A stretch of DNA of 63,986 bases, filler included, from Stramenopiles sp. TOSAG23-2 (Eukaryota), in the NCBI GenBank assembly GCA_900128395.1. It is 3 parts of 3 records of this genome, joined end to end, with 100 filler letters (N's around TTAATTAATTAA, not from the genome) between each part and the next. Parts side by side here need not be neighbours in the genome. Positions count along the whole stretch, not along the records: positions 21,707 to 43,299 come from LT649536.1; 2 more parts are not named here. The stretch is one strand, 5' to 3'. This document shows positions 1 through 63,986 of this stretch, one piece after another. The notes beneath the pieces are model-generated. The model had not been told where the DNA came from. It saw only the letters and a list, made by a program, of their open reading frames with translations, and ran no database searches. The position numbers and the translations under genes were made by a program. Positions within the stretch are counted from its first letter, which is position 1, and the number at the start of each line of letters is the position of its first letter.

Positions 1-433
1 ATGCTCAATACTCAATCGCAAGAATAATATGCTATCCTACTATAATAAAGCTCTCCTGACGTCGTCGCAAGCTCTCATGCGCCACCGCAAGCTAATACTC
101 CATAAGCACAAGTAGGTCTGAATCCAGTATAACACACTCGATGAAAGTGGTGTGAATAGTCCATAGGTTTTCCAAAGTTTGGTGGTTTTGAATTCCCCAG
201 GGGTGGATTCATAGCAACCATTGTCTTGGATGACAATAGGTTGTGGTTGCAATGCACAAAATTATCACCGTGTATCATACATATCATGTATAATTGATAT
301 GTAAGAGATTTTAATAAACAAAAAATATATATATATATTTTTATTTTTTACTCGTATTTTTTTTATATTTTACACGCACTCACTTTTTTATACGTACGTG
401 CGTACGACGTATATCTCATTAAAAGCAAAATGC

Positions 434-701
434 TGTGTTTTTTTAAAAGTGTATACATTTACACATTATTGTACACACCTAGATATTAATTTCCAATTTC
501 TGTTTTTTTAATAAAACTCCACGCTGCCGCTGCTCAAACTACCTTCACTTCTCTTGCTTTTATCTTTTGTGTTTTTTTAAAAGTGTATACATTTACACAT
601 TATTGTACACACCTAGATATTAATTTCCAATTTCTGTTTTTTTAATAAAACTCCACGCTGCCGCTGCTCAAACTACCTTCACTTCTCTTGCTTTTATCTT
701 T
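434..701. repeat. Perfect 134-bp tandem duplication (434-567 / 568-701) of the last ~19 codons, stop codon and 3' UTR of the 642..6209 gene
   Basis: TGTGTTTTTTTAAAAGTGTATAC...CTTGCTTTTATCTTT is read twice, at offset 134. Confidence 0.95.
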
Positions 702-3700
702 CTGAAGTAATTCTTTCTTATTTCTTAACATCCTATCATTTTCGTTATTGGTAGCATTGTAAAATGGTCTTGCTCGAGCTTTTGGGCCTTTATTTACCTT
801 TGCATCTAATGCAGTAAATTTTTTAGGCCTAGAATTTTCGTTTTTGACTAATTTTTTCTGTTTCATATCCCGAAAAACGACTTTGCGCACATTGCCTTTG
901 CCAGATATCCATTCAATAGTTTTTTGGCCACGAAGCGTTGCTGTAAGATTTGAGATTCGACGTTTTAAACGATCCATTTCTTTTGCTTGTGAATTTGATT
1001 TCTTTGCAATTTCAAGCATCCGTAGGACATATTTATATGCTATTCTTAAATGATCACTGTTCCTAGTTTTCTCTTCTGTATATACCCTTATTTTTGCAAT
1101 ATATGTATTTGCAAGCGTTTGATATTCTTTCTCATCTTCATCCATGGATCGAAATAACATAGCAGCTTCATGCCCATGTGTGACAGCTGCATGTATTTCA
1201 TCCATAGCATCTTCAACTACGGAGGCGCATGATAGTGCACGCGCCTTGTACAACAATAGACACGGATCTAATGTAGCCCCATTTGAACTTAAACCTTCCT
1301 CGCAAATATCTTTGACTTTAAAGAATTGAATTTTTGCGGATTGCAAAAGCATTTTAGAAGAAGTTTCATTATTTACTTTGTTTTCTCCGTTTACATTTAT
1401 TTGGTGCATCATTTTTCTGTATTTAATATAATATTTCATTGCTACATTATAGTCGGCCAATACTCGACCACGTGAAAATTTGCTGCCTTTACTCATTTTG
1501 AATTCATCTGTTTTAGAAGATGTAGAGGAAATATTAGACTTGTTTGACGCATTTGATTTCAATAATGATTTTTTTCTATGAGAACTGTGTTTTTCATCCG
1601 AGGTCTTTAATGAATTTTTATCATTATGCATCTTAGCTTTGTTATTGCGAGTAGTAACGCGACCGTCTCCTCCAGGTGTAGTGAATGCATTACTATTATC
1701 TTTATGGAAAATTTCTTTCGGTGTGTAAAGATCACTCTTAACATTACTGTTATCCTTATAATCCATTTCTTTGACAGGAGTCTTTTTTGTAAGTTGTAAT
1801 ATTTGCAAATCATCATTATTAGCTTCACGTTTCACTTGATTTTTAATACCAGGCAAGGATCTCCATTTGCTAAATGATAAACGATACATTATTATAAGTT
1901 TGTTTCGTAGCAGGTGCTTTAACGATGATTTTTTCAAAATATTAGCATAGCTTTTACTAATTGATTTTTGTTTATTTAATTTATTTTCTAGCAAGTCTAA
2001 CTTCTCTTCGTATGAACTTTGAGTATTTTTCAAAGTTTTTAAATATTTATCAGTCAGGGATTTCATATCCATATTTACTTTTTCTTTCATTTTGAAAATA
2101 TCATTTTTGCATTGCTCTTCAATTAAATTTTTTGTAACATTCAATTCATTTGCTTTGACATTTTTCAATGTAGATAAACGTGATTCATACTCTTGTCTGG
2201 TTGCTTCCAACAAACTTTTGTGTTTAATTTCAGCTTTTTCATTTGCGTCATGCATTGTTACCTTCATCTGTTCTTGTAACGATTGCAATTCTTTATTTTT
2301 TTCTGCAAGTCGCTCTGTAAAGTCTTTCTCTATAGAAGCTCGGATGGCCTGCGTTTGATTTTCAGAATCTTGTTCTTTCAGCATGTTTTCTGTTGCCAAT
2401 TTGTCTATCGAGATTTTCATTCGTTCTATTTCCTTATTTAAATTTATTATAGTAGTATTTTGCTCCATATAAGCTTTCTTTTCTAAACCTGCGTTGATGT
2501 CTTTTAAATGTTTTATTTTCGCTTCCAATTGATTTTTTTGACTCGATACATCTTTTCTGTGCTCTGCATTGGTCGTTTCTATTGTTTTACGAAGTGTATT
2601 CAGTACATGCCTATGTGTGGTTCTTTCCTGCATCAATACCTGCTCTTGCGTCAATTTCTCATCTTTTAGTTGTTTTTCATACATTAAACGAGTATCTTTC
2701 AATTCATTTTTAAAGTTACGAATAACTTCTTTGTCTTTCTCAATTTCTTTTTCGTAGCGACGTTTTATGTCTATTTTCTCTAACTTGTATTTATTTTCTA
2801 AATCTAAGCGGATAACCTGGTTAGCATCATTAACAGTAGCAATTTTATTTTGGTATTCTTCTATCAAATCATGTTTCTCTAACTCAAACTTGGACAATAA
2901 TGGTTTCATAATAGTTTCATCATATTCGTTTTTGATATTAGAAGCGATGCTGTCTTTCAATGTCGCTTCATGTTTTTGTTGCGTTTTTATTAATGTTGCT
3001 TTTTCCATTTTAAATGTATTCATCATCTCAATTGATTTGTTATTCAAAGATTTAATTTCGCTCTTCAATGCCGTTGATAACACTTCAAATGATGCCTTTT
3101 GTTCTACATGATACTTTGCTTGCTTTTCGACTTTCATTTCGTATTTCCAAGCGATAAAGATAGATGTCAATACCTTTTTCTTCAATGCTTTTTCCCATAA
3201 AGTTGCTCTTTTCATTAACGTATTGTCTTTTAAACCTTCGATTTTACTATTTAATTTTTGTTCAAATTGTACTTTTAAGTCCTTATTTTCAAGTTCTTTC
3301 TCCTTTAGGGAATTTTCATACGTTTCCATCATACTATACATCTTCTTATTTTCAACATTCAACTTCAATTCATAATCGTGTTTTTTTTCGTTTAAAGTTG
3401 TATGAAACTTTTGTTTTTCCTGTAACATTTCATTTTCAAACTTACTTTTCATTTTAACACAAGATGTTTCATGCCATTTTTGAAATTTAAGAGTTTCTAC
3501 TTTCATTTTCCATTGTTGAAAAATATGAGAAAGCAGGTTGTTACATTTATTTTTTGCCATAACATTAGCAGCTGAATCTTGTTGCGATGATAATCTTCCC
3601 TCTAAATTTTCACACAATGCAAGTAAAGTGGACTTTTCATTATTTATAGTTGATAATTGATTTCTCATTTCAATAATTGCAGCTTCTGCTACACGATGTT

Positions 3701-6209
3701 GGACCTCTTCATCTCTTAATCGTTTATGTAATTTTTCATTTGTAGCCCTCATGGATTGTACATTTGTTGTATTTACAGACTTGATATTAATCATATCTTC
3801 CTTTACGATTCTCAACTCTTCTTGTATGTTTAAGCATTTTTTCTTTTGCTTTGTCGCTTCTTCAACCAAAGTGACATTTTCTGTTTTATGACGATCAAGT
3901 AACTTTTTAATTTTTACGTCATGTTTTTTCCTTTCCACTGCTTGCAATTTTTTTGCTAATAAATTATTACACCAATTAAAGAAACATTTAGCAATAGCTA
4001 CATGATTTCGTTTCTCTACAAATAAATCAACAGTTTTTTCAACTGCTTTCTCAAGTTCTTTTTGTATTATTTCCGAAGTAGCTTGTCGCAATTTTATGGA
4101 TCGTTTCAAATTTTGCACTTGAATCCTCAAGTCTGAAGTCGTTCTTTTGTTATTTTCAATCATTTTCTGTTCTTTTAACATGGCATCTTGCTTGCAATTT
4201 TCAAATTTATTTGATATTTCTGAAACTTTTAAGTTTAGAATCTCAATTTTATTGTTTTTCTTGCTACTTTCTTTTTCCAATTTATGTACTTGACTACGAA
4301 AACGTAGTTGATCGTTTTTACTTTTCTTTTTTACTGCATCGCAATCTTTCATTATTTTTTGCACTACTTCTTCTTTTTTCGTTAAATCTCGTTTCAGATT
4401 TTTAACAAAATTTGCATGTTTTTCTTTATTTGCATGTAAAGCCCTTTCAGCTTTTTTCTGCATTACGAAATATGACCATTGAGAAAATGCGGTAACAGCA
4501 AAAAATAAATTATGTTTCTTTTTCATTTGATATAGGACTTTTTCACGGCATTTATTTGATAGCATATTATACACATCTTTTTGCTCAACTTTCATTTGTT
4601 CCATTTTTTCCAGAAGCTCTTTTTCTTTTACTTTCTGCTCTTGTATTTCATCTTCATTGCTTTTCAGTTGTTTTTTTAATTGTTCTACATTTTCATCATG
4701 TTTTTTTTTTACCTCGATTAACGCTTCTTCCATTTCTATACGGTTATTTTTCAATGCAATTGCAATATTTTCGTCATGACTCAATGTCATTTTTTGTTGT
4801 GTTTCTTCCATGGTTGTAACTTCGGTTTTTAATTGCAGTATTTTTGTTTTATATGCACTTTCGTTTTGCACCAATTCATTACGCAAATTACGAATTTTTT
4901 CTTCGTATTTTGATTCTATACCTTTCAATTTTGTTTTCGATTCAACACGATTCTTTTTTTTATGAGCGGTAAAAACTTGTTTGTGATTTTTTTTTATTTC
5001 TGCCATTTCATCTTGAAACTCTGACAATTTTTCTTTATATGTTGTTTCATTTTCATGTAACTTTTTATTTAAAGTCTTAATTGTTTTCTCATATTTTGTT
5101 TGCGCTTTTTTGAGTTTTTTATCCATTTCAATACGTTGTTCATTAATGACAGATGATATTGTTGCCTCATGAGATTTGCTATTGCTATCATGAGATTTTT
5201 CCATGTTTGTTATTTCATTTTCTAATTTTGCTATTATTGATTTATATGTAGCTTCATTCTCCTTTAATTTGCTTTCCAAATTTGCAACGTTTTCATGGTA
5301 TTTCATTTTCGCCGCTTTCAATGCGTTTGCAATGTCTTTTTTGTGGTCAATTTCCATAGTCTCTTGAACTTCTTGCATTTTTGATATTGCTTCTTGCAAT
5401 TCATGAGCTTTTTTATTGTATTTTTGTTGGTGCTGTTTTATTTTTTCTTCATAAGATTCTTTCAACTTTTTAATCTTGTTATTACGTTTAGCAATAGTTT
5501 GGTTGTTGGCTTCAACAATTTTATCTAAGTTTTGTACATTTCCTTTTATTTGACGTAATTTCTCCTCATATTGTTTCTTTATTTTTTCAATTTCTTCGTC
5601 TTTTGATAACGATAGAACTTTTAACGCTGCAAGTTGTACTTGTACCTCTCGTTCACTCTCGTTTGCTCTGTCCATTGCAGCCGCAGTTGCCGATTCTAAT
5701 AATTGTTGATGCACTGCGTCATTTTTTTTAATAAAGTCTAAATGTTCGTCTTTTAGCTGCTTTATAGTATTGCTGGTTTCTTTTTCATAGGTTTTCTTAG
5801 CTACGTGCGATTCTATTGTTATATTTAAAATCTGCTTTTTCGCTTTGTTTTCGGCATCTTTTGCTTTTTCTGCATGCCATGATACAAGATTCATATAATT
5901 TTTATTTTCTTTTTTCACATTATCCAAACGTTTCTCCAACTTAACTTTCTTTTTTTCCATTACTTGTAACAACTCTACAGCTTGTTTTAGTTTTGCACCC
6001 AAAGAGCTATCAGTCATTTGCTCTATCTTAAAATTCAAATCGTCTCTTTGTTTTCTCAATTTTTCTATACGTTTGCGGCATACTTCTAACATGTCTTTGT
6101 GTATTTCAACTTCCACATGTGGCCCATGTTCGGCATAGTCTAAACCATGTTGTTCACAGTATTTCAATGCGACTTCTGCAGGATCGTCAATTTCAGCATG
6201 TATATTCAT
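642..6209 (-). CDS. Giant coiled-coil protein (1855 aa) with five Sfi1/centrin-binding-like F-x-x-W motifs; probable basal-body/cytoskeletal protein
   Basis: Uninterrupted ORF with K/E/Q-rich heptads; motifs AFSQW, CFFNW, IFQQWK, IFIAWK, SFSKWR; helical TPR-like C-terminal region. Confidence 0.8.
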   Translation of the reverse strand: MNIHAEIDDPAEVALKYCEQHGLDYAEHGPHVEVEIHKDMLEVCRKRIEKLRKQRDDLNFKIEQMTDSSLGAKLKQAVELLQVMEKKKVKLEKRLDNVKKENKNYMNLVSWHAEKAKDAENKAKKQILNITIESHVAKKTYEKETSNTIKQLKDEHLDFIKKNDAVHQQLLESATAAAMDRANESEREVQVQLAALKVLSLSKDEEIEKIKKQYEEKLRQIKGNVQNLDKIVEANNQTIAKRNNKIKKLKESYEEKIKQHQQKYNKKAHELQEAISKMQEVQETMEIDHKKDIANALKAAKMKYHENVANLESKLKENEATYKSIIAKLENEITNMEKSHDSNSKSHEATISSVINEQRIEMDKKLKKAQTKYEKTIKTLNKKLHENETTYKEKLSEFQDEMAEIKKNHKQVFTAHKKKNRVESKTKLKGIESKYEEKIRNLRNELVQNESAYKTKILQLKTEVTTMEETQQKMTLSHDENIAIALKNNRIEMEEALIEVKKKHDENVEQLKKQLKSNEDEIQEQKVKEKELLEKMEQMKVEQKDVYNMLSNKCREKVLYQMKKKHNLFFAVTAFSQWSYFVMQKKAERALHANKEKHANFVKNLKRDLTKKEEVVQKIMKDCDAVKKKSKNDQLRFRSQVHKLEKESSKKNNKIEILNLKVSEISNKFENCKQDAMLKEQKMIENNKRTTSDLRIQVQNLKRSIKLRQATSEIIQKELEKAVEKTVDLFVEKRNHVAIAKCFFNWCNNLLAKKLQAVERKKHDVKIKKLLDRHKTENVTLVEEATKQKKKCLNIQEELRIVKEDMINIKSVNTTNVQSMRATNEKLHKRLRDEEVQHRVAEAAIIEMRNQLSTINNEKSTLLALCENLEGRLSSQQDSAANVMAKNKCNNLLSHIFQQWKMKVETLKFQKWHETSCVKMKSKFENEMLQEKQKFHTTLNEKKHDYELKLNVENKKMYSMMETYENSLKEKELENKDLKVQFEQKLNSKIEGLKDNTLMKRATLWEKALKKKVLTSIFIAWKYEMKVEKQAKYHVEQKASFEVLSTALKSEIKSLNNKSIEMMNTFKMEKATLIKTQQKHEATLKDSIASNIKNEYDETIMKPLLSKFELEKHDLIEEYQNKIATVNDANQVIRLDLENKYKLEKIDIKRRYEKEIEKDKEVIRNFKNELKDTRLMYEKQLKDEKLTQEQVLMQERTTHRHVLNTLRKTIETTNAEHRKDVSSQKNQLEAKIKHLKDINAGLEKKAYMEQNTTIINLNKEIERMKISIDKLATENMLKEQDSENQTQAIRASIEKDFTERLAEKNKELQSLQEQMKVTMHDANEKAEIKHKSLLEATRQEYESRLSTLKNVKANELNVTKNLIEEQCKNDIFKMKEKVNMDMKSLTDKYLKTLKNTQSSYEEKLDLLENKLNKQKSISKSYANILKKSSLKHLLRNKLIIMYRLSFSKWRSLPGIKNQVKREANNDDLQILQLTKKTPVKEMDYKDNSNVKSDLYTPKEIFHKDNSNAFTTPGGDGRVTTRNNKAKMHNDKNSLKTSDEKHSSHRKKSLLKSNASNKSNISSTSSKTDEFKMSKGSKFSRGRVLADYNVAMKYYIKYRKMMHQINVNGENKVNNETSSKMLLQSAKIQFFKVKDICEEGLSSNGATLDPCLLLYKARALSCASVVEDAMDEIHAAVTHGHEAAMLFRSMDEDEKEYQTLANTYIAKIRVYTEEKTRNSDHLRIAYKYVLRMLEIAKKSNSQAKEMDRLKRRISNLTATLRGQKTIEWISGKGNVRKVVFRDMKQKKLVKNENSRPKKFTALDAKVNKGPKARARPFYNATNNENDRMLRNKKELLQKDKSKRSEGSLSSGSVEFY

Positions 6210-6980
6210 ATTATTATTAATACAGAATTTTGTAAAAAAGAATGAATATATTATTATTTGTGGGGGTGCTATATAGTTATCTCGTTATTATTTATATTAG
6301 TCAACCTAATCTAGAAATAATAGAATTGTCTAGAACTTTATATTTTTTGTTTAAATAATCTTGCGACATTGACGGTTGTTATATATCTATATATTTATAT
6401 CTCTATACTGTATAACTAACATTATATATTATGTACTGTACATGTACAATATAATAAAATTGATAACGGTCCATGAAAAGCATGACACAGCATTAGATTT
6501 GTTTAGTAGAAATAATAAGAAGAAATGAAAAAAAGATACTGTATTGTGCCTTTTGGCTTTTGGAGATAAGCCTGGATATATAGCCTGGATATAGCACAAA
6601 CAACGCCAAACGTTCATATAAAAATATCACTGGTGTGTGGTGTGGTATATATTATTATATCCTGCTTTCTTATTCTTGGCTTTCTTGCTGTGCGCCCCTG
6701 TATTTTATTGGGTTTTTTTTTTTGATACTTAGGAGGACATTGGCGTGATTTTAATAGACTAACAAGTATAAATTAATGGTGTGCACACACAAATCACACA
6801 ATCACACACATGATTTCAATGATGATGACAAATCACAAATATAAAAAAAAACATTAAAACAAAAAAATTTCAAAAATGAATATAAGTACAACAACAACAA
6901 CATTAAAAACGTCAAAGAATTGACCACAACAGTAAGAAAAACAACAAATATATACAATACTATAGGAGATATAAAACATC

Positions 6981-7334
6981 ATGTACTTGGTATATCTAGT
7001 TATCATACTACAACTATTGATCATACAATGTTTGATTTATAAATTGGATGCGAATGATAAATACAAATTTCTTCCATATAACAATAAATATGATAACGCA
7101 GATGTAGACGAGCTAAATGTGCCAATTATAATAAATAATAATAATCTTACGATTTCATTTAGATGCGATTCAAATACAACAGACGTGGCATTGCAATTTT
7201 GTCATTCGCAACAAGTACCACCAAACCAAAATTGCAATATGTTGTTAAGTGCACGCTTGCAACGTATTAATGATATAAAAAGGCGAATTCGATGGTCAAG
7301 GCCAGGTCCATTTTCTTTTTTATGGGGAGAGTAA
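6981..7334 (+). CDS. Small putative secreted protein (117 aa)
   Basis: Hydrophobic N-terminus MYLVYLVIILQLLII; motif DSNTTDVALQFCHSQ; flanked by AT-rich UTR-like DNA. Confidence 0.55.
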   Translation: MYLVYLVIILQLLIIQCLIYKLDANDKYKFLPYNNKYDNADVDELNVPIIINNNNLTISFRCDSNTTDVALQFCHSQQVPPNQNCNMLLSARLQRINDIKRRIRWSRPGPFSFLWGE

Positions 7335-7486
7335 ACAAATCCATCGCTTTTTATTTACACAAAAATATATATATATATATAAACAAATCAAATTTTCATC
7401 TTTTATTTTGTTCTAATATATAAAGATACTGTATTTATAAATAGTGCAATATACTGTATGATAAAATTGTAAAAGATATTTAGGCA

Positions 7487-7722
7487 TAGCCAGCTAAGGC
7501 CAGATACAGTACCACCAAGGTGGTAGCTAGAGCTAGCTAGCCCAGCTAGCTTGGTTGAGTAAGACACAAAAAAAAAAAAAAGCAGAAGAAAATCCGCTTT
7601 TTGCCAGGCGGGCAGGCTGGGCAGGCTGGGCAGGCCCAGGGCAGGCGGGCAGGCTGGCAGGCCCAGCAGGCCAGCAGGCGCAGTCGTCTGCAGCTGGCAG
7701 TCGCACGTGCGCACGACCCGGA
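7487..7722. repeat. GC-rich low-complexity island: AGCT-type repeats followed by degenerate GGCAGGC(T/G)G minisatellite
   Basis: GGCGGGCAGGCTGGGCAGGCTGGGCAGGCCCAGGGCAGGCGGGCAGGCTGGCAGG in otherwise very AT-rich intergenic DNA. Confidence 0.85.
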
Positions 7723-8037
7723 AAAATTTAACAACTATTGCTGACAACGTATCAAATATTAGCATTACACAGCATGAATCGTGCAATCTCTTAAAATGAG
7801 TGGCTGTCCAGCTGTCAGCATTACCCTGGGTTCTTTGCGGTATTAGCCAGATATAGCATACAAATAGCACTATAAAACAACAGGTAAAAAGTGGAGTACA
7901 TACATATATATACTTGTAATTCATAAGTGATGTAAAACATACATCTGGAAGTACATGAAAAGAAAATAGTAGATATATATATATATTAACACAATTTAAA
8001 TTTAAAATTAAATTAAAAAAAAATAAAACAAACAAAT

Positions 8038-9714
8038 ATGTCATTGAAAGTATTATTATTAGCAGTAGTTATTGCTACGGCAAGTGCCAATATCTTAGGC
8101 AACATTCAAGTAGACTTAGATTCTCCAAAAGTTGATACTAAAATCAAATATGAAGCATGGAAAGTTAAATACAACAAAGTTTACGCAACTCTTGAAGAAG
8201 AGGCAAAAGCTATGGACACATTCGCTGCAAACGATAAATTCGTTATTGAACACAATCAAGAAGGACATTCATACACTGTTGGCCATAATCAATTCTCTGA
8301 TTTAACATCAGCTGAATTTGCTGCTGTGTACACCGGTTACAAAACGAAAGACTCTTATTTGAGACATAAGAAAAATTACAATAATGACTTGATCAAAGGT
8401 TATGAAGCTGCACCAACCAGTATGGATTGGGTAGCTAAAGGTGCTGTTACCCCAGTTAAAAACCAAGGACAATGTGGTTCATGCTGGGCATTCTCCACTA
8501 CTGGTTCCACCGAAGGTGCATACCAAATTGCTACTGGAAAACTTGTATCATTAGCTGAACAAGACTTAGTTGACTGTGATAAAGTTGACCATGGTTGCCA
8601 AGGTGGTTTAATGGACAACGGTTTCAACTTCATCCAACAAAACAACGGTATCTGTGGTGAAAGTGCATACCCATACACTGCTTCTGATGGCAGTTGCAAC
8701 ACCCAATGTAAAAAATTGGTTACTGTTTCCGGCCATGAAGATGTTCCAAAAAATGATGAAAAATCACTTCTTGTCGCTGCAAGTCAACACCCAGTTAGTG
8801 TAGCAATTGAAGCAGATAAACCAGCATTCCAAATGTACAAATCAGGCGTATTTGATAACGCAGGTTGTGGTACCCAATTGGATCACGGTGTACTTGTAGT
8901 TGGATACGGTACAATGAACGGAAAAGATTACTGGAAAGTTAAAAATTCATGGGGCGGAGCATGGGGCGATCAAGGATACATCATGATCGTGCGTAACAAG
9001 AATATGTGTGGTATCAGTCAATGTGCAAGTTATCCTACTGGCGCAAAAGCGGCACCAGCTGGCCCAGCTCCTGGTCCATCCCCAGGTCCATCCCCAGGCC
9101 CAGCACCAGGCCCATCCCCATCCCCAACGCCACCAGGTCCACCAGGTCCAGTGCCAACGTTCGCAACGGAATGGACTGCAAATATTACCCAATCAATTGT
9201 ATTGGCTAATGGTCAACAAAAATCCGCATCTGGTACATCATTCCAAAGTGCTAAAAACAACGCAACTCGTTTTGATAATTCCAATGGTCAAACTATTGTT
9301 ACCTTGTTCAACGAAAAGAAACAAATGCTTGTTGTAAACGGTGCATGTAAAGAATATTGCCCAACCACTGGTGAATTCTTCAATGATATCCAGCCATCTG
9401 CAACTGCAGTTAACAAAGGCAATTTCGTTGTTAACGGTAAAAAATGCACTGATTACCATTGGGAAGATAAATTATTCAAAATTATCACCATGGACATCAA
9501 TGATTTATATGTTGATGCAAACAACAATCCAGTACAAAAACATGAAAACTTGACCCCATTCGGTAAAGCTAGTGTTGGTAACAGCACTGAAAATTTCAAT
9601 TCATTCAGAGCTGGTGATCTTCCAGCAGATACATTTGCTGTATCAGGCATTGCTAACTGCCAAAAATCACCAAACTGTCAACAAAAATTAAAATTTGAGA
9701 AATATGAATGGTAA
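8038..9714 (+). CDS. Papain-family (C1A) cathepsin L-like cysteine protease: signal peptide, I29 prodomain, catalytic domain, Pro/Gly linker, C-terminal ependymin/LolA-like domain
   Basis: QGQCGSCWAFS (catalytic Cys), LDHGVLVVGYG (His), YWKVKNSWG (Asn); prodomain GHNQFSDLT; (PGPS)n linker. Confidence 0.95.
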   Translation: MSLKVLLLAVVIATASANILGNIQVDLDSPKVDTKIKYEAWKVKYNKVYATLEEEAKAMDTFAANDKFVIEHNQEGHSYTVGHNQFSDLTSAEFAAVYTGYKTKDSYLRHKKNYNNDLIKGYEAAPTSMDWVAKGAVTPVKNQGQCGSCWAFSTTGSTEGAYQIATGKLVSLAEQDLVDCDKVDHGCQGGLMDNGFNFIQQNNGICGESAYPYTASDGSCNTQCKKLVTVSGHEDVPKNDEKSLLVAASQHPVSVAIEADKPAFQMYKSGVFDNAGCGTQLDHGVLVVGYGTMNGKDYWKVKNSWGGAWGDQGYIMIVRNKNMCGISQCASYPTGAKAAPAGPAPGPSPGPSPGPAPGPSPSPTPPGPPGPVPTFATEWTANITQSIVLANGQQKSASGTSFQSAKNNATRFDNSNGQTIVTLFNEKKQMLVVNGACKEYCPTTGEFFNDIQPSATAVNKGNFVVNGKKCTDYHWEDKLFKIITMDINDLYVDANNNPVQKHENLTPFGKASVGNSTENFNSFRAGDLPADTFAVSGIANCQKSPNCQQKLKFEKYEW

Positions 9715-10399
9715 AAGATTGATTCTGCTGCTTGATGATACTTTATAAAATTTAGTATCATCAACGAAAGAAAAAAAAAAAAAAAACTTCTCGTTTTGAT
9801 AAAAAGATTTAAATATAATATGCACTTTACCAATATTCAATTATGTATAGAAATTTAACATCGCAATAAATTCATTTGCATTTTAAGTTAATACATGATT
9901 AATATAATTCATATGGTACGTTAAATATAAGTTATATAAAATTAAAAAAAATATAAATATATATTTTTCGGCATATGTTTAAATTTGAATTTTTATTTTA
10001 AAAAAATAAAAATATATATATAAAAATGAGAAATTATCAAAAATATGCATGTATGATCTGTTTGTTCTTCGTTTAAGATTTTACACGTATGATAAAATCT
10101 ATAATTATATATGCAAAAAGCAATTTTTTTACAAAAAATGTGTGATTTTTTTAAAAAAGTAATCAAATATAGTGTGTGTGTGTGTGAGTGAGTGAGAGTG
10201 TGGGTGTACAAACACTATAAAATGCTATATAATATTATATATACGAGCGTACACTTTTGTAAAAATATATCGAGATAAATTGCTAATTTCGCCTAACTTT
10301 TTCTATCATAACTTTTTCCTAACGCACTTAACCTTTTATTTCTACGAGTATGTAAAATAATATTTTAAAAACATAACACTAATATATAATATTGTTGTT

Positions 10400-13300
10400 C
10401 TAAACATGATCGTCTTCGGCATGTATATCTAGAATAGCTAAATGCAGGTTATGGGAATGTATATCATGGTCTTCCAACTCTTCACCGTCATGTTTCTCAT
10501 CAATGGTATCCAATGCAAATAGTGAACCAACATGTTTGATTTCTCGCGCTGTATTTTGACCAAGATCATCATCAACTGATACTTGACGCTTAAAAGATAT
10601 TGGATTTGCCTGTATTTGTTCGCTTTCTTTTTTCAAATCAAACACCATTTTACATTCATAAAATGTAATAGCTGGCGCTAATTGCTCAGCAAGTGCCTCT
10701 GCTGCCTTTTGTTTTTGCGTATTTGACCCTATCATTCTAGTTAATTCACCTGACTTTTCAGCAATTTTTTTTGCTAATTCATATTGTTCTTGAACTTGCA
10801 CTCTTTCATCAAAAGTACAGCAACCAAAACATCCACCACCATTACCACCAGAAATTTTAATAGTAGGCAAATCTTCATCTAGAACATCCAACATATGTTC
10901 CAATGTAATGTGTGCTATGCCAGGCTTTCCAAGGCGCAAATGCAAAGCTGCTATACGACACAACCAATTGATAAATATTACTTCTGATGATGGGCCAAAC
11001 TGCAGCGAAGCTGCTTCATCAATTTCAGCTAATCGAATACAATCACCATACTTAACAATCGCATCTAAATAATCTTCATTGAATTCAGCATAACGAGCAC
11101 TATCTTCCAAACACATCATTGCCTTCTTATATTCTTTTGCAGCTTCTGCATGATATGCAATAACGGAGCTGTAAAGTTCAATTTCATCAACATGGGCTTC
11201 TTCATAAAATGCCATGACACGGCGATGTAATTTTTGACGATCGCTGAAAGTCATTGAATTATATATCCCATCTCTTGCAGCGATGCTCGTAAACGTATAA
11301 AATAAACTTTCACCAACATCGTTGCCTAGTAAATGCGTTGACTCTCTTGCAACTGCTGTAGATGCGTCCCACACCAAAACACCGATACGAACAAGGTTTT
11401 TCAAACAATCAATAAGGGAACGCTGTTGTTCTTTACCATCTAGATCATCAAAGGAAAATCCTAACGCATGCAATGCCATTAACATTTCCAAATCAACTTC
11501 TGTTCCAACGACACTAATCATCCGTGCTACACATTTTGACGGAATATCTAAACGATCCACCTTTCGCTTCCATAAATCAGTCATTTTTGTTGGCAATTGC
11601 ACTGTACCATTATTTACAGCACTTGATAATTTCAAAAGCATTTGATCATTTTCATGTATTTTTTCAATTAAATTTTCATCATGCAATGTGGTATAAACAT
11701 CAATTGCTGCTGATAATTCCCCATCGCTTGCATTACGTATATATTTTAACAAATTGCTAGAAAGTGTACCCCCAGCTTCGTTCTTTAGCACAACGACGAC
11801 ATTTTCCCAAGACAATCGTTCTAGAGTAATTTGACTATCAATTTGCTGTGTAATAAAATCGACCATGGTATATATTCGTTGCTGCTGTTCCACTTCTTGC
11901 ACAAACAAATTTGTCACACTTGCAAGTGAAATGCCAGATGCAATTGTTTTTAAAAATGTATTACGTGTCATATTATTTCCTGATTTAGTTCGTGTCATTG
12001 GCGATTGTATATTATTGCCGTTCCTACTTGTGGTAGTCATCGGAAGTGGGTAATGCTCATCCGACATCATTATGGCTGTTGGGCTGAGAGATTGTTCTGC
12101 TAATGATATAACCTCATCTCCATCAGTTTTACCATTCCCTACTGATTTCACAACTTCTTCCTCCTTAGCAATATTCGATTCTGTTACAATAGCAGAAAAT
12201 CTTTTCTTCTTTGCCCGTGTATTTCCACCTTTCCTATTTGATAATTGTTGATCTTTCACCATTGGACTAGGAAGAAAAACTTCATTATTCGATGAATCTA
12301 AGCTATCTCTCACAAGCGTATCGGAAATAGACTTGCTAGCAACATTATGATCGCTTCCATTAGCAGTTAAAGATAGTTTCGGGCTAAGCGCAGTAATGAA
12401 AATTTTTAATTTTTCATATTGGCGATTACATATTTGCATCAACAAATTAATAGTATTTGCATCAAGCATATCAGCATCGTCAATTAAAATCACAAAACGT
12501 GTAACATCCTCTTCTTCCTTTGCCCCGGCGGTATCGTCGTCCTTTTTCCCTTTACCATTATCAAAAAGAAAATCCAACAAGGTGAAGAAGATTTCACTCA
12601 ATGCAAAACATTCTTTTACAATTTTTCTTGCAGTCGATGAACCATTATCATCGCCCGTATCATTACTATCAATATTATCATCATGACGGTCAAACAATTT
12701 ACTATCCATGCCAACAGCAATGCATCGCTTGGCAAATTCTGGCATTATTAATTTAATAACCCACAATGACGGTTGGACTTTTTTATTTGTTTGTAAATAT
12801 GAAATGATTGCATCCAATCTTTTAGAATCCATTGTTTTAAATGCATTATTCTCAGCCTCATGCACGCTGCGTTTTTTTTCACGATCGGCACAACTAACGA
12901 AATGATCCACATGGTTTGAATCGACACCAAGTAAGCTTCTAAATACTCTTCGAAATGGATAATATGGGCTCTGTTGCTCAGCAACGCGACCAACTGTTCC
13001 TACAACTTTAAATTTCGATATTTGTTGTAGTCGACGCATTAAATTAACAAGCACAGTAGTTGTACCAACCCCAGAATCCGAGAAAACGGCAACTGCTGAA
13101 AAATCTGTTGAATCAACAACATGGGACATTAATTTCTCCATTTCCTTCGTGCGACCGACTAATTTTGTTGCCTTGCAATGCAGTAAATTGGTTGGTAACG
13201 TCCGTTGAATTGGAGTAAATACTGGAACAGGTCCTTCACAACCTTTTAAAATAAGTGGCTTAGGGAGACTATCGAATCGATACTCCGATGCTGCCTCTTT

Positions 13301-15379
13301 CGCTGTATCTTCACAAACATAAACTTGACCTTTCTTATCTTTACTCATAAGTCGTGCACTTAAATTTACTGTATGCCCCACAGCAGCATATTCACAGCGT
13401 TCCGCGCTACCAACATTCCCACAAAATACTGTGCCAGTCGTAACACCTGCGCTAACCGAAAATCCAAACTTATCACTATTACTACGGATTCTTAATGCTA
13501 TTGTGACGCCGCGTGCGGCTTGGTTTGCATATGACAATGGCGGAAACCCAACAACGATAACAGCTACAGCACCTTTGTCATCGACGACGAATTGTCGCAA
13601 AATACCACGTTGGGAATAAATAGCTTTTTCAACACTTTTGAAAAATTCATGCAATGTCTCCAAGGCACGTTCTTTATCTTTTTGAATAGATGGCAAACCT
13701 TTGAACTTCACGAAGACAACTGTAACGTTGCGGACATCAGCTGCATTGCTAGTTCCATAATGTACGGCATGGGCTATGCATAAAGGAGCATATTCTAATA
13801 ATCCATTTATATGAGAGGCATCTAATGTCGGCAATGGCTTGACGTGAGCAGGTTTTAACGCAGAGTCGAGTCCAGTCATTTTATAATATCTTGAATCTTT
13901 AATTTTTTGTGCAATTTTTAAACGTTTTTTCCCTTCTGGTATATTTAGAACATCACATAACTTAAGAAACGAATCGTCACTGATAACAATTTCACCAGGT
14001 TTCGATAGATCAACCCCATCAGTTGACTGGCGATATCCTTCCCCATTAATGAAAAATTCCCAACGATTTTGCACACCACCTAAACATATCAATGACATTT
14101 CGCCCGAGCCAACACATACATGTAGTTTTAAAGATCCAGAGCCATCTTCCAGATCTACTACATCTTTTGCTACGCCAAATCCACAACGTATAGCGTGGTA
14201 CACCAAATGACCTAATGATTTATCTTTTTCAAGACTATCTGCTGACCACAAACAGATAAGGGCATCGCCAGCAAATTTGATGATGTCACCACCAGCTTCA
14301 TGTATTTTTTCAATCAAACTCGTAAAAAATCCAGTAATCGCTGATGCTAATTTCTCTGAACCTTCCCCAGTATGTTTCGTCGTTATAGTAGAAAAGGATG
14401 ATCGATGATTTATTTTATAATCATTTAATTCCTGTGTATTACTTTTTCGTAAAGGTGTTGCAAGATCATTGTTTTCTTCGTTATCTCCATCATCATACGT
14501 TTCTGTTTTTTCACTAAGTTCCTCTAATAATAATGATTTGATCTGTTTATCATGGCTTGGTATTTTTTTCAATATCATTTTAGATCGTATTTTATGACTT
14601 TTATCGAAATGTTTTGTTAATAATGATGCACCGCTTAATAATTTACTTTTCGTATTTGAGTTCTTATTGTTAATAGTTTTCCCTTCATTTGCCGATTGTT
14701 CTTCACGTTGTAATCTTGATGCAAGACTTGAAAAGCCAGATATATCAAAAAAAACACATGCTGCTTGAAAGGTTTCGTATCGCGGACCATGTTGTTTCTT
14801 CTGACCACCATCACTATCATCATGTATGTTATCTCCCCATGGTTTATTTGCTGCGATTTTTCTTAATAAAACACGTGGTACAAACTTGCGTGCTCCTTGT
14901 AATTGTTGTGACATAGGCACATGATCAAGAATCGTACTATGCCTCCTTGGCATTAAACTTTTTTTTGAAAATAAAGCAGAGCCTGGTGTTTTTAAAGTTC
15001 GTACCGGTGTTGTCGATAGTTTACTAGAAATATAGTTGATCACGTTTGTATTATTATTATTATTATTTTGGTTCTTGCGACGTCGTTTACCACGTATTCT
15101 CATGGATTGCCGCCTTACACTAGGTGATCTTTGATATGGTGATTGAATTGGTGTTGATCTATGCATAACACCAAAATTTGACAGTTTACGTTCTGGTATA
15201 GGAATACTCAAACCAGATTTTAAACCAGATTTTGCAGATTTTAAAGACGATGGTGGTTGTTGTTTTTTACTCTTATTTTTCATTTCAATAGATACGTCAT
15301 TTTTATCAACGCCAGTATTAATAATTATTTCACCATCTTTTTCTTTTTTTTTCTTCATCCCGTTATTATTATTTTCCAT
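10400..15379 (-). CDS. Soluble-type (ADCY10-like) class III nucleotidyl cyclase: two cyclase domains, STAND/AAA-like region, TPR-like C-terminus
   Basis: VFFDISGFS, IIKFAGDALIC, QFVVDDKG, GVTTGTVFCGNVGS, EYAAVGHTVNLSARLM, LVGRTKEME, ILIDDADMLD. Confidence 0.9.
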   Translation of the reverse strand: MENNNNGMKKKKEKDGEIIINTGVDKNDVSIEMKNKSKKQQPPSSLKSAKSGLKSGLSIPIPERKLSNFGVMHRSTPIQSPYQRSPSVRRQSMRIRGKRRRKNQNNNNNNTNVINYISSKLSTTPVRTLKTPGSALFSKKSLMPRRHSTILDHVPMSQQLQGARKFVPRVLLRKIAANKPWGDNIHDDSDGGQKKQHGPRYETFQAACVFFDISGFSSLASRLQREEQSANEGKTINNKNSNTKSKLLSGASLLTKHFDKSHKIRSKMILKKIPSHDKQIKSLLLEELSEKTETYDDGDNEENNDLATPLRKSNTQELNDYKINHRSSFSTITTKHTGEGSEKLASAITGFFTSLIEKIHEAGGDIIKFAGDALICLWSADSLEKDKSLGHLVYHAIRCGFGVAKDVVDLEDGSGSLKLHVCVGSGEMSLICLGGVQNRWEFFINGEGYRQSTDGVDLSKPGEIVISDDSFLKLCDVLNIPEGKKRLKIAQKIKDSRYYKMTGLDSALKPAHVKPLPTLDASHINGLLEYAPLCIAHAVHYGTSNAADVRNVTVVFVKFKGLPSIQKDKERALETLHEFFKSVEKAIYSQRGILRQFVVDDKGAVAVIVVGFPPLSYANQAARGVTIALRIRSNSDKFGFSVSAGVTTGTVFCGNVGSAERCEYAAVGHTVNLSARLMSKDKKGQVYVCEDTAKEAASEYRFDSLPKPLILKGCEGPVPVFTPIQRTLPTNLLHCKATKLVGRTKEMEKLMSHVVDSTDFSAVAVFSDSGVGTTTVLVNLMRRLQQISKFKVVGTVGRVAEQQSPYYPFRRVFRSLLGVDSNHVDHFVSCADREKKRSVHEAENNAFKTMDSKRLDAIISYLQTNKKVQPSLWVIKLIMPEFAKRCIAVGMDSKLFDRHDDNIDSNDTGDDNGSSTARKIVKECFALSEIFFTLLDFLFDNGKGKKDDDTAGAKEEEDVTRFVILIDDADMLDANTINLLMQICNRQYEKLKIFITALSPKLSLTANGSDHNVASKSISDTLVRDSLDSSNNEVFLPSPMVKDQQLSNRKGGNTRAKKKRFSAIVTESNIAKEEEVVKSVGNGKTDGDEVISLAEQSLSPTAIMMSDEHYPLPMTTTSRNGNNIQSPMTRTKSGNNMTRNTFLKTIASGISLASVTNLFVQEVEQQQRIYTMVDFITQQIDSQITLERLSWENVVVVLKNEAGGTLSSNLLKYIRNASDGELSAAIDVYTTLHDENLIEKIHENDQMLLKLSSAVNNGTVQLPTKMTDLWKRKVDRLDIPSKCVARMISVVGTEVDLEMLMALHALGFSFDDLDGKEQQRSLIDCLKNLVRIGVLVWDASTAVARESTHLLGNDVGESLFYTFTSIAARDGIYNSMTFSDRQKLHRRVMAFYEEAHVDEIELYSSVIAYHAEAAKEYKKAMMCLEDSARYAEFNEDYLDAIVKYGDCIRLAEIDEAASLQFGPSSEVIFINWLCRIAALHLRLGKPGIAHITLEHMLDVLDEDLPTIKISGGNGGGCFGCCTFDERVQVQEQYELAKKIAEKSGELTRMIGSNTQKQKAAEALAEQLAPAITFYECKMVFDLKKESEQIQANPISFKRQVSVDDDLGQNTAREIKHVGSLFALDTIDEKHDGEELEDHDIHSHNLHLAILDIHAEDDHV

Positions 15380-15953
15380 TCTCTTATAATACCTTGTGTT
15401 TTTTTTTATTTATTTTTTTTGGAATAGTTGTATTAAATATATATATATATATATTATATGATATAATACTTGTTATAATTATGATTATTGTTTCTCTCTG
15501 TTTCTATATCTAAATTCATTAATAATAATAATCAATATTAGAATATATGTCACATATATTTATTAATATTAAATCAATTTTGCTATTTTTTGTATGCTAT
15601 TTGTATGCTATGAATGAAAATTTGTTAAATGCGGCACACATCTTTAACAAATAAATAATGTGATGTAAATGCAGAATGCAATAACCTTTACACAAACAAC
15701 ATCAATTCAATCAGAGAGAGAGTTCCAGAGTCCATCAGAGAGAGAGAGAGTGCCACAATCACATGAGGAAGGAGAGTGAATTTTTAATAATATGAAAATC
15801 ATTTATATATATAATATATTAAACGAAGTATTATATATGTGTATATTTATATATCGTGTGATAATACAGTGTGATATAAACACAATATCACATACTTCTC
15901 GTATATATATATTTTCGTACATTTTTACGTGTAATAAAAATAATATTTTCGGA

Positions 15954-17093
15954 TTATTTATGAGGATGCATATTAACAGACATGGGACTTCTAGGTAAAG
16001 TATATAAATTGCTATTTCGATGAATATTATCCACTTCACATTGTATTAAATGATTTAGAGTGTTTCGATTTAATTCAGTGGAATCATTAAAATCAAATGA
16101 AAATCGATTTTGACATAATATAATATCATCTTCCTGGAAGTATTTGCTTACATATCTATGCCTTAATGCTTGATCAACAGTTATGCGTTGCTTAGGATCT
16201 AATGTTAATAGTTTACCTAATATATCTTTTGCATCAGGTGAACAATGTGGAAACGCTTGGGTTAACGGTATTGGAACATATTGTTGCTGGCGTTGTATCC
16301 ATAAACACGCATCTTTTGATGCATACCAACTAATATCATCAACACTAGGTGTTCCGGTCAATTGAAAAATTTTCTCAATTTGCTTAACCTCATCCTTTCC
16401 TTGGAACAATGGTTGTTGATGGATCATTTCATATAATACACAACCAGCTGCCCACATATCGACTGATTCATTATATTTACAACTACCTAATAAAATTTCT
16501 GGTGCACGATACCATCTTGTCACGACATTTTGAGACATTGTGCTAAGCATATTATTAGGATCACGAGGCAATGTTTTATTTTCACGATCAAGACTTCGTG
16601 CTAAACCAAAATCGCATATACGCAAATCGACTTGGGAATTCGTCAATAGATTGCTTGGTTTGATATCACGATGGACAATACCAGCTGAATGCATATATTT
16701 TAAACCACATAGTAATTGATACATCAAAAATCGATGATGATCATCACCTAATTTTATTTGCGGATTGTAAATTACGCGATGCAAATCGGTTTGAATAAAT
16801 TCAGTACATATATACAAGTCTTTACCCTGATCAGCACGGACTTGCGTTGCTTGCGCATCTTTTAAAGTGACGATATTTGGATGGTTGGACAAATGTTTCA
16901 TAATTTTTAATTCTCTTAATATCTTTTTTGATGTGCTTAATTCATTTAAATATAAAGGTACTTTTTTCACTGCGACATCTTCTTTTATTTGTTCATTGCT
17001 ATTATTATTATCAGCTATCGTAACTGAAGCAAGGCATACACAACCATATGCACCTTTACCAATGGGTCTAAGTACATCGTAATTATTGATCAT
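15954..17093 (-). CDS. MAP kinase family Ser/Thr kinase with atypical activation loop
   Basis: IGKGAYGCVC, VAVKK, ILRELKIM, HRDIKPSNLL, ICDFGLAR, VVTRWYRAPE. Confidence 0.93.
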   Translation of the reverse strand: MINNYDVLRPIGKGAYGCVCLASVTIADNNNSNEQIKEDVAVKKVPLYLNELSTSKKILRELKIMKHLSNHPNIVTLKDAQATQVRADQGKDLYICTEFIQTDLHRVIYNPQIKLGDDHHRFLMYQLLCGLKYMHSAGIVHRDIKPSNLLTNSQVDLRICDFGLARSLDRENKTLPRDPNNMLSTMSQNVVTRWYRAPEILLGSCKYNESVDMWAAGCVLYEMIHQQPLFQGKDEVKQIEKIFQLTGTPSVDDISWYASKDACLWIQRQQQYVPIPLTQAFPHCSPDAKDILGKLLTLDPKQRITVDQALRHRYVSKYFQEDDIILCQNRFSFDFNDSTELNRNTLNHLIQCEVDNIHRNSNLYTLPRSPMSVNMHPHK

Positions 17094-17200
17094 CTATTTC
17101 CATACCATTATAGTTCATGTTGGAAAAATTATATATATATATATGTTTCACAGTTTAAGAATGTTTAATGAATGTGGTTATGTTTATAATAGTAAATTAT

Positions 17201-17535
17201 TTATCGAGTATGAATTTTGTTTTTGTTATTTGTATTCTTCTATTGATATGATAGATATATATACAATGTATATCTATCTATATCTATTAGTAATTCTTAT
17301 ATATTACATCATGTTGTATTAATATTAGTAATGTAAATGTGCTAATATATATTACCTGGTATTAACATGCTAATCCATGTATATAGCAGGCTAAAAAAAA
17401 AGAAAAAAATTACCACAGGTATTGCGGTGCTATTTTTAGAAAAGAGTATATTCGCTTCCTGATGTTATAATGTGGTCTGATGGGTGGGATTTTGAATTCC
17501 GGAAAATCCGGTGTGCGTGTGTCGCAATATTTTTA
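17201..17535. repeat. Copy 1 of a diverged inverted duplication (partner 21284-21606); upstream region of the MAPK gene
   Basis: TTATCGAGTATGAATTTTGTTTTTGTTATTTGTATTCTTCTATTGATATGATAG and GGATTTTGAATTCCGGAAAATCCGGTGT are reverse complements of blocks at 21553-21606 and 21343-21370. Confidence 0.9.
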
Positions 17536-17661
17536 AAAAATTACAGGTTGTGTTCCTCGTAATGAGTAAAGATTTAGTATACCATTTATATAGATTTATA
17601 TAGGTAGATATTGGATAATTCATAAAATCCAAAAATGGCCAATGATGTTTAATTAATTTGG

Positions 17662-18170
17662 ATGAAAACTATATCAGGGACTTGGGCTGATGGTGATGTG
17701 TAAGAAGGAGAGTGGAAAGACGACAAGAAGCACGGGCAAGGGAAATATACTTTTGGCAAAGGCAAATGGGAAGGTGATGTGTATGAAGGAGAGTGGAAAG
17801 ACGACAAGAAGCACAGGCAAGGGAAATATACTTGGGTTGATGGTGATGTGTATGGCATGAAGGAGAGTGGAAAGACGGCAATAAATGGAATGTTGCAGGT
17901 TTATTTCGTAATGTCTTCTTATCACTTGAGCTCCTCATTATTACTACTAAACTACGTACAGTTCCAATTATCGGTGAAGTGAAAGAACGCGTTAATAATC
18001 ACTTTCCCAATGTTTTTTCGCGTAATGTAGAATTGTACCTAAAATTTACTTTCTTTGCCAATGTGAGCTTGGATGGAACAATAAATTTTAACCGTAGAAT
18101 ATTTACTATTAATTGTTTCCAACAATGGATGAATATTGTACTTTCAGCGTTGAAGAAATCTTCCAGTTAA
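17662..18170 (+). pseudogene. MORN-repeat pseudogene
   Basis: TWADGDV*EGEWKDDKKHGQGKYTF...GDVYEGEWKDDKKHRQGKYTWVDGDVY; TAA at 17701 where Tyr is expected; 5-nt insertion at ~17854-17858; the shifted frame stays open to 18170. Confidence 0.85.
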
Positions 18171-18623
18171 AACAACAAGTTAATTTCTTTGACAATGTGA
18201 GCGTGTAATGTAGAATTATATAAAATTAAAAATATAATTCTATGAAATTGTATTTAATAAATTCCAATTCCTACCGCACAAATATACACAAAATTGTAAA
18301 AATGCAAGAAAAGTTGGAATAAATAAAATGTTAACTGTATAAATGTTAACACTAATTGAACGATATTGTACTGCCAGCTTCGAAGATATCTAATCGTCCA
18401 GTTTGTCGTTTCAATTCCTCAATGTTTCAAACGTAGATTATATGTTTGTATTTTTAATAGTAAGTATATATGCTATGTTCTGATATATGTGTGTGAGCAT
18501 GTGTTGCGCATGTGTGTGGTGAGTGCAATATTGTACACAAATACAGTATGTTTATTCATTGTTATACATGTGTATGTCCCCACTACCCGACATAAAACGG
18601 AGCAGCTCCTCTAATACCTAATC

Positions 18624-18797
18624 GGGTCCATTATCCATAAAAGTGGTGCGCCTACACAGCACTGGTTATTTTTCCATTCGTATTTATTAATTATTATAAA
18701 AAAAAAAAAATAATGAGGAGAGGGTCCATTTTCCATAAAAGTGATGCGCCTACACAGCACTGGTTATTTGTGCATTGCCAATAACCAGTCCTGTGTA
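18624..18797. repeat. 48-bp direct repeat (18624-18671 / 18722-18769) plus an 18-bp-stem hairpin (18751-18797)
   Basis: GGGTCCATT(A/T)TCCATAAAAGTG(G/A)TGCGCCTACACAGCACTGGTTATTT occurs twice; TACACAGCACTGGTTATT pairs with AATAACCAGTCCTGTGTA (1 mismatch). Confidence 0.9.
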
Positions 18798-19334
18798 CCT
18801 GTTAACCCGGAAGTAGGTAGGGAAATCGCATATATATAAGTACAATAGTTAGTAGTCCAAATAAGAATCACCATATTCAAGAGAAATTTAGCGATTTTTT
18901 AAAGAATATCCTGGTTAGCCATAGGGTTAGCGCAAAAACTTTTCAATTTCTGTGGTTCTTATTTAGACTATACCTGGTACTAATACGATTATAGGATACA
19001 CAGCAGTTATATTATTATTAATATAAATAATTAATATATATATATATTTACCCGGAGATGAAATATAAATAAAAAACAAAAATAAATTTATAGAAATACA
19101 CCATATGCTTTTTGTAGATTCTATAGATAATATACATTGTTATTATATGTAAATAAATATCTATATATATAATATATAGATATACATACTCCAGTTGTTG
19201 CTATATTTTTGGCTCAATATATATATATATATAGCGTGTGATATTTTTTTTTTTTTTTTACAAAAAAATTAGAGATAATAATAATACATGATATATTTAT
19301 ATATATATAAATAATATAAACAATATTAATTATT

Positions 19335-20273
19335 ATGTCGTTTTTAGGATTAGATATTGATGTCATAGCTTGTTTAAGAATGGGCGCGATTGGAGGTTTA
19401 GGTGCTATTCCTGGCACATTATGTGCGCACCCATGTGATGTAGTTAAAATTAATATGCAAATAGGTGGCTCTAGTTCATATCCAAATGCATTTAAAACTA
19501 TTATGGGAACAATAGGTAAAAATGGAAAGCCAATGGGAGTTTTAGGATTTTACCGTGGGTTGACTCCAGCAATTGAACAACGAATGGTTGCAAGAGGGCC
19601 TATGTTTTTAATTTCAGAACTTTATACACAAGTCGTAGAGAAAACAACGGGAATCACTGGAACGGGAGCTAGATTTGTTGGCTCCGTTGGCAGTGGGTAT
19701 ACAACAGGATTTTTAGCTGGTTTAGCAGAATATCGTAAAAAAATGTTAAGTCAATCCATTATCACTGCGAAAGAAGCTCGTTGGGGTAATATTATACGTA
19801 CTGCAACTAAATCAGGAAATACAAATTCACTTTTTCGTAGATTACATGCAGCTGGTGCTTGTTCTGCTGTATATGATAGTACTTTTTTTTCCACACAACA
19901 TCATTTAGCCACTGAACGAAATTTTTCACCACCTGTTAGTTATGGATCTGCAGCAGCAGCAGCAGTTACTGTAGCATTTTTATTTGATACGACCGTAGCA
20001 CGAATGATGGTCGTTGCACCATCAAAACCAGTCAAAACATTCTCACAACACGTTAAAGAATTAGTATGGAATGGAGCACCAAAAGTGGAAGGCCAAAATC
20101 CTATTGTTAGATGTTTACGTGGAGCACGTGTAGGTTTCCGTGGATTACCTGCAAGAATTGTTGAATTTGCTATTAGTTATTCCGTGACAGGATTTGTATC
20201 TATATATGTAGTGGCTTTCTTTGCAACAAAAGTAATGAGTGATAATAATAAAGATGATGAAGAAGAGAGATAG
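19335..20273 (+). CDS. Divergent mitochondrial carrier family (SLC25-like) protein
   Basis: 312 aa; HPCDVVKINMQ fits Px[DE]xx[KR]; GFYRGL and GFRGL carrier motifs; Gly/Ala-rich TM segments. Confidence 0.75.
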   Translation: MSFLGLDIDVIACLRMGAIGGLGAIPGTLCAHPCDVVKINMQIGGSSSYPNAFKTIMGTIGKNGKPMGVLGFYRGLTPAIEQRMVARGPMFLISELYTQVVEKTTGITGTGARFVGSVGSGYTTGFLAGLAEYRKKMLSQSIITAKEARWGNIIRTATKSGNTNSLFRRLHAAGACSAVYDSTFFSTQHHLATERNFSPPVSYGSAAAAAVTVAFLFDTTVARMMVVAPSKPVKTFSQHVKELVWNGAPKVEGQNPIVRCLRGARVGFRGLPARIVEFAISYSVTGFVSIYVVAFFATKVMSDNNKDDEEER

Positions 20274-20451
20274 ACAGCGAGATTAGAGAGAGCGGGCGGG
20301 ATCGAGCATGTTGAAGTTTCTGCTGATATATATTTCGTATGAAATTCCTAAAAAATGTTCGTTAATGTAAAGTACACGGTTTTTCGTAAATACTTTTTTG
20401 ATGTTTGTTAATTGACACAAATGATATCATACGACGAGTATAATATATTTA

Positions 20452-20775
20452 AAGCAATTTTTTTTATAAAATTTTAAAACCTCGTACTCATCATGATTAA
20501 TTCGTATCATACTCCTCCTCCAAAAGAACACCAGAAACGCAACTTAAAATGGGACACGAGTGTATGCTGTACTATGAACATTACTGCCTTCATCATGATT
20601 AACATTCATGGCCACATCTGCTGGTTTAACTTGTGGTCTTTCAACAACAACGGTGGCTGGTGCTGCAGTGGTGGTGGTGGTGGTGGTAGGAGCAGCTGGT
20701 GCTGCTACTTTTTTACTGGAAGCTTTTACCTGTGGTTGTTCAAGATTTTTTGCTTTTCCGGAACTATCTTCTTCT
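20452..20775 (-). pseudogene. Truncated duplicate of the LysRS 3' end and 3' UTR
   Basis: 20544-20775 equals 22175-22406 apart from one synonymous change; UTR homology with indels; in-frame TAA just upstream of the breakpoint. Confidence 0.9.
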
Positions 20776-21283
20776 TGTTATTGTTGTTGTTGTTGTTGTG
20801 TCATTATCATCAGTAAGTAACGATGCCATCGTTTCAATTTTTGTCTGGTATTTTCACTAACAATTATTATATATATATCTTTGTTTCTTTGCACTTTGCA
20901 CCTTTCTGTTTTCTTTCCTTCATTTTCACTATACATTGATATACATTTAATTGTTTTTTAGTTTTTAGTTAGTAGTGTTGTAGTAGTAATTTTATTTGAT
21001 TCAAACCTATCAAACATATATCAAAATATCAAAATCAAAATTAAAATATCAAAATCCATGCCAAAAATGACACATCATAATTTATACTCTACCAAGTAAT
21101 AAGTATATTTACTAGGTACATACCATCACTATCACATACATGGATATAGCATGCAAGATCGACCTTATTCCCATTGTATTATTTGATAGGTATAATAGCA
21201 GATTTAGTATATGATATACTATTATAAGTACGAAGTGGAAAAAGAGGAACACAACCTGCGATTTTATCAAAAAGAAGATTTTA

Positions 21284-21606
21284 TAAAAATATTGCGACAC
21301 GCACACTATCAGAGAGGGTACAGTATATCGATAACTTCACTAACACCGGATTTTCCGGAATTCAAAATCCATACAGGTAATTTTTTTCTTTTTTTTTAGC
21401 CTGCTATATCCATGTGGATAGCTCTAGCTGGATATAGCATGTTAATAATATACCGTATGCACGTATGTGCGTATTAGAATAATAAAATTTAGCACATTAC
21501 TAATTATTACAGGTAATACATGATGTAGATAGATATATACATTGTATATATTCTATCATATCAATAGAAGAATACAAATAACAAAAACAAAATTCATACT
21601 CGATAA
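21284..21606. repeat. Copy 2 (inverted, with indels) of 17201-17535; runs into the contig end
   Basis: Collinear reverse-complement blocks separated by indels. Confidence 0.9.
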
Positions 21607-21706
21607 NNNNNNNNNNNNNNNNNNNNNNNNNNNNNNNNNNNNNNNNNNNNTTAATTAATTAANNNNNNNNNNNNNNNNNNNNNNNNNNNNNNNNNNNNNN
21701 NNNNNN
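21607..21706. other. Artificial scaffold spacer (N44 + TTAATTAATTAA six-frame stop + N44)
   Basis: Exactly 100 nt; same construct at 43300-43399. Confidence 0.98.
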
Positions 21707-22174
21707 TGTTTGTGTTTAACTTTTTAATATTTTTTTTTGAAGGGCATGGTTGTTCTAAAACTCGTATTTTTTCATTTTCGTGTTTCAAAACACTCTACAG
21801 GCATAAACGATTATATGACGATTTCCGGCATAAAATTATAGATAGTGAATCGATCTAGTTTCGAAGATTATGCCATTGAAAATTTTTTGCTCCTCAGAGA
21901 CATGATCATACGGAAAGAGCTTAAAAATATGTAGAAATAGCATATAAATACCATTAAAAATTATGTAAAACTAGGTACTATGTAATATTATGGTCTTTTT
22001 TATATTCCTCCTGATCTTATCGAAGATGGGTCATATATATATCATAATATAAGCAATTTTATATAAAATTTTAAAAAAATACGTAACAATTTTTTACCTC
22101 GTACCATCATTTGATTAATTCCTATAATATCATACTCCTCCTCCAAAAGAACACTTCAGTAACAGAAACGCTAC

Positions 22175-24136
22175 TTAAAATGGGACACGAGTGTATGCTG
22201 TACTATGAACATTACTGCCTTCATCATGATTAACATTCATGGCCACATCTGCTGGTTTAACTTGTGGTCTTTCAACAACAACGGTGGCTGGTGCTGCAGT
22301 GGTGGTGGTGGTGGTGGTAGGAGCAGCTGGTGCTGCTACTTTTTTACTGGAAGCTTTTACTTGTGGTTGTTCAAGATTTTTTGCTTTTCCGGAACTATCT
22401 TCTTCTGGTTTCATAGCAGGGAACAATAAAACTTCTTTGATTGTATTTTTATCAGTCAAGAACATGGTTAACCTGTCAATACCTAAACCCCATCCGCCAG
22501 TTGGTGGCAAACCATATTCCATAGCTTCGCAAAATTGTTCATCCTTGAATTGTGCTTCATCATCACCTTGTGCTTTTTGTTTTGCTTGATCATCAAAACG
22601 TTGACGTTGAACTCTTGGATTGTTCAATTCAGTATATGCATTACATAATTCTTTACCATTAATGAATAATTCAAAACGTTCCGTCATGCCAGCTTTGCTC
22701 CTGTGGTATTTGGCCAATGGTGACATTAATTCTGGATGATCAATGATAAATGTTGGGCGCTCATTAATTTGCGATTCGATGTAATGTTCAACTAATTTAT
22801 CAAGCAATTTTGCAGTAGTACGTGGATGGCAGTCAAGCTCTAACTCTGCTACTTTTTTGTCCAAGAATACACGTGCTTCTTCCGTATCGATTGGTGGAAT
22901 TTTGAAACCACCACGTTCCTCCACACCTTGAACCATTGGAACACGTTCAAATGGTGGTTCAAAATCAATCACAATAGGCTCGCCTTCACCATCAACACCA
23001 CGGTCTGGGTGGTACGTCAATTTGTAAGATCCAGTGATTTCATATACCATGCCACGTATCATGTCCTCGGTCATGTCCATCAAATCGTGGTAATCTGCAT
23101 ATGCCATGTAAAATTCACACGTAGTGAATTCTGGATTGTGTGTCATGTCCATACCTTCATTACGGAATTGACGTCCAATTTCGTATACACGATCTAATCC
23201 ACCAATGATCAATGTTTTCAAATAAAGCTCTGGAGCAATACGCATAAACATTTGCATTTTCAATTCGTTATGTACCGTGACGAACGGCAATGCAGTTGCG
23301 CCACCAGGAATCATATTTAAAATAGGTGTTTCAACTTCCAAAAAATTACGCATGTCCAAATAACGACGCATGTAATTGATACATTTTGCCCTAGTAGCAA
23401 AAACATTTCTTGCAGATTCATTACAAATTAAATCTAAATAACGTTTACGGTAACGTGTATCTTGATTGGTCAAGCCAGATTTATTACCACGTGCTTTTGG
23501 CAACATTCGTAAACATGGTGATAAAAGTTTCACATCTTTTGGAAAGATACTCAATTCACCTGTCCTGGTTTTCCCTGGAGTTCCAGTTAAACCGATGATA
23601 TCACCACGTCGTAAAACATCATGAATTTCATAAAATTTCTCTTCACCTCCTTCATGTGCATTTAAACTACACATAGCTTGTATTTTCTCACCGTCCCCTT
23701 GGATATTGTAGAAAACTAATTTTGCACTTGATGAGCGAATGTTGACGATGCGACCGGCAATGGAAACGGTAGTACTTTCATCACGTTGTTCTTTTTCCAT
23801 GGAATCAAATTGCTTACGGAAACTTGGTAAGTCCATATCAACTTTAAATTTGTGTGGATATGGATTTATTTTTGCATCATCTTTTTCGAGTTCACCAATA
23901 AACTTTTTACGATTTTCAAAATATTTCCATGGCTCAACTGCATCATCTCCACCACCTAATTTCTTTCTCTTTGGTTTTTTAGGCCCTTGTTTTGCTTCCC
24001 TTTCAGCTTTTGCTTTTGCCTTTGCTGCTTTCTTAGCAGCTTTTTGCTCTGCTTTTCTTCTACGGCGTTGTTCCGCTTTTGATAATTTTTCCCCTCCATC
24101 GCTTGTTTGTGGTGCATTTGGTACTTGTTCCGACAT
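22175..24136 (-). CDS. KARS: Cytosolic lysyl-tRNA synthetase (class II)
   Basis: NPYPHKF, RYRKRYLDL, FLEVETP, MRIAPELYLK, EIGRQFRNEG, HNPEFT, YGLPPTGGWGLGIDRL, IKEVLLFPAMKP; Lys-rich eukaryotic N-extension. Confidence 0.98.
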   Translation of the reverse strand: MSEQVPNAPQTSDGGEKLSKAEQRRRRKAEQKAAKKAAKAKAKAEREAKQGPKKPKRKKLGGGDDAVEPWKYFENRKKFIGELEKDDAKINPYPHKFKVDMDLPSFRKQFDSMEKEQRDESTTVSIAGRIVNIRSSSAKLVFYNIQGDGEKIQAMCSLNAHEGGEEKFYEIHDVLRRGDIIGLTGTPGKTRTGELSIFPKDVKLLSPCLRMLPKARGNKSGLTNQDTRYRKRYLDLICNESARNVFATRAKCINYMRRYLDMRNFLEVETPILNMIPGGATALPFVTVHNELKMQMFMRIAPELYLKTLIIGGLDRVYEIGRQFRNEGMDMTHNPEFTTCEFYMAYADYHDLMDMTEDMIRGMVYEITGSYKLTYHPDRGVDGEGEPIVIDFEPPFERVPMVQGVEERGGFKIPPIDTEEARVFLDKKVAELELDCHPRTTAKLLDKLVEHYIESQINERPTFIIDHPELMSPLAKYHRSKAGMTERFELFINGKELCNAYTELNNPRVQRQRFDDQAKQKAQGDDEAQFKDEQFCEAMEYGLPPTGGWGLGIDRLTMFLTDKNTIKEVLLFPAMKPEEDSSGKAKNLEQPQVKASSKKVAAPAAPTTTTTTTAAPATVVVERPQVKPADVAMNVNHDEGSNVHSTAYTRVPF

Positions 24137-25000
24137 AATTATTTAATTATTATTATTATTATTATATTTTTCTCTTCCTCTTATATATATTATATATAGT
24201 AAAATTATGAATAATCACTATAGTAAAATATAATTCTTTTTTGTTTATTTATATTTCTATATAATGTAATATGTTTCTCTTTTGCATCAATATATTCTAT
24301 CTATATACTCTTCACACATAATAATTCACAAATATTTCTATTTTATATCCACAAAAAAATCAATGGTGTGTAGTTATATTTTTCACTAAAATATTGAATT
24401 CGGATTCTAATGGCTGGGAAATTTCTAATTTTTAATAATAATGATAATTCCTGATGTACAAAAAAAATGTTTAAAATATTAATAATATGGAACTATCCTT
24501 CTCATTACTTATCCATTATAAAGTTTATTTTCTATCTTGTTACGGTAATTTAAATATAATTCTATCATTAATTATATGTAATTATCATAGTATACAATTT
24601 CAGTATAAATTGATAGGCAAATAATGGAAAATCATGTGTGGAGAATTATTTTGGAAAAATACATATTTACAGAATTTGGTAATTTTCTTGCTTTTGTAGG
24701 CCTTTGTCGCGAATATTTTTCATTTTTTGTAAAATTTATTTTTTTCGTACAATAATATGTTTCGAGGCATGTTCCTACCATGGGCTTAGCATTGAATTAA
24801 GCTTAGCAACAACGTATGCCTATAACAATAATACACAAGGGTTGATAGTTCGCAGGATATATATGAATTATAGAAATATAAATATATATATATATATATC
24901 TTGATAATCCTTATAGTATATATATTAAATAGAGGGATATTGTATTGGTACAATTTGAAATAATAGGAATTAATAATATATTGTAACTATCAATAAAACA

Positions 25001-26401
25001 ATGAAGAAGAGCAATTATATTATATTATTATTAGCATTGTTGCTATCATCATTCATAGCAACATCGGTAGTATTAGCGTCGTCAGAAGAATTTGATGAAT
25101 TTGCGGAAGTATTTGGTGATGATGAAGATGATGAACTTGATGAAGATGACGATATGGACGATGATGAAGAAAATAGTGATGTAGACTTTGATGGTTCAAT
25201 CAGTGGAAAGCAATTTTTAATCAAAAATGCCAGGAAATCAGGTGTTAATGTACATGAATCTGGCTTACAATATAAGGTGCTTCGCTCGGGTGATACAACA
25301 CATGGTGTTACACATCCATCTGCTACAGATATTTGTACAGTGCATTACACAGGTAAACTAACAAGTGGTGACGTATTTGATTCTTCAGTTGCACGTGGAA
25401 CCCCGGCGCAGTTTGCACCAAATCGTGTAATACGCGGTTGGACAATTGCATTGCAAATGATGTCTCCAGGCGATAAGTGGATATTAACCATACCATCTGA
25501 ATTAGCATATGGCGAAAAAGCTAGTGGAAAAATACCAGCAAATTCAGTCTTGATTTTTGAAGTGGAATTAATTAGCTTCAGAGGACCATCTTGGCGTGAT
25601 TATTTGAGCACTAATACAATTATCATCATAGTATATATGTTGTATACATTTTATAATTTGTTTTTTGGGAATCGTGGTGGTGCACCAAAGGGCTGCAAAG
25701 ACGTGCCATTCAAAGAAGCTATGGCTGGTAATCTAGATAAAGTTTATTTCGAAATTACAATTGGTGGAGAGAAAAAAGGTCGTTTAAATATGCTTTTATT
25801 TAAAGATATTGTACCAAAAACAGTGAAAAATTTCAAAACCCTTTGTACAGGTGAGAAAGGATTTGGATACAAAGGCTCCCCATTTCATAGAATTATACCA
25901 GATTTCATGTTGCAAGGTGGAGATTTTACTGCACAAAATGGAACAGGGGGCAAATCTATTTACGGCCGTAAATTTGATGATGAATTCACTGAAAAAGGAA
26001 TGGTAAAACATTCGAGGCCAGGCTTATTATCAATGGCAAATGCAGGTCCAAATACAAATGGTTCTCAATTCTTCATCACAACTGCTGTAACATCACATTT
26101 AGATGGAAAACACGTTGTATTTGGGGTAGTAGCAGATAAAGAATCGATGAAATTAGTCAAAGAGATTGAAGCAATAGGCAGTAGTAGTGGAACACCAAGT
26201 AAAAAAGTTATTGTAGCTAATTGCGGTTATCTTCAAGAAGTACCAGCCGTGAATAAAGCTAAACATTCCCATAGTCATGATGGTGTAGAATGCCATGGAC
26301 ACGGAGAAGCATCATCAGATGTGAATAATAATAAAAAAGATGATGATGCAAAGGCTAAAAAACTTGAAAAAGAGAAGGTTGATATCGAGAAGATGGATTA
26401 A
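25001..26401 (+). CDS. Dual-family immunophilin: signal peptide, acidic tract, Mip-type FKBP, TM helix, cyclophilin, His-rich tail
   Basis: [39 protein letters not shown] (FKBP); [43 protein letters not shown] (cyclophilin). Confidence 0.95.
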
Positions 26402-27569
26402 ATAAAATATACGGGAGTACGTTTATTAACCTGAAAATATTTTTATAAAAATTAAAGGAGTGTGTTTTATAAAATATTTTAAAAAATGTATGATACACCA
26501 GTATTTTAGTTTTTTATAAATTTTTATAAAAATAATCATAATAATGGTTTAAAATGTAAAAAAATGTACGTAGTTTTCAATTAAATATACGTTCGTATTT
26601 GATTACCTATCACATACGAAGTATAATACAAATCATTTTACTCTCTAGAGTACATTTTCGTAATTTTCTTCTTATGAGATACAAAACTAAAAAGTTAAAA
26701 TATCCACACATATTAAATATATCGTATGTGTTTTAATATTCGCATATAAGAAGTTAAAAAAAAAATACGACTCACTCGTATTCGTAGAAAAAATGTAAAG
26801 CACTATGTTTTCATTCCCATGCTTCCTTAGCCCTTTCCTTTACTGTTTTCTTTTCCGCTGGTAACCCTCGCTAAACCGGTCAAAACTGTACACTTAACAC
26901 TTAACACTATTCACTATGGGTGAAATAATCATAATTGTTTCTATATTTTCGGATATTTGCTATTTTTACAAATATATGAAACATAAAATTGGCATTTTAG
27001 AAAACGATATATACGGACAGGGCCATAAAGTATAGATATTAGACTAATATATTTTGATAGTAGAAACTCATGACCCAGGGCCAAACGCGCAAACGCGCAA
27101 ACGCGGCCTATAATTATTTTAGATACAGTACTATATGCCACGTACTCCCTCGTGAGTAATCCTATATAGGTATATTGGAAAAAAAAAAAGAAGGACGATC
27201 AATACATTTTGTTGATTTCACCGATTCTAAATTGATATAATTACTACAGTACAGTATAATGCTGTGAGATCCGGGAGATGAAAAATGAAAAAAGAGGGGC
27301 AAAAATAAAATTTCGTTCAGCACACACGTGACATGGTACAGTCTATTAGTATACTAGATGTATAAAGAAATTAGAAAGATAAAGAACAACGTATTATATA
27401 TAAATATATATTAGCAAAGTATATCAAGATAATTTAAAGTGTTTCGTGCATGTTACTATTGTTGTTGTTGAATATATTTTAACTTTTTGATACGATCCCT
27501 TTCGGTATCGATTTTTTTGTACAAGATACACAAACAGAAGCAGCTTCTGAAAAATAAGAAGTAGAAAAG

Positions 27570-30500
27570 ATGAAACATTGTTACTTTTACATAATTTGGA
27601 TCATGGCAACATCGTTTATTGTTGTGACACCTGTAAGCGGCCGCTGCAGAGATGGTGGTATGCGAAACGTGAGAAACGGAGGAGGTTGTAGTTGCAGCCC
27701 GTCACAATGCAGAAGAGATTGGACTGTAAGCGCTGGTGGCGACAATGGTTATGACGAATGCTGTGGTTGTGACATTAGTTGTGAGGCTATGACGAAATTG
27801 ATTAACAACGCAAAGAACATAGCGAACGCTGCTCACAAAACAGCGAACGCTGCTCACAACACAGCGAACAAAGCAAAGACCACAGCGAACAAAGCAAAGA
27901 CCACAGCTGAGGAAGCCGGAAGAAAAGCTGGAGAAGCCAAAAAAACAGCTGTGGAATCCGAAAGAAAAGCTGGAGAAGCCAAAAAAACAGCCACTACAGC
28001 ACAGTCAACAGCAAAGGCGGCGAAAGATAGTGCTGGAGAAGCCAAAAAAACAGCCACTACAGCACAGTCAACAGCAAAGGCGGCAAAAGATAGTGCTGGA
28101 GAAGCCAAAATAACAGCAAAGGCGGCGAAAGATAGTGCTGGAGAAGCCAAAACAACAGCCACTACAGCACGGTCAACAGCAAAGGCGGCAAAAGATAGTG
28201 CCACTACAGCAAAGAAAACAGCTGCGGAAGCCGGAGGAAAAGCTGGAGAAGCCCATAAATCAGCTGGAGAAGCCAAAACAACAGCCTCTACAGCACAGTC
28301 AGCAGCAAACGAGGCGAAAAAAAGAGCTGGAGAAGCCCATAAATCAGCCACGACAGCACAGGAATCAGCATCTACAGCACATAAATCAGCTGGAGAAGCC
28401 CATAAATTAGCCACTACAGCACAGAAAACAGCCATCACAGCTCAGTCAACAGCAAAGGCGGCGAAAGTTAGTGCCAGTACAGCACAGGAAACAGCAAAGG
28501 CGGCAAAAGATAGTGCCGCTACAGCAAAGAAAACAGCTGCGGAAGCCGTAGGAAAAGCTGGAGAAGCCCATAAATCAGCTGGAGAAGCCAAAACAACAGC
28601 CTCTACAGCTCAGTCAGCAGCAAACGAGGCGAAAAAAAGAGCTGGAGAAGCCCATAAATCAGCCACGACAGCACAGGAATCAGCATCTACAGCACATAAA
28701 TCAGCTGGAGAAGCCCATAAATTAGCCACTACAGCACAGAAAACAGCCATCACAGCTCAGTCAACAGCAAAGGCGGCGAAAGTTAGTGCCAGTACAGCAC
28801 AGGAAACAGCAAAGGCGGCAAAAGATAGTGCCGCTACAGCAAAGAAAACAGCTGCGGAAGCCGTAGGAAAAGCTGGAGAAGCCCATAAATCAGCTGGAGA
28901 AGCCAAAACAACAGCCTCTACAGCTCAGTCAGCAGCAAACGAGGCGAAAAAAAGAGCTGGAGAAGCCCATAAATCAGCCACGACAGCACAGTCAACAGCC
29001 ACCACAGCACAAAAAACAGCCACTACAGCAAAGTCAACCGCAAGCAAGGCTCACTCATTGGCTAGTACAGCACAGAAAATAGCCGGAGAAGCAAAAGATG
29101 GAGCGGAACGTGTAAAAGAAAGTGTTCAAATTACAAAAGCAAGTGTGGAAAAGTTGAAAGAAACAGCTGATAATAAAATCAAAGAGTTAAAAGAAAGTAC
29201 TAATACTCACGTCACAGAAATCAAAACTAAACTGGATGAACAAAAGGAAAAAACAAACGATTTATCGATTAAAAATTCACGTTTATGGCAAAAAGAACAA
29301 ATACGTTTACAACATGATACGACGATGCAACATCGTAAAACCAAAGATAATACAAATGAAAAATCATCATGTAAAAGTGAACGTACAAAAGGTACAATTA
29401 TATTTCCTGCAATTGAAATTTCAAATGAAATTGAAGACAAAGAAGATACAACATGTATTGATACCAACCGTGATGAATTATTAAAATCATTTTGTTCCTT
29501 TAGAATGGATTTAGACAATTTATTTAAAATACAAAGTATTAAAAAAGAAGCAAAAACATTTTGGCCTAATATATGTTGTAAAGAACGTAATGGTAATGAT
29601 ATTTCCAAAACATTAGAATCGTGCAAACCACCTGAAGGTAGTGATATTAAACCTGAAAACATGATACCATTTGCTTTATCACAAGGTGGACATTACAATC
29701 GTCATAATTTATATGTGGAAGTGACGGAGGCCATTAAGGAGAATGGATATTTACATGAAGGCATGGAAAAGTTGCTCGATTCGTTTCCATCATCTATGGA
29801 TATAAAAAAAGAAAAAGCAAAAGAAAAGGTTGGCAAGTTCTTTAATGAGGTCTCATTATGCGGCCCACGTATTGTGGATGCTCCGGGAAACAATGAAAAT
29901 AAATTATGTGAATTGTTTGTTCCTTATAAACATGCAATGAGAAACTTTTACAATTTAATTAAAAGTTTGTATATCAAACCAATGAAAATCCAATCAGCAT
30001 TTTTTTTAGAAACCATGGAGCGTTCGCTGCGTAAACGTTCGGAAACGAAACGTGTAGGAAAAAGCAATATACAAAATATAATGCAAATGAAACCTAAAAC
30101 CACTGCAGAAGCAACATGCACGGGCGGTTCCAAATGGACGTCTTCGGAACTAAAAGAGAAAAAGCAAGACTTTTGTCTTGGTTACAACCATTTAGATTTA
30201 AGCGATACCAACATTAAAAACGTTGCGATACATTATTTGAAACACGATATATCGTACGATGATAAGAAAATGTTTGAGTTGTCTGAGCAATTGCGTTACG
30301 AGGTAACAGACAGTTCCTGTCCCGCACCATTGTTCACTGCGAATGATATTTCGATTCAACAAGTCGGGATGGATGTATTAGGAAAAGAAAAAGAATGGGT
30401 AGCAGTTGTTAATTTGAATACCCAGGATAAAGATGGTTATTTACAAAGTGAGTTGCCACATTGCGAAGATCGAAAATATTTAATTGGTGCTAAAGTAGTA

Positions 30501-30722
30501 GTGAAAGCATATGTAGATGACAGAAATTGTTGTAAAACGATGAAAGACTCAACAAAATGTGAAGATTTATGCGGAAAGCCATTGAGAAGATTGAACGATA
30601 CTGACCACAAACATTATTCCAAAGACGTGGTGTTGACGGGAACGCATTACGAGGTAAAAAATCCACATGATGTGAGAAGGAGGAGGCGGTTGTTGAAGGA
30701 TCGCAACAGTCACTTGTGTTAA
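27570..30722 (+). CDS. Secreted fibre-like protein: signal peptide, Cys-rich head, Ala/Thr/Lys heptad stalk, Cys-rich C-terminal domain, RRRRLL motif
   Basis: 1050-aa ORF; hydrophobic N-terminus; about 430 aa of 7-aa repeats such as AGEAKKT, ATTAQST, AKAAKDS. Confidence 0.88.
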   Translation: MKHCYFYIIWIMATSFIVVTPVSGRCRDGGMRNVRNGGGCSCSPSQCRRDWTVSAGGDNGYDECCGCDISCEAMTKLINNAKNIANAAHKTANAAHNTANKAKTTANKAKTTAEEAGRKAGEAKKTAVESERKAGEAKKTATTAQSTAKAAKDSAGEAKKTATTAQSTAKAAKDSAGEAKITAKAAKDSAGEAKTTATTARSTAKAAKDSATTAKKTAAEAGGKAGEAHKSAGEAKTTASTAQSAANEAKKRAGEAHKSATTAQESASTAHKSAGEAHKLATTAQKTAITAQSTAKAAKVSASTAQETAKAAKDSAATAKKTAAEAVGKAGEAHKSAGEAKTTASTAQSAANEAKKRAGEAHKSATTAQESASTAHKSAGEAHKLATTAQKTAITAQSTAKAAKVSASTAQETAKAAKDSAATAKKTAAEAVGKAGEAHKSAGEAKTTASTAQSAANEAKKRAGEAHKSATTAQSTATTAQKTATTAKSTASKAHSLASTAQKIAGEAKDGAERVKESVQITKASVEKLKETADNKIKELKESTNTHVTEIKTKLDEQKEKTNDLSIKNSRLWQKEQIRLQHDTTMQHRKTKDNTNEKSSCKSERTKGTIIFPAIEISNEIEDKEDTTCIDTNRDELLKSFCSFRMDLDNLFKIQSIKKEAKTFWPNICCKERNGNDISKTLESCKPPEGSDIKPENMIPFALSQGGHYNRHNLYVEVTEAIKENGYLHEGMEKLLDSFPSSMDIKKEKAKEKVGKFFNEVSLCGPRIVDAPGNNENKLCELFVPYKHAMRNFYNLIKSLYIKPMKIQSAFFLETMERSLRKRSETKRVGKSNIQNIMQMKPKTTAEATCTGGSKWTSSELKEKKQDFCLGYNHLDLSDTNIKNVAIHYLKHDISYDDKKMFELSEQLRYEVTDSSCPAPLFTANDISIQQVGMDVLGKEKEWVAVVNLNTQDKDGYLQSELPHCEDRKYLIGAKVVVKAYVDDRNCCKTMKDSTKCEDLCGKPLRRLNDTDHKHYSKDVVLTGTHYEVKNPHDVRRRRRLLKDRNSHLC
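27805..29100 (+). repeat. Coding minisatellite of 21-nt modules with a 315-bp higher-order repeat
   Basis: AAAGATAGTG at 28191, 28506 and 28821 (period 315 = 15 x 21); GCTGGAGAAGCC recurs throughout. Confidence 0.92.
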
Positions 30723-30810
30723 AAAGTGGGGTAGTATAGGGCCTTTAAATTTAAAATGTAGCAGAGAGAGTAAAAAACAAAATTTTAACTTTTATATAAA
30801 AACAGAACTT

Positions 30811-32943
30811 TTACGATCTACAATCTCCACCATCATATTCACATTCATATGAATTACACTCTACATCACAATATCCATCGTTCTTCACATGACGACTCCA
30901 ACAATATTTACTACATAACGGCTCACAATCCAAAGACTTGTCAATACTACACACTTCATTACCAGAGAAATACGATTCAACGTTATTCGTTTTTATCAAT
31001 TTTTTCAATCCATCATCAACATCTGTAATATTATTATCTCTTGCGTCTAGATAGTTTAACCGTTTAAAATTAGATAAATATAATGGAAGGGATTTTAAAT
31101 TACACCGTGCGACTCCCATTTGAACAAGGTTACCTTGTAGCGATTCGTCAGGAAATGTTAGTAACTTATTTCCATTCAAATATAAAAACATTAAATTTGG
31201 AAATTTTTCTCTGTTGAAAATTATATTCAGAGTCATACCATTATTAGCGAAAGCAAGAAACTGCAACAACGGCATATTTATATCAATTTTTGGCGGGTAT
31301 AAACCAATATTACTTTCTAATTGGACACCAACAAGATTCTTATGTGTCCACAATGCCTTTTCGTCATATCGTGTAATATTATTATTGCGCAAATGTAAAG
31401 TCACCAACTTTTCCCATTTACTAATATTAACATCAAACGCATTCAACTTATTATATGAGACTCTAAAGTCAACCATCTCATTTAAACGTTCCATTTTTGG
31501 TGGCAATGTCTTTAAGCTACAATTTGTAATTACAACCTTTCTCAAACCATCCATTTCACTTACAATATTATCCGGCAACTTCGTCAAATTTTTTTCCCCC
31601 TCAATTTTCAAAAATGCACAATTACATTTCGGATGAAATGGTCTATTACAAAAAGGAATTTTAATTTGGCATCCTTTGTTCCATATCAAATCTTTTATTT
31701 CAAAAGTTTCCTCGTCACATGTATTTAAAAACGATATGGTAGCCAATTGCCCAATAACTATAACGACTAAACCTAGTACATAAATAAAACTCATAGTAAA
31801 TACTGTCATTTTTGCGCAACGTGGAAAGTATTTATTTTGTGTCTTTGCTATTTCATCTCTTAATGAGGTTGCATACAACGATTGACGTCTTCTATTCTTT
31901 TTCTTAGATTCCTCCTCTTGTTTTTTACTTATGTTTAAACTGATAAGATCAAACAAACTATGTTTCAATATTGCACGTAATTTTCCAGCCAATGAAAACG
32001 ATGGCATCATAATAATTTGTATTATTTCAGCCACAGATATTTGCATGTCATAGACTACTTGTATTAAAAAAAGTGGCACAAATACAAAAAATAAATCAAT
32101 TGCAATGTCAAGTTTCACTTGGAAATTACGTTCGCCAACATCAATTTTTGTTTTTCCTGTATTACTACTTTTTTTGTACATAATCTTACAGCGATAAATA
32201 GATTCAATTATAAGCATCAAAGCAAACAGCGCATTCCATTCAATTGGTAATGTACAGGAATACACTGTTATTAAATTTGTAAATTGTATCCAATTTTCAA
32301 CAAATTCATGTAAATATAATTTATATAAATAAAATTTTCCATTTATACCTAAATTACTATTATATAAGTTGAATATATATTTAAGTCTTCCCCCTCTGCT
32401 ATTGCGATGTAGAAACTTTTTTTTTCCCCATCGTCTTACTATTCGTTTCCAACAAAGACTAAAATATGAAAATTGGAAAAAAAATATGATGGAAAATATT
32501 AAAAATATCCATATAAATTCCATATTGGCACGGGAAAAGTTTGTAGTTCCACGCGGATTCGCATATTTGAAATAAATATAAAATTGAAACCCAGATATTA
32601 CCAACATGGTGGTAAGTAAAAGAAACCCACTGCAACCAAAATTTTTGCAATTGCATGATAAATTATCCAATATATCTTGCGCAATTTGATCTGTTGTAGA
32701 TACAGTTCGTTTGATTCTTTTTTTATCCTCTTTTTCTTTCTTCTTTTTTTGAACCTCGTTGTTGGTAATGCATAAAAGATCCAATGGTTGCATACCAGAT
32801 TGTATTTGTTCTTTCTTTAAATTCTTCTCCATTTCACTGGATATATTGTTAGTATGCATCATAACAATTTCAACATTCTTTAAAGCGTCATTTTGATTAC
32901 CCTGCTCAACATTGTCAATATTATTAATATTATCATTCTCCAT
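30811..32943 (-). CDS. Multi-pass membrane protein with C-terminal leucine-rich repeats and an LNR (Notch)-like domain
   Basis: About 6-7 hydrophobic segments; LRRs LVTLHLRNNNI, LMFLYLNGNKL, LNYLDARDNNI; terminal DGYCDVECNSYECEYDGGDC. Confidence 0.88.
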   Translation of the reverse strand: MENDNINNIDNVEQGNQNDALKNVEIVMMHTNNISSEMEKNLKKEQIQSGMQPLDLLCITNNEVQKKKKEKEDKKRIKRTVSTTDQIAQDILDNLSCNCKNFGCSGFLLLTTMLVISGFQFYIYFKYANPRGTTNFSRANMEFIWIFLIFSIIFFFQFSYFSLCWKRIVRRWGKKKFLHRNSRGGRLKYIFNLYNSNLGINGKFYLYKLYLHEFVENWIQFTNLITVYSCTLPIEWNALFALMLIIESIYRCKIMYKKSSNTGKTKIDVGERNFQVKLDIAIDLFFVFVPLFLIQVVYDMQISVAEIIQIIMMPSFSLAGKLRAILKHSLFDLISLNISKKQEEESKKKNRRRQSLYATSLRDEIAKTQNKYFPRCAKMTVFTMSFIYVLGLVVIVIGQLATISFLNTCDEETFEIKDLIWNKGCQIKIPFCNRPFHPKCNCAFLKIEGEKNLTKLPDNIVSEMDGLRKVVITNCSLKTLPPKMERLNEMVDFRVSYNKLNAFDVNISKWEKLVTLHLRNNNITRYDEKALWTHKNLVGVQLESNIGLYPPKIDINMPLLQFLAFANNGMTLNIIFNREKFPNLMFLYLNGNKLLTFPDESLQGNLVQMGVARCNLKSLPLYLSNFKRLNYLDARDNNITDVDDGLKKLIKTNNVESYFSGNEVCSIDKSLDCEPLCSKYCWSRHVKNDGYCDVECNSYECEYDGGDCRS

Positions 32944-33295
32944 GATGGTACCTAAAAATTTTTATACTATTTATATTGGATCACCAAAATAACCACTGTG
33001 TGGTACCTGATGATGACGACTATTATATATACGCGAGGAAGAATATATGCAACGTGTAATCCGTATGGCGGTTTAGTGCATGTTTAGTCGTGCAGTCGTG
33101 CAGTCGTCTGCGTCAGGTGCTCACTGGCTCAGACTCTTTCTAAATAAAAGAAGAAAGAGTCGTCAGCAGCAGTCACATCAAGTATCAAGTATTAGTTGGG
33201 TCATCAGTCATCAGTATGGCCATAGTGCTATAATCTACAGGTACAATTTTGTATAGTCTGAGTGTAGTGCAGCGGAATCCTGAAAAATATCCTTA

Positions 33296-33348
33296 ATCCC
33301 CAAGCTCACTTGGGGATGGGTGGTCCATCCCCAAGCAAAATCCCCAAG
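33296..33348. repeat. Four-copy ATCCCCAAG direct/inverted repeat cluster
   Basis: ATCCCCAAG-CTCA-CTTGGGGATGG-GTGGT-CCATCCCCAAG-CAAA-ATCCCCAAG. Confidence 0.85.
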
Positions 33349-33688
33349 GTACTTGTTGTAGTGTTAGTGTTGTATAATTACCTATATATCTATATTACCT
33401 GACTTTTATCCGTAATGCTATTACTATGCTATTTGAAAATGGTACATCTACACATACATACGTATAAAACATGTATGTGAACAATGTTTACATCAATACA
33501 ACGCATCACGTATCATATTTAGATACATACAAACCTATTAATATCCATCGAAAACAAACACTTTAAAAAAAATATAAAAGTATTTCAACCTCTATATAGT
33601 CGTCACCCTCTCTATTATCACACATTACACCCTGTTCTTCCATGATTCACGGAAAAACTTTTCTCTCTTTTTTCTAAAAGTACTCTTT

Positions 33689-35953
33689 CTACTCTTCATG
33701 TGCACCAATATCATCATCTAACATTTTCGCCAATTCAAAAATTGAACCACCTTGTGATAAATAATCTACGTAATCATCGTTTCCATTATTATTATATATA
33801 TTATTACTACTACTATGGTTTTTATTTTGTTGTCTTGCGGACGACGACGATGACGATGATGAAATGTCAATAGCATTTATACCTACTTTAATTTCTTCTT
33901 GATCATCATCAATTTCTGGTTTTGATACATTATTTGATTTCTTTTTGCTTTTTACCGTCACTGCTGTCTTTCGAGTATTATTATTATTTTTATTTTTATT
34001 ATTACTACCATTGATGTTACTTCCCCTATCGTCAATACTCTCAATGGACGTAGCTTTTTTCTTCTCCTTTTCACGTTGTTTCTTTTTCTTACGTTTCTTT
34101 TTCTTTGCCTTAGCTTTACTCGATTTTTCCGCAGCTTCTTCAGCATACATTTCATCCCATTGACTTAGTTGATAAGACAAATGGAATTTTTCACAACTAC
34201 AATTTGTACATACCATACATTTACATTCATTACAATAGAAGCAATCTCTTGCATTTTTACCACTTATATTGTTGCATATTGTACATGTGATAAAATAATT
34301 ATTCCATAGAGAAGATGCACGTTTTGATAAGACTGGATCGCCAGATTTTTGCAACATTTCAACTTTTTTTAAATCAATTAAATGAGCATGACGGTTTGGT
34401 TTTTCAAAGACAATATTAGAATCACTCTCAGGATTCCCGTTATTGTTACTATCGTTACCATTATTTTTTGAAGAAACAAAATTTGCTTGGCGAGTATCAC
34501 TACCTTTTGATTTCTTTTTCTTGTTTTTATTATTATCATTAATAGTTTTACTACTATTATTATTACTTTGATTCTTGTTGTTGTTGTTGTTCTTCTTCTT
34601 CTTATTGGTATTATCACCACCATCTAATATAGCTTTTTTACGAATTGCAGCTAGTATTGGATTGCCATTACCACCCCCATTATCACCCATTTCACCAACT
34701 TTTAATACTTTTTCAAGCCCTTCCAATGCCATTCCAGCCATAGATCGTTCTCCCAGTAAATTGCATAAAATAGTTACGCATCCACATTTTGACAACGCTT
34801 CAATTTGTTTACCGGAACCACATGATGTTGCATTTAAAATAACCCAACAAGCTTCTATTTTAACATCTTGATCAGTACGATCATCTGATATAAGTTTAAT
34901 TAATAATGGTATTACCCCGGAATTCAATACATACTGAATTTGATCCTCCGAACCAGCAGCAATATTGGACAATGTCCAACACGCTTCTTTCTGGATTTCC
35001 CGATTTGAATGACTAACTAACTTCTCCAACCGATGCACTGCATTTAACTGTACAATATGCTGTGTATAATCCTGTTTTTCATCCTCCGCGCATACGATGT
35101 TTCCTATTGTCCTCAATGCAGGTTTTGCTACACGCCATGAGCGATGCTCGAGCAATGCAATCAAGCGTTGGCATACATTAGAATGGACAACTTGTTCCAC
35201 ATATTTACTTGGACCATCACATAAATGACTTAATGCCCAGCAAACGTGACTAAGCACTTCCGTATCATCATTACTGATGATTTTTACTAGGCAAGACAAG
35301 ACAGCTTGTAAATTAAACGACGAGGTGGACGATGAATATGCTTGTGGTTGACCATCGCATATATTGCTCAATGCCCATGTAGATATACGCTGTAAGGACA
35401 AACGGTTACTGTTATTTATTATTTGCAACAATGGCACCAAAGCCTTTTCCTTTAACACTTTGTCCCTGGCTGGCGGCCCATCACCGGCTAGATTACCCAA
35501 TACCCATACAGCTTGTTCTAACACTTCATCATTTGAAGATCCCATCAAACCAACTAATGCTGGAATTGCTCCTTTTTGTATTAATACCCGTGCATGGTCG
35601 CTGGAACCTGCCGCCACATTTGTTAATGCCCATAAAGCTTCTACCTGCAATTCAGTCACGTCATCACGTTTTAAAAAACTAAGCAATCGCGGTATTAAAT
35701 CATGAGCTATTACATCATCTATTAAATATTCTCGCTCTACACTTAAAAGTTGTCGTATTTTCTTAGTTGCTGCTAATTGATCATCCGTTTTTGTACTATA
35801 CAATGATTTTTCTACTTGTCTCAGCAAACTTCTTAAAGCAGGCGTTTCACTATGGCGGTGGATCATGCGATGTTGCTGATGTTGTAAAAATTCTTCTGGT
35901 GTTCGGTAGTTTGGTTGACTTGATTCAGCTTTCCCACCTAAGATTACATCCAT
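33689..35953 (-). CDS. Importin-alpha-like ARM protein with a C-terminal Cys-rich cluster and Lys-rich tail; true start probably at 36228 via a frameshift or intron
   Basis: IRQLLS, EALWALTNVAAG, EQAVWVLGNLAGD, WALSHLCDG, PALRTIGNIV, KEACWTLSNIAAG, EACWVILNATS. Confidence 0.9.
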   Translation of the reverse strand: MDVILGGKAESSQPNYRTPEEFLQHQQHRMIHRHSETPALRSLLRQVEKSLYSTKTDDQLAATKKIRQLLSVEREYLIDDVIAHDLIPRLLSFLKRDDVTELQVEALWALTNVAAGSSDHARVLIQKGAIPALVGLMGSSNDEVLEQAVWVLGNLAGDGPPARDKVLKEKALVPLLQIINNSNRLSLQRISTWALSNICDGQPQAYSSSTSSFNLQAVLSCLVKIISNDDTEVLSHVCWALSHLCDGPSKYVEQVVHSNVCQRLIALLEHRSWRVAKPALRTIGNIVCAEDEKQDYTQHIVQLNAVHRLEKLVSHSNREIQKEACWTLSNIAAGSEDQIQYVLNSGVIPLLIKLISDDRTDQDVKIEACWVILNATSCGSGKQIEALSKCGCVTILCNLLGERSMAGMALEGLEKVLKVGEMGDNGGGNGNPILAAIRKKAILDGGDNTNKKKKNNNNNKNQSNNNSSKTINDNNKNKKKKSKGSDTRQANFVSSKNNGNDSNNNGNPESDSNIVFEKPNRHAHLIDLKKVEMLQKSGDPVLSKRASSLWNNYFITCTICNNISGKNARDCFYCNECKCMVCTNCSCEKFHLSYQLSQWDEMYAEEAAEKSSKAKAKKKKRKKKKQREKEKKKATSIESIDDRGSNINGSNNKNKNNNNTRKTAVTVKSKKKSNNVSKPEIDDDQEEIKVGINAIDISSSSSSSSARQQNKNHSSSNNIYNNNGNDDYVDYLSQGGSIFELAKMLDDDIGAHEE

Positions 35954-35955
35954 GT

Positions 35956-36228
35956 CTAATACTTGAAAATCGTTATTACTTTTACTTTTATTATTATTAT
36001 TACTATTATTATTATTATTACTTGATGGGAAGGAGCTGGTATCATATGACTCCCTCCTTCCCTTTTTTTCCTTGCATCTCCACTTTTCATACGTTTAACA
36101 CCACTTATTTGAGGTTTTAACATTTCTGTATTTTTATCAACAGTGTTGTCTACATTATCATTACTTGCATCTGAACCATTATTCCTTTTATTATTATCAA
36201 CCTGTAAATTTACACTTTTACTATCCAT
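35956..36228 (-). CDS. Probable 5' segment of the importin-alpha-like gene (IBB-like KSGDARKKRE)
   Basis: ATG follows AT-rich upstream DNA; abuts the main ORF; the main frame is open upstream through a poly-Asn tract with no ATG. Confidence 0.55.
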   Translation of the reverse strand: MDSKSVNLQVDNNKRNNGSDASNDNVDNTVDKNTEMLKPQISGVKRMKSGDARKKREGGSHMIPAPSHQVIIIIIVIIIIKVKVITIFKY

Positions 36229-38010
36229 ATTTATTATAATATATTATATTAAATATATTTATAAAATGATTTATTATTATGATCTATTTATTTATATGTA
36301 TATTTGAAATATATATATCCCTCCACCCCTCCACTCGATACCTATCTATCTATATATGTATCTACAATAAGGAGGAATTTTCAATTTCTTTATTATTCTT
36401 TTTGTTTTGTTTTTGGTATGATAAATATATATATAAAATGCATCACACAATCTTCGAGAGTATCATATGGATTATAAATAAATAAAACACATATATTTAT
36501 TATATTATATTATATTTTATAAATTTGTATTATTGTGGGATACACATTGAGATAATTACAGGGTGAATATTATGAGTTCTAAATAGGATTTATAGACTAC
36601 ATATCAGTACAATAAAAAATTCTATCGGAAATTTGTACGCCGTTTTGCACAATGGATTTTCACATATACCATAATAAAGCCATTTAATGCATTCATTACT
36701 TCACTAACGAGCACTCCCAAGAACATTCAATATGTATATACGAGCAATTTAATGTTACAATCTCTTTATTTATATACAAAATGAAAATAATTTATGCTTT
36801 CTATTGTTTTTAAAGACGGAATACTGATGTTGTAAAATTATTTTTAAATAAATGCACTAAATTCCCATAAATCCGACTATAAACCTTAAAAAATATCGAA
36901 TAGCAAAAAATACTTCCCTATGCAATTACATCAAAAGTAAAGTGGGTTATCGATTACCAGTCGGTATGTGAACTGGAATATATCTCAGTTAGTGCGCATT
37001 TTGTTCTTTTTATGAAAAAAATATATTTTTGTATATTTAGTGTGTATGTGTTGGGTGACATGGAAGAGAATTGCATGCATTGTTGAACTTGGAGAGTGTG
37101 TAAATCCTTTGGTGTGTATAGTGTATGGCACAAAAATTTTTGCGCACTACCTTGGTATGTCTCTGGTGCCTCTTTAAAATCGCATTAATAAAAAAGTTGG
37201 ATTTTTGGAGTTATGGGCTTGGGTTTGGGTTTTGGTCAGTGGAGATTCTGAATTACCTTGCTGTGTAATGTACCAAACGGTCATATAACTAATTATACCT
37301 TAAGACTCTCCTGCTCACAAGGACAAAGATAGTGCTATGTCATGTAAGTATAAGTACCTAAAATTCCCATTGTGTGTCCATATAAATTATCTCAATGTGT
37401 ATCCCACAAATATTATTTTTTGGCCTTTCAGCTTTCTTCCACAGCTTTCCTCGTATTCTAATACCCTTTTCAAGTATATAGCTGAGCATCTTCAACCTAT
37501 ATACAGATATCTTTGCTTTGCTATCCCCATATACTATTTTAGATGCATGCTATCATCCATCACATATGCTAATGCTATATCACAGCTTTTAATCATTTTA
37601 TCATTTTATCATTTTTAATTTTTATCTGTGTGATAGCATGAATATTTCCATACCTAACCGGCTAACACTATACAACTTATCTAGGAAATTCCCGCAGTGC
37701 GATGTGTACTTTTGTGTTTTCGTGTTTTATTTGATCGGATTTTTCCTCGCGGCACCTCGTATTACCTGCTGTGTCTACAGTATCCTATACAATGCTATGT
37801 TCATATTAGCAAACCACTCAGCCATACAAATTTATTATTATTATTTTTGGGCCTCATCATCGAATCGTCGAATGAATGAACAACAAAGATGTGTATATAT
37901 CATTTCGTGTGTGTGTATGTATATATATATGATATGATATACAGAATAGATACATAACAATCAAAAAGAGAAAGAGAAATCAATAGCAGTACCACTAGTA
38001 CTATCATATC

Positions 38011-41000
38011 ATGTTGCGTAGATATATTATTAACAATTATGGAGTTGCCCCCCCCCAAAAAGTAAAAACAGTTTTAAAACATTTCGCAAGTGTTCATTTT
38101 TCTTCCACAACAACAACTGGTGGGGATGACGGTGATGGGGAGGATAATAATAACAATAATAATAATAGTGATAGTGAAGATAATAATAATATTAACGACG
38201 ATGATGACGTTGGAACAACAATCGATACTACACAAGAAAGTGTGACAGGCGTAGCACGGCGCGGGTTTGAACCATTGAATACATTGAAAATTTTGAAAAC
38301 TGCATCAAAAGCTGTTGCAAATAAGCATAAAGATAAGCAAGATGCTATATTGCGTTATCGTATGAATATTAAAGACGAAGATTTAGGTGATATACGTAGA
38401 ATGTTTGAACAACGTAGGCTATTAAGAGATGTGCAAAAGAGCAATGAATTAGGCGATGAGGAAATGATGGACGTGGACGATGAGCAGCCTGAATGGGTCA
38501 TTGAGGACGAAAACTACAATTATCCTCCCACCGGCTTTTCCCCAACTGATGTTGAAACATTGTATAAATTTTTACATCCATCCGGTAAAATCATGCCAAG
38601 GTATCAAACAAAATTAAGGGCAAAACATCAACGCAAATTAGCAAAAGCGGTCAAAGCGGCGAGACAAATGGGGTTAATACCCACGACATATGCGTTGCCA
38701 AAACATTTGCAAGAAAAATTTGTACCAGAGGCACTATATGCGCGTGCTCAAACGATGACAAAAAGAGAAAAAACAGATATACGCAACAAGAAAAAAAAAG
38801 AAAGAAAAAAATTAAGATCATTGGAGAATAGGAAAATAATATTAAATGAAAATGAGTTACCAAGTGTTTTAGTTTCTGGTGGCCCTTATTTATTTCACAA
38901 TAGCATGGAAGGTATTGGTACATACGTTGAACGTGTAAAAGATGGGGAGGATTATGAAATATCATTAAGAGGTTCTAACGATAATATCGAAAGAATCTTG
39001 GAAAAGGTCGAACATCGTAAACAAAATTTAATTACAGAGACATTGGAGTTTCCAAAAGAACTTGCAATACCAATTATTGGAAAGAAAGGAGCGAATTTAA
39101 GACGATTTGGGCAAGATCATGGAGTATATTTAAAATTAAAGAGTGATACGAGCGGTGAAGGCAACTTTGATAATTTAAAAGTAGAAATGATTGGTTTGCA
39201 AGAAGAAGTTGAGTTTGCTAGCGAGGCTATGAAAATATTTGTAAAGGATCCAAGCATCGTACGACCTTTTCGTTGGAGGTATGAATATTTGCTACATAAT
39301 CATTTTTCATCGGAAATTGGCAAAATCAATGCCATGTGCAGTGAATTTAAAGGACATGTCGTCTTTAAAGATGGGACAGTATTATGCTATGTTGACAAAA
39401 TGAACCCTTTCAGTAAGAAGAAAAGCAAAGATACCATGGCAAAGGCAATACGTACATTTGCATCGGAAAAGTTGATACGTTTACCAATTAATAGTAGTGC
39501 TGTTCCAGACTGGTTGCAGCCTTTGTTTGGGGATACAAATGGAAATAAAAATGCATTTTTATTGAAGAAATATTTGATGCAAAATTATAACGTCACATTA
39601 TATGACAGTAACGAGGACGACGACGATGAGGATGGAAGATACTGGGTAGTAGGTCTTGATGACAATGATACAAGGCAATTTCAAAGTGATTTTTTAAGAT
39701 TAATTGGAAATTCATTTGTAATTGATAATAGTGTCTTGCCACGTGTTCTTGGTCAAGTTAAAAAAATCCAAGATACCACCAACACATTTATCCAGTTTTT
39801 GTACAAAGATTCCACTAAGAAGGAAAATGTATGCTTAATTATTGGAAGTGATGATAATGTAAATAATGCAAAAGATTTAATTGAAAAAATTAGTAGCCGT
39901 GATAGTTTCGAAAAGGAAGCAGGTGTTCAACAGACAATGTTAAAAATTCGAGAAGATATGAAATATGATTGGAGTATTGCAAATGAATTTATCAATTGTT
40001 CTGTACAGAGTGGAAACAGTGACGATGAAGTTGCAGTATTTTATGATACTGATGAAAGCTTGCAACGATTAGAAGATTATATTCAAAAACGAAATTTACA
40101 TGTTGATGGTAGTAATGATGTAGAATTTGTTGAAGATGAAATATATTTACCAAGCATTATTGTACCTCAAATTTCTGGGAAAGGTCAAAAAAATTTAAGA
40201 TGTCTTCGTTTTTTCACCGGTGCAAATATATCATTAAGCGATGCTGGCTTAAAGTTTCAAGGGCCAAAAGAACAAGTGGAGGAAGCTGTAAGACTTACTC
40301 GTTCTAAAATAGAAGCCATATCCCAGCAAGCCACTGACAAACCGACTGATGTTTATGAATTTCCAGTAGCAGCTGTTCCAGTATTTATGCAAAAAGACAA
40401 AAGGAATGCCATGAATGAATTCACACGCATTTCTGCAGAGACTGGAACTTTATTGCAATTTAAACAGGAAGGTTTAGATTTACGTAAAAAAACCCTTTTG
40501 ATTTTTGGCACTCCAGCACAATGTAAAGTGGCCAAACAACGATGTGTTGATGTGGTGGATTCAATAAATATAGAATCGGTCACAGTGCAATTAAATAAAT
40601 ATACAAGCGATGGTGTTGATACGGACACGATTACGGATGGAGTGTTTGATAATTTACATAATTTTCAAGTGCGTTCAAATGCAGCACTTATTGTTAGAAG
40701 TGATACAGTAGAAATACACGGCGATGAAAGATACATCGATAAAGGTGTTGCAGTATTAGGAGAGATAATTGACACATTTAAAGATAAGGAAACGCAAATG
40801 ATTACCATCCCAGAAAACAGAATTTCTGAAATTATTGGCGGAGGTGGTAAAAACATTCGTCGATTGAAAAAGATATCAGGATGCAGCGGAATTCAAATTC
40901 ATGACGAAAGAACTGTTGGTGTGGAGGAAGGATTTAAACAAGTTGAATTTACTGGAAAAAGGTACCAAACGGAAATTGCCATTGACCAGTTGTTTCAAGA

Positions 41001-41583
41001 CCTAGAATTTGCAGATAGAAGATATTCCACTATTACTCGTAATGTAGATAATAAAGATTTGCAATTACTATTGCAAGACGATGGTGAATTTTTAAGAAAC
41101 TTAATTATAATATGCGGGATTAAGATGTCAATAAAAGAGGAAGAAACGCTTACTGGTAGAGATTCAAGCAGGGTTGAATTTAAAGGTTTCGGCTCGAATC
41201 TTTATAAAGCATTAAGCTTAATTGAAAAATATGTTAAAACAGGAGAAAGACCAGAGTTTTTTGAAATGAAATATACTATAAAAAAGAACAAATTAAGTCA
41301 AGTTTTAGGCGTTCCAGGCTTAAAGAATATTGGCAACAACGCACAAAGTACAATCCCAGGACATTTGAAACATTTGAAAATGGTAGAGAGAAATAGTCTT
41401 GCGTTGTTTAAAAGCTTATCAAAGCGTCGTTATGGCGTTGTTGATTTAACAATTGTTGGAACGAAAGAGGAAATTAGTAAAGCAAGACAATTATTAGACC
41501 CGGATCAAGTTGCATTGTTTGAAATTCAAGAAGAATGGCTTGAACGTGAAAAAATGGGGGTGCAGGCAGCATCATATTCTTAA
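38011..41583 (+). CDS. Ribosomal bS18 domain fused to a multi-KH-domain array, with a predicted mitochondrial targeting peptide
   Basis: DVETLYKFLHPSGKIMPRYQTKLRAKHQRKLAKAVKAARQMGLIP (bS18); KH motifs IIGKKGANLRR, ISGKGQKNLR, IIGGGGKNIRRL plus degenerate copies; MLRRY... basic, acid-free N-terminus. Confidence 0.88.
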   Translation: MLRRYIINNYGVAPPQKVKTVLKHFASVHFSSTTTTGGDDGDGEDNNNNNNNSDSEDNNNINDDDDVGTTIDTTQESVTGVARRGFEPLNTLKILKTASKAVANKHKDKQDAILRYRMNIKDEDLGDIRRMFEQRRLLRDVQKSNELGDEEMMDVDDEQPEWVIEDENYNYPPTGFSPTDVETLYKFLHPSGKIMPRYQTKLRAKHQRKLAKAVKAARQMGLIPTTYALPKHLQEKFVPEALYARAQTMTKREKTDIRNKKKKERKKLRSLENRKIILNENELPSVLVSGGPYLFHNSMEGIGTYVERVKDGEDYEISLRGSNDNIERILEKVEHRKQNLITETLEFPKELAIPIIGKKGANLRRFGQDHGVYLKLKSDTSGEGNFDNLKVEMIGLQEEVEFASEAMKIFVKDPSIVRPFRWRYEYLLHNHFSSEIGKINAMCSEFKGHVVFKDGTVLCYVDKMNPFSKKKSKDTMAKAIRTFASEKLIRLPINSSAVPDWLQPLFGDTNGNKNAFLLKKYLMQNYNVTLYDSNEDDDDEDGRYWVVGLDDNDTRQFQSDFLRLIGNSFVIDNSVLPRVLGQVKKIQDTTNTFIQFLYKDSTKKENVCLIIGSDDNVNNAKDLIEKISSRDSFEKEAGVQQTMLKIREDMKYDWSIANEFINCSVQSGNSDDEVAVFYDTDESLQRLEDYIQKRNLHVDGSNDVEFVEDEIYLPSIIVPQISGKGQKNLRCLRFFTGANISLSDAGLKFQGPKEQVEEAVRLTRSKIEAISQQATDKPTDVYEFPVAAVPVFMQKDKRNAMNEFTRISAETGTLLQFKQEGLDLRKKTLLIFGTPAQCKVAKQRCVDVVDSINIESVTVQLNKYTSDGVDTDTITDGVFDNLHNFQVRSNAALIVRSDTVEIHGDERYIDKGVAVLGEIIDTFKDKETQMITIPENRISEIIGGGGKNIRRLKKISGCSGIQIHDERTVGVEEGFKQVEFTGKRYQTEIAIDQLFQDLEFADRRYSTITRNVDNKDLQLLLQDDGEFLRNLIIICGIKMSIKEEETLTGRDSSRVEFKGFGSNLYKALSLIEKYVKTGERPEFFEMKYTIKKNKLSQVLGVPGLKNIGNNAQSTIPGHLKHLKMVERNSLALFKSLSKRRYGVVDLTIVGTKEEISKARQLLDPDQVALFEIQEEWLEREKMGVQAASYS

Positions 41584-41944
41584 AGAAGCAACGTCGTAAA
41601 AACCTTTTTTTATAAAACTATATTTTCTTCTTAAAATGCAGATAATATTTAGTATTTTATAAGTTTCTATTTTCATAAAAACGGGGATATTTTTCAACGT
41701 TTCTCCCATGCTTAGAGACTACAAAAGAAATAGGTTTTGGAGCAAATACATGCAATAGCACTATATACTATTATTATCTTCTTTTTAAATAATATAATAA
41801 TTTCAATAATAATTGAATTGATAAATAATATATATATATCAATTAATAACTAAGAAATATTATAATTAGATTAGAGAAATGAATATGTTGAAGAGAATAT
41901 ATATATATATATGAAGAGAGAGACTATATATATATATATATATC

Positions 41945-42972
41945 ATGTCGTCAATGGTAACGAATCCGCCACATGCGAAACGACAACGTACGTTGTTACA
42001 ACCGGCAACCATCGAAGCGTTACAAGAAGAACGTGCGGAACCTATTGAAATTGGTATATTAGTTTTACCAGCTGGATTTGAGTCTGCCTGCGGGATAATG
42101 ACAAAAATACTTCTACATTTAGATATTCGATCATTATGTAATGTTAAACGATCTTCTTTAATACAACAATGTAGAAAAGCATTTGGATGTGATGATTTTG
42201 AACGTGTACGTGATGAAGCCTTAAGTATTGATTATAAAGGTAGAAGAAGTATAAATGAGATGAGACTTTCACATCCAGCGAGAAGACTTTATTTATTAAT
42301 TGAAAGATATCAAAGAGAGTTTCCACGTGGTACTTATCACAGAGGTCGAATACCAACACCTATCGTATGTGCATGTCAACACGGACGTACGAATGATGTA
42401 GAATTATTTATGAATCTTCATACTTATCACAAGTATATTACTAATTGTGATGTGAATGGCTACAGAGATGATATGACATTGAAAGATATGGTGAGTCAAG
42501 TCGGTAAAACTAGTGAAGGTTATGATCGTACACCTTTTACCGAGATGATATGACATTGAAAGATATGGTGAGTCAAGTCGGTAAAGATAGTTATGGTGGT
42601 GAATGGACACCTTTAATGATAGCTGCATTGAAAGAACATTTCCAAGTAGTTAAATATTTAATTGAACAAGGTGAAGCTGATCCTAATGCAACTAGTTATT
42701 ATGGAATGAATGCATTACATTATGCAGCAGGTTGGAACAGAACGTATACTAATTTGATTCAGCTCTTGTTGAATAATATGTCTCTTGATAGTATTAACCA
42801 AGAAAACAACGTTGGAGAAACTCCGTTAGACTATTGTTATGGTGAGAATGATAGTCCAAATCGCCAAGAAATCATTGCACTTTTACGTTCAAAAGGTGGA
42901 ATTGCAAATGATTATGATGAAAATGGTAATGAAATAGATTCAGAAGATGAAGATGATTACGAAGATTACTAA
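41945..42972 (+). pseudogene. F-box-like + ankyrin-repeat gene split by a 77-bp internal duplication (pseudogene, or rescued by splicing)
   Basis: KILLHLDIRSLCNV (F-box-like); TPIVCACQHG, TPLMIAALKEHFQVVKYLIEQGEADPN, NALHYAA, GETPLD; GAGATGATATGACATTGAAAGATATGGTGAGTCAAGTCGGTAAA at 42465 and 42542. Confidence 0.75.
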
Positions 42973-43234
42973 AAATTCAAAGAGAGAGAGAGAGAGAGAA
43001 GTCACATCTTGCATGTTTAATTATTGAATATATAATAATATAAGATTTAACACCAAGCATCTCTAGATATATCTATACACACCCACCCTCTTTCACTTGT
43101 TGTTGCGCATTTACAACCTCTCTTCATTCATCTCTCCTCTTATAAATCCTCTTTTTTCACCTTTTTTAATTCATTTTTGATTCGAACTAAGAAAATAGAA
43201 ATATTAATAAATAGAAATAGAAATAGAAATAGAA

Positions 43235-43267
<33 letters not shown>

Positions 43268-43299
43268 CAACATGGCATCCATTACTGCGACGAATCCTA

Positions 43300-43399
43300 N
43301 NNNNNNNNNNNNNNNNNNNNNNNNNNNNNNNNNNNNNNNNNNNTTAATTAATTAANNNNNNNNNNNNNNNNNNNNNNNNNNNNNNNNNNNNNNNNNNNN
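43300..43399. other. Artificial scaffold spacer (N44 + TTAATTAATTAA + N44)
   Basis: Identical to 21607-21706. Confidence 0.98.
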
Positions 43400-44064
43400 G
43401 TGATTCACGGCAAGAACCAAGAATTGGAATGCAGGAGATTTTCGCAACTTTTGTATTATAGCCAAAAACCATATATCAATATCTAATAATTTATGTTATA
43501 AGCATCAAATTGCGAAAATGGACTGATAAAATTAATGACTGTAGCCAATGGTATGTACCTAGTAAATAAATATAATATAGTAATACCATTACAATGCTAT
43601 GTAGTGTATATACCACTATAGCAGGTGAATACGATGGACCACCTTTTTGCACCCCTATAGTAGGTATACCAGATAGACTATAAATAAAGGAACGTAAATT
43701 TAAGGGGAAAATGAAAATAATTATTTATACATCTTACCCATACTGTGTTAGTGCATTTTGTATTAAAAATATTAAAATTCTACCTAGCTTATTTGATAGT
43801 CAAAATTGCTCGAAATACCACTAGATAGACTAGAATACCACAAGAAAAAAATGAATTTGAAAAAATGGTTGTTGATATTATTATAAGCCAATAGCACATA
43901 ATACATAGCACCATATTTATATATTTAAAACAATAAATTGAAATAATATATATTGAAGGAAGTTTATAGAAGTAAAATTTATTTGAGAAACAAGTAATAT
44001 TATTATCGATATATCAAGATAATTTGAATAGGAGTAATAGTAGTAATAATAATAATATTGAAAT

Positions 44065-47000
44065 ATGTCAAGTATTGCTGCAACAGCAAATGCGACGTCT
44101 TCGAATAATAATAATAATAATGCAACACTACCTTCTTCTCCAATAGCGGTTCAAAAATCAGCTTCGGATACGCGAGACTATCGATATTTAAAGTTAAAGA
44201 ATGACTTATCAGTTTTATTGATTTCTGATCCTACGACGGACAAAGCTGGTGCTGCAATGTCTGTTGCAGTTGGTTATTTTTGTGACCCCGATGACATTGC
44301 TGGTGTCGCTCATTTTTGTGAACATATGTTATTTTTAGGAACGACAAAATATCCAGATGAAAATTCATATAGTGCATTTTTAAATGAAAATGGTGGTTAC
44401 AGCAATGCTTATACGAGCAAGGAGAGTACAAATTATTATTTTCAGTTAACGCATCCTCATTTAGAAAAAGCTCTTGACCGATTTGCGCAATTTTTCATCT
44501 CGCCATTGTTTACCGACACTGCAACTGGGAGAGAGTTAGAAGCGGTAAATAGCGAACATGAAAAGAATATACAAAATGATAGTTGGCGTGCACATCAATT
44601 ATGGCATACAACATCTAATCCACTTCATCCTTGTGCAAAATTTGGTACGGGAAGCAAAGCGACGTTGGATTTGCCAGAAACTAGAGATACGCTTTTGAAT
44701 TTCCATAAGACGTATTACAGCTCAAATATTATGAATTTATGTGTATATGGTAGTGAAGATTTAGATGTGTTGCAACGATGGGTGGATGATAAATTTTCAA
44801 GTATTATAAATAAAAATGTTTCCGTTCCTAAATATTTGGACGTACCACCTCAAACAGACGAACAATTGGGTACACAATTTTTCGTCGTACCAATCAAAGA
44901 TTTACGAAGCGTAACTATTGTATGGAATTTCCCACCTTTAAAAACAAAATATCCAAAAAAAGCAAATGGTTACATCTCTCATTTATTAGGTGATGAAGGC
45001 CCTGGTTCTATTTTAGCGGCATTGAAGGCAAAGGGATGGGCAAATGAACTGATGGCAGGAATAATGGCAAGTACAAATAGTTATGCGCAAATGAATGTTA
45101 AAATAAATTTAACAAACGATGGAATGAATGAAATTTATAACGTTGTTGATATGGTATATCAATACATTCATATGATGCGTTTAGCAAAGCCACAAGAATG
45201 GATATGGAAAGAAATGAAAGATATTCATGAGATGAATTTTCGATTTAAACAAAAAAGCGAAGTTGATAATTATGTTTCCTCAATAGCCGCTTCAATGGAA
45301 TCTGTTAAGCCTGAACATATTTTATGCCATCATTACTTAGCAGAAGAGTACGATCCTAATTTAATAGCTGAATTGATGGATTTGTTAAATCCAAAAAATT
45401 GTCGCATTACGTATACAGGTTTGAAATATGCAGACGTTTGCAACCAAGCGGAAAAGTGGTATGGTACAAAGTATAAGGAAGAGAAGATTTCAGAAGAAAA
45501 TTTGTTGAAATGGTCAACTGTACCAGCATCTATTGATCCGTCCTTGCATTTACCACCAAAAAACGTTTTTATTGCAACCGATTTTGCTTTGAGGAGAGAA
45601 TCTACTAAAGGTGGGGATGATAATAATGGAAGTATATGGAGAGAAGTTACGGAAAGCGTGACAGCAGATCCTGAACATCGAGGGCAACCACCACCAGCAG
45701 TTGCTTTAATACGGCATGATGAGCAAGCGGAGGTATGGTTTAAACAAGATGATTTTTTTAAGCAACCAAAAGTAAATTTTATTATCTCCTTGCATACGCC
45801 ATTAGCCTATGCTACTGCGAAAAGTTGCGTATTAACTGATATGACGTGTGCCTTGGTAAAAGATGCTTTAAATGAATATGCATATAGTGCTGAAGTTGCT
45901 GGATTATCATACCAGGTATACAATACAGTCCAAGGTTTGCAACTATATTTCCTAGGTTACAATGATAAAATGTATTTACTTGCTGGAAAAGTTGCAGAGA
46001 CATTGGCAAATTTAAAAATTGATGCAAAACGTTTTGATATTATTCGTGATAAAGTACGTTTAGATAAAAAGAATTTTGAAATGGAACAACCTTATAATTG
46101 GAGTTTGTACAATACAACGCATTCATTACGGACACCAAGATGGCATAATAGTGATAAAGTTAAGATGTTAGATACGATTGAAATAGATGAATTGACAGAT
46201 TTTGTTAAAATGTTATTAAATCGTTTATTTATACAGGCAGTTGTGCATGGAAACGTTACCGAAGAAGAGGCATTAGCACTTGTAACGGCGTTCGAGAAAC
46301 CTTTAAATGCTGATGTATTAATGCCAGCTGAGAGATTTTTATTACAACGCATTATTAAATTACCAAGCGATGGATCTTCTTTTATTTATTCTGAAGCTGC
46401 GCGTGATCCAGATAACGTAAATTCAGCAATTGAGGTATATTTCCAAATTGGCCAACGTACACATGAAGCAGATGCACGATTAGGATTATTAGCATCTATT
46501 ATGAGTGAGCCGTGCTTTGATCATTTAAGAACAAAGGAACAATTGGGTTACATTGTCTTTAGTGGTAAAATCACGGATGATGGTATTCTAGGATTGCGTA
46601 TTATTGTACAGTCAGCGAAATGTAATCCACAAGGTTTAGATGACCATATTGAAACATTTCTTACGGCATTTCGTACGAAACTAGGTAAAATGAGTGATGA
46701 AGATTTTAAAAAACAACGTGATAGTTTAATCATAAGTTATTTAAAGAAACCAAAATCAATGATAGATGAAACTTTTAAATACGTAAATGAGTTAGAATCC
46801 AAAACATATGTTTTTGATCGAAAATGGAAAGTTGCTGCAGAGTTAGATCGTTTATCATTACATGATATTGTTTCATTTTTTGATTATTACATATCCAAAG
46901 GTGCAGTTGAGCGCAAAAAAATAAGTATACGAATTGTAGGCAAAGTAGTTGCAAAAGAATCTGATGCTAAAGGTGATGATAAGACAAATGATAGTAATAA

Positions 47001-47253
47001 TAAGAAGGAAGAAGAAGGTAATAATGATGGTAATAATAAGAGTGGGCAAGAAACTACAAGTAGTAGTACTAGTTCCACAGCTGCTACAACGACCGTCGTT
47101 GAGGAAGCAACGTTATCATATGGCACATTAACTGAAAATGGTGAAACTATTATTAAAGATTTAGATCAATTTAAGAGATCTATGTGTTTGTATCCTGTAG
47201 AAGCTAGTTATTCAATTCAAAATGCTAATGCGAAGAATATGTTACCGAATTAA
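44065..47253 (+). CDS. IDE: Insulin-degrading enzyme / insulysin (peptidase M16A)
   Basis: AHFCEHMLFLGT (HxxEH), SNAYT, ELEAVNSEHEKN, KFGTG, FDHLRTKEQLGYIVFSG. Confidence 0.96.
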   Translation: MSSIAATANATSSNNNNNNATLPSSPIAVQKSASDTRDYRYLKLKNDLSVLLISDPTTDKAGAAMSVAVGYFCDPDDIAGVAHFCEHMLFLGTTKYPDENSYSAFLNENGGYSNAYTSKESTNYYFQLTHPHLEKALDRFAQFFISPLFTDTATGRELEAVNSEHEKNIQNDSWRAHQLWHTTSNPLHPCAKFGTGSKATLDLPETRDTLLNFHKTYYSSNIMNLCVYGSEDLDVLQRWVDDKFSSIINKNVSVPKYLDVPPQTDEQLGTQFFVVPIKDLRSVTIVWNFPPLKTKYPKKANGYISHLLGDEGPGSILAALKAKGWANELMAGIMASTNSYAQMNVKINLTNDGMNEIYNVVDMVYQYIHMMRLAKPQEWIWKEMKDIHEMNFRFKQKSEVDNYVSSIAASMESVKPEHILCHHYLAEEYDPNLIAELMDLLNPKNCRITYTGLKYADVCNQAEKWYGTKYKEEKISEENLLKWSTVPASIDPSLHLPPKNVFIATDFALRRESTKGGDDNNGSIWREVTESVTADPEHRGQPPPAVALIRHDEQAEVWFKQDDFFKQPKVNFIISLHTPLAYATAKSCVLTDMTCALVKDALNEYAYSAEVAGLSYQVYNTVQGLQLYFLGYNDKMYLLAGKVAETLANLKIDAKRFDIIRDKVRLDKKNFEMEQPYNWSLYNTTHSLRTPRWHNSDKVKMLDTIEIDELTDFVKMLLNRLFIQAVVHGNVTEEEALALVTAFEKPLNADVLMPAERFLLQRIIKLPSDGSSFIYSEAARDPDNVNSAIEVYFQIGQRTHEADARLGLLASIMSEPCFDHLRTKEQLGYIVFSGKITDDGILGLRIIVQSAKCNPQGLDDHIETFLTAFRTKLGKMSDEDFKKQRDSLIISYLKKPKSMIDETFKYVNELESKTYVFDRKWKVAAELDRLSLHDIVSFFDYYISKGAVERKKISIRIVGKVVAKESDAKGDDKTNDSNNKKEEEGNNDGNNKSGQETTSSSTSSTAATTTVVEEATLSYGTLTENGETIIKDLDQFKRSMCLYPVEASYSIQNANAKNMLPN

Positions 47254-47424
47254 TTTTTTTTTTTTACGTTTAAATGATTATGTTTAAAATAAAATACACA
47301 ACTTATCTCTTACACGAAAATATTAAAAAGTTTTTATTTAATGATAACACTCGTACGAGCTCGTACTAATGATATGATACTCTCGTTTTTTTATAATTTT
47401 TTCAACAAAAAAACAAAATATTTT

Positions 47425-48387
47425 TTACGAAGACAATTCTAACAATTGATACAATTTTGCTAATGCTTTTTCCTTTTCTTTCATCATTTCATTATCCTGT
47501 TTGTTTTTTTGTCCTTTTTTCCCATCATTTACATTGTTGTTACTAGAGTCTGTCGGCAACGACAAATAATAAATCTCACTTTCACTAAATTGTCCAATTT
47601 CCATGAGACTATTTGCTAATATTTTTTTACAATTCAATGTATCGATGTGATTTTCTCCTAATTTTATAACATATGAATTATATGCCTGCTTAAACAATGT
47701 ATACGCTTCGTTCCATTTCTCTGCTTTCCCATAAACTTGACCTAGCCATGTATAAGCTTCTGCAGCTTTTGGAGATCCAATACCAAATCTCATTTCTCGA
47801 ACTTTTATTAATTTTTCATATGCATTAGCTGCTAATACCCAATCACTTTGTGCAATTGCAGCATTTGCTTTTAAATTTAAACAACGATCATGAGCATCTT
47901 CGTGTTTCCCATCGGCAAACAATTCAAATGAATTTTCTGTCATTAATATTAAGCTACGCAAATCTTTATTTTCATTATTATATTTATACAAACATTCAAA
48001 TAAAATCAAGAAGGACTTTGATGTATAATCACTATCCCAGCCATCCTTCCATAATCTTAAGCATAATGCATGTTCTGCAAAAGCCATACTTTCTTCAGTC
48101 CCGATCACTGATAATGCTGCTTCTTCTCTTAATTTTATGCTATAATCATGCATCATACCCGATGAACGTGTTGATGCAGCCAATGCTGGAAATTTTATTT
48201 TCTCTATTTCTTGGTATTTTTTTTTCAGTTCTATTCCAACGAGCCTTTGTTCTAAATGTTCATCCCATTCTTCTGTAAACGTAGTGGCCAATCTATGTTT
48301 CAATCTATCATGATGTACATCAACAAATTTTAATATGACATAATCTAAATGTATAGAATATGTATCTCCAGGCCAATCATCTTCCAT
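47425..48387 (-). CDS. TPR protein (kinesin-light-chain/TPR_12-like repeats)
   Basis: REMRFGIGSPKAAEAYTWLGQVY, KLGENHIDTLNCKKILANSL. Confidence 0.8.
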   Translation of the reverse strand: MEDDWPGDTYSIHLDYVILKFVDVHHDRLKHRLATTFTEEWDEHLEQRLVGIELKKKYQEIEKIKFPALAASTRSSGMMHDYSIKLREEAALSVIGTEESMAFAEHALCLRLWKDGWDSDYTSKSFLILFECLYKYNNENKDLRSLILMTENSFELFADGKHEDAHDRCLNLKANAAIAQSDWVLAANAYEKLIKVREMRFGIGSPKAAEAYTWLGQVYGKAEKWNEAYTLFKQAYNSYVIKLGENHIDTLNCKKILANSLMEIGQFSESEIYYLSLPTDSSNNNVNDGKKGQKNKQDNEMMKEKEKALAKLYQLLELSS

Positions 48388-48844
48388 ACTTTTAACACAG
48401 AAAATATGATATATTTACATATATATATATATATATAAATATATATTAATAATAGTTTTATAAAAATCTAAATTGTAAAATATGTATATACATGTACGTG
48501 TATGTATGTATAAAATCTTAAGTTATATAATAATAAATTGGAGATGTTGTTGAATTATGTATTTCCACATTTAAATATTTACAAAAACATTCCTATTGTC
48601 ATATTTAGGAAAGGTGCATAGATACTTATGTGCACGTGCATCAATGTGTGTAAATCGTGATGAGTGCTTATAATTCACAGTTATTAATACAGTATTTACC
48701 AAGTATATGCACATCATATTGAATTTATGATGTGAGATGTAGAATTCCAAATTAGAGTGATAGGATATTTTATCATAATAGTATACATAAAAGTATACTA
48801 AATGTATTTTGTATTTAACATTTGTACTCTCTTATATTAATATT

Positions 48845-50410
48845 TTACTTCCCCCCACCTCTACGTTTAACAATCCATCTTTCCAATGCAATTACAACAT
48901 GTTTTGCTGTTAAACGACTATTCATATCAATTTGTAATAATTTATTAATAAAAATTTTTGCACTAGGTGATAATTTGATATTTGGATTTTCATTCCAATG
49001 AATATCGCAATTTAATATGCGATTAAACATTTTATCTTCCTCTTGTTCAACAAATGGTGTTTTTCCATGTAAAAATTCATAAATTAAAACACCGAAACTC
49101 CATATGTCGGTGGATTTATTATGTGGTGTGCCGGCAACAATTTCTGGAGATAAATACTCAGGGGTACCACATAAAGTTGTTCGTCGCAATTGATCGGCTG
49201 GTGCTGTTGGTGGTACATGTACTGACCATCCAAAATCAGCTAATTTGATCGTACCACGTTCATCTACTAATAAATTTTCTAATTTTATATCACGATGTAT
49301 TATATGTCTGTCATGACAATATAACAATGCGCGTGCAATATCGATGGCATAACGTACAGTACGATCTTCACTGAAAAACTTTTTTTCGCGTAATAATTTA
49401 TATAGCATTCCATTGGCACAATACTCCAATGTTAAATATGCATGAGTGTCATCAACAAAGAATCCAAACAAACGACATACGTTGGGATGTATTAAGCGTG
49501 ATTGAATTTCAACTTCCCGTCTTAAATGAAATAATGCTAATGGCCCACCTTTAATTATGCTTGATTTAAACAATACTTTTAATGCAACATTTGCATTTGA
49601 TTGAATTTGTTGCTGTTCATTATCGTTATTATTTGTATTATCAGTATTTGTGACAAAAGAAGTATTCGAGGGACGTTGTCGTTGTTTTGCTAAATATACC
49701 ATACCGTATTTTCCTTTACCAAGCGCTCTACCAACAATAAAATCATCTTTCTTCCAACTTTGTTTTGATGTTGATAAAATTGTTGTGGTAGTATTTTTGG
49801 AATGTTGAGAAAGTTGTTTTATATTATTTTGATCACTGTTGCTCTTGTTATCATTATTATTGTTATTATCATTATCGTCTTCATCCTCATCGTCAATATC
49901 CATAGGTTCTGCACATTTCTTATTATCACTAATATAATCTTTTGATGTAGTGTTATCGTTTTCATAACGATCAACACTTGTATCTTTCCTATAATTACGG
50001 CGAATATTTTTATTTGTTGCAGTTTTTTGAAATAAAGATTTAAATAACGACATACTTGTTGTTTTTGGTAAGTTATTATTAACATTATTATTGCTATTAT
50101 TATTACTATTTGAGGCAGTTTCATCTACATCTTGCATTGGATTGCAACTTGCAACACGTAACGGATGTGATGATTTAATTCTGCCACTACCATTGGTTGA
50201 TATTTTACGGGATTTTCTAGATATATTTGAGGAACTTTGTTTACTTTTCTGTTGACTCAGTGTGTTACTATTACTATTTTCTTCGAAATGGTTTTTATTT
50301 TCATCGTTATTCGTATTATCATCAAACAATGGTTTTGCACGCCGAACCATTCGCCGTGGAGAGCCACTGATTCTGCGCTTTCGCTGTTTTATCTTTGGTG
50401 ACAATATCAT
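48845..50410 (-). CDS. AURK: Aurora kinase (first ATG at 50410; the ORF track starts at an upstream GTG)
   Basis: GRALGKGKYGMVYLA, VALKVLFK, LRREVEIQSRL, HRDIKLENLL, ADFGWSVH, RRTTLCGTPEYLSPE. Confidence 0.93.
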   Translation of the reverse strand: MILSPKIKQRKRRISGSPRRMVRRAKPLFDDNTNNDENKNHFEENSNSNTLSQQKSKQSSSNISRKSRKISTNGSGRIKSSHPLRVASCNPMQDVDETASNSNNNSNNNVNNNLPKTTSMSLFKSLFQKTATNKNIRRNYRKDTSVDRYENDNTTSKDYISDNKKCAEPMDIDDEDEDDNDNNNNNDNKSNSDQNNIKQLSQHSKNTTTTILSTSKQSWKKDDFIVGRALGKGKYGMVYLAKQRQRPSNTSFVTNTDNTNNNDNEQQQIQSNANVALKVLFKSSIIKGGPLALFHLRREVEIQSRLIHPNVCRLFGFFVDDTHAYLTLEYCANGMLYKLLREKKFFSEDRTVRYAIDIARALLYCHDRHIIHRDIKLENLLVDERGTIKLADFGWSVHVPPTAPADQLRRTTLCGTPEYLSPEIVAGTPHNKSTDIWSFGVLIYEFLHGKTPFVEQEEDKMFNRILNCDIHWNENPNIKLSPSAKIFINKLLQIDMNSRLTAKHVVIALERWIVKRRGGGK

Positions 50411-50635
50411 ATCGCTCACACTTTTTCTTATTTATATTTTTGAGTTTATATACTTCTTCTTATTTTCGTGTAAACTATATATATAGTCGTCTATTGTTTG
50501 ATATTTATTTTTCTTCTTTGTGAATTGAAAATATATAATAGATGATTAACAGTGTATATATATAATAGTAATATTATTATTATTATTATGAGTAATATTT
50601 TTAATAACGTTCACTCTGGAATGTGCATTTATCTC

Positions 50636-50895
50636 TATTCCTGAAATATCAATTTACATATTTATCAACATAAAAATATCCATAAAAAGGTGCAAAAATG
50701 TTGGATTTTTTACAAAAAATGCTCTGTAGACTTGCAAGCATAAGATTCTATTTAAAATAGTGGAATATTCCTGAAATATCAATTTACATATTTATCAACA
50801 TAAAAATATCCATAAAAAGGTGCAAAAATGTTGGATTTTTTACAAAAAATGCTCTGTAGACTTGCAAGCATAAGATTCTATTTAAAATAGTGGAA
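50636..50895. repeat. Perfect 130-bp intergenic tandem duplication (50636-50765 / 50766-50895)
   Basis: TATTCCTGAAATATCAATTTAC...TTTAAAATAGTGGAA is read twice. Confidence 0.95.
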
Positions 50896-51439
50896 AAAGT
50901 GTCAAAATATGAAAAAAATAACACTATTCATTATGTATGTTGGCGTTCTAGCTGGATCAGAGTATCAGAGTAAAATGAGTACCAGTTACTATTATTGGTA
51001 CTGTACGTGCGTACGATTTAATATTAATACACAGTATTATAATAGATACGAGGAGTTCCAGAGTTCGGTAAACAGCCATAAGGCGGCTGGTAAAACTGAT
51101 TGTTGACCCACGCAGCACGCAGCCATCAGAGATCAGCAGAGACAGCCAGCCCAAAGGCCAGACAACAGCCTTTTTTTTTTAACGAGTACTAGTACCGGGT
51201 ATTATTATATAAAATATAAATACCACCAGGTACAAAATAAATACGATTTGCTCAACTACAACACCTCTTAATAATATAATAAATAGAATGGATGTTAAAG
51301 CTAAATCATTTAATATAATATCCACAGTGGATATACATCATTAGTTAAGAGAAGTTGGACTATTTAAAAAATATTACTGTCATTATTTTGGTCACAAAAA
51401 TTTTTTATACGGACTTGCCTGTATCGTTAGATTACTATT

Positions 51440-54400
51440 ATGGCAGAGTCTCAACCTGATACAAGAAAAGATGAAGAACGGCGAAAGGCGGAAAAATGTA
51501 ATGATGGTCAGTATAAGCAGGAACCTACATTGCAGACGATACATTTTGCGAAAATAACAACATTTTTAGTATACATAGAAAATTATTTAAGAAAGGCGAC
51601 AAAAAAAAGAGAGAGTAGACGAGCTATAGTTGAGCCTGATCCTGTGATAGAACACTATAAAAAGTTAATACATGATCTAATAGATCCTGATAGTAAGCAT
51701 CAGTACGAAAAAGTCGACGAGGTAGTCTTATTTGGTTTATTAATGTTACTTGTCCACGATGTGTGCACCAATACAAAGCATCGAGATCATAAGAATCTGC
51801 GCCTATTGGAAGACTTTCTAATATATAGCACAGAACAAGAATCTTTATTAAAAAAACGTGGTCCCGATTTAGAAACTTTGAAAACTTATATTATTGAACA
51901 AGGGTTGGTAGAAGATGCTTCCAAAATGGAAAAGGCAGAAATATTATCTTTAATCCAAGAACATGAGACAGAAATTGAAAAAAAAACAAACAAATGGCAC
52001 TTTGACCCCAGATCAATGGAGGATGAAGAAGATTCGCCATTTTGGGTTAAGGCTGGTTGTGAATATCCATTGATTCGAAAAATGGAAATAGATGAAAGCG
52101 AAGAAAAATCAGAAGATGAAAGCGAAGAAAAATCAGAAAATAAAAGCGATGAAAAATCAGAAAATGAAAGCGAAGGAGAATCAGAAAATGAAAGCGAAGG
52201 AGAATCAGAAGGTCCTCATTTATATTTGAGTGCACTAGCTCATGCAACAAGATATGGAAACATTGATTGCGTTCGCATATTACTAGATTCTAGGGTCGCT
52301 GCTGATCCGGGTCGAAAGATACCATTATATATTAACGTAGAAAAAAGTGATAATGGCTATTCATTTAATTGCTACGATATAGCGCTGGTTGGGATGAACA
52401 ATGTAAATGATTTATATAGGAGTTCTTATGATTTTAATAGGGAGAATGACTTGATCTTATTAGAACACGGTTGGGACAAAATTTTAAGCGAATTTCAGGA
52501 AGATGATGAAATAGTAAAATTAAGATACAAATCTGCGTTTTGGAATAACTTTGTGCTGGCGCCTGCAATGTGGGTATCAATAATTACAATTACGTGTTTA
52601 ATCCTCTTCTCTAGTCAAGCAAATATCCGTGGTTCTTATCATAACATACGTTTAGCAGAAAAACTGACAGAGCTTGTTGTCTATGAAGAGTTCGATTTAA
52701 ATGCTGCCGGTAAGAGCTTTTTGGACATTCAAAATATGGAAGAGTTTTGGGACTTTGTAGATGGACCATTTACTGACGCAATATTTTCAAGTGGCAACGA
52801 TTATGAAGAAACGACAGACGGACCGGGGGAAATGAAAGTGGAAAAAGGAAGAAGAATGAAGAATAAGAATAGTGTCAAAGATTCAAAAATGGATCGTGGA
52901 GAAATAAATACAATAATTGGGGCTGTACAAATACGTCAAGTTAAAGTAAAACGAAGCAAAAGTTCTAGTGAATGTGCTGGAGGTGAAACTCCTTTTTACA
53001 CAAACTATCTTAAACAATATTCATGTCAGGTAATCAAAGAAAAGAATGGCCAAAAAATTAAATATGATAGTGACGAGACGTCATTTGCAAACTTAAAAAG
53101 TAAATATGTAGAAGTAGCAAATGTTGATCGAGATTTCCCTGATTACGGTCACATGCATTGGAATGAAAAATACCCAGCAGCTGCAGGTCACATATGGGAC
53201 ATAGGTACACACAATAGAACTGACGCGGTTGCTATATTTAAGAAAATGAGGGAATCTAATTGGATATCGCCGCATAGAACAAGATATGTAAGATTGAGAT
53301 TTAATGTTTATAATGGAAATACGAATTTATTTGCAGTTGTTGAACTTGGTATAGAGCTATGGCCAACAGGTGGCGCAACTACTAATTATGATATGAGAAT
53401 ATTTGATTTGTATTATACCAAAGAAAACGCTGATTTGGAGGAATTATTTTTTATCTTCGTTTGCATTTGCCATTCATTAAGATTATTGCTCGAAATCAAG
53501 GAAGTAATCGTGGGTTATGTAAAGGCATTTGAAAATGAAAAAACAATAAAGCAACTAGACACGGAGACGGGAGGAAGCAAAATTATTCCATCAGGGCTGA
53601 AAAGAAGAGCAACACTGACAGTATGGCAGAAACATAAATTAGATACCGCACAAGCCATGCAGAAACCGCCACGCAATTGTTGTTGTCCTTGTTCTCCGCT
53701 CCTTCGCTGGATGAATAACTTTGTGACATATATGAGAGAAACATATTTCTCCTGGCGATTTCGTTTAAGATTTATATTTTGTGGTTGTTGTGGTTATAGA
53801 TATCTTCGTTTTAAAAAAGGTAGTGAAAAGGCTTACTTAAAAACGAAAGAGGATGCAGATGACATGATGAAAAAGCATAGAAAATGCCACAAATGCTGCT
53901 ATACACCATGCTGCTGGAAACTTAAATACCGTAGGGAAAAATGCAGTTACATTTGTAAAACCTGCTGGAAACATAATGAATATATTCGCAATGGATGGAA
54001 TGTATTAGAATGGATGATTGTATGTTCTTTTTTCCACATGCTGCAATCATATATGCGGAAAGGAATTAAACAAACTGTCATGCAAAATACTGTTACAGAC
54101 TATTTTAAAAATGAAACTGATTATTCAAAAGAATATTTTCCACTATCTCAATATGCATATGTGAAAGACAATTTTGATAGATCTCTTAACGTGTTGTTTT
54201 TCGCAACAGCAATTCATTCCCTGAATATATTTCACGATATACCCTTCCTTGGACCTCGAATCATGGCAATTACAGGAACATTTGTACATAAAGATGTTCG
54301 TAAGTAGCACGTACCCTTGTTCCTTCATTTTAAAGCAATGTCAACTAACAAGCGTAACCTATAAACAAATACGTTCAATTTACATTGCGCACAAATATAT

Positions 54401-55009
54401 ATATGTATAGTTCCATTCTATCTCTTTTTTCTGCTAAATGTAGTACTTTTTGGTCTTGCAATGCATTTTAGCTATGGGCATGAGATTTTTGGCTTCAGAA
54501 GCTGGCATAGTAGTTTTGAAAATATTCTTCATTTAGTTTTTGGTGATTTTGAATTTTCTGATGGTTACGAAGATATGGAAGAGAGCTGGCCATATGGAAC
54601 TAATGTCCTTCTTATAGTGTTAATTCTAGTTTTGACATTATTCATGATGAATGTGTTTATAGCCGTAATCAGTTCTGCATATGATGATTGCTTAGTAGAG
54701 GCCGCAAAGTATTTCGAAAAACTTTATATTGATGTATCATTTTACAAATCACGCAGCAAAACTATGAAAAGGGATGTATTAAAATGTTATTTGAAACCGA
54801 TTAAAAAAATAACATCAGAATCTTTGAAGGTATTTGCACGAGAGATTTATAGTTGTGGTAAAGAAACTGATATCGAAACTTTGCGACGCTTACTTAATCA
54901 TGGTAATATGGAACTTGCAGCACAAATTTCTAAATTGCATAGGAAAATTGAATCTATTAAAAGTAGAATAAATTTATCTGAGAGATATCATATCGTTAAT
55001 AATAATTAA
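51440..55009 (+). CDS. Polycystin-2/TRPP-like cation channel, two exons (51440-54299, 54411-55009)
   Basis: SFLDIQNMEEFWDFVDGP, IIGAVQIRQVKV, FNVYNGNTNLF, NGWNVLE, LVFGDFEF, LFMMNVFIAVISSAY; splicing gives in-frame DV-LPFYLFF...AMHFSYG. Confidence 0.88.
52091..52210 (+). repeat. 24-bp coding repeat (ESEEKSED/ESEGESEN) x5
   Basis: GAAAGCGAAG(AA/GA)...ATCAGAA units. Confidence 0.85.
54300..54410 (+). other. 111-nt GT-AG spliceosomal intron
   Basis: Donor GTAAGT, internal ACTAAC, acceptor TAG; removal restores the frame and a TM helix. Confidence 0.9.
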
Positions 55010-55160
55010 AAAAGTCTTTGTGTGGTATGTGTATATAAAAAATTCTCTTATTTATAAGTTAAAGATTTTATGTGTATACTACATGTATACATAAAATTAC
55101 GAATATAGTGTGTGTAATATATGGTTTTAAAAAATCTCTAATACACCACATGTACATAAC

Positions 55161-55420
55161 AATTTAACTTCCCGTGCGGTAAATATTATCATATGCATAT
55201 CATATATTATATATATGCTCAATACTCTATCTCAGGAATATAAATATATATTCAATCCCTACTATAGTAAAAGCTACTAATGCACGAAATATAAAGATGG
55301 TTAAAATCTAAGAATTTATAATTAATTTTACTTCCCGTGCGGTAAATAAACTAGATGCTCAATACTCAATCTCAGGACGAATAAATATTCAATCCTACTA
55401 CGCGTAATTAGTAAAGCTTT
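55161..55420. repeat. Degenerate tandem pair of a ~100-bp element that is also present at the window start (1-53)
   Basis: CTTCCCGTGCGGTAAATA at 55168 and 55331; ATGCTCAATACTC(T/A)ATC at 55215, 55355 and 1. Confidence 0.8.
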
Positions 55421-56799
55421 CCATCTCCACCATCGTCAACATCATCATCGTCAACAACACTGGTACTTCTACTATCTCTGCCTTGTTGCGTTGATATTTT
55501 TAATTTTGTTTCTAATTCAATAATTCGTTCAAACAGCTGCCGTTTCTCAAATTCCTTTAACTTCATTCGTTCGTCTCTTTCATCTAATTTTTCCATTAAA
55601 TTATTTGCTAAATTTTGCAAATCTGTGACTGTATACGATGGTAAACTACCGATATCATTAATGTTACCATTATTGTTATTATTATTTTTGTTGCGATTTT
55701 TTTTACCACTGCTAGGACTACGTTTTCTTAACCTGTCTAACACACTCCGCTTTTCAGGTTTTACATTATCTATTAATTGACGTTTCAAAGCATCCTTGTA
55801 AGCAGTTAGCTCATCTTCTGCGGCACGTTTCTCTGCCTTTGCCATTGTTAGTTGCACTTGAAACTCACGTCTTTCTTTGACTATTTTAACAATATCATCC
55901 AGAGTTTTTGCTTCACATACACGAAAAATTTTTGATATATCTTTACGTATGGATGCAACTTTTTTCTTCGCTGCATTTGTTTGGCCTTGACTTTTTTCAT
56001 GCATCTTCCTGGCATTCTCTTCTGATTCTTTTAATCGATTCATTTCGGTCTCCATCTCATTAATTCTATCTGTCATTTTATTTGTTGACTCCTCTGCCCT
56101 TATTACACGCTCTTTTTTTTCAATTAATTCATTTTCAATTGTTGCTAAGTTTTCACGTAATTCTAAAATAGTTTTATTATTATCTTCTTTGCTTTCATTA
56201 TATTTTATTTTAATATCATCTAGCTCATTTTCTAATATCTTTGATTGATTTATCATTGCCTCGTGCTCTTGTTTTAACGCATTAAATTCCTTTACATTTT
56301 TTTTACTTTTTGATTTTTCAGATGATAAATCTTTCTCCATAGCATTTGATGATTCTAATAGTTCTTCATACAATTTATTAATTTTATCTAAACGTGCCCT
56401 GGACTCATTTAACAAAGATTTCAAATCGTTGAGTTCTTCCCTTGTTTTTTCGTGCGCGGCTAATAATGTCTCGTGCTTTACCTTTAAGCCTATCTCTTCT
56501 GGTGAACGTCGGGGTGGTGGAGGCGGCGGTGGCGCTGGTTCATTTTGTTCTTCCTGTTCCTTATCAATTTTTGATTTATGCTCTTCTGTTTGTTGTTGCA
56601 GTACTGCCATCATAGAACTATGCCTTGCTTCAAATGCTAGTTTTTGATCTTCCATATCTTGTACAAGTGTACGATTTTCTACTTGTAAATTTTTTATTAT
56701 CATTTTCAGCTTCGACATTTCTTCATTACGATCACTTTCATTGTTACTGCTATTGTTTTTATTGTCATTTGATCTGTTTCTAAACATTGTTTCTCGCAT
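55408..56799 (-). CDS. Coiled-coil protein with polyproline motif (463 aa)
   Basis: Long ORF, heptad pattern, PAPPPPPPPRR. Confidence 0.8.
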   Translation of the reverse strand: MRETMFRNRSNDNKNNSSNNESDRNEEMSKLKMIIKNLQVENRTLVQDMEDQKLAFEARHSSMMAVLQQQTEEHKSKIDKEQEEQNEPAPPPPPPPRRSPEEIGLKVKHETLLAAHEKTREELNDLKSLLNESRARLDKINKLYEELLESSNAMEKDLSSEKSKSKKNVKEFNALKQEHEAMINQSKILENELDDIKIKYNESKEDNNKTILELRENLATIENELIEKKERVIRAEESTNKMTDRINEMETEMNRLKESEENARKMHEKSQGQTNAAKKKVASIRKDISKIFRVCEAKTLDDIVKIVKERREFQVQLTMAKAEKRAAEDELTAYKDALKRQLIDNVKPEKRSVLDRLRKRSPSSGKKNRNKNNNNNNGNINDIGSLPSYTVTDLQNLANNLMEKLDERDERMKLKEFEKRQLFERIIELETKLKISTQQGRDSRSTSVVDDDDVDDGGDGKLY

Positions 56800-57095
56800 G
56801 TAATTTTTATTTTGTTTTTGTTGATTATATCTATCTATCTATTTGTCTGTCGATCTATATCTTTTTTAATTCTTTCTTTTTTGTTTTAGTTTACTAAACT
56901 TTTACTTTATATTCTTATGTTGTTTAAGTTTCAAATCCTTGTACCTCTATCCAGCTATAGTGAGAAGGATTATTAGTGCAGTTCAAAATGGTACTTAATT
57001 TAAGTACTAATTAATTTAAATAATAATAGCATTGAATAGCATTGTACTGTGGGTATTAATATATACATACATATTTAACACTTAAATTTTTCTAT

Positions 57096-60000
57096 TTAAA
57101 ATTCATATTCACCTACATCGTCTTCATCATCATTAAATAAACGTATACGACTACCACGTATCATTTTTTCTATTCCTTTATCGTCCCTAGTACGAAGTAA
57201 ACGTTGTAATTTTTTACTACCACTACTTGGACTTTTGCCACCACGACCACGATACTCACGTGGTTTCACTTTAATTCCTAGTGAAGATTTCTTTTTTGAA
57301 AATGATTTTAAATCCTTTTTATTATTAGCTGCTGCCCTTTCTTTTTTACTTCGTCGCTTTTTTTGTCTTCCAGCACCTTTGACAGGTTTAACTGGGGAGC
57401 CGCCATCCATAAATGGTTTAATTCTAGCACTAATTGCTCCTTTATCTTCCCCTATGACAGTATTTCTACGTGTAGCACTAACGAATGGTGGGTCCTTATT
57501 CTCCCCAGGTCGTTGACTACGTTGTTTTGCACGGCGTTTTAACCATTTTTTTTCTGGACTTGGTACCCCAATCATTCTTGGTGCAACAGCAGCTTCTTTT
57601 AAATCACGCCCATGTCCTACAAAACGCAAGATAGCCGCATACAATGCAGTATCTAATAATTTTCTATGTATATCATAACGCCTTAAACGTATTTCACCAA
57701 GTGTTTCAGTCACTTGCTGTTGATTCACTAAACAAACTAAAGACCATATGTGTCGTTCAACACCAGGTAAATCAATGAGACGAGGTAATGGGTCTAAATA
57801 TGACCAAAAATCTATATTTGCTCGTGGTTCCTCTACTTCTAATAAATCATGTCTTGATAGATCGTTACCAGCAGCTCGTTGGCCACTAACTGTTTCGACA
57901 TATCTTCGCCAATACTCTTCCTCAGCTGCTACTTGCACATCCGCTCGAACTTCTTCCAATAAATTTGCATTTGGATCCGTATGAGGCCAACGCCTCTTCG
58001 TCCACTGTTCACTACATATTCTAATCAACTCTTCGCTTGATTGCGATACAATTTGTTTTGCTATTCTATCTTTCTCCTTGCTATTAAAATCACCGTCATC
58101 GATATCATCGTCTAGTACTTGTCCAGGTGTTTGCAATTCAATCAATAGCTTCATTGCATTACTGAATATAGTTAATAACCATGATAACATGCCATCACGT
58201 GACAAATGTAACGCTGCCCGTATACGTGTCCTGGCAACTGATGAAACTGCTGCTGCTTTACCTTTAATTTCTGCAACTTTGCTTGAATTTGAATTTGCCA
58301 TGCGCAAACGATATGCCTCGGCAAGTGTAGGTTGCATTTCAACAGATATATCATATAAATATTCACCAGTATCGTATGTTTCAATTGCTATACGTTCAGC
58401 AACATCAGTGATTAATTGTTGTGTATTTCTCAATATACCAGGTGTGGCATTGTCTGCCGCCTCGTTTCGTAATGAATTTGCACGATTGATAAACGACTGC
58501 AAGAACCCTTCTGCATCTCCAGATGGCATATTCATTTTTTTCCATTTTTTTACAATCACTGAACGTGAATAATTATTATAATCATCACTATCGTTTCCAT
58601 CATCATCATTGTCATCAATCAATTGTGAAAAGTTCATTGTTCTATCGTGACTATTATAATTACTAAAAGTTTCTTGGGGAGTCGCTTGTATTGAAATATC
58701 TTCTACTTGTTGTTCCTCTTCGATCATTATTATTTCTTCTTTATCTTCTTCTTTAACAAAGGAAGACTGTTCTGTTTGAGTTTGTACTACAAATGTTGCT
58801 TTTGGCTTTGGTGGTTGTTGTTGTTGTTGTTCTGGTGTCGCAGCAACGACAACCGGTTCCTCTAGTTGAACGGATGGAACAACCACTTTTTCTTGAATTA
58901 TCACTTTTTCAACAATTTTAACAGGACTATTTTTACGCAACTCTTCGATTTCATGTTCTTGTTTAACTTTTAAATCATCCATATTTTTTTTCAAAGAATT
59001 GTTTTGCTTCGCTTCGTTATGTAATTTATTATTTAATTGTTTAACTAAATCACGTTTCTCCTTTAAGTTTGTTCTTATTTGTCTATGATCTGCCAATAAC
59101 CATTTTTGGAATACTTCTAATTTTCTCAATTTTATACGTAATTTTTGTAAACGTTTACATATTTTTTTTGTTGCGTGTTGGTGGTGTCTGTCGTGTTCCT
59201 TTGTAATTTTAGCTCTTGTTTTCACGGCATCTTCTAATTCGCGTTCGTGTCTCTTCTCTTGTTCCAATTGTTTATTAAAGTTCGATTCTTCGCTTCTTAA
59301 CTGTTCATTTAATCGTTTCAACTCATCATTCAATTGCTTGATGGTTGATTCTAATTTTTGTATTTCTAAATTACGATCATTTAATTCTGTCTTTACATGT
59401 TCATTTGAAATTTGTTCTTTACGCAATTGCTCTCGGAAATTATCAGCTGACCCACTTTCATTTCTCATTTCTCTTAATCTTCCTTCTAATTCTGCACTTC
59501 GTACAAGCTCATTTTCCAATCTACGCTGGACACTCTCAAAATTATCCTGGGCCCTGCGCACGTTCTCCTCTGCTTTTAAAAATGCATCTTTAAAACCTCT
59601 AAACTTCTCAATCTCATCTTCTAAACGTTTTTGCATATCTGCATTTTTGCTTTCTAAGGTTTCATTTCGCTCTTCCGCTGCTTTTAATTGCTTTTTCATG
59701 TGTTCAACAGCGGCTTCAATGGCATTCATAGCTCCTTGTTTTGAATTTTTATTATCACTATCAAATTTTTTATATTGTTCGATTTCAGCGCGTAGAACAT
59801 CTACTAAAGCTTCAACTTGTGCTTTTTCATATTCACATGCGCCTAACTCACTAGTTCGTGTTTCCAATAACGCCGTGATAATACTTAATTGATTTCCACG
59901 CTCACGCATCAATTCATCGCGATCATACTGTTCTCGATTATTTATATCGTTTAAACGTTTATTTTCTCTGGTTAACAATTCCATACGACTTCCAAGACGG

Positions 60001-60632
60001 ATTACAGCTTGTTCTAAATCTTGTATGCGCCTATTTTTTTCATCCATTTTACTAACACTTTTCGATAGTCTTAAAGATAATATTTTTACTTGGTGCATTA
60101 AACCATCTTTATCTCCAACTGATCGACCATGTTCCTGCTTTAAACCATTTAATTCTTGTTTTATCAATTTATTTTCATTTGATAATCTGACATTGTCTTG
60201 ATTCAGTTTACTGGATCTTTTCGTATATTTGTTTAATTTCTCTTTCATAATTTTCATATCTCTCTTATGGTTTGCTTGTAAAGTTTCAATAAATTTATTT
60301 TGTTTACTATTTTTTTCCATCATGATTTGCTTTACCTTATGCATATCTTCTCTTTTTTCCCTTTCAAGCTGACCGTTTTTATCTAATGCTTCATTCAATT
60401 CTTTTTCTAATCGTTCAATTGTTAATGTTTTTCCTCGTAATGCTCCATTCATGCTATGCAAAGATGAATATCCTGGATCTTCTTTACCTGCCTCATGCAA
60501 ATAATATTTGTCTTGCTCAGCATCATAATATGAAGTTCTACGATGTGGTATTATTTTCTTAACATTAGTAGTAGTACTGCTAGTTATTACAGGTTTGTCT
60601 CCACTACCATCCCTTTGATTTTTCAATGGCAT
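57096..60632 (-). CDS. Large coiled-coil protein with helical C-terminal domain and basic tail (1178 aa)
   Basis: Uninterrupted ORF; about 500 aa of coiled coil. Confidence 0.82.
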   Translation of the reverse strand: MPLKNQRDGSGDKPVITSSTTTNVKKIIPHRRTSYYDAEQDKYYLHEAGKEDPGYSSLHSMNGALRGKTLTIERLEKELNEALDKNGQLEREKREDMHKVKQIMMEKNSKQNKFIETLQANHKRDMKIMKEKLNKYTKRSSKLNQDNVRLSNENKLIKQELNGLKQEHGRSVGDKDGLMHQVKILSLRLSKSVSKMDEKNRRIQDLEQAVIRLGSRMELLTRENKRLNDINNREQYDRDELMRERGNQLSIITALLETRTSELGACEYEKAQVEALVDVLRAEIEQYKKFDSDNKNSKQGAMNAIEAAVEHMKKQLKAAEERNETLESKNADMQKRLEDEIEKFRGFKDAFLKAEENVRRAQDNFESVQRRLENELVRSAELEGRLREMRNESGSADNFREQLRKEQISNEHVKTELNDRNLEIQKLESTIKQLNDELKRLNEQLRSEESNFNKQLEQEKRHERELEDAVKTRAKITKEHDRHHQHATKKICKRLQKLRIKLRKLEVFQKWLLADHRQIRTNLKEKRDLVKQLNNKLHNEAKQNNSLKKNMDDLKVKQEHEIEELRKNSPVKIVEKVIIQEKVVVPSVQLEEPVVVAATPEQQQQQPPKPKATFVVQTQTEQSSFVKEEDKEEIIMIEEEQQVEDISIQATPQETFSNYNSHDRTMNFSQLIDDNDDDGNDSDDYNNYSRSVIVKKWKKMNMPSGDAEGFLQSFINRANSLRNEAADNATPGILRNTQQLITDVAERIAIETYDTGEYLYDISVEMQPTLAEAYRLRMANSNSSKVAEIKGKAAAVSSVARTRIRAALHLSRDGMLSWLLTIFSNAMKLLIELQTPGQVLDDDIDDGDFNSKEKDRIAKQIVSQSSEELIRICSEQWTKRRWPHTDPNANLLEEVRADVQVAAEEEYWRRYVETVSGQRAAGNDLSRHDLLEVEEPRANIDFWSYLDPLPRLIDLPGVERHIWSLVCLVNQQQVTETLGEIRLRRYDIHRKLLDTALYAAILRFVGHGRDLKEAAVAPRMIGVPSPEKKWLKRRAKQRSQRPGENKDPPFVSATRRNTVIGEDKGAISARIKPFMDGGSPVKPVKGAGRQKKRRSKKERAAANNKKDLKSFSKKKSSLGIKVKPREYRGRGGKSPSSGSKKLQRLLRTRDDKGIEKMIRGSRIRLFNDDEDDVGEYEF

Positions 60633-61226
60633 CTTTTTGTATCTATAATTATAAATAAATAATACAAATAGAAATAGACAAGTGTTATGTTCTCTATCGT
60701 ATAAAATATTTATCTATCTACATGTAATATATCTCTATTTATTATTATTATTTTTGTACATTGTATTATTATATGTGCGAGTGGGTTATATTTATTATTG
60801 GATGATGAATTTTTTTTCCTCCTTATTTTCGCTCCTAACGTTCAGATTATTTTAAGTTACCAAAATTACTATTTTGATTGTAATAGGATAATAATATCCG
60901 ATAATTAATAATTAATAATAAGCTAGAAGTAAAACTGCTCGAAGATTATTTTTAGATAATAAAATTCCTGAAATGTTATTAATTTTTTAAGGCAAAATCC
61001 ATCGAAAACACGAGCATCATTTGTATCTGACTATCCATATTATCTTTTATTTTATAAATAATAAAATATTAATATATTTAAATCAAATATATATAATATG
61101 TAATTTTCATATAATACTATAAATTATATAAATACTTCGTACGTCGTATAATTTTATTTAAAATTCACACACACTCGCTCTCTTTTACAATATTCCTACT
61201 TCTAATATATTACTCAATATTTGTTT

Positions 61227-63725
61227 TTAAACTTGTACACTTTCTAATAATACTGCTAATGGCAAACCATCTTCAAACAGATCGCTGCGTACTGATTTAA
61301 AATCTTGTAATAAATTTGTAACAGATGCGCCAATTGACGGTCCATTACTTCCTGTTTCCTGTAAAAATTCACATACCATACGTTGGCATTCTTGGTTGGA
61401 ATCATCCCCACTACCAAACAATAATTTAAGTGCACCTGTCAAACTTTTTGCTCCGGCGCCACGGAAAGCTTGATCGCCCAATTGCAATGTAACAATTAAA
61501 CGTTGTAATATGGCAACTGACATACTACAACAACCAATGTCGCATAATGCAACATATAAGTAATCAAGTAATTTATCAAAGATGGATATCCATGCATCTG
61601 CATTATCCTCCAAATTAGCTGTAGAAATTGCACTGGCAAGAACTTGTGCATCTTCAACTTCTAAATTATCTGCTTGGCTTTCCAATATTCTAGTTGATAT
61701 TTGCTGTGCAACACCTGCACCATCCCATACAATTGGTAAACTATATAACGGTATGCCACTACCACCATTGCCATGACTACTTGATAATCTTAAATCTCCT
61801 ACTTTTCCCATATCCATCTCACCACCATCTTCCATGAATTCATTCGTTGCTGGTGGGGATAATAATAACAACCTATCTTCCTCTGGTATTGTTAACAATA
61901 CATCAACAAATACCTTTGTTAATGACGGGTGTGTTTTCAATACACTTGCTAGATATGATAAACCTGCTTTTTGAACACCAATATAAGTCTTTGTTGTAAA
62001 TAAACGAGTTAATACTTGCATTGGTATTTCATGTCTTGGATCAGTTACAGGGAACATTCCAAGTAATATACTAGCTAATACGACTAATTGTGCTTGTACT
62101 TCCCACCACGTATCTTCATCTGCCATCGATTGAAAACGTGCAAATAAATTACTGACTTCCTCTGGAGAATGTGGTGCAATTAAACATAATACGGAAATTG
62201 CTGCTGCGCGCAAGGATGGTGAAGGCATTCCAACTGCAATGGAACAATAATAAGTATATAAATCCAATAATTCTTGATTTTGTAAATTTGGCCCTTCTAA
62301 TGTTGAAAATGCAGTTAAACAATATAAAAAAGTGCGTTGATCTGCTACTAATTCTTGTACGGTTTTGATCATTGCTTTATGTTGTTCAATAGATGGGATG
62401 CAGAATCCATATGCAATTGATAATAAAGGCGAACGTTTGTTACCACTATTTCTTAACATTGGAACAAAGTGTGGTAACGTGAAGTTAGTGAAATACATTT
62501 GTACGGTTTCTTGATTTTGCTTTCCTCTACCATCTTGATCCAAACCTTCCGCATACTCCATAGCTGCTACTGCAATACTGTTGAAACAACGAGATGCCAC
62601 TTCAAATTGAATCGATGCAGCAGGGCAACTTTTCAATGCAGCATTCATAAAGGTGGATAATTTTAAAAAGTTTCTTGGGCTTGATACGGAAGCAGGGGCT
62701 AATAATGCAGCTCTTGATTCTACCTCTTCATAAACTCTAGCAGCAATTTCACCATCAATATTTGCAACATTTGCTTCAAAGCTAGAGGAACTATTAGTCA
62801 AACCTTCCTCCAATGCTTGGCTGCCTTCCGTTCCTGCTCTGCATGCTTCGTCTAGTAGCTCTGCTACGGTTGGTCCTTGTTGCGTTTCATCCGTTAAATT
62901 TGTACTTCCACGTAAATTGGATTCGCTGCCTCCTGTACCTTTATTATCACCGAAGGAACCCATTGAGTTCGTTGGATTAAACTCTTTTGCACCCAATTCT
63001 TTACTAGCTCTTATTCCAGCAACATTGCGTTCAATTGCACGAACTTGCACTTGTTTCACTGTGATTGTGGTCACTTTTTGCTCCGCGCCTACAGGCCTGG
63101 TTGGACCACGCATGATTTTTGACATGGAACGACTAGGGCTTGATTGTTGTTTACTTGGTTGAAAACGTTCTGGATCTTCTTTACGTTCATCTCTTAAACT
63201 TTGCTCATGTTCCTCTAAACGTTGTCGCAACATTTCTTCTTGTATTTTCGTATCGGTAACATTTGTCATTTCTGGCTCTCTTAATTTTTGTTTCATTGCT
63301 AACGATGCCGTTTCTTTCGAGAATGGTGGCATACGCGGTGGTGCTTTTCTTGCAGGTGGTTGTTGTACTTTTCGTTGTGTCAATAAAGTATATAAACGGT
63401 TAATAAATTGAACCGTAGCTCGTTTATCATAATGTATCATATAATTAATTTCTTCATCTGTATATTGAATTTGTGCTTTTAAAAAGAATTTACATAGCTG
63501 ATGCCAATTGTCTTTCCTCTTCACAATGTTGCAGCCATTGTCATACGAGTGCATATGTATGCTGCTATCATACCTTGATAATATTTCTGCTATTAAAAAA
63601 CCATTTGCAAAGTCACGGGAAACATTTTTTACACTATATGCTAAATCCAACGATTGAATCCAACGCAATACTTCACGTGATAAACCACGTACTGGTTCTT
63701 TTTTCGACGTATCCCCGTGTGACAT
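61227..63725 (-). CDS. SPATA4/SPEF1-type calponin-homology (CH_2) flagellar protein with a HEAT/ARM-like C-terminus
   Basis: LSREVLRWIQSLDLAYSVKNVSRDFANGFLIAEILSRY...SYDNG...KDNW. Confidence 0.85.
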   Translation of the reverse strand: MSHGDTSKKEPVRGLSREVLRWIQSLDLAYSVKNVSRDFANGFLIAEILSRYDSSIHMHSYDNGCNIVKRKDNWHQLCKFFLKAQIQYTDEEINYMIHYDKRATVQFINRLYTLLTQRKVQQPPARKAPPRMPPFSKETASLAMKQKLREPEMTNVTDTKIQEEMLRQRLEEHEQSLRDERKEDPERFQPSKQQSSPSRSMSKIMRGPTRPVGAEQKVTTITVKQVQVRAIERNVAGIRASKELGAKEFNPTNSMGSFGDNKGTGGSESNLRGSTNLTDETQQGPTVAELLDEACRAGTEGSQALEEGLTNSSSSFEANVANIDGEIAARVYEEVESRAALLAPASVSSPRNFLKLSTFMNAALKSCPAASIQFEVASRCFNSIAVAAMEYAEGLDQDGRGKQNQETVQMYFTNFTLPHFVPMLRNSGNKRSPLLSIAYGFCIPSIEQHKAMIKTVQELVADQRTFLYCLTAFSTLEGPNLQNQELLDLYTYYCSIAVGMPSPSLRAAAISVLCLIAPHSPEEVSNLFARFQSMADEDTWWEVQAQLVVLASILLGMFPVTDPRHEIPMQVLTRLFTTKTYIGVQKAGLSYLASVLKTHPSLTKVFVDVLLTIPEEDRLLLLSPPATNEFMEDGGEMDMGKVGDLRLSSSHGNGGSGIPLYSLPIVWDGAGVAQQISTRILESQADNLEVEDAQVLASAISTANLEDNADAWISIFDKLLDYLYVALCDIGCCSMSVAILQRLIVTLQLGDQAFRGAGAKSLTGALKLLFGSGDDSNQECQRMVCEFLQETGSNGPSIGASVTNLLQDFKSVRSDLFEDGLPLAVLLESVQV

Positions 63726-63986
63726 TATTTAAAATTCTTGTTTTCCAAAATATATATAAAATACAATTCCTTTTATATTTGGTTTATATACTTTCTTTCA
63801 ATACGTTATGTTTGTTTTCTTCTCCTGTAATAGGTACTATTTTCTATTATTATTTATATATATTGAATGAATATAGCCTGTTAATACAACGGACAACGGT
63901 TTTGTGTTATCCTCTAGGCGTGATTCGTAATCCACATAATTATGTGGTTTTATAGCATAGACACATCACTAAAAAAGAAAAGAAAT

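Follow-up and report, generated by a model that had tools for sequence, protein, structure and literature searches.

A very probable bS18m-KH array fusion gene in Stramenopiles sp. TOSAG23-2

The locus and its transcripts

The window was a stretch of 63,986 nucleotides, filler included, joined from three records of the Stramenopiles sp. TOSAG23-2 assembly (GenBank GCA_900128395.1). Positions 38011..41583 of the plus strand hold 1190 codons with zero internal stops, the sole long open reading frame (ORF) at that place, and translation confirmed the single stop-free 1190-aa ORF of the preliminary description. The features other than the units of the KH array were:

37993..38010, + strand, probable short 5' UTR, from the starts of RNA contigs
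38011..41583, + strand, whole ORF, very probable bS18m-KH array fusion (1190 aa, intron-free)
38011..38124, + strand, presequence-like N-terminus (aa 1-38), from composition and predicted helices
38125..38262, + strand, acidic N/D-rich low-complexity linker (aa 39-84), net charge -12
38263..38520, + strand, conserved extension N-terminal to the S18 core (aa 85-170; EPLNTL..ILKTAS..LRYRM), from alignment
38545..38679, + strand, ribosomal protein bS18 core (aa 179-223), from PF01084 and TIGR00165
38731..38880, + strand, basic linker from the S18 core to the array (aa 241-290), net charge +9

The interval 37993..41616 was tiled by RNA contigs without joints in four marine cDNA or poly(A) runs from four studies. 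The stretch was present in 20 run rows of nine studies, 13 of the 20 being recorded as RNA. The first base of the RNA contigs was 37993 (X4) or 37994 (X5) in two studies, and RNA depth was 0 across 37600-37893 in all four runs, the flanks likewise having zero depth. Because true ends are not readable from contigs, the start of the 5' UTR is given as a weak hint only.

The fusion gene is real, is present as co-linear contigs in RNA libraries and is expressed. An artefact, by chimeric assembly or by read-through of two neighboring genes, would agree with the finding that no single RNA contig among the four runs covered both the S18 core and the first KH unit. The linker between S18 and the array was, however, crossed by RNA contigs at 38725-39068, 38729-39093 and 38370-38757, which overlap with neither joints nor loose ends. 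The ORF of 1190 codons was found again, likewise uninterrupted, on three independent metagenome contigs (L001-L003), a length of 1190 aa was shared by 14 of the 15 listed members of the 90% cluster, and orthologues down to 24% identity keep the collinear fusion, one of them as an intron-free genomic ORF on L004. Such an artefact is regarded as extremely improbable. Misassembly, which the preliminary description had named as a way in which its reading could fail, is nearly refuted by the contigs crossing ~38700-39050 together with the identical metagenome ORF.

The N-terminal region and the S18 core

The first 38 residues contain no D or E, five K/R and eight S/T, in agreement with the basic, acid-free N-terminus described previously. 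Helices were placed at residues 2-7 and 16-27 in a low-confidence predicted structure. An acid-free basic start of at least 33 residues was present in six of the seven family members, that of P0165 measuring just 14 residues. On this composition, aa 1-38 would be a mitochondrial targeting peptide. The acidic linker that follows is poorly conserved (12-39% identity to the orthologues), while identity over the extension at aa 85-170 is 81% and 63% for the near orthologues and drops to 25-28% for distant ones. Beyond the core, the basic linker at aa 241-290 has a pLDDT below 50 and is therefore probably flexible.

The S18 core was matched by PF01084 (Ribosomal_S18, Pfam) at aa 179-223 with an E value of 2.2e-16 and 60.1 bits (cut-off 21), and by TIGR00165, the NCBIfam equivalog for S18, with 48.9 bits (cut-off 38.75). 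The position of ~38536-38682 given earlier was right, the PF01084 match running from 38545 to 38679. Among solved structures in the PDB, the best relatives were bacterial bS18 chains (E 1.8e-8). A sub-query matched 6gzq_R2 with an E value of 1.4e-9 at sub-query positions 96-145 (protein aa 180-229), and mammalian MRPS18C (7pnt_P) with 4.7e-6. Judged from its sequence, the core is that of a genuine bS18. A search of the 64-kb window for a second S18 found none.

Mammals have three S18 paralogues, which occupy different sites. The S18 portion could by analogy dock an accessory factor (for translational activation, assembly or mRNA stability) while a separate short bS18m fills the canonical site, and the variation of arm length among lineages, with family members of 1013-1224 aa, is consistent with such a docking role. 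Against this, aa 171-240 is the best-conserved region of the protein, with 64-67% identity even in distant orthologues; the S18 equivalog cut-off of NCBIfam is passed; and MRPS18C, the true bS18m, was the only mammalian chain among the matches listed (best 60 of 87). A docking factor is thought quite improbable. Identification of the gene as a bS18m-KH array fusion, in both identity and architecture, is very probable.

The protein resembles bS18 and bS18m (the rpsR product; MRPS18C) in the alignment of ~50 residues of the core to solved chains and in passing both S18 profiles. It differs in that the solved matched chains have 52-143 residues, whereas in the fusion a KH array of ~900 residues is added C-terminally. 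Chains combining S18 with KH were absent from the best 60 rows of each of two PDB searches, all of which were plain S18. The long mitochondrial S18 proteins P0018, P0019 and P0022 also have a presequence-like start and an N-terminal extension.

The KH array and its orthologues

The units of the array, with one remnant in front of them, were:

38836..39021, + strand, KH-unit remnant, strand-strand-helix (aa 276-337), from secondary structure at low confidence
39034..39249, + strand, KH unit with intact GKKG loop at 357 (aa 342-413), KH_1 27.8 bits, distant-clade profile 17.4 bits
39283..39471, + strand, degenerate helix-helix-strand-strand-helix unit (aa 425-487), KH-like by secondary structure only
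39472..39708, + strand, degenerate KH-like unit (aa 488-566), from predicted structure
39709..39903, + strand, KH unit with the GxxG loop deleted (aa 567-631), KH_1 30.4 bits, distant-clade profile 15.8 bits
39928..40107, + strand, degenerate KH-like unit (aa 640-699), from a fold match, with no Pfam hit
40132..40320, + strand, KH unit with loop GKGQ at 723, not a strict GxxG (aa 708-770), distant-clade profile 23.4 bits
40345..40566, + strand, KH unit with GxxG in no orthologue (aa 779-852), KH_1 12.8 bits, KH_DEAH11_2nd 19.1 bits, distant-clade profile 17.9 bits
40624..40776, + strand, degenerate KH unit (aa 872-922), distant-clade profile 4.1 bits (best shuffle 1.1), with no Pfam hit
40792..41010, + strand, best-scoring KH unit, with intact GGGG loop at 943 (aa 928-1000), KH_1 39.1 bits, distant-clade profile 24.6 bits
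41032..41241, + strand, KH-like unit with loop QDDG at ~1022 (aa 1008-1077), from secondary structure and positional orthology
41263..41514, + strand, KH-like unit with an insertion and GVPG (1100) at the loop position (aa 1085-1168), distant-clade profile 8.3 bits, with no Pfam hit

About 11-12 type I KH or KH-like units fill aa ~342-1168; eight were recognized by a family-specific profile and 3-4 more, all degenerate, by structure prediction. Across the whole protein KH_1 (PF00013) scored 104.7 bits in four stretches. When units were scanned alone its gathering score was passed by three (~342-406, ~583-626 and 929-994, with 27.8, 30.4 and 39.1 bits, respectively), and ~710-762 (18.6 bits) and ~806-844 (12.8 bits) fell below it. 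The distant-clade profile was built from distant orthologues only and controlled with 200 shuffles of the protein. It gave seven units of the window protein 4.1-24.6 bits as against 1.1 bits for the best of the 200 shuffles, and chance is therefore excluded for these seven. The unit at aa 1008-1077, with 0.7 bits, did not rise above the shuffles, and that at aa 425-487 had no sequence-profile match and was hardly probed by the fold search; for these two, the likeness to KH comes only from secondary structure or positional orthology. No Pfam match was obtained for aa 488-566.

The full-length predicted structure was poor (mean pLDDT 48.1). This low-confidence model nonetheless had a repeated beta-alpha-alpha-beta-beta-alpha pattern over aa 340-1162, to which aa 1008-1077 conforms, and gave 23 Foldseek matches at E<=1e-3, nearly all of them tandem KH structures. 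A sub-model of aa 415-706 reached a pLDDT of 73.3; it had no Foldseek match at E<=1e-3, the best being KH tandems at 1.2e-3 and weaker, and the Z scores for this region only re-examine candidates that Foldseek itself had supplied. By predicted structure aa 566-632 matched FUBP1 KH3 (Z 10.5, rmsd 1.6, 67 residues) and aa 638-696 (model 224-282) the KH domain of human PNPase (Z 7.9, rmsd 1.7, 58 residues). The unit at aa 488-566 was covered together with the next one by KSRP KH2-3 (Z 9.5, model 73-220) and FMRP KH1-2 (Z 8.6). The best two-domain structural match was to the KH tandems of KHNYN (KH1-KH2, model 153-289, Z 11.4) and N4BP1, which are regarded as degenerate KH modules. The repeated KH-like units, several of them degenerate, that had been proposed at the outset are confirmed.

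Three GxxG-type loops had also been proposed. GKKG and GGGG stood, and GKGQ did not, since it is not a GxxG. A strict GxxG occupies the KH loop position in GKKG357, GGGG943 and GVPG1100, and of these only the first two lie in clearly recognizable units. The loop is missing or changed elsewhere, as in GKGQ723, the 4-residue deletion at ~589 and QDDG at ~1022. With GxxG absent or altered in most units, the array consists of KH-derived domains that are mostly non-canonical. Its net charge is -17; the corresponding arrays of the five orthologues that were aligned range from -2 to -15.

Collinear orthologues, among them P0144, P0148, P0166, P0159, P0164 and P0165, were found in at least six further lineages, so the architecture is not peculiar to one genome. 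PF01084 and PF00013 were both present in five of the five orthologues scanned by Pfam, identity ranged from 24 to 66% in the five that were aligned, and one orthologue is labelled as a MAST-4 stramenopile. As a whole, the S18-KH build is conserved across these further lineages of marine protists. In the source databases the fusion orthologues are automatically named just "ribosomal protein S18". The earlier statement that no bS18-multiKH fusion had been described holds for searchable papers, among which none describing one was found.

The array units are 12-39% identical to those of distant orthologues. In alignment with the distant orthologue P0159, the remnant at aa 276-337 matched a KH unit in its C-terminal half, such units being intact in distant orthologues, and a further P0159 KH with a GPGG loop stood opposite a gap in the window protein. 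The 4-residue gap at aa ~589 fell opposite GKSG, GKGQ723 was lined up with GRGG, aa 872-922 with a GESG-bearing KH, and aa 1008-1077 with a canonical KH carrying GKGG. In the P0148/P0166 lineage, residues corresponding to window aa ~285-485 are missing, and the arm can therefore be dispensed with at least in part.

Many lineage-specific mitoribosomal extensions are structural packing, and the array could likewise be an architectural KH arm of bS18m, packed on the platform or foot and binding rRNA or mitoribosomal proteins with no part in mRNA selection or delivery. The absence of the GxxG loop from most units in the window clade, the net acidity of the array and the likeness to the KHNYN and N4BP1 tandems all favor such a shell; indeed, the degenerate or deleted loops and the acidic array are no less in keeping with a scaffold than with an RNA binder. 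However, the arrays of distant orthologues have 7-10 GxxG matches (a raw, overlap-allowing count not limited to KH loop positions) and most of their KH loop positions, judged by eye in the alignment, keep GxxG, so the ancestral arm looks competent for RNA binding. In the window protein itself GKKG357 and GGGG943 are located in the best-scoring KH units, and the basic, low-confidence linker suggests an arm that would be mobile rather than packed. A purely structural arm is considered unlikely.

Proposed role of the KH arm

The available text of PMC7797042 places bS18 on the platform, where the 3' end of the SSU rRNA and the mRNA exit are adjacent to it. In the available parts of three papers (PMC7797042, PMC9976891, PMC13000457) the 3' end of 16S rRNA sits in the bS6-bS18 groove, with bS1, uS2, uS7 and uS11 close by. 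The best overall reading, to which we assign a probability of roughly 0.6, is that the gene encodes bS18m with a C-terminal KH arm projecting from the platform near the mRNA exit. The gene would be nuclear and intron-free and would specify a mitochondrial small-subunit protein with ~11-12 KH or KH-derived domains, imported into mitochondria via its presequence. Together with bS6m, the S18 core would anchor it to the platform next to the SSU rRNA 3' end and the mRNA exit, and the flexible basic linker (aa 241-290) would allow the arm to reach outward. Units of GxxG type (aa 342-413, 928-1000 and perhaps 708-770) could then bind ssRNA, likeliest the 5' regions of mitochondrial mRNAs, and units without the loop would be spacers or a scaffold for protein contact. 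RNA binding, mitochondrial location and incorporation into the ribosome are thus what we infer for the fusion protein, and the mRNA-handling mechanism of the arm is put forward tentatively, as possible but short of probable.

The locus had been described as encoding a ribosome-tethered mRNA-recognition module. The architecture in that description (presequence-like start, bS18 core and KH array) is real, expressed and conserved; the recognition role is reasonable given the platform position of bS18, and is weakened in the window species because most GxxG loops have been lost and the array is net acidic (-17).

Vigilin and Scp160 are associated with cytosolic ribosomes and, like the fusion, have a long tandem array of type I KH domains and a similar total length. 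The nearest sequence matches outside S18 included P0016 (14 KH stretches), P0027 (13) and a sea-cucumber 'vigilin-like' protein. In the fusion, by contrast, the ribosome tether would be covalent and organellar. No S18 domain was found in any of the seven long multi-KH matches scanned. Vigilin orthology was rejected, as identity was 22-29% over parts only (E 1.4e-9 to 1e-3) and KH_Vigilin (PF24668) scored 16.1 bits, its cut-off being 27.

As a functional analogue only, bS1 is likewise a chain of domains of the ssRNA-binding type, attached on the side of the platform close to the mRNA exit. It is essential for mRNA recruitment and is built of OB-fold S1 domains, OB1 and OB2 among them (available text of PMC10123108); its binding site lies near bS18 and bS21 (available text of PMC7797042). 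However, bS1 is a separate protein with OB folds, and it resembles the fusion in position and logic but not by descent; no S1-domain family was found among the Pfam matches of the fusion protein at E<=1. Lineage-specific PPR proteins of the small subunit, mS39 in mammals and mS83 in plants, are proposed to help in mRNA binding, mS83 lying near the mRNA exit channel, according to parts of a review (PMC8998825), in whose available text the term 'KH domain' has 0 occurrences. These are also lineage-specific RNA-binding proteins, of helical-repeat type, built into the small subunit, but their fold is PPR and not KH, and each is a subunit in its own right, whereas the KH array extends a universal ribosomal protein. 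In function the KH arm would resemble bS1 more nearly than a PPR protein.

The placement of mRNA on mitoribosomes without Shine-Dalgarno pairing is only partly understood. Its solutions differ by lineage, mammals and plants having PPR subunits and yeast having translational activators, and the structures counted in the available text of the same 2022 review include no stramenopile mitoribosome (PMC8998825). If the proposed role is true, a universal platform protein with its own KH chain would be a further independent solution using another RNA-binding fold. If the arm is only structural, the gene would still be a clear case of mitoribosomal protein expansion by capture of a repeat array. Within the family the number of canonical GxxG loops falls from many in distant members to two or three in the window protein, and this natural series, together with the short form that has ~200 fewer residues, could tell which KH units matter.

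A wider reading would give a clade of uncultured marine protists that includes MAST-4 a vigilin-like arm for mRNA capture, carried by bS18m at the platform by the mRNA exit in place of bS1 and Shine-Dalgarno pairing or of PPR proteins and activators, with the arm of the window sub-clade changing from an RNA binder into a scaffold. It is offered as rather doubtful.

The arm of this sub-clade is mostly loop-less, with what would be two or three working heads, as against 7-10 raw GxxG matches in the distant relatives.

Reading frame and transcripts

The preliminary description derived a bS18-KH fusion protein from one stop-free ORF, and this frame was read through without interruption on translation, with no other long ORF within the same stretch. 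The gene and its S18 core lie as follows:

38011..41583 (+): ORF of 1190 codons, ATG to stop
38545-38679 (+): Ribosomal_S18 domain, aa 179-223

All 20 run rows that contain the ORF stretch (9 studies) are marine or seawater libraries, and 13 are recorded as RNA. RNA contigs from four runs of four studies (oligo-dT, poly(A), cDNA) tiled 37993..41616 and were free of joints, indels and loose ends; RNA depth in these runs was zero on both flanks (37600-37893 and 41716-42000). Because the contigs are seamless and the flanks empty, the tiling agrees with an mRNA lacking introns and bearing short UTRs rather than with contaminating DNA. The stretch linking S18 core to array was crossed by contigs 38725-39068, 38729-39093, 38370-38757 and 38210-38782. 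In the four runs no single RNA contig extended from the S18 core as far as KH1, the opening KH unit; gaps in contig coverage at 39364-39657, seen in some runs, carry no evidential weight.

Three independent metagenome contigs recovered by pattern scan (L001-L003) contained the same unbroken 1190-codon ORF, differing from the window in only 9-18 codons, and in the 90% cluster a length of 1190 aa is shared by 14 of 15 listed members. Together with the RNA contigs these back a single ORF, and misassembly is very unlikely. The codon differences of L001-L003 (4-9 synonymous vs 5-9 non-synonymous) are too few to judge selection. A C-run/A-run in the presequence (38055-38061) was polymorphic, and the changes Q16K and K17N (PPKNVK for PPQKVK) were found in contigs of RNA run X5, in L002 and L003, and in P0002, a 99% twin of the window protein.

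S18 core and KH array

The S18 core was found where it had been described, the Pfam match to Ribosomal_S18 (PF01084) reaching 60.1 bits (gathering score 21; E 2.2e-16). The NCBIfam S18 equivalog TIGR00165 scored 48.9 bits against a cut-off of 38.75. In a comparison with all PDB chains bacterial bS18 was the best match (6gzq_R2, E 1.8e-8), with 8a22 bS18m and mammalian MRPS18C lower in the list. MRPS18C was the only mammalian S18 paralogue among the best 60 of 87 PDB rows, and none of the matches listed was a chain joining S18 and KH. Because the equivalog model was passed and MRPS18C was the sole mammalian paralogue among the listed chains, the S18 part is, by sequence, a true bS18.

The N-terminus is basic and acid-free as described, aa 1-38 holding five K/R and no acidic residue. 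Six fused sequences aligned collinearly from the N-terminal extension through the final KH unit; conservation peaked in the S18 core (aa 171-240), with 64-67% identity to the distant orthologues as against 12-39% in the array units. With a true bS18, a core more constrained than the rest of the protein and a presequence-like start, a mitochondrial bS18m would be the simplest reading. Less probably, the S18-KH protein would be a paralogue or docking factor, with a separate bS18m.

KH_1 (PF00013) scored 104.7 bits over the whole protein, in four stretches. When the protein was scanned against Pfam in pieces of 86-91 residues, three units passed the KH_1 gathering score singly (aa ~342-406, 27.8 bits; ~583-626, 30.4 bits; 929-994, 39.1 bits), two were weaker (~710-762, 18.6 bits; ~806-844, 12.8 bits), and the remaining pieces had no KH match. 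With an iterated profile of the family's own KH units, the window protein shows 8 units; its distant orthologue P0159 shows 10. As that result is partly circular, a profile was built from 31 units of three distant orthologues only. With it, the eight window units scored 17.4, 15.8, 23.4, 17.9, 4.1, 24.6, 0.7 and 8.3 bits, and 200 shuffles of the window protein reached at most 1.1 bits; by this measure seven units lie beyond chance. The eighth (aa 1008-1077, 0.7 bits) was assigned from its secondary structure and from a position matching a GKGG-bearing KH of P0159.

Three GxxG-type loops had been described; GKKG at 357 and GGGG at 943 stand, and GKGQ at 723 is not GxxG. Strict GxxG occurs at KH loop positions as GKKG357, GGGG943 and GVPG1100, and the GKGQ723 loop aligned opposite GRGG of a distant orthologue.

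The full-length AlphaFold model was poor (mean pLDDT 48.1); in its secondary structure a beta-alpha-alpha-beta-beta-alpha-type pattern recurs about 11-12 times over aa ~340-1162, with a remnant unit at aa 276-337. Foldseek of this model against PDB returned 23 matches at E<=1e-3, nearly all tandem KH structures (including GLD-3, IMP1-3, FBP, FMRP and hnRNP K KH3), the two exceptions being of low probability. The sequence-dark region aa 415-706 was re-predicted with a 7-sequence alignment and gave four units (pLDDT 73.3, pTM 0.57). Foldseek of this model returned no match at E<=1e-3, and its best rows (1.2e-3 and weaker) were all KH tandems. A second look by VIA-align, restricted to these Foldseek candidates, paired aa 566-632 with FUBP1 KH3 (Z 10.5, rmsd 1.6, 67 residues), aa 567-703 with the KH1-KH2 pair of KHNYN (Z 11.4) and aa 638-696 with the KH of human PNPase (Z 7.9, rmsd 1.7, 58 residues); the unit at aa 425-487 was hardly probed by this comparison.

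Fused relatives and a proposed role for the KH arm

Only two sequences came from a word-index search: the 99% twin, and a 62% relative whose contig ends inside the S18 core. P0144 (1178 aa) is the full-length version of the latter. A further orthologue, P0148 (1013 aa), was 42% identical to the window protein; its counterpart on genomic DNA, free of introns, is P0166 (1016 aa), with the ORF at L004:2342-5392. Both, from a sister lineage, lack some 200 residues corresponding to window aa ~285-485 (nt ~38863-39465), among them KH1 with its GKKG loop and the degenerate unit following it. Because the ORF on the L004 contig is unbroken, the short form reflects a true deletion, not a faulty gene model. 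A three-sequence profile search reached P0152/P0159 (1156 / 1224 aa; E 2.4e-84, 26% identity, 80% of the query), and from these P0164 (1223 aa) and P0165 (1196 aa) were reached; P0165, labelled "Stramenopile-MAST_4" by EukProt, is the only named relative. Base composition and uninterrupted ORFs had pointed to Naegleria, an affinity discarded because the sequence occurs solely in marine or seawater libraries and P0165 bears the MAST-4 label; this one label and the marine occurrence would place the organism near MAST-type stramenopiles. PF01084 and PF00013 were both present in all five orthologues scanned. The architecture is thus real and recurs in orthologues, and is not unique to the window genome. 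Another pattern-scan contig, L005, was dropped as a family member; it is a bacterial rpsF-ssb-rpsR locus.

Raw GxxG counts in the arrays, with overlaps allowed and not confined to KH loop positions, were 7-10 in the distant orthologues vs 3-4 in the window's clade. Inspected by eye, the alignment shows GxxG retained at most loop positions of the KH units in distant orthologues and lost at most of those in the window protein, which for this reason looks derived and partly degenerate.

When 1.84 billion representatives were searched exhaustively with phmmer, 126 passed E<=1e-3; besides fragments of close relatives these were generic S18 or multi-KH proteins. Ten of the 126 were scanned with Pfam, the other long hits being judged single-domain from their scores; S18 was found in none of the seven long multi-KH hits scanned, and KH in none of the three long S18 hits. 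The distant fused orthologues later reached by profile search were absent from the phmmer list, so its silence is not evidence of absence, and the databases probably hold more fused forms than were found. An ESM Atlas search gave no usable match.

Where the fused proteins carry a database name it is "ribosomal protein S18" only. The preliminary statement that no bS18-multiKH fusion had been described holds for the literature searched (subscription journals and supplementary files, with possible proteome tables, lay outside it), and the proteins themselves were already databased under an automatic S18 name. Since lineage-specific long extensions are familiar from mitoribosomal proteins, and S18 and KH are each well known, the fusion is not categorically new as a kind. 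In a 2022 review of mitoribosome-specific proteins (PMC8998825), "KH domain" occurs 0 times.

In the bacterial ribosome, according to PMC7797042, PMC9976891 and PMC13000457, bS18 and bS6 lie together on the platform; their groove, near the mRNA exit channel, can hold the 16S rRNA 3' end, and bS1, uS2, uS7 and uS11 bind close to it. A linker at aa 241-290 (net +9, low model confidence) connects the S18 core to the KH arm. Given the platform position of bS18 and this linker, the arm would begin where mRNA exits the small subunit. Units with a usable loop (aa 342-413, 928-1000 and perhaps 708-770) may bind single-stranded RNA, with mRNA 5' regions as the most plausible target, and the loop-less units could act as spacers or protein-contact modules. 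A purely architectural arm carries real weight, most KH loops being lost and the array being net acidic. The mRNA-handling role as a whole is a proposal. The likeness to PPR proteins suggested earlier is fair as a comparison with mS39/mS83 (passages of PMC8998825), but bS1 would be the nearer, indeed the nearest, functional analogue of the arm (PMC10123108).

Neighbouring genes in the window

The following features were recorded around the bS18m gene:

27570-30722 (+): ORF of 1050 aa, sole Pfam match PF11839 (E 1.7e-23, aa 78-134)
30811-32943 (-): ORF of 710 aa, leucine-rich repeats and C-terminal Notch LNR (PF00066, E 2.3e-7)
33689-35953 (-): armadillo-repeat protein, 7 Arm stretches
44065-47253 (+): ORF of 1062 aa, insulinase-type M16 peptidase
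47425-48387 (-): TPR protein

PF11839 is the bacterial "Alanine-zipper, major outer membrane lipoprotein" family, and the match probably reflects composition or coiled-coil repeats; the region 27570-30722 has the highest GC (0.41) and AT skew in the window. Leucine-rich repeats with Notch LNR are an unusual combination for a protist protein. The M16 peptidase has all four lobes (PF00675, PF05193, PF16187, PF22456) and lies 2.5 kb downstream of the bS18m gene in window coordinates, on a separate record (LT649555.1). GC is ~33%. Since every window ORF of at least 200 aa is long and unbroken, the genome appears intron-poor and gene-dense.

Follow-up and report, generated by a model that had tools for sequence, protein, structure and literature searches.

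Gene-conversion mosaics and cassette-based antigenic variation are known from the MHC, plant R genes, pilE/pilS and vlsE. Introns are said to have been gained through tandem duplication of segments containing AGGT (Rogers 1989; Hellsten et al. 2011), and expanded families of ubiquitin-ligase substrate adaptors (F-box, BTB) have reportedly been under positive selection in nematodes and plants (Thomas 2006). For these expanded F-box and BTB adaptor families, positive selection is also described in PMC8120010. DARPin libraries hold a repeat framework constant and vary beta-turn and first-helix positions in each repeat. In genome assemblies, two haplotypes or paralogs can be retained side by side as false (heterotype) duplications (Ko et al. 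2022, PMC9516828). The cases described are mostly of kilobase length, in vertebrate genomes assembled from long reads or scaffolded. Here we describe a 77-nt head-to-tail repeat in an ankyrin gene of Stramenopiles sp. TOSAG23-2, which we read, with about even confidence, as an assembly join of two alleles or paralogs. The locus resembles such false duplications in that its adjacent copies differ where alleles or paralogs differ, and in its gene break, which would be spurious and lies in repeated sequence close to the end of a contig. It departs from them in its unit of 77 nt.

The window, the whole stretch of 63,986 nt that was analysed, consists of three separate contigs, so that adjacency across its linkers is meaningless. 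Both linkers (21607-21706 and 43300-43399) consist of TTAATTAATTAA, which has stops in all six frames, between two stretches of 44 N. With a G+C content of 30-37%, the window comes from a compact, AT-rich marine protist. Apart from the ankyrin gene it encodes ordinary products of a cellular eukaryote in long frames without interruption, namely a cathepsin, kinases, a class II aminoacyl-tRNA synthetase, a mitochondrial carrier, a polycystin, a CH-domain protein and an M16 peptidase. The window contains one member of the ankyrin family only, arranged as follows:

41945..42553, plus strand: first ORF, 202 aa, with the family N-terminal domain, a degenerate ankyrin-like repeat and unit 1, its stop lying in unit 2 (ORF call, 306 relatives)
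42550..42972, plus strand: second ORF, 140 aa, in another frame, with most of unit 2, three ankyrin repeats and an acidic tail (ORF call, Pfam)
43300..43399, no strand: N44-TTAATTAATTAA-N44 linker after the contig end (direct reading)

The contig ends 327 nt past the stop codon of the gene, which lies within 0.8 kb of that end. The first ORF, whose stop is a TGA inside unit 2, matches no Pfam family at E ≤ 0.01. The second matches Ank_2 (E 3.8e-18) and Ank (E 3.3e-16), with positions 3-31 of the Ank model on residues 19-48. Outside the repeat both gene halves are clean ORFs, and deletion of either unit in silico yields one open frame of 316 codons. The upstream neighbour (38011-41583) encodes a 1190-aa protein in which a ribosomal protein S18 domain (residues 179-223) is combined with several KH domains, an unusual fusion. 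Elsewhere on the same contig, a 1050-aa ORF (27570-30722) consists largely of nested 21/42/63/105/315-nt repeats; its 315-nt period recurs at 2.7 copies with 97% identity, and its Pfam match is an alanine-zipper family.

A repeat search and Tandem Repeats Finder both place the 77-nt repeat at the break between the two ORFs, with these parts:

42461..42537, plus strand: repeat unit 1 (77 nt), carrying core 1 (Tandem Repeats Finder, alignment)
42538..42614, plus strand: repeat unit 2 (77 nt), carrying core 2 (Tandem Repeats Finder, alignment)
42465..42508, plus strand: exact 44-nt block, copy 1, coding for DDMTLKDMVSQVGK (exact match, relatives' DNA)
42542..42585, plus strand: exact 44-nt block, copy 2 (exact match)
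42509..42529, plus strand: core 1, hairpin version TSEGYDR (direct reading)
42586..42606, plus strand: core 2, hairpin version DSYGGEW, identical in DNA to the core of the relative L003 (direct reading, comparison with L003)

The repeat has exactly 2.0 copies, identical at 67 of 77 positions (87%), and the junction between them at 42537/42538 is blunt, with 0 nt of microhomology. The two block copies match each other with a blastn E of 1.7e-20 within the window. One of the ten mismatches, at unit position 4 (A at 42464, C at 42541), is synonymous, AGA and CGA both coding for Arg; the other nine fall inside the 21-nt core (42509-42529 versus 42586-42606). Finding at least nine of ten mismatches within some 21-nt stretch has a probability of 0.0003 (200,000 permutations). 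Alignment and direct reading thus agree with the original prediction, made from the sequence, that an identical 44-nt block occurs twice and is followed by TSEGYDR in one copy and DSYGGEW in the other. It had also been right that 77 nt shifts the frame (77 = 3 × 25 + 2), and this shift is what divides the gene into two ORFs. The further contrast that it drew, between TSEGYDR-TPF and DSYGGEW-TPL, holds for the cores but not for TPF and TPL, as both units end in ACACCTTT; the Phe/Leu difference is a junction effect, the third base of the codon being a T supplied by unit 2 or an A supplied by the sequence downstream.

To place the core on the protein fold, we used an AlphaFold2 model, built with a 64-sequence alignment, of the protein encoded by L001, a close single-copy relative, and not of the window's broken gene. 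The model has a mean pLDDT of 69.5, with values of 89-97 over residues 180-300 and below 50 for residues 1-108. It shows three helix pairs (197-203/207-215, 231-238/244-251 and 268-275/281-290), forming helix-turn-helix repeats that are linked by beta-hairpins and carry a TPLH-type motif at the start of helix 1, as in ankyrin proteins. The core forms a beta-hairpin (strands 187-188 and 194-195, pLDDT 89-96) immediately before the TPL helix 197-203, so the assignment of the core to an ankyrin beta-hairpin loop is borne out on the model of L001. The 77-nt segment accordingly codes for a loop and the beta-hairpin that leads into the first canonical ankyrin repeat.

Several hundred public proteins of ∼315 aa (305-317 residues in typical members) make up the family of this gene; they combine a conserved N-terminal domain with three ankyrin repeats. 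The first ORF as a query returned 306 relatives of similar length (the best 88-90% identical) and ten longer ones, and the second ORF returned 375 longer relatives (the best 76% identical). Pfam detects ankyrin repeats in all 64 aligned family members. A search of the PDB with the family profile returned ankyrin-1, DARPins and others with E values down to 4e-49, many DARPin chains being among the best matches; these matches are confined to the ankyrin part, and the N-terminal domain has no PDB match in this search. F-box-like matches are found in 20 of 64 relatives (best E 0.0065, Pfam cut-off not applied) and F-box matches in 6 of 64, and a possible F-box identity of the N-terminal domain is a weak lead from these profile matches. 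One narrow literature search found no published description of this family as hypervariable F-box/ankyrin. Like the F-box and BTB adaptor families, this is a large, lineage-specific family that joins a conserved N-terminal module to a variable binding module; unlike them, its variable module is ankyrin, the F-box is a weak lead, and the host is a compact, AT-rich marine protist.

We next asked how the segment is arranged in these relatives. Among 194 family proteins, the M-x-L-K...G motif of the segment is present once in 130, twice in 4 and lacking in 60, many of which are truncated. In the four two-motif proteins the motifs lie 91-223 residues apart, in whole-module or whole-gene repeats, and none of the 134 motif-bearing relatives has two motifs ∼26 residues apart. 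The DNA relatives L001, L002, L003 and L005 are single-copy at the 77-nt segment, and relatives are colinear and uninterrupted, with no intron, across it. One family protein, P0010 (360 aa, on a 2107-nt contig), carries two to three diverged in-frame copies of HKYITNRDVNGYR.DM.LK ahead of a normal hairpin, and this duplication of the same region looks real, and older. A 525-aa relative (L004, 825-2402) has three in-frame loop-hairpin-ankyrin modules with the cores DSNGDES, TSNGDES and DTEGYEW, which puts module duplication within the family's repertoire. The same longest contig recurs within each of the sets P0026/P0087/P0096, P0071/P0101, P0048/P0085 and P0042/P0080 (16724, 17150, 4773 and 11983 nt, respectively); these proteins are probably encoded on shared contigs, the family then often occurring in local clusters in related genomes. 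The C-terminal tails of P0036, P0060, P0075 and P0106 (e.g. ...SLIHISEPTRPY and ...CLLYTSPSPRDL...) resemble translated sequencing adaptor, and the public contigs that carry them seem to end in untrimmed adaptor.

Could the gene be functional as it stands, its frame restored by a small intron (42504-42544 or 42504-42586) or by recoding? Both stretches have GT at the start and AG at the end, and removal of either restores the frame. The 41-nt GTAAAA...GAG stretch of the original prediction (42504-42544) exists and acts on the frame as described, but an intron is not supported: the family architecture would be lost, the 41-nt version repeating 12 residues and the 83-nt version dropping a conserved Gly-Lys. 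Of the 98 GT/GC..AG pairs that would restore the frame, none has a length of 77 nt and none gives the family architecture, and the relatives run uninterrupted through the segment. Of four other window ORFs that were looked up, three, all of them on the third contig, have exact public protein matches in an unbroken frame, and most of the window is taken up by long ORFs. The best Rfam match (E 0.13) is below the gathering score, and the predicted fold is not unusual (z = -0.40). RNA contigs have no joint at the candidate-intron places, where locus-specific cover is nil; RNA depth over 42515-42596 is 0 and 0 in run X15 and 12 and 26 in run X16. The only RNA joint observed runs from 42514 to 42607 and has 18 letters of other sequence in the middle; it represents a paralog transcript with an 8-residue core and is neutral on the junction. 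The locus is like AGGT-based intron gain in being a short tandem duplication within an exon, and unlike it in that the 44-nt block contains no AGGT and no GT-AG pair excises one unit. We consider a functional gene at this locus extremely improbable.

Comparison of the family members revealed where they vary. From 80 proteins of 295-330 aa we kept 74, dropping six with less than 55% identity to the ruler sequence in the N-terminal domain, and calculated mean column entropies of 0.63 bits for the N-terminal domain, 0.64 bits for the block, 1.96 bits for the core and 0.97 bits for the rest. The 30 most variable columns include 189/191/193/195/200/203/204, 225/227/229/234/237/238 and 262-264/266/271/274/275/277, which are hairpin and first-helix positions in each of the three repeats. 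The family conserves Ser190 and Gly192, and both window cores keep them. We counted 120 distinct cores in 129 proteins; neither core 1 nor core 2 occurs among them in exact form, the closest family core to core 1 being RSEGYDR in P0040. Constant flanks around a hypervariable core, the pattern that the original prediction proposed to look for in paralogs, are thus seen throughout the family.

At the DNA level, the 44-nt block has 1-3 nt differences in L001, L002 and L005, which are themselves 81-83% identical to the window upstream of the repeat. A codon analysis on a small sample (four sequences, 6 pairs, 12-codon windows) gave a pS of 0.00-0.09 for the block, with values of up to 0.66 in other gene parts, a pS of 0.09 and a pN of 0.25 for the core, and a pS of 0.04-0.06 and a pN of 0.22-0.24 for a patch in repeat 2. 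These values suggest a framework nearly frozen even at synonymous sites, with fast-changing binding positions. An excess of non-synonymous over synonymous change at binding patches is also a property of the F-box and BTB adaptor families. With DARPin libraries the family shares the constant repeat framework and the variation at beta-turn and first-helix positions per repeat; it differs from them in being natural and germline-encoded, with several hundred genes, and in having an N-terminal domain besides the repeats. Its hairpin is two residues longer than that of the DARPin consensus.

The distribution of the differences between the two units bears on their origin. All nine core mismatches are located in the hypervariable codons 189, 191, 193 and 195 or next to them, and the conserved codons are unchanged. 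Drift would not have spared conserved codons, because the gene is frame-shifted, and the units are thus two pre-existing family versions that were already different when juxtaposed. That the flanks match exactly and the hairpin codons alone differ would follow from a family framework that is almost identical in DNA. On these grounds the two units would be different, individually normal functional versions, alleles or paralogs, laid head to tail. The original prediction had argued against a plain recent duplication, and rightly so, as the cores differ at codons that are hypervariable in the family and keep the Ser and the Gly. Duplication followed by drift was likewise rejected, given the clustering of the mismatches (P = 0.0003) and the conserved codons kept in a frame-shifted gene. 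Mutagenic copying of the diversity-generating-retroelement type was tried as well and discarded: the mismatches are not restricted to adenine, with A at 3 of 9 positions in unit 1 and 2 of 9 in unit 2 and all four bases represented.

A two-step origin, in which a plain 77-nt tandem duplication arose and one core was then overwritten by a short gene-conversion patch from a paralog, would account for unit flanks that are identical save for one synonymous A/C, and patch conversion of exactly this region is known in the family (see below). It calls, however, for two rare events in a gene otherwise free of decay; a minimal patch would leave out the A/C difference at unit position 4, which is 44 nt from the core; and one juxtaposition of two versions accounts for all ten differences together. 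We judge the two-step route to be quite improbable.

Two relatives define tracts of sharp-bordered identity with the window:

42573..42687, plus strand: 115-nt exact patch in common with L003, comprising the block end, core 2, the TPLMIAALK codons and the repeat-1 framework (DNA comparison)
42724..42969, plus strand: 3' part of the gene, nearly identical to L001, with exact runs of 120 and 125 nt (DNA comparison)

L003 is a 45-kb metagenome contig with a 244-aa gene that has a different N-terminus; the overall identity of this gene to the window is 66% at the protein level and 80% at the DNA level (over 389 nt). Across the 61 informative nt of the patch, mismatches number 0 in L003 and 12, 10 and 12 in L001, L002 and L005, which are closer to the window overall. 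Because L003 was found via the peptide KDSYGGEW its identical core is ascertained; this bias does not extend to the other hypervariable codons and the silent sites that are identical too. L001 is 88-98% identical to the window in the 3' flank to about 43200 and ∼83% in the N-terminal part. The dS against L001 is 0.46, 0.29 and 0.06 in successive thirds of the N-terminal part and 0.13-0.20 from the block through the core to repeat 1; over the final 83 codons it is 0. The divergence from L001 is mosaic. Identity tracts with sharp borders in otherwise divergent genes, as in gene-conversion mosaics, are therefore seen with both L003 and L001.

With one clear patch and the four-sequence codon analysis as its evidence base, patch-wise exchange of binding loops in the family appears to be real. 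Identical cores in different backgrounds may offer a further lead: there are 7 such pairs, 6 of them with a downstream identity of ≤0.73, by an ungapped and crude measure in which about one chance collision is expected. The family is like the MHC, R-gene, pilE/pilS and vlsE mosaics in its near-identical flanks and swapped variable patches, the 115-nt patch lying in a ∼70-80% background; it is unlike the pilE/pilS and vlsE cassettes in that no expression site, silent cassette array or programmed mechanism is seen. The original prediction of a patch copied from a paralog is supported for the family, by the patch in common with L003, but not for the tandem as a working cassette device, since the frame is broken and none of the motif-bearing relatives has the tandem form.

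In L003 (1000-3389), the family member has as neighbours another ankyrin gene, an ORF without a known family and a D12-class N6-adenine DNA methyltransferase (PF02086, E 1.4e-45). This setting is unusual for a protist nuclear gene and might point to an element of viral or foreign origin; a further neighbour, of 312 aa, is similar to amine oxidases and is uninformative on a viral origin. The upstream neighbour of L001 is a CRAL-TRIO gene that is absent from the window, which is not decisive.

Given such exchange, the repeat could be real and the product of one templated insertion in the cell. A break upstream of the segment would be followed by invasion in the near-identical framework of a paralog or of the other allele, from which 77 nt would be copied by synthesis through the block, core 1 and ACACCTTT; the copied end would then be joined bluntly to the other break end. 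The product would be a very young frame-shifted pseudogene, possibly just a polymorphic allele, and pseudogenes are usual in large, fast-evolving families. The exact 115 nt in common with L003 and the mosaic against L001 speak for this route, as does the framework block, the would-be homology, which is nearly invariant in DNA. P0010 indicates that duplications of this very segment do occur in the family, and graph assemblers do not themselves create junction words. Against it, the junction is found in no independent sequence among metagenome and genome contigs, the split ORFs are found in no public protein set, the form is absent from all the motif-bearing relatives, and RNA contigs give no locus-specific cover. 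The route also needs a rare hybrid repair, whereas the three blunt two-copy repeats described below suggest a systematic technical cause. We rate templated insertion as the main rival of an assembly join, though less likely than it.

The assembly chimera of paralogs or alleles that the original prediction had named as its own undoing is the leading explanation, with chances that we put at about even. Two overlapping contig ends from two alleles or paralogs would have been concatenated while the draft sequence was built, their 87%-identical overlap being left unmerged, and the living genome would have an ordinary single-copy gene of ∼316 codons at the locus. The same 64 kb contain two other two-copy repeats, at 434-701 (period 134) and 50636-50895 (period 130), both 100% identical, with 2.0 copies and no microhomology. 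One technical cause, unmerged overlapping ends, would explain all three blunt two-copy repeats. The repeat at 434-701 overlaps the 3' end of a 1855-aa minus-strand ORF, and that at 50636-50895 is intergenic. An assembly join is further favoured because both gene halves are clean ORFs and removal of either unit restores the frame, because the tandem form occurs in 0 of 134 relatives with L001, L002, L003 and L005 all single-copy, and because the gene lies near a contig end and belongs to a family that is shattered by short-read graphs.

We searched public sequence collections for the junction and for its presumptive parents. Logan contig pieces at the locus are 47-149 nt long among the matches listed (8 per run of about 800). 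In DNA run X1, one contig follows the window (with an identity of 95% or more) up to 42537 and then continues with AATGGCAGCTGCA and not with unit 2; another three read ...CGTACACCTTTAATGGCAGCTGCAAGAGGC before they return to the window sequence at 42634. These contigs indicate that a single-copy gene with a core-1-like hairpin end exists, as one parent of a join would look. The core-2 patch occurs in a single-copy context in L003; the X1 contig and L003 may each represent another locus than the window's. None of the contig pieces listed bridges or contradicts 42537/42538, family-wide depth being in the thousands versus ∼10-20 for the locus. The joints from 42492 to 42776 (run X1) and from 42569 to 42776 (run X3) look like an L001-type paralog and are neutral on the junction.

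A 25-mer spanning the junction has 0 matches in metagenome contigs and 0 in genome contigs, and the block-plus-gap patterns have 0 matches in viral contigs and 0 in genome contigs. In viral contigs, 32-mers of core 1 and core 2 have 0 matches, and of 66 pattern matches to the family profile 0 were confirmed. Of the two split ORFs, none of four versions occurs among ∼15 billion public proteins, whereas three of four other window proteins are present there, on 4, 4 and 15 contigs. The absence of the junction and of the split ORFs is weak evidence, because the intact form of the paralog is also not found publicly, its best N-terminal match being 90-92% identical and its best C-terminal match 76%.

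Several observations weigh against an assembly join. A de Bruijn assembler cannot invent junction words, so that a later step (scaffolding, gap closing or contig merging) would be needed. The family is truly mosaic, which makes a product of recombination in the cell plausible. P0010 carries diverged in-frame duplications of the same segment. The dS against L001 shows no change-point at the unit junction, which is not decisive on a chimera. A whole-genome-amplification chimera, considered as a separate cause, is a poor fit to a blunt direct join: in PMC1855051, 85% of amplification chimeras are inverted, direct joins of less than 10 kb make up 11 of 475, and ∼77% have at least 2 bp of complementarity.

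If the tandem is an assembly join, its importance is practical only, the gene being misannotated as two fragments or as a pseudogene; with three in 64 kb, the assembly probably contains more blunt two-copy repeats. A broader reading would make the tandem a genuine by-product of swaps of hairpin-plus-repeat-1 cassettes among several hundred paralogs, through homology arms frozen at synonymous sites, in a germline, DARPin-like binding repertoire of a unicellular marine eukaryote, made up of what are perhaps ubiquitin-ligase adaptors; we think this unlikely. The specific tandem is of low interest, and the binder-library-like family behind it is moderately interesting. Several hundred close ankyrin genes with a near-invariant framework occur in a compact marine protist lineage, their variation falls at the canonical binding positions of three repeats, and a hairpin patch has passed between divergent members at least once. 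The family has, in nature, the architecture of an engineered binder library, and what its proteins may recognise is worth asking.
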